From the NCBI RefSeq assembly GCF_042660085.1, contig NZ_JBHSTI010000002.1, positions 600,001 to 632,000 on the forward strand: DNA of 32,000 nt, read 5' to 3'. Positions 1 to 32,000 of this stretch are shown here, piece by piece. Made by a program: the position numbers and the translations under genes. The notes below the pieces were generated by a model, which was not told the DNA's origin, made no database searches, and saw only the letters and a program-made list of their open reading frames with translations. Positions within the stretch are counted from its first letter, which is position 1, and each line of letters opens with the position of its first letter. Origin of the DNA: Longivirga aurantiaca. GTDB taxonomy: Bacteria > Actinomycetota > Actinomycetes > S36-B12 > CAIYMF01.

Positions 1-37
1 GCGTGGGCTGGGTGAAGGACCCGTCGTGGGAGATCTG

Positions 38-451
38 TCACCCCGTCGGGGCGGGCCCGATCTCCTCGAGCCGCGCGAGGCAGCGACGGGTGACGTCGTC
101 CACCTCGGCGAGCGTGCGGTCGAGCTCCTCGCGCCGTGCCGCCAGGTCCGCGCGGACCCGCTCGAGCGAGTCGAGCAGGCGCCGGATCTGGCCGGACTCG
201 CCCGGCTCGGCGTCGTACATGTCGACGATCTCGCGGATCTCGGCGAGCGACATGCCGAAGCGCTTGCCGCGCAGCGCGAGCACGAGGCGGGCGCGGTCGC
301 GCGCGCCGTAGGCCCGGGCGCTGCCCGAGCCGGTGCGGGCCGGGGTGACGATCCCGGCCTCCTCGTAGAAGCGCAGGGTGCGGGTGGTGACGCCCAGATC
401 GGCCGCGAGCTCGCCCACGGTGTACGTGGTGGCGGTGCGCGTCGTGCTCAC
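38..451 (-). CDS. MerR-family transcriptional regulator (LiuR-like), divergent from a carboxyltransferase gene
   Basis: ORF 38..499(-). The N-terminal HTH TYTVGELAADLGVTTRTLRFYEEAGIV is a canonical MerR motif, followed by a helical C-terminus. Start placed at GTG 451 because GGGAGGG lies 3 nt upstream on the minus strand (plus-strand ccctccc at 455-461). Alternative start is GTG 499. Confidence 0.8.
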   Translation of the reverse strand: MSTTRTATTYTVGELAADLGVTTRTLRFYEEAGIVTPARTGSGSARAYGARDRARLVLALRGKRFGMSLAEIREIVDMYDAEPGESGQIRRLLDSLERVRADLAARREELDRTLAEVDDVTRRCLARLEEIGPAPTG

Positions 452-500
452 GGGCCCTCCCGGGGTCTGGCGTCGGGGACAGTGAACCGCTACCTTCACC

Positions 501-516
501 TTTACGTCAACGTCAA
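501..516. promoter_or_regulatory. Candidate MerR/LiuR-type operator dyad TTTACGT-CA-ACGTCAA
   Basis: The half-sites TTTACGT and ACGTCAA are inverted repeats with one mismatch. The site lies in the 83-bp divergent gap between the MerR gene and the carboxyltransferase gene. On the minus strand it reads TTGACGTTGACG, giving two -35-like hexamers. Confidence 0.4.
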
Positions 517-534
517 CCCACCCGGAGGGCCACG

Positions 535-2055
535 ATGAGCAAGGATGCGATCCGCGCGGCCCGCGCCGCCACCCACGAGGTCGCGCCGGCGGCCGCCGCC
601 AAGCTGGCGGCCCAGGGCAAGCTGCACGCCCGCGAGCGCATCGCCCTGCTCGTGGACGCCGGGTCGTTCGTCGAGGACGGCCAGCTCGCGCACGCGGGCA
701 CGCCCGGCTACCCGGCCGACGGCGTGGTGACCGGCCGCGGCACGGTGGACGGACGGCCGGTGCTCGTGGTGGCCAACGACCCCTCGGTGAAGGCGGGGTC
801 CTGGGGCGCGCGCACGGTCGAGAAGATCATCCGCACGACCGAGGCCGCCCTGGTCGAGGAGATCCCGCTCTTCTGGTTCATCGACTCCGCCGGTGCGCGG
901 ATCACCGACCAGGTCGACCTCTTCCCCGGGCGCCGCGGTGCCGGGCGCATCTTCCGCAACCAGGTGGCGCTCTCGGGGAAGGTGCCGCAGATCTGCTGCC
1001 TTTTCGGGCCGTCGGCCGCGGGCGGCGCGTACATCCCCGCCTTCTGCGACGTCGTGATCATGGTCGAGGGCAACGCCTCGATGTACCTCGGCAGCCCGCG
1101 CATGGCCGAGATGGTGGTGGGCGAGACGGTGACGCTCGAGGAGATGGGCGGCGCGCGGATGCACGCCACCGTCTCGGGCTGCGGCGACAACCTCGCCGAG
1201 GACGACGCCGACGCGATCGAGCAGGCGAGGCTCGTGCTGTCGTACCTGCCGCAGTGCTGGCGCGAGGACCCTCCGGCGTACGCGCCCGAGCCGGCCGGGC
1301 GGGTGCTCGACGCCGACTGCGTGCCGATGCCCGAGAGCGTCCCGTTCGACATCCGCGAGATCGTCGAGGGCATCGTGGACGACGGCTCGTTCTTCGAGAT
1401 CAAGCCGCTGTTCGCTGGCGAGCTCGTCGTGGGGTTCGGGCGCATCGAGGGCCGCAGCGTCGGCGTCGTCGCCAACAACTCCGCCGTGCGCGGGGGTGTG
1501 CTGTTCGGCGACAGCGCCGACAAGGCCGCCCGCTTCATCTGGTGGTGCGACGCGTTCAACGTGCCGCTCGTCTACCTCGCCGACGTGCCCGGCTTCATGA
1601 TCGGCTCGCAGGTCGAGCGCGAGGGGATCATCCGGCATGGCGCGAAGATGATCACCGCCGTCAGCGAGGCCACCGTGCCGCAGGTGTCTGTCGTGGTGCG
1701 CAAGGCGTACGGCGCCGGCCTGTACGCGATGGCCGGCCCGGGCTTCGGCCCCGATGCGTGCATCGCGCTCCCGACCGCGAGCATCGCGGTGATGGGTCCC
1801 GAGGCGGCCGTCAACGCGGTCTACGCGAACAAGATCGCCGCGATCGAGGACGCCGGCGAGCGCGAGGCGTTCGTGGCCGCGCGGCGGTCCGAGTACCTCG
1901 CCGACATCGACCTGCTGCGCCTGGCCGACGACCTGGTGATCGATGCGGTGGTCGAGCCGGGCGAGCTGCGCCGCGAGATCGACGTACGTCTCCGGTCGGC
2001 CGCGCGGCGCGAGCGGCACTTCAGCCACCGCCGTCACGGCGTTCCGCCCGTCTGA
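535..2055 (+). CDS. Acyl-CoA carboxylase carboxyltransferase (beta) subunit, MccB/AccD1-like
   Basis: 506-aa ORF with ATG at 535 and GGAGGG at 524-529. Carboxyl-transferase motifs are present: GKLHARERIALLVDAGSFVE, VANDPSVKAGSWG, DSAGARI, FGPSAAGGAYIPAFCD, and in the second half VANNSAVRGGVLF and RKAYGAGLYAM. Confidence 0.9.
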   Translation: MSKDAIRAARAATHEVAPAAAAKLAAQGKLHARERIALLVDAGSFVEDGQLAHAGTPGYPADGVVTGRGTVDGRPVLVVANDPSVKAGSWGARTVEKIIRTTEAALVEEIPLFWFIDSAGARITDQVDLFPGRRGAGRIFRNQVALSGKVPQICCLFGPSAAGGAYIPAFCDVVIMVEGNASMYLGSPRMAEMVVGETVTLEEMGGARMHATVSGCGDNLAEDDADAIEQARLVLSYLPQCWREDPPAYAPEPAGRVLDADCVPMPESVPFDIREIVEGIVDDGSFFEIKPLFAGELVVGFGRIEGRSVGVVANNSAVRGGVLFGDSADKAARFIWWCDAFNVPLVYLADVPGFMIGSQVEREGIIRHGAKMITAVSEATVPQVSVVVRKAYGAGLYAMAGPGFGPDACIALPTASIAVMGPEAAVNAVYANKIAAIEDAGEREAFVAARRSEYLADIDLLRLADDLVIDAVVEPGELRREIDVRLRSAARRERHFSHRRHGVPPV

Positions 2056-2189
2056 CGGCAGCGCGTCACCTAGTGTTGTCGCACAAGCACGCAGTGTCGC
2101 GCGTGACCGGCGAGAAGCGCTGCGACACATCGGGAAACGTCCCTTCGGTTGACCAGGTGGCGACGATGAGGACCGCTAGGGTCGCGAGC

Positions 2190-2222
2190 GAGGCCCCTCA
2201 ATCTCCCCGTGCGAGGGGCCTC
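2190..2222 (+). terminator. GC-rich hairpin (10-bp perfect stem, 13-nt loop), possible intrinsic terminator or leader structure
   Basis: GAGGCCCCTC (2190-2199) and GAGGGGCCTC (2213-2222) are exact reverse complements. No U-tract follows. The hairpin lies 135 nt after the carboxyltransferase stop and 14 nt before the Nudix RBS (GGGAG at 2236-2240). Confidence 0.35.
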
Positions 2223-2245
2223 ACTCATGCCCTGCGGGAGACCCC

Positions 2246-2791
2246 GTGACGCGCGTCGTGCGCATCGTCCACGGCGTGCCGATGCCCGAGGACGCCGTCC
2301 GGGTGCGGCGGGAGGCGACCCGCGCGGTGGTGCGCCGCGGCGACGACGTCCTCCTGCTCGTGTCCCGCAGCGGCGACTACCGGTTCCCCGGCGGCGGGCT
2401 CGATGCGGGCGAGACCGTGGAGCAGGCGCTGGCCCGCGAGCTGCTCGAGGAGTGCGGCGCCCGGCTCGACCGCGTCGGCGAGCATGTCCTGACGGTGGTC
2501 GACGAGCGGCCGGCCCGCGAGCCGGGCGCGGTGTTCGCGCACGAGTCGCGCTTCTACGCCTGCGACGTCCACGACGGTCTCGGACAGGTCGCGCACGACC
2601 TCCGGGAGCGCACCCTCGCCCTCGTGCCCGTCTGGGTCGACGTCCGGCACGCCCTCGCGGTGAACCGCGGCCTGCGCGACGCCCGCCTCGAGGCAGGGCC
2701 GTCGTCGTCGCCGGACACCGCGGCGGAGCCGGACGACCTCGCATGGATCGAGCGGGAGACGGTGGCGCTCGAGGTCGTCGCGAGCCGCTAG
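2246..2791 (+). CDS. NUDIX hydrolase
   Basis: 181-aa ORF with GTG start and GGGAG 5 nt upstream. It carries a Nudix box, GGGLDAGETVEQALARELLEECG (G-x5-E-x7-REuxEExGu). Confidence 0.85.
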   Translation: MTRVVRIVHGVPMPEDAVRVRREATRAVVRRGDDVLLLVSRSGDYRFPGGGLDAGETVEQALARELLEECGARLDRVGEHVLTVVDERPAREPGAVFAHESRFYACDVHDGLGQVAHDLRERTLALVPVWVDVRHALAVNRGLRDARLEAGPSSSPDTAAEPDDLAWIERETVALEVVASR

Positions 2792-3024
2792 TCGGTCGGG
2801 CAGTAGAGCCGCATCTTCGCGTCGGTCGTGCGCTCGAGCGCGTGGCTCGACAAGGGCTTCCCGCAGCTCGCGCACGGGGTGGCCGGCAGCTCCGAGTCCA
2901 CGACGGTCGCGTGGTCGATGTCGCCGAGCTGCGCGGGGCCGACGACCTTGGCCGCGAGTCGCGTGAGCCGGTCGGAGAACGCCCACGCCGACGCGCGGCG
3001 CCTCTCGCCCCTGGTGGGGCTCAT
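2788..3024 (-). CDS. Small hypothetical protein (78 aa), Cys-containing, translationally coupled to maf
   Basis: The ATG at 3024 overlaps the maf stop (ATGA at 3021-3024). Third codon positions are almost all G/C and the amino-acid composition is ordinary. The C-terminus reads TPCASCGKPLSSHALERTTDAKMRLYCP. I recognise no family. Confidence 0.55.
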   Translation of the reverse strand: MSPTRGERRRASAWAFSDRLTRLAAKVVGPAQLGDIDHATVVDSELPATPCASCGKPLSSHALERTTDAKMRLYCPTD

Positions 3025-3680
3025 GTCCGGTTCCAGAGGTCGGTCCAGCGGATGTCGAGGCTCTCGACCGCGCTGCGCACGAACGGCAGCGACAGGCCCA
3101 CCACGTTCGTGTGGTCGCCCTCGAGCTCCTCGACGAAGGGGCCGCCGATGCCGTCGATCGTGAAGGCTCCCGCCACGCGCAGCGGCTCGCCGGTGCCGAC
3201 GTACGCCTCGATCGTGGCGTCGTCGAGGTCCGCGAAGCGGACGGTGGTCGACACGACGTGGGACGTCGCGACCGGGCCGGTCGCTGGGCGCTCCCCGAGC
3301 CGGTCGAGGCGTACGACGTAGTGCCCGGTGCGCAGCACGCCCGTGCGTCCGCGCATCGCGCGCCACCGGGCTGCAGCCTCCGCGGCGTCGGCGGGCTTGC
3401 CGAGCGCGACGCCGTCGAGGTCGAGCACCGAGTCGCACGCGACGAGCACCGCGGCGGGCAGCTCGGCGCGGACGTCGGCGAGCACTGCCTTGCCCTTGGC
3501 GATCGCGAGGGCCTCGCACACATCTGCGGGCGAGCTGCGGCCCTCGGCTGCCAGCGCCGCCTCGATCGCGGGCTCGTCGACGCCGCTCACGCGGACGGTC
3601 GGCTCGATGCCGGCACCGCGCAGCAGCGCGAGCCGGGCCGGGGATGCCGAGGCGAGGACGAGCGGACGGTGCGGGGTCAC
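3021..3680 (-). CDS. maf: Maf-like nucleoside triphosphate pyrophosphatase
   Basis: The motif LVLASASPARLALLRGAGI near the N-terminus and the C-terminal part AGAFTIDGIGGPFVEELEGDHTNVVGLS are typical of Maf. Start set at GTG 3680, because the track start at 3866 would overlap accE. Same strand and order as maf-accE-accD5 in mycobacteria. Confidence 0.85.
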   Translation of the reverse strand: MTPHRPLVLASASPARLALLRGAGIEPTVRVSGVDEPAIEAALAAEGRSSPADVCEALAIAKGKAVLADVRAELPAAVLVACDSVLDLDGVALGKPADAAEAAARWRAMRGRTGVLRTGHYVVRLDRLGERPATGPVATSHVVSTTVRFADLDDATIEAYVGTGEPLRVAGAFTIDGIGGPFVEELEGDHTNVVGLSLPFVRSAVESLDIRWTDLWNRT

Positions 3681-3690
3681 AGGTCCAGTG

Positions 3691-3911
3691 TCACCGAGGG
3701 GCTGCCGAGGCGCGCCAGCCGCCCGCCGGGAGCGGGCCGCGGACGGTGCGCTGGTGCGCCGCCCAGCCCGCGGACGCGGGTGCGCTGCGCGGGTGCTCGG
3801 CGCCCGCCGAGCCGGCGGCGGCCACGACGGCGACCAGAGCCGCCACCTCGTCGGCGGTCGGGCCACCGCGCACGATGCGCAGCACCGGCCGCTCGGTGCT
3901 CTCCTCGGCGC

Positions 3912-3915
<4 letters not shown>
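3691..3915 (-). CDS. accE: Acyl-CoA carboxylase epsilon subunit
   Basis: 74-aa ORF whose GTG start overlaps the beta-subunit stop (GTGA at 3912-3915). The motif [23 protein letters not shown] is characteristic of actinobacterial AccE/PccE. Confidence 0.75.
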
Positions 3916-5510
<1,595 letters not shown>

Positions 5511-5550
5511 CGCACGTCACCCATTCACTAGAAGAGCTGCCCGTCCCTCG

Positions 5551-5556
5551 TACCTT
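5551..5556 (+). promoter_or_regulatory. Candidate -10 hexamer TACCTT for a leaderless birA transcript
   Basis: TACCTT fits the TANNNT pattern and sits exactly 6 nt upstream of GTG 5563. No Shine-Dalgarno sequence lies in between. This is the geometry typical of actinobacterial leaderless mRNAs. Confidence 0.3.
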
Positions 5557-5562
5557 AGCCAC

Positions 5563-6426
5563 GTGGCCCCCCCTGACTCCCGCCCCTTCGACGAGGTGCG
5601 ACGCACCTCGCACGACCCCCGCTCCTTCGACGACGACGCGCTGCAGGACGCGCTCGACCGGGCGGGCGACTCGGCCTGGGGCACGGTGGCCGTGATCCCC
5701 TCCACCGGCTCGACCAACGCCGACGCCGTGGGGCAGGTGCAGGAGGGCGCGCCGGAGGGCTTCACCGTGGTCGCGGACGAGCAGACCGACGGCCGCGGTC
5801 GCCTCGGTCGCAGCTGGGCCTCGCCCTACGGCGCGGGCGTGGCGATGTCGGTCGTGCTCAGGCCGGTGGTGCCCGAGGCGGCCTGGGGCTGGATCCCCCT
5901 GCTCACCGGGGTCGCGGTGGTCGAGGCGCTGGCCGCCCAGGGGGTCGCCGCCCGGCTCAAGTGGCCCAACGACGTCGTCGTCGACGGCGACGCGCGCGAC
6001 GGCACCCCCGGCCCGCGCAAGCTCGGCGGCCTGCTCGCCGAGCGGTCCGGGCCGGCCGTGGTGACCGGGATCGGGCTCAACGTCGACCTCACGGCCGAGG
6101 AGGCGCCCGTGCCTCGGGCCACCTCGACCCGGCTCGAGGGGGCCGACGTGGGCCGCGAGCAGCTCGTGGTCGACGTGCTCGTGGCCCTGCGCCGGCACTA
6201 CGTGCGGTGGCAGCTCACCGGGGGGGACCCGGACCGCTCGGGGCTCCTCGACGCCTATCGGGAGGCCTGCCTCACCCTGGGCCGGCCCGTGCGGGTCCTC
6301 CTGCCCGGCGGGGGTGAGCTCGAGGGGACGGCGACCGACGTCGACGGCTCGGGGCGCCTGCTCGTCCGGGCCGCCGACGGCACCGCGCACACGCTCTCTG
6401 CGGGGGACGTCGAACATCTGCGCTGA
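5563..6426 (+). CDS. birA: Biotin--[acetyl-CoA-carboxylase] ligase (no N-terminal HTH, class I type)
   Basis: Motifs STGSTNADAV, TDGRGRLGRSWASP, LKWPNDVV and a C-terminal SAGDVEHLR are present. It is divergent from accD5, as in mycobacteria. Start at GTG 5563 or 5596. The track ORF start at 5236 overlaps accD5 and is rejected. Confidence 0.85.
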   Translation: MAPPDSRPFDEVRRTSHDPRSFDDDALQDALDRAGDSAWGTVAVIPSTGSTNADAVGQVQEGAPEGFTVVADEQTDGRGRLGRSWASPYGAGVAMSVVLRPVVPEAAWGWIPLLTGVAVVEALAAQGVAARLKWPNDVVVDGDARDGTPGPRKLGGLLAERSGPAVVTGIGLNVDLTAEEAPVPRATSTRLEGADVGREQLVVDVLVALRRHYVRWQLTGGDPDRSGLLDAYREACLTLGRPVRVLLPGGGELEGTATDVDGSGRLLVRAADGTAHTLSAGDVEHLR

Positions 6427-6446
6427 GGATCTGACACGATCGAGCC

Positions 6447-6959
6447 ATGGGTTACCCGACCAAGCTCCTGGCCGACGACGAGTCCATCGTCTACGAGCTC
6501 AAGCCGCACTGGCGCGCCCTCGTGATGCCGGTGATCGTGCTGCTCGTGACGCTGGCCGTCGGCATCTTCGCCATCGCGTCGTGGGACAACCCAGGCCTCC
6601 GCTGGACCGTCCTCGTGGTCATGCTGCTCGTGCTCGTGATCTGGGTCCTGCGCCCGTTCCTCTACTGGTTCACGACGCAGTACGTCATCACCGACCACCG
6701 CATCATCGTGCGCACCGGACTCATCTCGCGCTCGGGCCGCGACATGCCGCTCTCGCGCGTCAACGACGTCTCGTTCAAGAAGGGTGCGATCGAGCGGTTC
6801 CTCAACTGCGGCACGCTCATGATCGAGTCGGCCGGCACCCAGGGCCAGCTCATCATCAGCAGCGTCCCGGACGTCGAGGACATCCAGCGCGAGATCTACC
6901 GCCTGCACGACGAGGACGACGAGCGCCGCCGCAACAGGCCCTCCTCGCGCGACGTCTGA
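6447..6959 (+). CDS. Membrane protein with bacterial PH domain (bPH_2/YdbS-like)
   Basis: 170 aa with two hydrophobic helices (VMPVIVLLVTLAVGIFAIA and VLVVMLLVLVIWVL). These are followed by YVITDHRIIVRTGLISRSGRDMPLSRVNDV, which is typical of PF03703. It occupies the position equivalent to the membrane protein downstream of birA in mycobacteria. Confidence 0.8.
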   Translation: MGYPTKLLADDESIVYELKPHWRALVMPVIVLLVTLAVGIFAIASWDNPGLRWTVLVVMLLVLVIWVLRPFLYWFTTQYVITDHRIIVRTGLISRSGRDMPLSRVNDVSFKKGAIERFLNCGTLMIESAGTQGQLIISSVPDVEDIQREIYRLHDEDDERRRNRPSSRDV

Positions 6960-6969
6960 CCGCGTCCCG

Positions 6970-7983
6970 GTGAGCGAGCAGGCCCCCCGCCCCGAGGACG
7001 TCGTCGACGCACTCGTGGAGAAGGTGCTGGGCACCCCTCGGTCGCTGCGGCACGACGAGGTGGCCGAGCTCTCCGGCGTCCCTCTGGTGGAGGCCCGGCG
7101 GCTGTGGCGCGCGATGGGGTTCGCCGACGTCGGCGACACCGTGGCCTTCACCGAGGGCGACCTCGGGGCGCTGCGCGAGCTCGAGAGCCTCGTCGCCCGC
7201 GACCTGCTCGACCGGGACGACGCGGTCGAGGTCACCCGCGCCCTCGGCCTCACGACGAGCCGGCTCGCCGACTGGCAGGCCGACACCTTCGGCCGGCTCC
7301 TCGCCGAGAACGGCGTCCTCGACCTCGACGACCCCCTCGGCCCCACGTCCGCAGCAGCGCTCGGGCGCGAGCTCGACCTGCTGCTGCCGGTGCTCGAGCG
7401 CCTCCTCGTGCACGTCTGGCGACGTCAGCTCGCCGCCGCCCTCGAGCGCGGTCTCGCCGACGCCGAGGCCTCCGGGGAGGTCGAGACGGGGCATCTCACC
7501 GTCGGCTTCGCCGACCAGGTGGGCTTCACCCGGCTCTCGCGCCGGCTCGAGGAGGACGAGCTGGCCCGGCTGGTCGAGCGGTTCGAGTCGCGCTCGGCCG
7601 ACATCGTGGTGGGCAGCGGGGGCCGCGTGATCAAGACCCTGGGCGACGAGATCCTCTTCGTCGCCGCCGATCCGGCCGCCGCCGCCGAGGCGAGCCTGCG
7701 GCTCATCGCCGAGCACGAGGCCGACGAGGAGATGCCGCGCCTGCGGATCGGCCTGGCGACCGGCGTGGTCGTGACCCGGCGCGGCGACGTGTTCGGCACG
7801 ACCGTGAACCTCGCCAACCGGCTCACCGCTGTGGCCCGCCCGGACACCGTCCTGGTCGACGCGGCGACGGCCGAGGTGCTGCACGACGAGCCGGCGTTCA
7901 CGCTGCGCCCGGTGCCGCCGCGGGCCGTCCGGGGGATCGGTCTGGTCCGCCCCGTGCTGCTGGGCCGGGCGCCCGGCGCCTGA
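6970..7983 (+). CDS. Class III adenylate/guanylate cyclase with an N-terminal helical (HTH-like) domain
   Basis: The C-terminal catalytic domain carries the metal Asp motifs FADQVGFT and KTLGDEILF, and the transition-state Asn/Arg in GTTVNLANRL. GTG start at 6970. Confidence 0.85.
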   Translation: MSEQAPRPEDVVDALVEKVLGTPRSLRHDEVAELSGVPLVEARRLWRAMGFADVGDTVAFTEGDLGALRELESLVARDLLDRDDAVEVTRALGLTTSRLADWQADTFGRLLAENGVLDLDDPLGPTSAAALGRELDLLLPVLERLLVHVWRRQLAAALERGLADAEASGEVETGHLTVGFADQVGFTRLSRRLEEDELARLVERFESRSADIVVGSGGRVIKTLGDEILFVAADPAAAAEASLRLIAEHEADEEMPRLRIGLATGVVVTRRGDVFGTTVNLANRLTAVARPDTVLVDAATAEVLHDEPAFTLRPVPPRAVRGIGLVRPVLLGRAPGA

Positions 7984-8038
7984 ACCGCGAGGCGACCTCC
8001 AGCCCCCGGCCGCCGTGGTCGATACTTGGAGGGTGAAC

Positions 8039-9664
8039 GTGGGGGCGGAGCAGGGCGCCATCGTCCCGTCGGGCCGCGTGCCCGACGAGGACTCCGCCCG
8101 CATGCGCTCGCTCATGGAGCTCGTGACGCTCGTGACGGCGTCCCGTGACTACGCCGACCTGCTCGACGTCATGGCCGAGGAGTCGCGGCAGGCGCTCGGC
8201 GCCTCGTCGGTGTCGCTGTCGGTCTGGGAGCGCGACCGCGGCCTGGTGCGCACGCTCGTCAACGTCGGCACGCTCGCGGCCAACCAGGACCGGCACCCCA
8301 CCGACGAGGTGTACGGCCTCGCCGACCACCCGCTCGTGGTGCGGATGTTCACCGAGGGCGCCGCGTTCGTCCAGACCCGCGGAGACGTGCACGGAGACCT
8401 CGCGGTCGACCAGCTGCTCGAGCGCGACGGCCTGCACAGCGTGCTGTCGGTGCCGGTGCACCTCGACGGCAGGGTCTGGGGCGAGCTCTGGGCCGGCCGC
8501 ACCGCCGAGCACCCGCCGTACTCCGAGGACGACATCGCCTTCGGACGCCTCGTCGCCACCCAGGTGGGCGCCGGCATCGCGCAGGCCGAGCACGTGGCGC
8601 GGGTCGAGCGGCTCGTCTACACCGACGACCTCACCGGCCTGGCCAACCGACGGGCCTTCGAGGACCAACTCGACATCGCGTTCGCCCAGCACCGCGAGAG
8701 CGGCGTGCCGGTGGGCGTGATCGTCGCGGACGTCAACGGGCTCAAGGCGGTCAACGACGCCCGCGGTCACGACGCCGGAGACCTCGTCCTCACCACGTTC
8801 GCCAGCGAGCTCGCCGCGGCCGCCGCCGTGCATGCAGGCGTCCTGACCGCGCGCCTCGGCGGCGACGAGTTCTGCGCCCTCACCGTCGGGATGCCGTCCG
8901 ACCGCGTGGTCGCGCTCGCCGAGGACATCTGCCGCCGCGCCCACGAGGAGCTCGAGCACGGCGTGGCGTGCGGCATCGCGACCACCGAGGACCTCGGGTC
9001 GGCGGCCAGCACCCCCGCCCGCCTGCTGCGCGCGGCCGATGCTGCGCAGTACCGCGCGAAGCGGTCCGAGTCGCTGGTGCCGGTGGTCGCCGGGCGTCGT
9101 GCGTCCCCTGATGCGGCCTCGGGGGGGTCGGTCGAGGGCGACCGTCGCGCCTTCCGCGGTCGTGGCTCCCGCGAGCCCGGTGTGTTCCTCGACGTCGCGC
9201 TCGCCCGCCTCGACGAGGTGCCCGACCTCGAGGCGCTCGGCCGCCTGGTGGTGGTGGCGAAGGTGCTCGCGGAGACCGTCGACGCGGCGGGCTGGTTCGT
9301 CTCGCGCGTCATGCAGACGCTGGGCACGATCGAGACGGTGGAGTCCGGCGTCGCACGCACCGGGGAGATGAGCGACTCGGCGCGCTTCTTCGCCGTCGAC
9401 GAGTTCCCGGTCGAGGAGTTCCCGGCGTCGTACGCCGCAGCCTCGGGCCAGGTGGTCGTGGTCGACGTCGACGACGCGCGCAGCGACCCCGCCGAGACCG
9501 CGCTGCTCATGGCCGGCGGCCTGAGCGAGATGCTCATGTGCGGGGGTTCCAGCGCCGGCGAGGCCGCGTGGCTCGTCGAGGTGGTCGGCGACGAGCTCTC
9601 CGCGCCCATGCGCCCCTACGCCAACGTCCTGCGCGCGGCCGTCGCCGTCGCGCTGCACCGATGA
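8039..9664 (+). CDS. GAF-GGDEF-GAF diguanylate cyclase
   Basis: A GAF-like N-terminus is followed by DDLTGLANRRAF and an intact RLGGDEF active site. No RxxD I-site lies 5 residues upstream. A second GAF-like C-terminal domain follows. Start at GTG 8039 is preferred (GGAGGG at 8028-8033, 5-nt spacer); the track start is GTG 8015. Confidence 0.85.
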   Translation: MGAEQGAIVPSGRVPDEDSARMRSLMELVTLVTASRDYADLLDVMAEESRQALGASSVSLSVWERDRGLVRTLVNVGTLAANQDRHPTDEVYGLADHPLVVRMFTEGAAFVQTRGDVHGDLAVDQLLERDGLHSVLSVPVHLDGRVWGELWAGRTAEHPPYSEDDIAFGRLVATQVGAGIAQAEHVARVERLVYTDDLTGLANRRAFEDQLDIAFAQHRESGVPVGVIVADVNGLKAVNDARGHDAGDLVLTTFASELAAAAAVHAGVLTARLGGDEFCALTVGMPSDRVVALAEDICRRAHEELEHGVACGIATTEDLGSAASTPARLLRAADAAQYRAKRSESLVPVVAGRRASPDAASGGSVEGDRRAFRGRGSREPGVFLDVALARLDEVPDLEALGRLVVVAKVLAETVDAAGWFVSRVMQTLGTIETVESGVARTGEMSDSARFFAVDEFPVEEFPASYAAASGQVVVVDVDDARSDPAETALLMAGGLSEMLMCGGSSAGEAAWLVEVVGDELSAPMRPYANVLRAAVAVALHR

Positions 9665-10356
9665 GCGCGGCCGCGGCCCGGGCGCCGCGCGTCATCCTCG
9701 CCGAGGACGACCCGCACATCTCGACCCCGCTGCTGCGCGCGCTGCGCCGCGAGGGCTACGACGTGCGCCACGTCGTGGACGGACCCGCCGCGCTCGCCGG
9801 CGGCCTGTCCGGCACGGCCGACCTGCTGCTGCTCGACCTCGGCCTGCCCGGGATGGACGGCCTCGACGTCTGCCGCACGTTGCGGGCGCGGGGCGCCGAC
9901 CTGCCCGTGCTGGTGCTCACCGCCCGCACCGCGGAGCCCGACCTCGTCCTCGGGCTGGACGCGGGCGCTGACGACTACGTGGCCAAGCCGTTCCGGCTGG
10001 CCGAGCTGCTCGCGCGGATCCGCGTGCAGCTGCGGCGCACGGGCGCCGACGGCGACATCGTGACGGTCGGCCGCATCACGGTCGACAACAGCTCGCGGCG
10101 GGTGCTCGTCGACGGGGTGCCGGGCGACGTCGGCCTCACGCCCAAGGAGTACGAGCTCCTGCTCCTGCTCGTGCGCCGCGCAGGCACGGTCGTCAGCCGC
10201 GAGGTGATCATGCGCGAGGTGTGGCGCACCGAGTGGCTCGGTGCGACCAAGACCCTCGACATGCACGTGTCGACCCTGCGCCGCAAGCTCGGCCCAGCCG
10301 GCGCCCAGGTCACGACCGTCCGCGGGGTGGGCCTCCGGCTGGACTCGGAGGCCTGA
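9661..10356 (+). CDS. OmpR-family response regulator
   Basis: The ATG at 9661 overlaps the upstream stop (ATGA at 9661-9664). The receiver domain has LLLLDLGLPGMDG and the winged-helix output domain has LTPKEYELLLLLV...TLDMHVSTLRRKL. Confidence 0.9.
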   Translation: MSAAAARAPRVILAEDDPHISTPLLRALRREGYDVRHVVDGPAALAGGLSGTADLLLLDLGLPGMDGLDVCRTLRARGADLPVLVLTARTAEPDLVLGLDAGADDYVAKPFRLAELLARIRVQLRRTGADGDIVTVGRITVDNSSRRVLVDGVPGDVGLTPKEYELLLLLVRRAGTVVSREVIMREVWRTEWLGATKTLDMHVSTLRRKLGPAGAQVTTVRGVGLRLDSEA

Positions 10357-10357
10357 G

Positions 10358-11710
10358 GTGCGGCGCCGGATCCTGCTGCTCGTGTTCAGCACCACGCTGT
10401 TCGCGCTGACCCTGCTCGGCGTCGTGCTGATGACCGTGATCTGGCAGATGACGACCGGCGCCGCGCAGTCGCGGGCCGACGGTGCGGCGTCGAAGCTGGC
10501 GACCGACGTGCAGGCGAAGGTGGCACTCGGCGTCAGGCCCACGGTCGAGGACCTCGAGCCGTTCGCGGTGAGCAACGGCGCCTACATCGAGGTCGTGGTG
10601 CCGAAGGACCAGCGGTGGGGCCCGGCGTTCGTCCTCAGCGCGGGGGAGCCGTTCGACGGCGCCGGCTTCGTCGGCACGGCCAAGGACGACTCGGTCACCG
10701 CCACGGTCGCGATCTCGACCGCGTCCAAGGTGCAGCAGGTGGTCGGCCAGGGCCTCATCGTGCTGGCGATCTCGCTCGGCGCGCTCGCCGCCGCCATGGC
10801 GGTGGCGTGGTTCTACACCCGTCGGCTCACCCAGCCGTTCGAGGACTTCAAGGAGTTCATCGCCTCGGTCGCGACGGGCGACCGGCGTGGGCTGAAGAAG
10901 CGCTACGGCCTCGCCGAGATCGACATGGTCGCCGAGGTGCTCGACACCGGCGTGAGCCGCTTCGACCAGATGCTCGAGCGCGAGCGCCAGGCGACGCAGG
11001 ACGCCTCGCACCAGCTGAAGTCACCGCTCACCGCGATCTCGATGCGGCTCGAGGAGATCGCGATGACCGACGATCTCGACGTCGCGCACGAGGAGGCCAC
11101 GGTCGCGCTCGCGCAGGTCGAGCGGCTCGCGGGCGTGGTCGACGAGGTGGTGGGCGTGATGCGCGGCCAGCGCTCGTCGATGCCGGTGGAGTTCGCGGTC
11201 GACTCGATGGTGCGCGACCAGGTGCAGGAGTGGCTGCCGGCGTACCGGGCGGCGGGTCGCGACCTGCGGGTCAGCGGACGGGACGGCATCCGGGTGGTGG
11301 CCGAGCCGGGCGCCCAGGCCCAGGCGCTCGCGACCCTGCTGGAGAACTCGCTCGCCCACGGGGCGGGCATCACGACCGTCAGGATCCGGCTGACCTCGGG
11401 CTGGGCCGTGGTCGAGGTGGCCGACGAGGGCGACGGCGTCGCCCCGGAGCTCGAGGGCCAGGTGTTCGACCGCACGGTGAGCGGGGGCGGCTCGTCCGGG
11501 CTCGGCCTCGCCGTGGCGCGCACCCTCGTGAGCGGCGACGGCGGCCGGCTCGAGCTGATCTCGCCGCGGCCGGCGGTGTTCGCGATCTTCCTGCCCGCGC
11601 TGCCCGAGACCGAGCCCCGGGCGGGGGTGGGGCAGGAGCCTCAGGCCGACGTGGCGATCGCAGCCTCGTCGGCGGCCTCGACGTCCTCCGGGAACACCCA
11701 GCGGCGGTAG
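10358..11710 (+). CDS. Sensor histidine kinase (2 TM helices, HAMP, HisKA, HATPase)
   Basis: GTG at 10358 lies 1 nt after the regulator stop, with GGAGG at 10347-10351. The H-box is SHQLKSPLTAI and the ATPase motifs are DEGDGV and GGSSGLGLAVA. The two hydrophobic segments flank a periplasmic region of about 150 aa. Confidence 0.85.
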   Translation: MRRRILLLVFSTTLFALTLLGVVLMTVIWQMTTGAAQSRADGAASKLATDVQAKVALGVRPTVEDLEPFAVSNGAYIEVVVPKDQRWGPAFVLSAGEPFDGAGFVGTAKDDSVTATVAISTASKVQQVVGQGLIVLAISLGALAAAMAVAWFYTRRLTQPFEDFKEFIASVATGDRRGLKKRYGLAEIDMVAEVLDTGVSRFDQMLERERQATQDASHQLKSPLTAISMRLEEIAMTDDLDVAHEEATVALAQVERLAGVVDEVVGVMRGQRSSMPVEFAVDSMVRDQVQEWLPAYRAAGRDLRVSGRDGIRVVAEPGAQAQALATLLENSLAHGAGITTVRIRLTSGWAVVEVADEGDGVAPELEGQVFDRTVSGGGSSGLGLAVARTLVSGDGGRLELISPRPAVFAIFLPALPETEPRAGVGQEPQADVAIAASSAASTSSGNTQRR

Positions 11711-12153
11711 GACCAGAAGCGGAACAGCGTGCCGAGCCCGAGGCCGATCACGTTGGCGCTGATGTTGTCGGCGAGCGCGCTGGTGAAGCCGAGCAGGTAG
11801 TGCGAGATCCAGAGGCAGGCGACCGAGATGGCCATGCCCACGCCGTTGAGCACGAAGAAGAGCAGGTACTCGCGGTGGAAGCTCGTGCGCCCGCGGTGCC
11901 GGAAGGTCCAGTAGCGGTTGCCGAAGTAGGCGAACGTCGTCGCGACCGCAACGCTCACGACCTTGGCCGTGAGGGGCTTGTCGTACATCGGGCCCTCGCC
12001 CCCGGCGAACCGCAGGAGGTTGAACAGGCCGACGTCGATCACGAAGGCGAAGGCGCCGACGACGCCGAACTTCGCGACCTCGTGCCAGAGCTTGTCGACC
12101 TGGTCGATCAGCCCTCGGACGAGACCGCGACGGCTGGGGGTCGTCTCGCTCAC
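11641..12153 (-). CDS. GtrA-family membrane protein
   Basis: The C-terminal 170 aa of track ORF 11641..13023(-) reads KFGVVGAFAFVIDVGLFNLL...NRYWTFRHRG...FRFWSYRRWVF, which are typical GtrA repeats. Start set at GTG 12153. The upstream extension is antisense to the epimerase gene. Confidence 0.8.
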   Translation of the reverse strand: MSETTPSRRGLVRGLIDQVDKLWHEVAKFGVVGAFAFVIDVGLFNLLRFAGGEGPMYDKPLTAKVVSVAVATTFAYFGNRYWTFRHRGRTSFHREYLLFFVLNGVGMAISVACLWISHYLLGFTSALADNISANVIGLGLGTLFRFWSYRRWVFPEDVEAADEAAIATSA

Positions 12154-12259
12154 CGGCTGATGGTACCTGTCGCGCAGGAGGTGCCCGCACTGTGTGAGCG
12201 CTCCCGCTAGCCTCTCCCTGCTCCGCGCACGCGGGGGTTCGGACGCGGCGGAGGACGGC

Positions 12260-13249
12260 GTGAGCGCAGGTCGGAGCGGGTACGACGTCCGGCACGGCAC
12301 CGATCGGGACGTTCCCGGCCTCGCCAGCGTGACGCTCGTCTCGCCCGACGGCGTCGAGGCCGTCTTCGTGCCCGCGGCCGGCATGGTCGGCACCTCGCTC
12401 ACGCTCGACGGCGTGGACGTGCTCGCCCGTCGGGGCGGGATGACGGCGTACCTCGGAAAGGGGTCGACCTTCGGGATCCCGCTGCTCGCCCCCTGGGCCA
12501 ACCGCCTGTCGGCGCCTACGCAGACCGTGGGCGACGCGACCTGGACCGTGGCCGTGGGCGACCCGCGCGTGCACGGCGACGACAACGGGCACCCCATCCA
12601 CGGCCTGCTGGCCGGGGCGGCCGAGTGGGAGGTGGAGCACGCGGGCGCGTCCGACGACGCCGCGGTGCTGCGCGCCCGGCTGCGGTTCGACGAGTCGCTC
12701 GACTGCTTCGCGCAGTTCCCGTTCCGCCACGACCTCGTGGTGACGGTCGAGCTCGCCGGCACGGTGCTGCGGGTGACCACCGAGCTCGACGCAGTGGGGG
12801 AGCGGGCCGTGCCGGTGTCCTTCGGCTGGCACCCGTGGTTCGACTTCCCGGACGTGCCCCGCGCCCAGTGGGAGGTACACGGTCCGCTGCACCGCCGCGC
12901 CACCCTCGACGCCGAGAACATCCCGACCGGCGAGGTCGCCGAGACCCCGCTGCCGGAGGGGGCGCTCGGCGACGCCTTCCTCGACGACGTGTTCCTCGAG
13001 GTGCCCGACGGCACCGAGGTCACCGTCGCGGCCGGCCCGCGGGAGGTGGTCGTGCGCTACGTCCAGGGGTACGACGTGGCCGTCGTGTTCGCGCCGCTCA
13101 TCATCGACACCGTGTGCGTGGAGCCGATGACCGCGCCGACCGACCCGTTCCGCGGCTGGTGGCCGCTGCGCACCTGCGAGCCGGGCGAGGCCGTGACGGC
13201 GGTCTACGAGATCGAGCTCCGACGGCGTCCCACTAGGCTCGGGGAGTGA
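12260..13249 (+). CDS. Aldose 1-epimerase family protein
   Basis: Motifs GIPLLAPWANRL, HPIHGLL and FGWHPWF are present. GTG 12260 is preferred (GGAGG at 12250-12254, 5-nt spacer); the alternative is GTG 12194. Confidence 0.75.
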   Translation: MSAGRSGYDVRHGTDRDVPGLASVTLVSPDGVEAVFVPAAGMVGTSLTLDGVDVLARRGGMTAYLGKGSTFGIPLLAPWANRLSAPTQTVGDATWTVAVGDPRVHGDDNGHPIHGLLAGAAEWEVEHAGASDDAAVLRARLRFDESLDCFAQFPFRHDLVVTVELAGTVLRVTTELDAVGERAVPVSFGWHPWFDFPDVPRAQWEVHGPLHRRATLDAENIPTGEVAETPLPEGALGDAFLDDVFLEVPDGTEVTVAAGPREVVVRYVQGYDVAVVFAPLIIDTVCVEPMTAPTDPFRGWWPLRTCEPGEAVTAVYEIELRRRPTRLGE

Positions 13250-14430
13250 CTTCGTCCGTCGACGCCCACGTCGCGCCCGGGTTCCCCGTCGTGGGTGTGA
13301 TCGGGGGCGGCCAGCTCGCCCGCATGCTGCAGCAGCCTGCCATCGCGCTCGGCGTCGGCCTGCGCGTGCTCGCCACCTCGATGCAGGAGAGCGCGGCCCA
13401 GGCCGTGCGCGACGTGCGGCTCGGCAACCACGACGACCTCGACGACCTGCGCCGGTTCGCGGCCGGGTGCGACGTCATCACGTTCGACCACGAGCACGTG
13501 CCGCCGCTGCTCCTGAAGACGCTCGAGGACGAGGGCGTCGCCGTACGCCCCGGGGGCCGGGCGCTCGTGCACGCGCAGGACAAGATCATCATGCGCGAGG
13601 CGCTCACCGCCGCCGGTGTGCCGTGCCCGCGCTGGGCCGCGATCGACGAGGTCGAGCAGCTCGAGGCGTTCGGCGCCGAGGCCGGGTGGCCCCTGGTTCT
13701 CAAGACCTCGCGCGGCGGGTACGACGGCCGCGGCGTCTGGGTGGTCGGCTCGTACGCCGAGGCGTCCGCGCTCATCGCGTCGACCGCGCTCAACCCGGGC
13801 GCCCGCTGGCTCGCGGAGGAGAAGGTCGACTTCGTGCAGGAGCTGTCGGCGCAGGTCGCCCGCAGCCCGCACGGCCAGGCCGTGGCCTACCCCGTCGTCC
13901 GCACCGTGCAGACCAACGGCATCTGCACCGAGGTCGTCGCGCCGGCTCCCGGCCTCACCGACGACGAGGCTGTCGCCGCGCAGCAGGCCGCGCTCACCGT
14001 GGCCAAGGCGCTCGAGGTGGTCGGCATGCTCGCGGTCGAGATGTTCGAGACCCGCGACGGCCGCGTGCTCGTCAACGAGCTCGCCATGCGCCCGCACAAC
14101 TCCGGCCACTGGTCGATCGACGGCGCGGTGACCTCGCAATTCGAGAACCACCTGCGCGCGGTGCTCGACCTGCCGCTCGGCGACCCGTCCGCGATCGCGC
14201 CGTACGCCGTGATGGTCAACGTGCTCGGCGGCGACAAGGAGGACGGCCTCTACCGCGCCTACCTGCACTGCATGGCGCGCGACCCGGGGCTCAAGATCCA
14301 CATGTACGGCAAGGACGTGCGGCCGGGGCGCAAGCTCGGCCACGTGACCGTCGTCGGGGACGACCTCGACGACCTCCTCGGGCGCGCGCACCACGCCGCC
14401 GGCTACCTCACGGGAGTCATCGATGAGTGA
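13246..14430 (+). CDS. purK: N5-carboxyaminoimidazole ribonucleotide synthase
   Basis: ATP-grasp protein with [45 protein letters not shown] and KLGHVTV. The GTG start overlaps the upstream stop (GTGA at 13246-13249). An internal GTG at 13291 is an alternative start. Confidence 0.92.
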
Positions 14431-14956
14431 CGGCCTCACCACCGCGGTCGGCGGAGTGCCGCTCGTCGGCATCGTGATGGGCTCGGACTCCGACTGGCCG
14501 GTCATGAAGGCCGCGGCCGAGGCGCTCGCGGAGTTCGGGGTCGCGCACGAGATCGGCGTGGTCTCCGCGCACCGCATGCCCGAGGAGATGGTCGAGTACG
14601 GCCGCACCGCGATCGACCGCGGCCTGCGCGTGATCATCGCGGGCGCCGGCGGCGCCGCGCACCTGCCCGGCATGCTCGCCTCGCTCACGCCCCTGCCGGT
14701 GATCGGCGTGCCGGTGCCGCTCGCGAACCTCGACGGCATGGACTCGCTGCTCTCGATCGTGCAGATGCCCGCCGGCGTGCCCGTTGCGACCGTGGCGATC
14801 GGCAACGCGCGCAACGCGGGGCTCCTCGCCGTACGCATGCTCGCGGCTGGCGACGACGAGCGCGGCGCCGTGCTGCGTCAGCGCATGGCAGCCTTCCAGG
14901 CCCAGCTCAACCAGAGCGCGAAGGACAAGGGCGCCACCCTCCGCCAATCCCTGTAG
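14423..14956 (+). CDS. purE: N5-carboxyaminoimidazole ribonucleotide mutase
   Basis: Motifs [36 protein letters not shown] and GVPV are present. It overlaps purK by 8 nt, with GGGAG 6 nt upstream of the ATG. Confidence 0.95.
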
Positions 14957-14961
14957 GGCTC

Positions 14962-15023
14962 CGAGTTACTGCCCAAATGGACGCTGAAGCGCTGCCTTCA
15001 ACGAACATTTGGGCAGTAACTCG
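14962..15023. terminator. Bidirectional hairpin: 18-bp perfect inverted repeat with a 26-nt loop
   Basis: CGAGTTACTGCCCAAATG (14962-14979) is the exact reverse complement of CATTTGGGCAGTAACTCG (15006-15023). The structure fills the 73-bp gap between convergent purE and the CoA-binding gene. The stem is only 9/18 G+C in a very GC-rich genome, and there is no U-tract. Confidence 0.55.
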
Positions 15024-15029
15024 CGGACT

Positions 15030-15464
15030 TCAGAGGGTGAGGCGGCGGTACTCGATGACGGGGCAGCGGTTCATGACGACGTCGAGGCCGGCATCGCGGG
15101 CGCGGCGGGCTGCGGCCTCGTCGATCACGTCGAGCTGCAGCCACACCGCCTTGGCGCCCACGGCGATCGCGGCGTCGACCACCTCGCCGACGCGGCGGGA
15201 GTTCACGAAGCAGTCGACGACGTCGATCGGTCCCAGCGAGAACGACGCGTCCTCGACCGTCGCGTAGCCCTGCTCGCCGTGCACGGTCTGCGCGCGCGGG
15301 TGCACCGGCACGATCCGCTTGCCGTGCGACTGCAGCACGCGGGCCACGCCGTACGCCGCCCGCTCAGCGTTCTGCGACAGCCCGGCCACGACCCAGATGT
15401 CGGTGTCGCGCAGCAGCCGCTCGGCCGTCGCATCGTCGCCGTACAGGTCGGGGTCGGGGCTCAC
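15030..15464 (-). CDS. CoA-binding domain protein (YccU/CoA_binding_2 type)
   Basis: 144 aa with IWVVAGLSQNAERAAYGVARVL, IVPVHPR and GAKAVWLQLDV. The GTG start lies 1 nt after the ugd stop, suggesting an operon. Confidence 0.85.
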   Translation of the reverse strand: MSPDPDLYGDDATAERLLRDTDIWVVAGLSQNAERAAYGVARVLQSHGKRIVPVHPRAQTVHGEQGYATVEDASFSLGPIDVVDCFVNSRRVGEVVDAAIAVGAKAVWLQLDVIDEAAARRARDAGLDVVMNRCPVIEYRRLTL

Positions 15465-15465
15465 C

Positions 15466-16815
15466 TCATCCGCCGACGCGCGGGCGTCCGAGCGCCTTGA
15501 CGTCCCAGCCGGCGGCGACCCAGCGGTCGACGTCGAGCGCGTTGCGGCCCTCGAGCAGCTTCTTGCCGGCGACGAGGGCGCCGATCTCGGCAGGGTCGAG
15601 CTCGCGGTACTCGCGCCACTCGGTGAGGTGCAGCACGACGTCGGCGCCGGCGAGGGCCTCGCGCACGTCGTCGCAGTACTGCGGGCCCGGGCGGGTGCGG
15701 CGCGCGTTGTCGAGCGCCTTCGGGTCGTGCACGCGGACGTCGGCGCCCATCTCGTGCAGCGTGCCGGCGACGTCGAGCGCGGGCGAGTCGCGGATGTCGT
15801 CGCTGTCGGGCTTGAACGCGGCGCCGAGCACGGCGATCCTCTTGCCGGTGACGTCGCCGTCGAGCAGCTCGGTGGCGACGTCGACCGCGCGCTTGCGGCG
15901 GCGCAGGTTGATCGAGTCGACCTCCGAGAGGAACGCCAGTGCCTGGTCGACTCCGAGCTCCTCGGCGCGGGCCATGAAGCCGCGCAGGTCCTTGGGCAGG
16001 CAGCCGCCGCCGAAGCCGACGCCGGCCTGCAGGAAGCGGCGTCCGATGCGTGCGTCGTGGCCGATCGCGTCGGCGAGCGCCACGACGTCGGCGCCGGTGG
16101 CCTCGCACAGCTCGGCCATCGCGTTGATGAAGGAGATCTTGGTGGCGAGGAACGCGTTGGCGGCGTTCTTCACGAGCTGCGCGGTCGCGAGGTCGACGAC
16201 GACCCAGGGCATGCCCTGCTCGAGGATCGGGCCGTAGACCGTCGCGAGCTCCGCGGCGTCGGCGGGGTCGTCGACGCCGACCACCAGGCGGTCGGGGGAG
16301 AGGGTGTCCTTGACCGCGAAGCCCTCGCGCAGGAACTCGGGGTTCCACGCGAGGCGTACGGCGTCGCCCGCCGGGGCGAGCTCGCGAAGCGTGTCGCGCA
16401 CCCACTCGGCGGTGCCGACCGGCACGGTCGACTTGCCGAGGACGAGCGCCGGCTCGGTGAGCAGCGGCGCGAGGTTCTCGACGGCCGAGCGCACGTAGAC
16501 GAGGTCGGCGGCGTTGGAGTCCTTGCGCTGCGGCGTGCCGACGCACAGGAAGATGACGTCGCCGTTGTCGGCGGCCTCCTGGTACGACGTCGTGAAGCGC
16601 AGGCGACCGGTGGCCAGGGTGCGCTCGAGCAGGTCGTCGAGGCCGGGCTCGTAGAACGGGGTGTGCCCGGTGTTGAGCAGCGCCACCTTCGCCTCGTCGA
16701 CGTCGAAGCCGACCACGTCGTGGCCGATCTCCGCCATCGCTGCCGCATGCACCGCCCCCAGGTAGCCGCAGCCGACGACGGTCACACGACGGGGCACGAA
16801 CTCGTTCGACGTCAT
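15466..16815 (-). CDS. ugd: UDP-glucose 6-dehydrogenase
   Basis: 449 aa with the Rossmann motif VTVVGCGYLGAVHAA. The catalytic region reads GFGGGCLPKD, followed by AFKPDSDDIRDSPAL. Confidence 0.9.
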   Translation of the reverse strand: MTSNEFVPRRVTVVGCGYLGAVHAAAMAEIGHDVVGFDVDEAKVALLNTGHTPFYEPGLDDLLERTLATGRLRFTTSYQEAADNGDVIFLCVGTPQRKDSNAADLVYVRSAVENLAPLLTEPALVLGKSTVPVGTAEWVRDTLRELAPAGDAVRLAWNPEFLREGFAVKDTLSPDRLVVGVDDPADAAELATVYGPILEQGMPWVVVDLATAQLVKNAANAFLATKISFINAMAELCEATGADVVALADAIGHDARIGRRFLQAGVGFGGGCLPKDLRGFMARAEELGVDQALAFLSEVDSINLRRRKRAVDVATELLDGDVTGKRIAVLGAAFKPDSDDIRDSPALDVAGTLHEMGADVRVHDPKALDNARRTRPGPQYCDDVREALAGADVVLHLTEWREYRELDPAEIGALVAGKKLLEGRNALDVDRWVAAGWDVKALGRPRVGG

Positions 16816-16936
16816 CCCTCGACCCTATCCGGGCAGGCGTGTCGAGGGTGTTTCACCCGCACCCGATCGGGGCTCGAGGCCCCGCGCGCGGCGGGGGTTA
16901 CCGGTCGTTAACATCGGGAGCACCGTACGAGAGAAG

Positions 16937-18115
16937 GTGGCCACCATGGCCGGCAGCAGCGATTTCGACCTGTACCGCCCGCGCGAGGAGCACGACCTGC
17001 TCCGCGAGGCGATCCGGGCACTGGCGACCGACAAGATCGCGCCCCGCGCAGCGGAGATCGACGAGACCCACGAGTTCCCGCACGACGTGCTGGCCGCGCT
17101 GACGGCGTCGGACTTCCACGCGATCCATGTGCCGGAGGAGTACGGCGGCGCCGGTGGCGACGCGCTCGCCGCGTGCATCGTGATCGAGGAGGTCGCACGC
17201 GTCTGCGCGTCGTCGTCCCTCATCCCGGCGGTCAACAAGCTCGGCTCGATGCCCCTGATCCTGGCCGGGTCCGAGGAGATCAAGCAGGCCTACCTGCCGA
17301 GGCTGGCGCGCGGCGAGGGCATGTTCTCCTACGCGCTGTCCGAGCCCGGTGCTGGCTCCGACGCCGGCGGCATGACCACCAAGGCCGTGCGCGACGGCGA
17401 CGACTGGGTGCTCGACGGCGCCAAGCGCTGGATCACCAACGCCGGCGTCTCGGAGTACTACACCGTGATGGTGCTGACCGATCCGGAGAAGCGGACCCAC
17501 GGCGGCATCACGGCGTTCGTGGTGGAGAAGGGCGACGAGGGATTCTCCTTCGGCGCTCCCGAGCGCAAGCTCGGCATCCAGGGCAGCCCCACCCGCGAGC
17601 TCTACTTCGACAACGTGCGCATCCCCGACTCCCGCCGCATCGGCGAGGTCGGGGAGGGCTTCGCGATCGCGATGCAGACCCTCGACCACACGCGCGTGAC
17701 CATCGGCGCGCAGGCAGTCGGGATCGCGCAGGGCGCGCTCGACGCGGCCGCGGCGTACGCCAAGGAGCGCAGCCAGTTCGGCAAGGCGATCGCGGAGTTC
17801 CAGGGCATCCAGTTCATGCTCGCCGACATGGCCATGAAGCTCGAGGCCGCCCGCCAGCTCGTGTACGTCGCTGCCGCCAAGAGCGAGCGCAACGACGCCG
17901 ACCTCACGTTCTTCGGCGCTGCCGCCAAGTGCTTCGCGTCGGACGCCGCGATGGAGATCACCACCGACGCCGTGCAGGTGCTCGGCGGCTACGGCTACGT
18001 GAAGGACTACCCCGTCGAGCGCATGATGCGCGACGCCAAGATCACCCAGATCTACGAAGGCACGAACCAGGTTCAAAGGATCGTGATGGCCAGGAAGCTG
18101 CTCGAGCAGTACTGA
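16937..18115 (+). CDS. Acyl-CoA dehydrogenase (FadE25-like)
   Basis: 392 aa with YALSEPGAGSDAGGM, RWITNAG, GEGFAIAMQTLDHTRVTIGAQAVGIAQGAL and a C-terminal RDAKITQIYEGTNQVQR. It is co-linear with mycobacterial FadE25 as I recall it. ATG 16946 (GAAGGTGG, 5-nt spacer) is an alternative start. Confidence 0.92.
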   Translation: MATMAGSSDFDLYRPREEHDLLREAIRALATDKIAPRAAEIDETHEFPHDVLAALTASDFHAIHVPEEYGGAGGDALAACIVIEEVARVCASSSLIPAVNKLGSMPLILAGSEEIKQAYLPRLARGEGMFSYALSEPGAGSDAGGMTTKAVRDGDDWVLDGAKRWITNAGVSEYYTVMVLTDPEKRTHGGITAFVVEKGDEGFSFGAPERKLGIQGSPTRELYFDNVRIPDSRRIGEVGEGFAIAMQTLDHTRVTIGAQAVGIAQGALDAAAAYAKERSQFGKAIAEFQGIQFMLADMAMKLEAARQLVYVAAAKSERNDADLTFFGAAAKCFASDAAMEITTDAVQVLGGYGYVKDYPVERMMRDAKITQIYEGTNQVQRIVMARKLLEQY

Positions 18116-18128
18116 CCTGAGCGGTCAG
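18112..18128. terminator. Short hairpin CTGACC-tgagc-GGTCAG embedding both convergent stop codons
   Basis: A 6-bp stem covers TGA 18113-18115 (plus gene) and TCA 18125-18127 (minus gene). This is weak on its own. Confidence 0.25.
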
Positions 18129-18337
18129 AGCCGTCCGCCGGTCGACCACCTGCGTCGCCACGGCACGTCCGGGTTCGGGGCGACGACGAGGGTCTCCAGC
18201 GCGCCGGCCGGCCACCGAGCCTCGGTGCCGGTCCAGTCGAGCAGCTCGTGCTCGACCGAGTCGTCGAGCGGCTGGCCGGCGTCGTCGAACCCGGGCACGG
18301 CGGGGCTGCGCACGATCCCGACCATGCGAGCCGCCAT
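18125..18337 (-). CDS. Small hypothetical protein (66-70 aa)
   Basis: The ORF has strong G/C preference at third codon positions and an ordinary amino-acid composition (MAARMVGIVRSPAVPGFDDAGQPLDDSVEHELLDW...). No family recognised. The start is ATG 18337 or ATG 18325. Confidence 0.45.
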   Translation of the reverse strand: MAARMVGIVRSPAVPGFDDAGQPLDDSVEHELLDWTGTEARWPAGALETLVVAPNPDVPWRRRWSTGGRL

Positions 18338-18348
18338 CTCCGCAGCAT

Positions 18349-18364
18349 GGCACCGGCCGGTGCC
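18349..18364. promoter_or_regulatory. Perfect 16-bp palindrome GGCACCGGCCGGTGCC in a divergent intergenic region
   Basis: The sequence is its own reverse complement. It lies between the small minus-strand ORF (start 18337) and the lipoprotein gene (start 18436). Confidence 0.25.
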
Positions 18365-18435
18365 CTCGGGCGCGTCGACGGCGGATGTCGCCCGTTCGGG
18401 GACACTGCGACGGCAGACGGGGCCATGATCTGCCC

Positions 18436-19401
18436 ATGCGGAGCCTCCGGTGGACGGTGCCCGTGGCTGCGGCCGGGCTGCTCCTGGCCGGCTGCGCCTC
18501 GGGGCCGTCGGCCCCCGCCGAGTCGTCCACGAGCGCGGCTGCCTCGTCGCCCGGGCCCCTGCTGCTCGGTCCGGTCGGCCTGGCGGACGTCGACGGCACC
18601 GCCTGGGTCGCCTGGTCCGCGAGCGGCGTCGTCACGTCGATCGACGCCGACGGGGTGCCGGGGGAACCGGTGCCCGTCGGCGACACCCCGCTGCGGATGG
18701 CGGTGCTCGACGGCTCGCTGTGGGTCACGACCATCGCCGACGGCCGGCTCACCGAGGTCGACCCCGCCACGGGCACCGTCGGGCGCAGCGTCGACATCGG
18801 CGATGAGCCCGAGGGGGTCGTCGCGTTCGACGGCCATCTGTTCGTCGTGCTGCAGAAGGAGGCGGCCCTCGTCGAGGTGGACCCGGCGAGCGGCGAGGTG
18901 GTGGCGCGGTACGACGTCGGGGGTGCTCCCCGGCTCGTGACCGGCGGGCTCGGCTCGCTGTTCGTCACCGACTTCGAGGGCGGTCGCATCGTGCGCGTCA
19001 CGCCGCGCACGGGCAAGGTCACCGCGTCGAAGGTGGCGTGCCCCGGGGCTCAGGACGTCGCGTACGTCGACGGCACGGTCTACGCGAGCTGCATGGACGA
19101 CGACGTCGTGCTCGGGCTCGACCCGGACAGCCTCGCCGAGGTGGCCCGGTTCGCCGTCCCCGGCGACCCGGACGGCCTCGCCGCGGGGGTCGCGGGCAGC
19201 CTGCTGGTCGGGCTGCAGGAGGGCCCGGGCGCGGTGTACGTCGACCTCGGATCGGGTGCGGTGTCGCCCCTGTTCGACGCCGACGCCGGTGGCCTGCGGG
19301 ACCGGTCGAACGTCGACGTGCTCCAGCTCGCCGGGTCGGCGCTCGTGAGCGACGCCCTCGCCGACGCCGTGGTCGTGCTCTCGGTCGAGGGCGCCGGCTG
19401 A
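18436..19401 (+). CDS. Secreted lipoprotein with beta-propeller-like repeats (YVTN/NHL-like)
   Basis: The signal peptide MRSLRWTVPVAAAGLLLAGC carries a lipobox (LLAGC). It is followed by about six or seven repeats of roughly 40 residues of the form DG.L(W/F)V....G.(L/I).(E/R)VDP..G.V. The track start at 18385 would give an atypically long signal peptide. Confidence 0.75.
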   Translation: MRSLRWTVPVAAAGLLLAGCASGPSAPAESSTSAAASSPGPLLLGPVGLADVDGTAWVAWSASGVVTSIDADGVPGEPVPVGDTPLRMAVLDGSLWVTTIADGRLTEVDPATGTVGRSVDIGDEPEGVVAFDGHLFVVLQKEAALVEVDPASGEVVARYDVGGAPRLVTGGLGSLFVTDFEGGRIVRVTPRTGKVTASKVACPGAQDVAYVDGTVYASCMDDDVVLGLDPDSLAEVARFAVPGDPDGLAAGVAGSLLVGLQEGPGAVYVDLGSGAVSPLFDADAGGLRDRSNVDVLQLAGSALVSDALADAVVVLSVEGAG

Positions 19402-19486
19402 GCGCGCTCGCCTGATCCTGCGGCAAGGTACGGGTGACCCAGCCATCGGGGGCTTCGACCACCTCGTCGGCGCCGAGAGCGCGGTC

Positions 19487-19502
19487 CTGAGGGCTTCCTC
19501 AG
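19487..19502 (-). terminator. Weak hairpin CTGAGG-gctt-CCTCAG overlapping the EAL gene stop codon
   Basis: 6-bp stem with a tetraloop and no U-tract, in the 97-bp convergent gap. Confidence 0.2.
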
Positions 19503-20815
19503 CGGTGCACGGCGGCAGGCATGGACATCGCAGGCGCGAGGTCGCGCGCCGGTCCGGGCCGCCCGAAGTGCCAGCCCTGGCCGTAGTCGACGCCGTGCCG
19601 GCGGAGGGTCTCCGCGTCGTCCTCGGTCTCGACCCCCTCGGCGACGACGGCGGCTCCCGCAGCGTGCCCGAACTCCACGAGGGAGTGCACGAGGGTCGCG
19701 AGCACGTCGTCGTGGGTGAGGCCGTCCACGATCGACCGGTCGAGCTTGATGACGTCCGGCTTGGTCAGCACGATGTGGCGCAGCGAGGAGAAGCCCGCGC
19801 CGACGTCGTCGATGGCCAGGCGCATCCCCTTGGCGCGCAACGGCTCGAGGCCGTAGGCGAGCGCGTCGTAGTCCTCCACCTGGTCGTGCTCGGAGAGCTC
19901 GAGCAGCACCCGCTCGGCGTCCACCCGCTCGAGGAGGTCGAGGGTCTGGGGGAGCAGCAGCGTGGCGGGGGAGACGTTCATCGCCACGTAGCCGCCGACC
20001 TCGTCGAGGTGGTCCGCCGCGCGCTCGAGGGCGAGGAGCTCGAGCCGGTGCCCGATGCCGATGCTGTGCGCCTGGGCGAAGCACATGTCCGGGGCGAGCT
20101 CCCACTCGGCGGGGAAGCGCGACAGCGCCTCGGCGCCCACGCGAGCGCCGTCCGACAGCCGCACGATGGGCTGCAGCACCACGACCGGTCCGCCCGAGCG
20201 CATCAGGGGCAGCAGCCGGCTCTCGATCTCGTCGCGGACGACCTGCTCGCGCAGCTCCGGCTCGAGGATCACCGAGGCCGCCCGGGCGAGCACCTCCATG
20301 AGGGCCTGGTCGCGCTTGGTCAGCCCCTTGTCGGCCGTGAGCCCGGCCGCGCAGAGGGTGCCGTAGAGCGTCCCGTCCGAGAGCGTGACCGGGACGGAGA
20401 CGTAGCTGCGGATCCGCGGCAGCCTCGCCGCGGGCAGCCCCATGGCCCGGGGGTGCCGCGTGACGTCGGTGATGACGTGCGGGAGGTCGCCGTCGAGGAT
20501 CGCCTGGCAGAACGACGTGGCTTGCACCTGGGTCGAGCCCTCGCGGAAGAGCAAGGCCGCCGGCCCGCTGGCCTCGACCACCTCGAGGTGCTGGGTGGTG
20601 CCGTCGAGGCGCGACAGGAACGCCACCGAGAGGCGCAGCGAGTCCTTGGCGGTCTCGAGCAGCTCGGCGATCTGCTGGGCGGTGTCGGTACGACGGTGTC
20701 GGGCCACGACTACTTGTCGGCCGAACCGGGTGTGTCCTGAACCCCTCGGACGGCCCCGCTGCGGTGACGCTCCGCAGTCCGATGGCTGAGGTGAGCGCTC
20801 CCACGGTGCGTTCAC
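19499..20815 (-). CDS. GAF-EAL cyclic-di-GMP phosphodiesterase
   Basis: The catalytic EAL signature set appears complete: AEALSRF, AMNVSP, LELSEHD, AIDDVGAGFSS, IKLDRSIV, AEGVETE and GQGWHFGRP. The N-terminus is GAF-like. GTG 20815 has GGAGG 5 nt upstream on the minus strand (plus-strand cctcc at 20821-20825). Confidence 0.87.
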   Translation of the reverse strand: MNAPWERSPQPSDCGASPQRGRPRGSGHTRFGRQVVVARHRRTDTAQQIAELLETAKDSLRLSVAFLSRLDGTTQHLEVVEASGPAALLFREGSTQVQATSFCQAILDGDLPHVITDVTRHPRAMGLPAARLPRIRSYVSVPVTLSDGTLYGTLCAAGLTADKGLTKRDQALMEVLARAASVILEPELREQVVRDEIESRLLPLMRSGGPVVVLQPIVRLSDGARVGAEALSRFPAEWELAPDMCFAQAHSIGIGHRLELLALERAADHLDEVGGYVAMNVSPATLLLPQTLDLLERVDAERVLLELSEHDQVEDYDALAYGLEPLRAKGMRLAIDDVGAGFSSLRHIVLTKPDVIKLDRSIVDGLTHDDVLATLVHSLVEFGHAAGAAVVAEGVETEDDAETLRRHGVDYGQGWHFGRPGPARDLAPAMSMPAAVHR

Positions 20816-20824
20816 GTGACCCTC

Positions 20825-20841
20825 CGTGCAACTCGTGCAAC
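20825..20841. repeat. Tandem CGTGCAAC repeat (9-bp period) overlapping the Shine-Dalgarno site of the EAL gene
   Basis: CGTGCAAC occurs at 20825-20832 and again at 20834-20841. Related GCAAC/TTGCAG copies occur at 20901-20911, 20917-20921 and 20924-20929. Confidence 0.6.
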
Positions 20842-20993
20842 GAGCATCACCGCAGGTCGTACAACCTTGAAGGACAAGGGATCGCGGAGTTCACACATAT
20901 GTTGCAGCAACGACTCGCAACACTTGCAGGGTGTGCGTTAGCGTCGCGTCAGCAGCCCGTCCGGGGGGGCGGTAGCTGATCGGGGAGGCTCTC

Positions 20994-21188
20994 ATGGATG
21001 CACGGATCGACCTCGGGCTCGACCACGAGCACGCGTTCTTCGCGCACGAGGACCCGCGGTACCTCATCTGCGCGTGCGGGCAGTACGCCGTCCGCACCCG
21101 CGACATGATCGGCCAGTCGTCGGTGCGTCTCATCGAACCGCCGCAGCCGGTGCTGCGGCTCGACACCAAGCTCGCCCAGTCGGCCTGA
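20994..21188 (+). CDS. Small hypothetical protein (64 aa)
   Basis: The ATG has GGGGAGG 6 nt upstream and third codon positions are strongly G/C. The sequence is MDARIDLGLDHEHAFFAHEDPRYLICACGQYAVRTRDM... No family recognised. Confidence 0.55.
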   Translation: MDARIDLGLDHEHAFFAHEDPRYLICACGQYAVRTRDMIGQSSVRLIEPPQPVLRLDTKLAQSA

Positions 21189-21464
21189 TCAGACCTCGGC
21201 GCGCGGGCCGCTCTTCGGGCGGCGCAGCCCGGCCGCGGTCAGGCGCGCCACGAGGTCGCGCGAGGTGACGAGCTCGGCGCCCGCCTCGAGCGCGAGCGGG
21301 TGCAGGTGCTCGGGGATGTCGTAGTGGTCGCGCTCGAACCCGCGCCGGGGCACGCCCAGGCCCTCGGCGAAGCTGTGGAGTTCGTCGTACGACACGTCGC
21401 TCACCATGTGGCCCCACCACCGCTCGCGGTGCCACCACTTCGGCGGGTCGATGAGGATGGCCAC
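21189..21464 (-). CDS. DUF4031 domain protein
   Basis: The last 91 aa of track ORF 21189..22967(-) read VAILIDPPKWWHRERWWGHMVSDVSYDELHSFAEGLGVPRRGFERDHYDIPE. This matches the DUF4031 pattern as I remember it. Start at GTG 21464; the rest of the track ORF is an out-of-frame overlap of the LCP gene. Confidence 0.8.
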   Translation of the reverse strand: MAILIDPPKWWHRERWWGHMVSDVSYDELHSFAEGLGVPRRGFERDHYDIPEHLHPLALEAGAELVTSRDLVARLTAAGLRRPKSGPRAEV

Positions 21465-21502
21465 CGGGGCAGCGTACGGGGAGCGGCCGGACGCAGAGGT
21501 CG

Positions 21503-22894
21503 TCAGCTGCAGAGGTCGTCGGCGGCGGTGCGCGGCTTGTCGGCCGTGGCCGAGGGCGACGCGCTCACGACCTTCACCTTCTGCGCCGCCGTGTACGCCG
21601 AGCCGACCGTGATCTCGAACGTCGGGCCGAAGCCCTTCACCGCCACGAGCTTCGCACCCGGGAGCGACGCGGCGAGGGTCTTCACCGACTCGCTCCACTC
21701 GGAGTCGTAGCGGATCACGGTGGTCTCGCCGACGGTCGCCGGTGCATTGGCCGGCGTGCCGACCACGACGAAGCCGACGGCCGCGAGGTCGGTCGCGGCC
21801 GTGGCGCCGAGGCCCTGCACGTCGGTGCCGTTGAGCACCTTCACCCTGATCGTGCCGGGCGCGACCGTGACGGACTTCGCCGGCTTGGGCGAGACGAGCG
21901 GCTTGTCGTCGCGGATGGCCGCGAAGAGCTCGGCCGACTTGACCTTGTCCCAGATCAGCACGTCGCCGAGTTCGGCGTCGCGGACGTTGCCCGAGATCGG
22001 CACGGTGGTCATCGCGATGCGGCCCGGGCTGATGCCCTTGAACCGGTCGACGAGGTCGAGCATCTGGTCGGTGCCGAGCGAGTCGTCGGTCTTCATGCTG
22101 CTCGCGACCGCGGACAGGAAGTTGTCGACGGTGACCGGGTTGGTCAGGGTGCCGGCCGAGAGCGCCTTGCTCGCCATCGCCGCGACGAACTTCTGCTGGC
22201 GCTTCATGCGGCCGATGTCGGCTGTCGGGTCGATGTAGCGGGCGCGGACGTAGGCGAGCGCCTGGGCGCCGTTCACCGTCTGCTTGCCCGCGGGCAGGTC
22301 GAGGCCGGAGTTCTTGTCGGTCGTGGCCCTGGGCAGGCAGACCTCGACGCCCCCGAGCGCGTCGACCATGGTGAGGAAGCCCTGGAAGTTGATCTCGGCG
22401 TAGTGGTCGATCGTGATGCCGGTCATCTTCTCGACCGTCTCGACCATGAGCTTCGGGCCGCCGACGGCGTACGCGACGTTGAGCTTGCCGGCCCTCGAGC
22501 TGTGCCGCTTGCCCTCGCTGTCGGTGAAGGCGGGGATGGTGGCGCGGGTGTCGCGCGGGAGCGAGACGACGCTGATGCTCTGCCCGTCGCCGGACAGGTG
22601 CACGAGCATCATCGTGTCGGTGTGCTGGCCGTAGTCGTCGTAGCCGAGGTGCAGGGCCTTGCGCTGCTGGTACGACAGCCCGGCGCGGTCGTCGCTCGCG
22701 ACGACCAGCATCGTCAGCGGCTCGCCGTCCTCGAGGGCGCCGCCCGAGGTGCCGGCGTCGACCCTGATGATCTGGTTGCCGTAGCGGTTGGCCGCGGCCC
22801 AGCCCGCCCCGCTCGTCAGCAGGATCGCGACGGACGCCACCGTCGCGGCGACCCGGAGGCCGCGGCGCGGGCGTGCGGTGGGAGCAGAGCTCAT
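21503..22894 (-). CDS. LytR-CpsA-Psr (LCP) family glycopolymer ligase with a LytR_C domain
   Basis: An N-terminal TM anchor is followed by the LCP core MLVVASDDR, HTDTMMLVHL, VVSLPRDT, KLNVAYAVGG and NFQGFLTMVDALGGVEV. The C-terminal LytR_C region reads IRVKVLNGTDVQGLGA...GF. Start at ATG 22894 (MSSAPTARPRR); the track start at 22993 is unlikely. Confidence 0.88.
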   Translation of the reverse strand: MSSAPTARPRRGLRVAATVASVAILLTSGAGWAAANRYGNQIIRVDAGTSGGALEDGEPLTMLVVASDDRAGLSYQQRKALHLGYDDYGQHTDTMMLVHLSGDGQSISVVSLPRDTRATIPAFTDSEGKRHSSRAGKLNVAYAVGGPKLMVETVEKMTGITIDHYAEINFQGFLTMVDALGGVEVCLPRATTDKNSGLDLPAGKQTVNGAQALAYVRARYIDPTADIGRMKRQQKFVAAMASKALSAGTLTNPVTVDNFLSAVASSMKTDDSLGTDQMLDLVDRFKGISPGRIAMTTVPISGNVRDAELGDVLIWDKVKSAELFAAIRDDKPLVSPKPAKSVTVAPGTIRVKVLNGTDVQGLGATAATDLAAVGFVVVGTPANAPATVGETTVIRYDSEWSESVKTLAASLPGAKLVAVKGFGPTFEITVGSAYTAAQKVKVVSASPSATADKPRTAADDLCS

Positions 22895-22977
22895 GCGGGG
22901 AAGTCCTCGTCCGATCGACAGGGCCTGACCACGGTACGACGCACGGGGGCCCGTGCCGGTGCCGCAACGCCGGGGTC

Positions 22978-23000
22978 GAGTGACGTGACTCACGTCGCTC
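22978..23000. promoter_or_regulatory. 23-bp dyad GAGtGACGTGA-c-TCACGTCgCTC (15-bp perfect core at 22982-22996)
   Basis: GACGTGA and TCACGTC are exact inverted repeats around C 22989, and the flanks extend the dyad with one mismatch. It lies in the LCP/GT2 divergent gap, just upstream of a TACGCT -10-like hexamer. Confidence 0.35.
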
Positions 23001-23010
23001 CGGCGCCCCC

Positions 23011-23016
23011 TACGCT
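23011..23016 (+). promoter_or_regulatory. Candidate -10 hexamer TACGCT for the GT2 gene (very short or no leader)
   Basis: TACGCT fits TANNNT and sits 9 nt upstream of ATG 23026, with no Shine-Dalgarno sequence in between. Confidence 0.25.
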
Positions 23017-23025
23017 CGTCCCGAC

Positions 23026-24033
23026 ATGAGCGAGCAGACCCCTCCGCCCCCCGGCGTCTCCATCGTGGTGCCCGTCCTCGACGAGGAACGGCACCTCGAG
23101 GACGCCGTCGCGCGCCTGCTCGGCCAGCGCTACGACGGCCCGCTCGAGGTCGTGCTCGCGCTCGGACCGAGCACCGACGGCACCGACGGGATCGCCGCGC
23201 GGCTCGCGGCCGCCGACCCGCGGCTGCGGCTCGTGCCCAACCCCACCGGACGCACCCCGGCCGGCCTCAACGCGGCCATCGCCGCATCGACGTACGACAT
23301 CGTGGTGCGCTGCGACGGCCACGCGCTCGTGCCGGACGACTACGTCGCGATCGCGGTCGAGGTGCTGCAGCGCACCGGTGCCGACAACGTCGGCGGGATG
23401 ATGGCGGCCGAGGGCACGACGCCGTTCGAGCGCGCGGTGGCTGCGGCGATGACGTCCCGGCTCGGTGTCGGATCGGCGTCGTTCCACACCGGCGGGCAGG
23501 AGGGCGAGGCGCTCACGGTCTACCTCGGGGCCTTCCGCCGCTCGGCGATCGACCGGGTCGGCGGCTACGACGAGACGATGGTCCGCGCGCAGGACTGGGA
23601 GATGAACCACCGGATCCGCGAGAGCGGCGGCCTCGTCTGGTTCACCCCGGGCATGCAGGTGACCTATCGCCCGCGCAGCACGGTGAAGGCGCTCGCCCGT
23701 CAGTACCTCGAGTACGGCCGGTGGCGGCGCGAGGTGGTGCGCCGCTACCCCGACACCCTCAGCATGCGCTACCTGGCCGCGCCGGTCGCGGTGGCGGGCG
23801 TGGCCGTGGGGACGGTGGCGGGCGTGGCCGCGGCGGCCGGTGCGCCGTCGTGGCTGGCGCTGGGCTGGCTCGCGCCCGCGGGCTACGCCGCGCTCGTGAC
23901 GGTGGGCGGCGCGGCCGCGGCCCGGCACGAGGGCGTCGCGGTGGCCGCGCGGATGCCGCTGGTGCTCGCGACGATGCACGGCTCGTGGGGGTTCGGGTTC
24001 CTCACGTCGCCGCGCGACGTCGCCTCTAGCTGA
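23026..24033 (+). CDS. Family 2 glycosyltransferase with C-terminal hydrophobic helices
   Basis: The N-terminus has a GT-A fold signature: VSIVVPVLDEERHLEDAV, GPSTDGTD, VRCDGH. The C-terminal roughly 90 aa are rich in hydrophobic Ala/Val/Gly stretches. Confidence 0.88.
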   Translation: MSEQTPPPPGVSIVVPVLDEERHLEDAVARLLGQRYDGPLEVVLALGPSTDGTDGIAARLAAADPRLRLVPNPTGRTPAGLNAAIAASTYDIVVRCDGHALVPDDYVAIAVEVLQRTGADNVGGMMAAEGTTPFERAVAAAMTSRLGVGSASFHTGGQEGEALTVYLGAFRRSAIDRVGGYDETMVRAQDWEMNHRIRESGGLVWFTPGMQVTYRPRSTVKALARQYLEYGRWRREVVRRYPDTLSMRYLAAPVAVAGVAVGTVAGVAAAAGAPSWLALGWLAPAGYAALVTVGGAAAARHEGVAVAARMPLVLATMHGSWGFGFLTSPRDVASS

Positions 24034-25489
24034 CGCAGACGTTCTCGTCCGCGGGCTTGGCGGTGACGCCCGAGCTGGGCGACCCGGAGCCCGACGACTT
24101 GATGACGACGGTCTGCGTGCCCGTCCAGTCCTTGCCGATGGTCAGCGTGAGGACGTTGCCGCTGCCCGTGGCTGTGCGCTCGCCGGCCTTGGCCGCGAAC
24201 GCCAGCGTGCGGGCGGACTCGTCGTACTTCGGGTCGTAGTCGACCGTGGTGACGTCGAGGATCTTCGGGGCGGTGGCCACGCCGACGACCACGAAGCCCT
24301 GCGCGGCGAGCTGCTCCGCGGCCACGCGTGCCTGGCCGTCGACCCCGCTGCCGTTGAGGACCTTGACCCGGACCGCGGACGGCGCCGTCGTGAGGACCGC
24401 GCCGTCGAGCTTGGAGGCGCCGGGCGGGTAGGCGGTGTCGTTGATCATCGACTGCCAGATCGGGTCGGCCTTGGCGTCGTTCCACTCGATCGTGGCGCCG
24501 TCGCTGCGCGCGACCCAGGGGACGGTGACGAACTTGACCTTGGACGGTGTGAGCCCCTGCATCGACACGGCCAGGCCCGTGAGGTCGTCGACGGTGCCGA
24601 GGCCGGTGTCGACGGTGAGCGACTCGGACACCGAGACGAGGACGGAGTACAGCGTGCCGGCATCGGTGAGCAGGCTCTTGGACTGCACCTGCCGGATGAG
24701 AGCCGAGAGGAACACCTGCTGGCGGTCGATGCGCGAGAGGTCGCTGCCGTCGCCGAGGGTCTTGCGCGCCCGGGCGAAGGCGAGCGCCTGGGTGCCGTCG
24801 AGCACGTGCGTGCCGGCGTCGAGCTTGAGGCCGGAGAGGGGGTCGTCGACGGCCTCGGCCAGGCAGATCGGCACGCCGCCGACGGAGTCGACGACGGCCT
24901 GGAAGCCCTTGAAGTCCACCACCACGAAGTGGTCGATGCGCACGTCGGTCAGCGCCTCGACCGCGCGGATGGTGCAGCTCGGGCCGCCGGCGGAGAACGC
25001 CTCGTTGAACCGTCCGGTGACCGTGCTGGTGTCGCCGTCCTTGCACGAGGGGCGGGTCACCCAGGAGTCGCGGGGGATGCTCACCGCGAGCGCGCGCGAC
25101 CGGTCGGCCGACACGTGCAGCAGGATCGTGGTGTCGCTGTGGCCGTTGCCCGACGCCGTGGTGCCCGGGTTGCCGAAGTCGTCGCCCTGGCCGGTGCGGG
25201 TGTCCGTGCCCATCACGAGGATGTTGAGCGGCTCGTACTCGGTGGGATCGGTCGGCGCGGGCTTGGTCGGGCGGTTGGTGCCGGCCTGGATCTCCTGCTT
25301 GTCGATGTTGTCGTTGATGCCCTGCAGGCCGGCCCAGGCGACCGTGCTGCCGAGCGTGGCGACGACGGTGACCGCGGAGGCGACGGCGACGGCGATGCGC
25401 ACGGTCCGGTGGCCGTGGGCGCCGGCGATGCGGGACGCCTGCACCGGACGCGGGGTCTCCGCGGGCGCGCCGTCGTCGGGGGTGCTCAC
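24026..25489 (-). CDS. LytR-CpsA-Psr (LCP) family glycopolymer ligase with a LytR_C domain (second paralogue)
   Basis: A TM anchor is followed by NILVMGTDTR, HSDTTILLHV, AVSIPRDS, RFNEAFSAGG and DFKGFQAVVDSVGGVPI. The LytR_C region reads VRVKVLNGSGVDGQARVAAEQLAAQGF. GTG start at 25489. Its 3' end overlaps the GT2 stop by 8 nt. Confidence 0.9.
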   Translation of the reverse strand: MSTPDDGAPAETPRPVQASRIAGAHGHRTVRIAVAVASAVTVVATLGSTVAWAGLQGINDNIDKQEIQAGTNRPTKPAPTDPTEYEPLNILVMGTDTRTGQGDDFGNPGTTASGNGHSDTTILLHVSADRSRALAVSIPRDSWVTRPSCKDGDTSTVTGRFNEAFSAGGPSCTIRAVEALTDVRIDHFVVVDFKGFQAVVDSVGGVPICLAEAVDDPLSGLKLDAGTHVLDGTQALAFARARKTLGDGSDLSRIDRQQVFLSALIRQVQSKSLLTDAGTLYSVLVSVSESLTVDTGLGTVDDLTGLAVSMQGLTPSKVKFVTVPWVARSDGATIEWNDAKADPIWQSMINDTAYPPGASKLDGAVLTTAPSAVRVKVLNGSGVDGQARVAAEQLAAQGFVVVGVATAPKILDVTTVDYDPKYDESARTLAFAAKAGERTATGSGNVLTLTIGKDWTGTQTVVIKSSGSGSPSSGVTAKPADENVCVS

Positions 25490-25495
25490 CCGGTG

Positions 25496-25501
25496 ATTCT
25501 A
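25496..25501 (-). promoter_or_regulatory. Candidate -10 hexamer TAGAAT for a leaderless LCP transcript
   Basis: Plus-strand attcta at 25496-25501 reads TAGAAT on the minus strand. It sits exactly 6 nt upstream of GTG 25489 with no Shine-Dalgarno sequence. Confidence 0.35.
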
Positions 25502-25701
25502 CGGGCGGTGTCGCGGGCGGACGTCCGGGAGCGGGTGCGTTCGGTTACCGGTCAGATTGCTACGAAAAGGGACAAAGCGGCCCGCTGAGTCCCATGAGGG
25601 CTCAAGAGTCACACGCATCACTCCGATGGGTGAAGCAGGAGGCGCGAGGAACAACCGACCGCGCGCCGCTGCCACCCCCGCCCCCACGGAGGCCCCCAGT
25701 C

Positions 25702-28700
25702 ATGCGTCGTGTCGCCGCCAGCGTCGCCGTGCTCCTCGCGGTGCCCGCCCTGATCGCCCTCCCGGTGGTCACGGGGCCGCAGGCGCAGATCCGGCCGGTG
25801 ACCCCGACGGTGGCGCACCTCGCGCTGACCGGCGTCGACCCCGTGGCGCTCGCGACCTCCCGCGCTCCCGACCCCGAGCACGACCACGGCCACGACGCGA
25901 TCGACGACGGCGCGGCGCCCGACGCTCCCGCGACCGAGGCAGCGCACGACGAGGCAGCGCACGACGAGGCAGCGCACGACGACGCTGCGCCGGCGAAGGT
26001 CGCCGCAACGCAGGCCCCGCACGCCGAGGAGCCGGAGCCCGGACCCGCCGTGCCGCTCGAGCCCGCCGCCGTCACGCCGCCCACCGACACCGCGCCGTTC
26101 TCGCTCGTGGCCGTGAGCTGGACCGGTGAGGCCCCGGCCGGCACCACGGTGCAGGTCCGCGTCCGCGAGAAGGACGGCGTCTGGACCGACTGGCAGGAGC
26201 TGGGCTCGGGCGCCGAGCACGGGCCCGACCCGGGCACCGCCGAGGCCGAGGCCGCGGGTCTGCGGCACGGCACCGACCCGCTGCTCACCGCCGGCGGGAG
26301 CGACGGCGTGCAGGTGCGCATCGACAGCCCCGGCGGCGTGCTTCCGGCCGACGCCTCGGTGTCGCTCGTCGACCCCAAGACCTCCGAGGCCGACGTCCTC
26401 GCCGCATCGACGCCGCCCGCGACGGCGGTAGCCGCGGGCGACCCGCTCAAGCCCTCGATCATCACGCGCGCCCAGTGGGGTGCGGACGAGTCGCTGCGGG
26501 GCAGCGCGCCGGTCTACACCGGCCCGATCAAGGTGGGCTTCGTCCACCACACGGCGTCGACCAACAACTACACCGCCGACACCGCCGCCGCGCAGGTGCG
26601 CGCCCTGTACGCCTACTTCACGCTGAGCCTCGGCTACAGCGACATCGCGTACAACTTCTTCGTCGACCGCTTCGGCCGGCTCTACGAGGGACGCGCCGGC
26701 GGCATGGACAAGAACGTGCTCGGCGGCCACACCGCGGGCTTCAACCAGAACACCTTCGCGGTCTCGGCACTCGGCAACTTCGACATCTACAAGCCGACCT
26801 CGAACGAGGGCACGGCGATGGCCACGGCGATGGCCCGCCTCCTCGCCTGGAAGCTCGCGCTCAACCACGCCGACCCGAGCGGTACGGCGTCGCTCGTCTC
26901 CAACAGCGGCGCCGGCACGTCGAAGTATGAGCCCGGCCAGACCGCGGTCGTGCCGGTGATCTCCGGGCACCGCGACATCGGCCTCACCGCCTGCCCCGGC
27001 CAGTACCTCGAGTCGTACCTCCCCAGCATCCGCACCCAGGCCAAGGCGTTCATGGGCACGCAGCTGCTCAACCCCGCGCTGGCGCCGTCGGTGTCGCCGT
27101 ACGCCGGGACGGGCGGCTCGATCAGCACGCGCGCCACGGGCGCGGTGTCGTGGAAGCTCGAGGTGTTCTCGCCCTGCCTCGCCACGCCCATCCGCACCGT
27201 CACCGGGAGCCTCGCCTCGGCGGGCACCGTCACGGCCACGTGGAACCAGCGCCGCGCCGACGGCAGCGCCGCACCCCCCGGCACCTACCGGATGGTGCTG
27301 TCGGCGACCGCGGGCGACGGGGTGCCCTACCCCGTGAGCAAGACCTTCGTCGTGACCGAGACGGCCACCTCGCCGCTCGGGCCGTGCACCCAGGTCGCCC
27401 GCGTCGCGGAGTCGGAGCGGTACGCCGCAGCCGTGCGCGTCGGTCGCATCGCCGCGCCGAGCTCGAAGGTCGTCGTCCTCGCCCCGGGCTCGGACGCGTA
27501 CGAGCCCGAGGCGCTCGTCGCGGCACCGCTCGCCGCCGCGAAGAAGGCGCCGCTTCTGCTCACCGGCACCGCGAGCGTGCCGGCCGCCGTCGTCACCGAG
27601 ATCAAGCGCCGCGGCGCCACCACGGCCTACGTCGTCGGCACGAGCACGCAGGTGTCGAGCGCTGTCATCACCCAGCTGAGGTCGCTCGGCGTCACCACGA
27701 TCACCCGCCTGTCGGGCACCACGCGCTCGGCCACCGCCACCGCGGTCGCCGGCGCGATGGGCCAGCGCACCAAGGCCGTGGTCGTGTCGTTCAGCAGCGG
27801 CTCGTCGTCCGACGTCAACGCTGCCGCATCGGCCGCGGCCGCGTCGCTCGACCGCCCGCTGCTCGTCGTGGCCCCGACCAGTGCGCCCGCCGTGACCCTC
27901 GCGGCGATGAAGACCCTCGGCATCACCTCGACCACGGTCGTCGGGTCGAGCACCGCGATCTCCGCCGCCGTCGTCACGGCGGTCAAGGGCACGCGGGTCA
28001 CCGGGTCGGACGCCGCCGCGACCTCGGTGGCTCTGCTCGCCGCGCTGGCGCCGTCGGCCACGAAGGTCTCGGCGCTGCCCACCGGCTCGGGCTACGGTCG
28101 GGCCGTGGCTGCCGGTGCTCGTCGTCCGCTCGTGCTCGGCGCGGGCGGCACCGCGGGCATCGCGCGGTGGCTCACCACCGCGACCGCCGTCCACGTGCTG
28201 GCCGTCGCCCCGACCGCGGTCTGGGCCGACTCGGCGCTGACGCCGATGGTCACCTCGATCACCTCGCGCACCGCGGCGCCGGCGCCCACGCCGACCCCGA
28301 CCACGACGCCCGCCCCGGCGACGGCGGCGGCCACGACCGTGACGCCCTCGGTGCCCACCGGCTTCGTGTTCAACGGCGCGGGCTACGGCCACGGCGTCGG
28401 CATGTCGCAGTACGGCGCCCGCGGCATGGCGCTCGAGGGGAAGACCGCCACCGAGATCGTCACGCACTACTACACCGGCACCACCGTCACGCCGGTGAAG
28501 GACGACGCCGCGATCCGCGTGAACCTCCTGCACCGGGCCACCAAGGCGCTCTTCCGGACCGAGGCGCTCACCACGGGCGGCGGCGGCATCGAGGTCACGC
28601 TGGCCGGCCAGGATCCCGAGCTCGGCACGTCGGCCGACATCTTCAGCGTCGTGCAGGCCGGCTCGTCGGTGACCGTCATCAAGACCCGGGGCACCGCGAC

Positions 28701-30399
28701 CCGCACGCTCGGCACCGCGGCCTCGGTCACCATCCGGTGGGAGGGCACGCGCGACCCCGGTGGCGCCGGCACGACGCCGACCGTGCTCAACGTCGTGCCC
28801 GAGAAGCAGGCGAACTTCGCCTCCGAGGGCCACCGCTACCGCTACGGCACCGTGATCGTCCAGTCGGCGAGCGCCGGCACGTTCCAGGTCAACAACCGGG
28901 TGCGGATCCACGACGAGTACCTGCTCGGCATCGCCGAGGTCTCCAACTCCTGGCCGGCGGCGTCGCTGCAGGCGCAGGTGCTGGCCGCGCGCAGCTACGT
29001 CCTCAGCAAGGCGGGCACGCTGCGCAGCGCCTGCCTCTGCCACGTGGACGACGGCGGCGGCCCCTACTACGACCAGACCTTCGCCGGCTGGATCAAGGAG
29101 TCGGGCGCGCTCGGCCAGAACTGGCGCGACGCCGTCAAGGCCACCTACGCCAACACCACGGTGGCCGGCGAGACGGTGCTGCGAGGCAAGGCGATCCTGT
29201 CCGGCGGGCAGCCGATCACGGCGTTCTACTACGCGGCGTCCGGCGGCCGCACCCAGAGCTCGGCCGACGTGTGGGGAGGCGTCCTCCCGTGGGCGCAGAG
29301 CGTCGACGACCACTGGAGCCTCGACGCGTCCGTGCCGTGGTCGCAGTGGATCCCGCGCGAGCGCACCCAGGCCCAGGTGGCCGCCGCGTTCGGCCTCCCC
29401 GACGTCATGCGCATCGACCTCTCGGCCCGCACCGCCGGCGACGGCGTCAGGACCGCGATCGCCTGGTCGTCATCGGGCGCCTCGGCCACGATCAGCGGCG
29501 AGTCGCTGCGCACGCGCCTGTCGCTGCCCGGCACCTGGGTCAGCCGCGTCGCCGACGTCCGCTCCGGCGACGCTGCCACGATCGCGGTGCGCACCGCGCA
29601 GAAGTCGTCGTCCGAGACCGTCGTCCTCGCGCCGATCGCCGACCCCGCCTCGGTCGCCGTCGCCGGCAACCTGGCCGCGCAGGAGGGCTGGGCGCTCCTG
29701 CTCACCACCTCGGACGCGCTCAGCGCCGTCACGCGCACCGAGCTCGCTCGCCGTACTCCCACCACGGTGTACGCCGTCGGCACGCCGACCGACCTGCCCG
29801 CGGCCCTCGTCTCCGACGTCGGTGCCATGGCCGGCGTCGGCACCGTCACCCGCGTCACCGGCACCAACGCCACCGGCGTCTCGGTCAACGCCGCCAAGCT
29901 GCTGGCCCCGGCCACCGGTGCGGTCGCGGTCGTCGTCGGCGAGACCGACCTCGGGTCGCTCGCCGTCGGGTCCGGCGCCGCGCGCGCCAAGAAGGGCCCG
30001 CTCCTCGTCGTGCCCGGCGGGGCGGCGCCGTCCACCTCGGTGCCGGCGTACCTCGACGCCCTCGCGCCGAAGGCCACGGTGGTCATCGGGTCGACCGACG
30101 CCGTCGCCGACAGCGTGGCCGCCACGCTGCCCCAGGTGAGCCGCCTCGCAGGCGCCGACGCCGTCGAGACCGCGAGCAAGGCCGCCACCTGGGCCGGCTC
30201 GGCCAACGCCCGTCTGGTGGTGCTGGGCAAGGCCCTGGCACCGGTCAGCGCCGTCGCGCTCGCCCCGGGCGCGGTCGTGCTCGTGGTCGACACCAGCGTC
30301 GCGACCTCGACCAAGGTCGTGCTCCAGCGCGGTGTCGCCACGATCGTGGCCGGGCCGAACATGCCCGACGCGCTCGTGACGACGGCGCGGCGTCTCTAG
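25702..30399 (+). CDS. Secreted multidomain peptidoglycan hydrolase: signal peptide, H/D-rich repeat, Amidase_2, Ig-like, 3x CWB2, Pro/Thr linker, SpoIID/LytB, 3x CWB2
   Basis: ATG at 25702 with GGAGG at 25688-25692; signal peptide MRRVAASVAVLLAVPALIALP. The amidase part has IITRAQWGADE, GFVHHTAS, YNFFVDRFGRLYEGR and ISGHRDIGLTACPG, with His codon at 26968-26970 and Cys codon at 26992-26994. The SpoIID part has GAGYGHGVGMSQYGA, DEYLLGIAEVSNSWPAASLQAQVLAARSY (Glu codon at 28936-28938) and AFYYAASGGRT. CWB2-like repeats occur at about 27391-28233 and 29566-30396. Confidence 0.9.
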   Translation: MRRVAASVAVLLAVPALIALPVVTGPQAQIRPVTPTVAHLALTGVDPVALATSRAPDPEHDHGHDAIDDGAAPDAPATEAAHDEAAHDEAAHDDAAPAKVAATQAPHAEEPEPGPAVPLEPAAVTPPTDTAPFSLVAVSWTGEAPAGTTVQVRVREKDGVWTDWQELGSGAEHGPDPGTAEAEAAGLRHGTDPLLTAGGSDGVQVRIDSPGGVLPADASVSLVDPKTSEADVLAASTPPATAVAAGDPLKPSIITRAQWGADESLRGSAPVYTGPIKVGFVHHTASTNNYTADTAAAQVRALYAYFTLSLGYSDIAYNFFVDRFGRLYEGRAGGMDKNVLGGHTAGFNQNTFAVSALGNFDIYKPTSNEGTAMATAMARLLAWKLALNHADPSGTASLVSNSGAGTSKYEPGQTAVVPVISGHRDIGLTACPGQYLESYLPSIRTQAKAFMGTQLLNPALAPSVSPYAGTGGSISTRATGAVSWKLEVFSPCLATPIRTVTGSLASAGTVTATWNQRRADGSAAPPGTYRMVLSATAGDGVPYPVSKTFVVTETATSPLGPCTQVARVAESERYAAAVRVGRIAAPSSKVVVLAPGSDAYEPEALVAAPLAAAKKAPLLLTGTASVPAAVVTEIKRRGATTAYVVGTSTQVSSAVITQLRSLGVTTITRLSGTTRSATATAVAGAMGQRTKAVVVSFSSGSSSDVNAAASAAAASLDRPLLVVAPTSAPAVTLAAMKTLGITSTTVVGSSTAISAAVVTAVKGTRVTGSDAAATSVALLAALAPSATKVSALPTGSGYGRAVAAGARRPLVLGAGGTAGIARWLTTATAVHVLAVAPTAVWADSALTPMVTSITSRTAAPAPTPTPTTTPAPATAAATTVTPSVPTGFVFNGAGYGHGVGMSQYGARGMALEGKTATEIVTHYYTGTTVTPVKDDAAIRVNLLHRATKALFRTEALTTGGGGIEVTLAGQDPELGTSADIFSVVQAGSSVTVIKTRGTATRTLGTAASVTIRWEGTRDPGGAGTTPTVLNVVPEKQANFASEGHRYRYGTVIVQSASAGTFQVNNRVRIHDEYLLGIAEVSNSWPAASLQAQVLAARSYVLSKAGTLRSACLCHVDDGGGPYYDQTFAGWIKESGALGQNWRDAVKATYANTTVAGETVLRGKAILSGGQPITAFYYAASGGRTQSSADVWGGVLPWAQSVDDHWSLDASVPWSQWIPRERTQAQVAAAFGLPDVMRIDLSARTAGDGVRTAIAWSSSGASATISGESLRTRLSLPGTWVSRVADVRSGDAATIAVRTAQKSSSETVVLAPIADPASVAVAGNLAAQEGWALLLTTSDALSAVTRTELARRTPTTVYAVGTPTDLPAALVSDVGAMAGVGTVTRVTGTNATGVSVNAAKLLAPATGAVAVVVGETDLGSLAVGSGAARAKKGPLLVVPGGAAPSTSVPAYLDALAPKATVVIGSTDAVADSVAATLPQVSRLAGADAVETASKAATWAGSANARLVVLGKALAPVSAVALAPGAVVLVVDTSVATSTKVVLQRGVATIVAGPNMPDALVTTARRL
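25936..25980 (+). repeat. Perfect 3 x 15-bp in-frame tandem repeat GAGGCAGCGCACGAC encoding (EAAHD)3
   Basis: Three identical copies at 25936-25950, 25951-65 and 25966-80, read directly from the sequence. They lie inside the N-terminal low-complexity region of the hydrolase gene. Confidence 0.95.
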
Positions 30400-30427
30400 A
30401 TCAGCGGCGTCCCTGGATCAACAGCCT

Positions 30428-31159
30428 CTAGGCGAGCACGGCTCCGCAGCCCTCGCGGTCGGCCACGTCCGACGCGTCGGCGGCAGGGTCCGTCAGCAGC
30501 ACCACCGCGACATCCGCGGCGAGCGGCAGGGCGATCAGGGCGAGCGCGGCTGCCGGGAGCGCTGCGGTGACGAGCACCCGCGAGCCCGGGGCGGCGCCGA
30601 GGTCCGCCGCGAGCGCGAGCGCCTCGGCGAGCGCCTCGGCCTGGGTCAGCGTGCGGTCGCCGTACCTCAGCCACGCGTCGTCGCCCCGCACCGTGCGGTA
30701 CGCCGAGAAGCGGTCGCCGTGGCCGCGCACCTCGATCGCGGCGTCGAGCACGCCCGCGGGCAACGGCTCGCGGAACGGCATGCCGAGCGGGTGCAGCGCG
30801 GTCCCCAGGGTGAGCGGCGCGCGCTCGGTGCCGAGGTCGTCCGGGCCGAGCACCGCCACCTCGACGCCGGGATCCTCGACCGGGCCGCCGATCCAGGCGA
30901 TCCCGCCCACCAGCGCCGCCGCTCCGAGCCAGACGCTGGTCTGCCAGTGCACCGGCAGACGCAGCGACACCGCCGAGCCGGGCTGGAGGTCGGCGTCGTC
31001 GCGCAGCAGGTTGGCCGCCTTGGCGATGTTGTTCTCGTACGTGCGCACCGAGAGCTCGGTGCGGGCGCCGTCGGGGCCGAGATGGGTGACGAGGGGACGG
31101 GCGGGATCGCGCGCGAGCAGCGCGGCAAGGGCGACGGGCACGGTCACGGGCGCGGTCAC
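30428..31159 (-). CDS. Conserved actinobacterial protein, TIGR03089-like (truncated adenylation-domain-like fold)
   Basis: The C-terminal 243 aa of track ORF 30428..31561(-). The N-terminus ELSVRTYENNIAKAANLLRDDADLQPGSAVSLRLPVHWQTSVWLGAAALVGG resembles the start of adenylate-forming enzymes. No SGTTG P-loop is visible. It is divergent from manB. Start at GTG 31159 is tentative. Confidence 0.6.
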   Translation of the reverse strand: MTAPVTVPVALAALLARDPARPLVTHLGPDGARTELSVRTYENNIAKAANLLRDDADLQPGSAVSLRLPVHWQTSVWLGAAALVGGIAWIGGPVEDPGVEVAVLGPDDLGTERAPLTLGTALHPLGMPFREPLPAGVLDAAIEVRGHGDRFSAYRTVRGDDAWLRYGDRTLTQAEALAEALALAADLGAAPGSRVLVTAALPAAALALIALPLAADVAVVLLTDPAADASDVADREGCGAVLA

Positions 31160-31213
31160 GGCATCGAGCCTAGGGCGGCCTGACGGCTGCGCCCGGTGTG
31201 GGAGAGTGGCGAT

Positions 31214-32000
31214 GTGCTCGAAGCCGTCCTCCTCGTCGGGGGCCAGGGGACTCGCCTGCGCCCGCTGACCGTCACCACGCCCAAGCCGATGCTGCCCGTC
31301 GCGGGCGTGCCGTGCACCGAGCACCAGATCGCACGCGCCCGCGAGGCGGGCGTCACGCGCGTGGTGCTGGGCACGTCGTACCGGCCCGAGGTGTTCCTCG
31401 ACTACTTCGGCGACGGCTCGCGCTTCGGCGTCGAGCTCGTCTACGCCACCGAGGACGTGCCGCTGGGCACCGGCGGCGCGATCCGCCACGTGGCGCCGCA
31501 CCTGCTGTCCGGCCCGGACGACCCGGTCCTGGTCTTCAACGGCGACATCCTCTCGGGGCACGACATCGCCGGCCAGGTGCAGGCGTGGCGCGACTCGTCG
31601 TCGGACGTGTCGCTCTACCTCACCCGCGTCGAGGACCCGCGCGCCTACGGCCTCGTGCCGACCGACGCCGACGGACGCGTGACGCAGTTCCTCGAGAAGC
31701 CCTCGACGCCCGAGGAGATCGTCACCGACCAGATCAACGCCGGCTGCTACGTCTTCCGCCGCTCGGTGATCGACAGCATCCCCACCGGTCGCCCGGTGTC
31801 CGTGGAGCGCGAGACGTTCCCCGGCCTGCTGGCACGCGGTGCCGTCGTCACCGGCTTCGTCGACGACGGCTACTGGCTCGACCTCGGCACGCCGCTCGCG
31901 TTCGTGCAGGGCTCGTGCGACCTCGTCCTCGGCCGCGCCCCCAGCCCCGCCCTGCCGGGGCGGACCGGCCAGTTCCTCGTGCGCCCGGGCGCCGAGGTGG
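31214..32000 (+). CDS. manB: Mannose-1-phosphate guanylyltransferase (GDP-mannose pyrophosphorylase), 3' end outside the window
   Basis: Absent from the ORF track because no stop codon lies inside the window. My own translation from GTG 31214 reads VLEAVLLVGGQGTRLRPLTVTTPKPMLPVAGVP...GTSYRPEVF...EDVPLGTGGAI...VFNGDILSG...DQINAGCYVF...VSVERETFP. This is closely co-linear with mycobacterial ManB (Rv3264c) as I recall it. GTG 31196 is an alternative start. Confidence 0.88.
   Translation, partial: MLEAVLLVGGQGTRLRPLTVTTPKPMLPVAGVPCTEHQIARAREAGVTRVVLGTSYRPEVFLDYFGDGSRFGVELVYATEDVPLGTGGAIRHVAPHLLSGPDDPVLVFNGDILSGHDIAGQVQAWRDSSSDVSLYLTRVEDPRAYGLVPTDADGRVTQFLEKPSTPEEIVTDQINAGCYVFRRSVIDSIPTGRPVSVERETFPGLLARGAVVTGFVDDGYWLDLGTPLAFVQGSCDLVLGRAPSPALPGRTGQFLVRPGAEV

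Follow-up and report, generated by a model that had tools for sequence, protein, structure and literature searches.

The closest known system to the protein described here is the vegetative pair LytC and LytB of Bacillus subtilis. In this major autolysin pair, which serves wall turnover and autolysis, an N-acetylmuramoyl-L-alanine amidase (LytC, also CwlB) works with a SpoIID/LytB-domain protein (LytB, also CwbA); CWB2-type repeats are found on both proteins, and their genes are adjacent and under shared regulators (PMC10653849, PMC5842191). CWB2 domains were originally recognised by their homology to LytB and LytC (PMC5842191). The SpoIID–SpoIIP(–SpoIIM) engulfment machinery of Bacillus and Clostridioides, to which the original prediction had likened this protein, is a more distant relative that shares its logic: the amidase strips peptides, after which the SpoIID-family lytic transglycosylase cuts the glycan left bare. 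SpoIID of Clostridioides difficile is inactive on peptidoglycan unless the SpoIIP amidase has acted first, and mutating its E101 abolishes activity (PMC6221140). SpoIID homologues of Waddlia/Chlamydia and of cyanobacteria provide a non-sporulation use at the division septum with amidase cooperation in vitro; that of Waddlia, when combined with the amidase AmiA or CwlH, digests peptidoglycan (PMC6635528). SpoIID-family lytic transglycosylases are widespread outside spore formers, and their vegetative role and amidase dependence rest on few in vitro studies.

Single parts of the layout have precedents elsewhere. Mycobacterial Ami3 (Rv3811 / MSMEG_6406) carries an Rv3811_N domain (PF27503) followed by Amidase_2; a published listing has Rv3811 among the peptidoglycan amidases of the Amidase_2 type (PMC3987819), and growth and biofilm formation respond to the level of Ami3 (PMC12735335). 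In the Cwp proteins of C. difficile, such as Cwp6 (three CWB2 repeats plus Amidase_3), a CWB2 triplet anchors a peptidoglycan hydrolase. All members of this family, including the characterised lytic transglycosylase Cwp19 (PMC6016235), have three CWB2 domains; C. difficile CWB2 proteins bind the PSII wall polymer, and their genes adjoin a locus for wall-polymer synthesis in which LCP and mannose-pathway genes are also found (PMC5842191). The secreted protein that we describe here, 1,565 residues long and encoded by the actinobacterium Longivirga aurantiaca (placed in Sporichthyales, Actinomycetota), joins an amidase and a SpoIID-type domain in one chain, with three wall-binding repeats after each.

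The gene and its envelope locus

The window, meaning the whole stretch of DNA that was analysed, is 32,000 nucleotides long. The single unbroken reading frame has its longest form at 25594-30399 (plus strand), and the 1565-aa product from the ATG at 25702 is identical to an NCBI protein (P0001, 100% identity, full length) named 'cell wall-binding repeat-containing protein [Longivirga aurantiaca]'. This match and the GC3 of 0.95 for 25702-30399 establish it as the true coding frame; long overlapping ORFs in other frames are what DNA of 74% G+C usually produces. The gene and the neighbours that bear on its interpretation are as follows.

24026..25489, minus strand: LCP-family glycopolymer-peptidoglycan ligase, divergent (Pfam, NCBIfam, synteny)
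25688..25692, plus strand: Shine-Dalgarno-like GGAGG, 9 nt 5' of the ATG at 25702 (read from the sequence)
25702..30399, plus strand: complete gene of the putative bifunctional wall hydrolase, 1565 codons plus stop (ORF, GC3, database identity)
30428..31144, minus strand: TIGR03089-family gene (NCBIfam 173 bits, synteny)
31184..31999, plus strand: mannose-1-phosphate guanylyltransferase, cut by the window end (NF052502, Pfam NTP_transferase, synteny)

Two LCP ligase genes, a GT2 gene and the mannose-1-phosphate guanylyltransferase gene flank the fusion gene. Pairing with an LCP ligase gene is conserved in most related loci, where the usual order is LCP ligase, fusion gene, TIGR03089 and mannose-1-phosphate guanylyltransferase; in one of them (L079), FbiB, FbiA and WhiB follow the guanylyltransferase. 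The TIGR03089 ORF is listed to 31561, but its family match starts only at residue 144, and its counterpart in L079 has a product of 239 aa. For the guanylyltransferase, the best NCBIfam match is NF052502 with 402.7 bits; a score short of the 440 bits required is expected, given the truncation at the window end. The gene order conserved among related loci puts the fusion gene in a core envelope locus, apparently one under vertical inheritance.

Domain layout

The domain order given in the original prediction (signal peptide, (EAAHD)n, Rv3811_N-type domain where none had been named, Amidase_2, Ig-like domain, three CWB2 repeats, Pro/Thr linker, SpoIID/LytB, three CWB2 repeats) stands on Pfam/NCBIfam profiles and the translation, as does the uninterrupted 4.7-kb ORF on the ORF listing and the full-length identity to P0001. 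The two catalytic domains that a profile search was expected to find, Amidase_2 and SpoIID, both exceed their Pfam gathering scores.

25702..25782, plus strand: probable Sec signal peptide, MRR plus hydrophobic VAASVAVLLAVPALIALPVV, residues 1 to ~27 (translation; inferred cleavage site)
25864..25992, plus strand: His/Asp/Ala-rich low-complexity region (translation, Tandem Repeats Finder)
26059..26451, plus strand: Rv3811_N-type N-terminal domain, residues ~120-250 (PF27503, precomputed annotation of P0001)
26521..27003, plus strand: Amidase_2 (PGRP / T7-lysozyme type) catalytic domain, residues 274-434 (Pfam PF01510)
27064..27381, plus strand: Ig-like beta-sandwich (FlgD_ig-like), residues ~455-560 (Pfam)
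27394..28239, plus strand: first CWB2 triplet, repeats 565-658, 667-759 and 764-846 (Pfam, repeat HMM)
28267..28353, plus strand: Pro/Thr/Ala-rich linker, residues ~856-884 (translation)
28354..28506, plus strand: permuted segment FVFNGAGYGHGVGMSQYGA...HYYTG, residues 885-935 (TIGR02669, structure 4RWR)
28507..28896, plus strand: beta-rich region, residues 936-1065 (outside the TIGR02669 match)
28897..29556, plus strand: SpoIID/LytB catalytic part, residues 1066-1285 (Pfam SpoIID, TIGR02669, 4RWR/5I1T/5TXU alignment)
29539..30381, plus strand: second CWB2 triplet, repeats 1280-1371, 1382-1474 and 1479-1560 (Pfam, repeat HMM)

The predicted His/Asp-rich repeat corresponds to 15-bp units in tandem at 25935-25990, which encode (EAAHD) ~3.7 times (Tandem Repeats Finder, 95% matches). 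Conservation beyond this point was counted over the best 120 homologue clusters, with identity down to 36%. The Rv3811_N segment is kept in 119/120 homologues, and W161, P193, G212, P215 and D231 are invariant in the homologue alignment; in one homologue (P0046), the domain bears the name Rv3811_N (PF27503) and sits before Amidase_2. This N-terminal half is laid out as in Ami3, from which the fusion gene differs in chromosomal location; Ami3 is not known to have a SpoIID domain or CWB2 repeats.

Amidase_2 scores 43-48 bits against a gathering score of 26, and its key residues are H282, H283, Y317, H423, T429 and C431. Intact zinc ligands had been predicted, and the residues in question are all in place: H282/H283 in FVHHT, H423 (26968-26970) and C431 (26992-26994), with H-x7-C spacing. 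By T7 lysozyme and PGRP-LB, we take H282/H283, H423 and C431 to be zinc ligands and Y317 to be catalytic; alignment to 4ZXM backs the ligand assignment. Cys rather than Ser at the last PGRP zinc ligand is the mark of catalytic members. About 30 PGRP structures are matched by the region in sequence search, and the predicted model of the P0046 amidase domain superposes on PGRPs in Foldseek with TM 0.74-0.81 (probability 1.00). The Ig-like domain, previously flagged as possible, remains sub-threshold in the protein itself (FlgD_ig at 497-538, 23.7-26.1 bits, just below 27) but reaches 38-40 bits in homologues, and invariant C492 and C562 flank it.

A repeat HMM trained on the family yields exactly six CWB2 repeats, confirming the two triplets of the original prediction, so that a module of three tandem CWB2 domains occurs twice (565-846 and 1280-1560). 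CW_binding_2 (PF04122) scores 56-64 bits in the first triplet, and the C-terminal 285 aa alone pass CWB2 with 34.2 bits versus 24.9, in 3 stretches. The second triplet is collinear with the first and 35% identical to it, and both match the Cwp6, Cwp8 and SlpA structures in sequence search. Each Cwp protein has one catalytic domain and one triplet, whereas the fusion has two of each; the Cwp proteins also belong to a different phylum, and their PSII ligand is specific to C. difficile. The linker between the two units contains low-complexity tandem repeats at 28274-28347.

Segment order in the SpoIID/LytB domain

Pfam SpoIID (PF08486) matches residues 1061-1149 with 24.9-26.9 bits (cut-off 23), and NCBIfam TIGR02669 (SpoIID_LytB) matches the native sequence with 127-130 bits (cut-off 83.3). 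The TIGR02669 match falls into two stretches in swapped order, with the GHGVGMSQYGA segment ~135 residues upstream of the catalytic part instead of at the C-terminal end of a collinear domain. Residues 885-935, which are C-terminal in canonical SpoIID/LytB proteins and come first here, match TIGR02669 positions 224-269 of 270 and 4RWR residues 277-322. When the sequence was artificially re-ordered, TIGR02669 positions 9-269 of 270 were matched in one stretch (134 bits), and without residues 885-935 the score was 64.5 bits, below the cut-off. Taken together, the swapped match, the single stretch after re-ordering and the loss of score without the segment identify the domain, at the level of sequence profiles, as a circular permutant. 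The intervening residues 936-1065 are all-strand with pLDDT >90 in the predicted model, and are a separate match in most of the 120 homologues. The SpoIID module, permuted piece included, is modelled with pLDDT 95.8 and pTM 0.92 and is predicted to fold as one unit. Foldseek retrieved no SpoIID structure with this model, so the SpoIID assignment is one made by sequence profiles.

The catalytic-Glu codon was correctly placed at 28936-28938: it encodes E1079, aligned to E101 in the C. difficile SpoIID structure 5TXU and to the corresponding Glu in 4RWR. In the motif E-Y-L-x-G-(x)n-E, the catalytic Glu is E88 in B. subtilis and E101 in C. difficile. Where C. difficile SpoIID has a zinc site of H134, C140, H145 and C146, the fusion has a conserved C1111-x-C1113-H1114 motif (29032-29043).

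Identification as SpoIID proper was rejected: the TIGR02870 equivalog scores 108.7-123 bits against 234.75, and neither SpoIIP nor SpoIIM is encoded in the window. The fusion further differs from the engulfment machinery in its permuted SpoIID domain, in having no membrane anchor, in a host that is no endospore former and a gene outside sporulation context, and in its amidase, which is from another family (Amidase_2, as compared to PF07454 for SpoIIP). The folds of SpoIIP and Amidase_2 also differ. The differences from LytB/LytC are of another kind: the fusion is one polypeptide where B. subtilis has two proteins, its amidase is Amidase_2 with Rv3811_N where LytC is Amidase_3, its SpoIID/LytB domain is permuted, and its CWB2 triplets come after the catalytic domains. 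In LytB and LytC, the CWB2 repeats come before them. The SpoIID homologues of Waddlia/Chlamydia and cyanobacteria are separate from their amidases, in contrast to the single chain here, and our literature search found no permutation for SpoIID homologues of non-sporulating bacteria.

Family spread and predicted function

The order Rv3811_N, Amidase_2, Ig and permuted SpoIID is common to all of the best 120 clusters, and at least 482 of 600 pattern matches in species-representative genomes encode relatives, mostly in Nanopelagicales. By these homology searches, a large Actinomycetota family has the fusion as its conserved core, and the fusion is old, widespread and not unique to one genome; the architecture as a peculiarity of this genome is ruled out. 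The CWB2 triplets are a clade-specific addition to this fused core. Family size, the permuted domain and the LytC/LytB precedent are new relative to the original prediction, which had rightly held the architecture to be without experimental characterisation: our literature search found no experimental paper describing an amidase–SpoIID fusion. The protein is therefore interesting but not unique, as one of a large, conserved, experimentally untouched family of actinobacterial cell-wall enzymes.

Among the 120 clusters, H283, T429 and C431 of the amidase and E1072, Y1073 and R1097 of SpoIID are kept in all, Y317, H423 and E1079 in 119, and C1111 and C1113 in 118; the GHGxGxSQxGA motif is nearly invariant, and H282 is kept throughout alignments of 24 and 63 sequences. 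Near-invariance of the catalytic residues points to selection on both active sites. With a probability of about 0.6, we regard the protein as a secreted, wall-anchored bifunctional peptidoglycan hydrolase (autolysin) of vegetative growth. What the two domains catalyse, in which order they act, what the CWB2 repeats bind and what the protein does for the cell are inferred from the comparisons above. The N-terminal unit (Rv3811_N, zinc Amidase_2 and Ig-like, as in Ami3) would cut the MurNAc–L-Ala bond and strip stem peptides from glycan strands, after which the permuted SpoIID/LytB-type lytic transglycosylase would cleave the bare glycan with Glu1079 as catalytic acid. The CWB2 triplet after each catalytic unit most likely holds the protein non-covalently on a secondary glycopolymer of the wall, and the LCP ligases encoded next to the gene probably link this polymer to peptidoglycan. 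The likely role is wall turnover and/or septum splitting between daughter cells, not engulfment or sporulation.

Given the amidase dependence of C. difficile SpoIID and the joint digestion by Waddlia SpoIID and AmiA or CwlH, amidase first and SpoIID second on bare glycan seems the most reasonable order, and to this extent the original parallel with SpoIIP/SpoIID survives. A SpoIID/LytB domain is no guarantee of glycan cleavage, since B. subtilis LytB/CwbA, which has PF08486 and shares a regulon and an adjacent locus with the amidase LytC, is listed as a protein that 'does not hydrolyze PG' and stimulates wall amidases (PMC10653849). The module might likewise bind glycan and stimulate the amidase in cis without cleavage, making the protein a self-activated amidase, and the early link of CWB2 domains to LytB and LytC fits this too. 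Morlot et al. in 2010 reportedly found that SpoIID enhances SpoIIP. We nevertheless think such a modifier improbable: 119/120 clusters keep the catalytic Glu with the motif around it, whereas LytB reportedly does not hydrolyse peptidoglycan; some genomes retain a SpoIID-only gene and encode no amidase within 8 kb of it, which is hard to square with a pure in-cis activator; and older negative LytB assays may have used a substrate other than bare glycan.

How tightly the two predicted activities are coupled is a separate matter. The description of the enzyme as self-sufficient and processive was pure inference and is not upheld, as a CWB2 triplet and the Pro/Thr linker part the two catalytic modules. 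When a short fused homologue was modelled at full length, its domains came out confident but the pTM was only 0.54, which lends no support to a fixed composite two-site geometry. The staphylococcal precursor Atl/AtlE is also secreted and also combines Amidase_2, middle wall-binding repeats and a second glycan-cleaving domain; that domain is a GH73 glucosaminidase rather than SpoIID, the repeats are of another type, and Atl is processed, its amidase and glucosaminidase halves acting as separate enzymes in the same place. A similar cut in the Pro/Thr linker after export would yield an amidase and a SpoIID/LytB enzyme, each with three CWB2 repeats, as independent wall-bound proteins cooperating by co-location. 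The complete triplet on each unit, the old divergence of the triplets (only 35% identical) and the ~30-residue Pro/Thr/Ala linker would suit such a precursor, as would half genes at the same chromosomal position elsewhere, with the amidase half only in 9-11 loci (Rv3811_N-Amidase_2-Ig-CWB2 in L021 and about ten others) and the SpoIID half only in 6 (SpoIID-CWB2 in L016 and L017). These half-only genes show that covalent coupling is dispensable, which weighs against the main reading. In rough neighbour-joining trees, however, they nest in or adjoin the fused clade, which suggests secondary loss; in most members the Ig domain runs into SpoIID within ~6 residues, with no linker and no CWB2, indicating an ancestral tight fusion; and no cleavage site is predictable. 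We consider processing of this type unlikely.

SpoIID is best known from engulfment, and multi-domain lysins with wall-binding repeats occur in phages and in secreted antibacterial enzymes, so that a weapon against competing bacteria or development- or spore-specific remodelling might be imagined. Several observations make such a specialised role very improbable. Pfam and NCBIfam profiles found no sporulation genes in the window, SpoIIM and SpoIIP included, in keeping with the original prediction, and the TIGR02870 score is far below its cut-off. The core envelope locus is conserved across hundreds of genomes, including those of Nanopelagicales, which are small, and the presence of CWB2 triplets next to LCP genes suggests that the target is the wall polymer of the producer itself. 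Only 6 viral relatives, weak and SpoIID-only, were found in 2.9 million viral contigs, which argues that the family is not phage-borne.

The vegetative autolysin reading has a further, doubtful extension, in which the Ami3-like amidase would strip a glycan strand and hand it directly to the permuted SpoIID domain, the permutation having been fixed for head-to-tail coupling, and this single-chain relay would be the main wall-splitting and turnover machine of a whole Actinomycetota branch that includes the abundant freshwater Nanopelagicales. If true, it would be the first natural single-chain example of a general amidase dependence of SpoIID-family enzymes, and the SpoIID fold would have gained a new form that evolved independently. 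Conservation of the fusion in hundreds of actinobacterial species serves as 'Rosetta-stone' evidence for a general, ancient amidase-then-SpoIID relay, the fusion offers a single protein for a direct test of the coupling, and in the circular permutation nature provides a clean experiment on the SpoIID fold. Its core envelope locus beside LCP ligases and its presence in dominant freshwater actinobacteria, whose cell-wall biology is almost unstudied, suggest that the family may be a central division or turnover enzyme there. Should it prove just another redundant autolysin, the gain would be better annotation only. Databases already hold the fusion family under generic names.

Gene and domain architecture

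The fusion of an amidase to a SpoIID/LytB domain had been predicted to lie in one uninterrupted gene, and it does: a single unbroken plus-strand ORF ends at 30399, and its product from the ATG at 25702 (1565 residues) has 100% full-length identity to the NCBI entry “cell wall-binding repeat-containing protein” of Longivirga aurantiaca (Sporichthyales, Actinomycetota). A look-up of this entry (P0001) by exact sequence found no record. The proposed frame has a GC3 of 0.95 and all the reported family matches fall on it; spurious long ORFs overlap the gene on other frames because of the high G+C across the window (70–77%).

Features of the fusion gene and its product (residues numbered from the ATG)
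25688–25692, plus strand: Shine-Dalgarno-like GGAGG preceding the ATG at 25702
Residues 565–658, 667–759, 764–846, 1280–1371, 1382–1474 and 1479–1560: the wall-binding CWB2 repeats, from an HMM trained on family repeats
28354–29556: SpoIID/LytB domain in apparently permuted layout, with the GHGVGMSQYGA segment first, a beta-rich region next and the catalytic part last
29032–29043: CxCH motif (C1111-L-C1113-H1114, then D1116), in the loop of the Clostridioides difficile SpoIID zinc site

The domain content foreseen in the original prediction was largely recovered by Pfam, in which Amidase_2 (residues 274–434), CW_binding_2 and SpoIID (1061–1149) score above gathering, and FlgD_ig (497–538) slightly below. 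The NCBIfam model SpoIID_LytB (TIGR02669), whose cut-off is 83.3 bits, gives a score of 127. The CWB2 threshold is passed by the C-terminal 285 residues alone, and the predicted number of repeats, exactly six, is what the family-trained HMM finds. The His/Asp-rich repeat noted earlier is encoded by a 15-bp tandem repeat at 25935–25990, and the residues proposed as catalytic or zinc-binding (H282/H283, H423, C431 and E1079) are all encoded at their predicted codons.

The precomputed Pfam list for the window protein additionally contains PF27503, which in a homologue is Rv3811_N, located before Amidase_2. By profile match, residues ∼120–250 are this known domain and more than a spacer. Since Rv3811_N precedes Amidase_2, the N-terminal half has the layout of the mycobacterial wall amidase Ami3 (Rv3811), which is of the Amidase_2 type (PMC3987819; PMC12735335). 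The window protein is a member of the Amidase_2/PGRP family with an Ami3-type N-terminal domain, and also of the CWB2-anchored class. The Ig-like domain has one cysteine on either side, C492 (27175–27177) and C562 (27385–27387); both are invariant across the family, and the pair may form a disulphide.

ydaO-type riboswitches are common at actinobacterial wall hydrolase genes. An upstream riboswitch or other RNA element was considered here and rejected: Rfam gave no match at gathering threshold in the entire window, and the sole match within 25350–25850 is a sub-threshold ffh sRNA inside the coding region. Scans of 25300–30700 yielded no promoter-like site, and one terminator-like match, within the fusion gene and at chance level. 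The element GTCACACGCATCAC at 25608–25621, 94 nt 5′ of the start codon, presumably resembles an MtrA-type direct repeat, and L001 and L009, the nearest two of the loci compared, retain it at −93; kept in the closest relatives only, it is uninformative as a regulatory clue.

Segment order and active-site residues of the SpoIID/LytB domain

Searching 5.8 billion proteins at an E-value of 1e-10 or better produced 926 homologue clusters, and we read architecture and conservation from the best 120. The FVFNGAGYGHGVGMSQYGA...HYYTG segment of the window protein (885–935) aligns with the final 46 positions of TIGR02669 and also with residues 277–322 of Bacillus anthracis SpoIID, while residues 1071–1275 align with the earlier part of both; a beta-rich region of ∼130 residues (936–1065) separates the segment from the catalytic part. 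In native order the match to TIGR02669 comes as two stretches, as compared to one stretch covering profile positions 9–269/270 (134 bits) when the segment is relocated in silico behind residue 1283; deletion of the segment reduces the score to 64.5 bits, under the cut-off. The native order is common to 120/120 of the best clusters. An AlphaFold2 model of residues 880–1290 reached pLDDT 95.8 and pTM 0.92, and the permuted piece is built into one compact unit, as judged from its pLDDT of 89–99. Going by these alignments, the domain is a circular permutant, and it is as such that the protein belongs to the SpoIID/LytB domain family. Our literature search found no mention of a permuted SpoIID. Foldseek of the SpoIID-module model against the PDB returned meaningless matches such as galectins and spike proteins, with TM values of at most 0.12; SpoIID chains were absent, despite a clear sequence match to the SpoIID structure 4RWR.

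The catalytic residues of both the amidase and the SpoIID domains are kept in 118–120 of the 120 clusters; E1079 is equivalent to E101 of C. difficile SpoIID, which is essential (PMC6221140). At the level of sequence, we show here that both catalytic domains are present, complete and under purifying selection at catalytic positions, with predicted co-secretion alongside wall anchors. The residues of the CxCH motif, C1111, C1113 and H1114, are conserved in 118, 118 and 103 clusters, respectively. The zinc site of C. difficile SpoIID consists of H134, C140, H145 and C146 (PMC6221140); we rejected a site of that type in the window protein, because the CxCH residues occupy the same loop but not equivalent positions. 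The motif may instead form a distinct metal site.

Family forms, distribution and history

Down to 36% identity, all of the best 120 of 926 clusters have the order Rv3811_N, Amidase_2, Ig, an optional CWB2 triplet, permuted SpoIID and an optional tail, in three forms.

Forms of the family among the best 120 clusters
Without CWB2: 1000–1270 aa; most clusters; gap from Ig to SpoIID of ∼6 residues or less
With one CWB2 triplet: variable length; 13 clusters
With two CWB2 triplets, like the window protein: variable length; 18 clusters

In many short fused homologues (P0056, P0062, P0077, P0082, P0084 and others) the C terminus bears an additional beta-sandwich of ∼130–230 residues, flagged in some as PF24695 (PITM1-3) in place of CWB2, slightly under threshold in P0084. 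Taking one genome per GTDB species, at least 482 loci encode the family, and those listed in that scan come overwhelmingly from Nanopelagicales and other uncultured Actinomycetes. The titles of some carrier MAGs, “Bifidobacterium breve” (L014, L064 and L072) and “Rubrivirga sp.” (L052, L058, L061 and L071), look unreliable, as these organisms are implausible for freshwater actinobacterial contigs. A phage origin was rejected, viral contigs having yielded just six relatives, weak and SpoIID-only. The window protein is no one-off; with its pair of CWB2 triplets it is a clade-specific elaboration of a conserved family that is widespread.

This family has no specific name in databases and appears unstudied. 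The claim that the architecture is uncharacterized held up in our literature search, which found no paper joining SpoIID and Amidase_2 in one protein, and a broad review of wall-hydrolase architectures gives many Amidase_2 partner domains, including the SLT lytic transglycosylase, and never mentions SpoIID (PMC6403190).

Half-only or split versions are found at related loci (L016, L017, L019–L022, L024–L027, L031, L040, L045, L048, L062, L066, L068, L069 and L078). At the same chromosomal position, ∼10 loci encode only the amidase half (Rv3811_N-Amidase_2-Ig-CWB2), four the SpoIID half alone and two a SpoIID-CWB2 half; in two loci the halves are encoded 2–3 kb apart. In its layout the window protein looks just like the two half types added together. 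Rough neighbour-joining trees place the SpoIID-only genes within the fused clade that has two triplets, with the amidase-only group as sister to that clade; these topologies suggest, as the simpler reading, that a fused ancestor underwent fission or loss. The two triplets of the window protein are collinear and share 35% identity with each other versus 55–57% with their positional orthologues; the triplet duplication is therefore old, and a recent internal one is ruled out.

Both the natural split forms and the two CWB2 triplets would suit an Atl-like precursor, in which cleavage of the linker would yield two enzymes, each with its own anchor, yet the tight ancestral fusion does not, and we regard such processing as unlikely. 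We give still less credence to a role for the SpoIID module as a booster of the amidase that leaves glycan uncut. That behavior has a precedent in B. subtilis LytB/CwbA, which carries the same domain, and which stimulates amidases but “does not hydrolyze PG” (PMC10653849), but conservation of the catalytic Glu and the existence of stand-alone SpoIID-only genes argue against it here.

Gene neighbourhood and proposed role

Nearly every locus with enough flanking sequence has a divergent gene for an LCP (glycopolymer-peptidoglycan) ligase on one side of the fusion gene and a TIGR03089/mannose-1-phosphate guanylyltransferase pair on the other.

Conserved gene order (window and L001–L079)
21503–25489: LCP ligase gene(s) and GT2, followed by the fusion gene
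30428–31999: TIGR03089 gene, then mannose-1-phosphate guanylyltransferase gene

At one related locus, L079, genes for FbiB, FbiA and WhiB come after the pair. We take this neighbourhood to correspond to the Rv3267–Rv3260c envelope and division region of Mycobacterium tuberculosis. In the window, a 377-aa minus-strand ORF (30428–31561) and the divergent guanylyltransferase gene overlap at the start of the latter. The TIGR03089 match of this ORF begins at residue 144, so translation probably starts close to 31144, for a product of ∼239 aa like that of L079.

C. difficile SpoIID has no detectable peptidoglycan activity unless the SpoIIP amidase acts first (PMC6221140), and Waddlia SpoIID, combined with AmiA or CwlH, digests peptidoglycan (PMC6635528). 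CWB2 triplets of C. difficile bind the PSII wall polymer, and genes for its CWB2 proteins adjoin a polymer-synthesis locus with LCP and mannose genes (PMC5842191). In the reading we favor, the amidase unit would strip stem peptides and the SpoIID unit would then cut the bare glycan, both being tethered through the CWB2 triplets to a polymer that the adjacent LCP ligases would put in place, possibly for vegetative turnover or daughter-cell separation. Its nearest functional counterparts are the LytC/LytB pair of B. subtilis and the SpoIIP/SpoIID relay; the window protein is neither SpoIID proper nor a part of the DMP engulfment complex. A sporulation-specific or antibacterial role is very improbable, contradicted by gene context and core-locus synteny and by a failed SpoIID equivalog score (109–123 bits versus 234.75).

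The original prediction is thus confirmed as an observation and partly supported as an interpretation. Its description of the enzyme as processive is not supported: a ∼280-residue CWB2 triplet and a Pro/Thr linker set the active sites apart, and a full-length model of the linker-less short fused homologue P0046 has confident domains with a pTM of only 0.54, which lends no support to a rigid two-site layout. The value of the family lies in a Rosetta-stone argument for amidase–SpoIID coupling beyond sporulation, in the circular permutation suggested by the alignments, and in the conserved linkage to LCP ligases across a lineage to which the dominant freshwater actinobacteria belong.

Elsewhere in the window, a second-messenger gene cluster (6823–9661 and 19502–20890) encodes an adenylate/guanylate cyclase, a GAF-GGDEF diguanylate cyclase and then a GAF-EAL phosphodiesterase, and a histidine kinase gene lies at 10208–11707. 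At 391–6423, a pair of acyl-CoA carboxylase carboxyltransferase genes, one on each strand, is accompanied by NUDIX hydrolase and biotin-protein ligase genes, and purK and purE are at 13237–14953.
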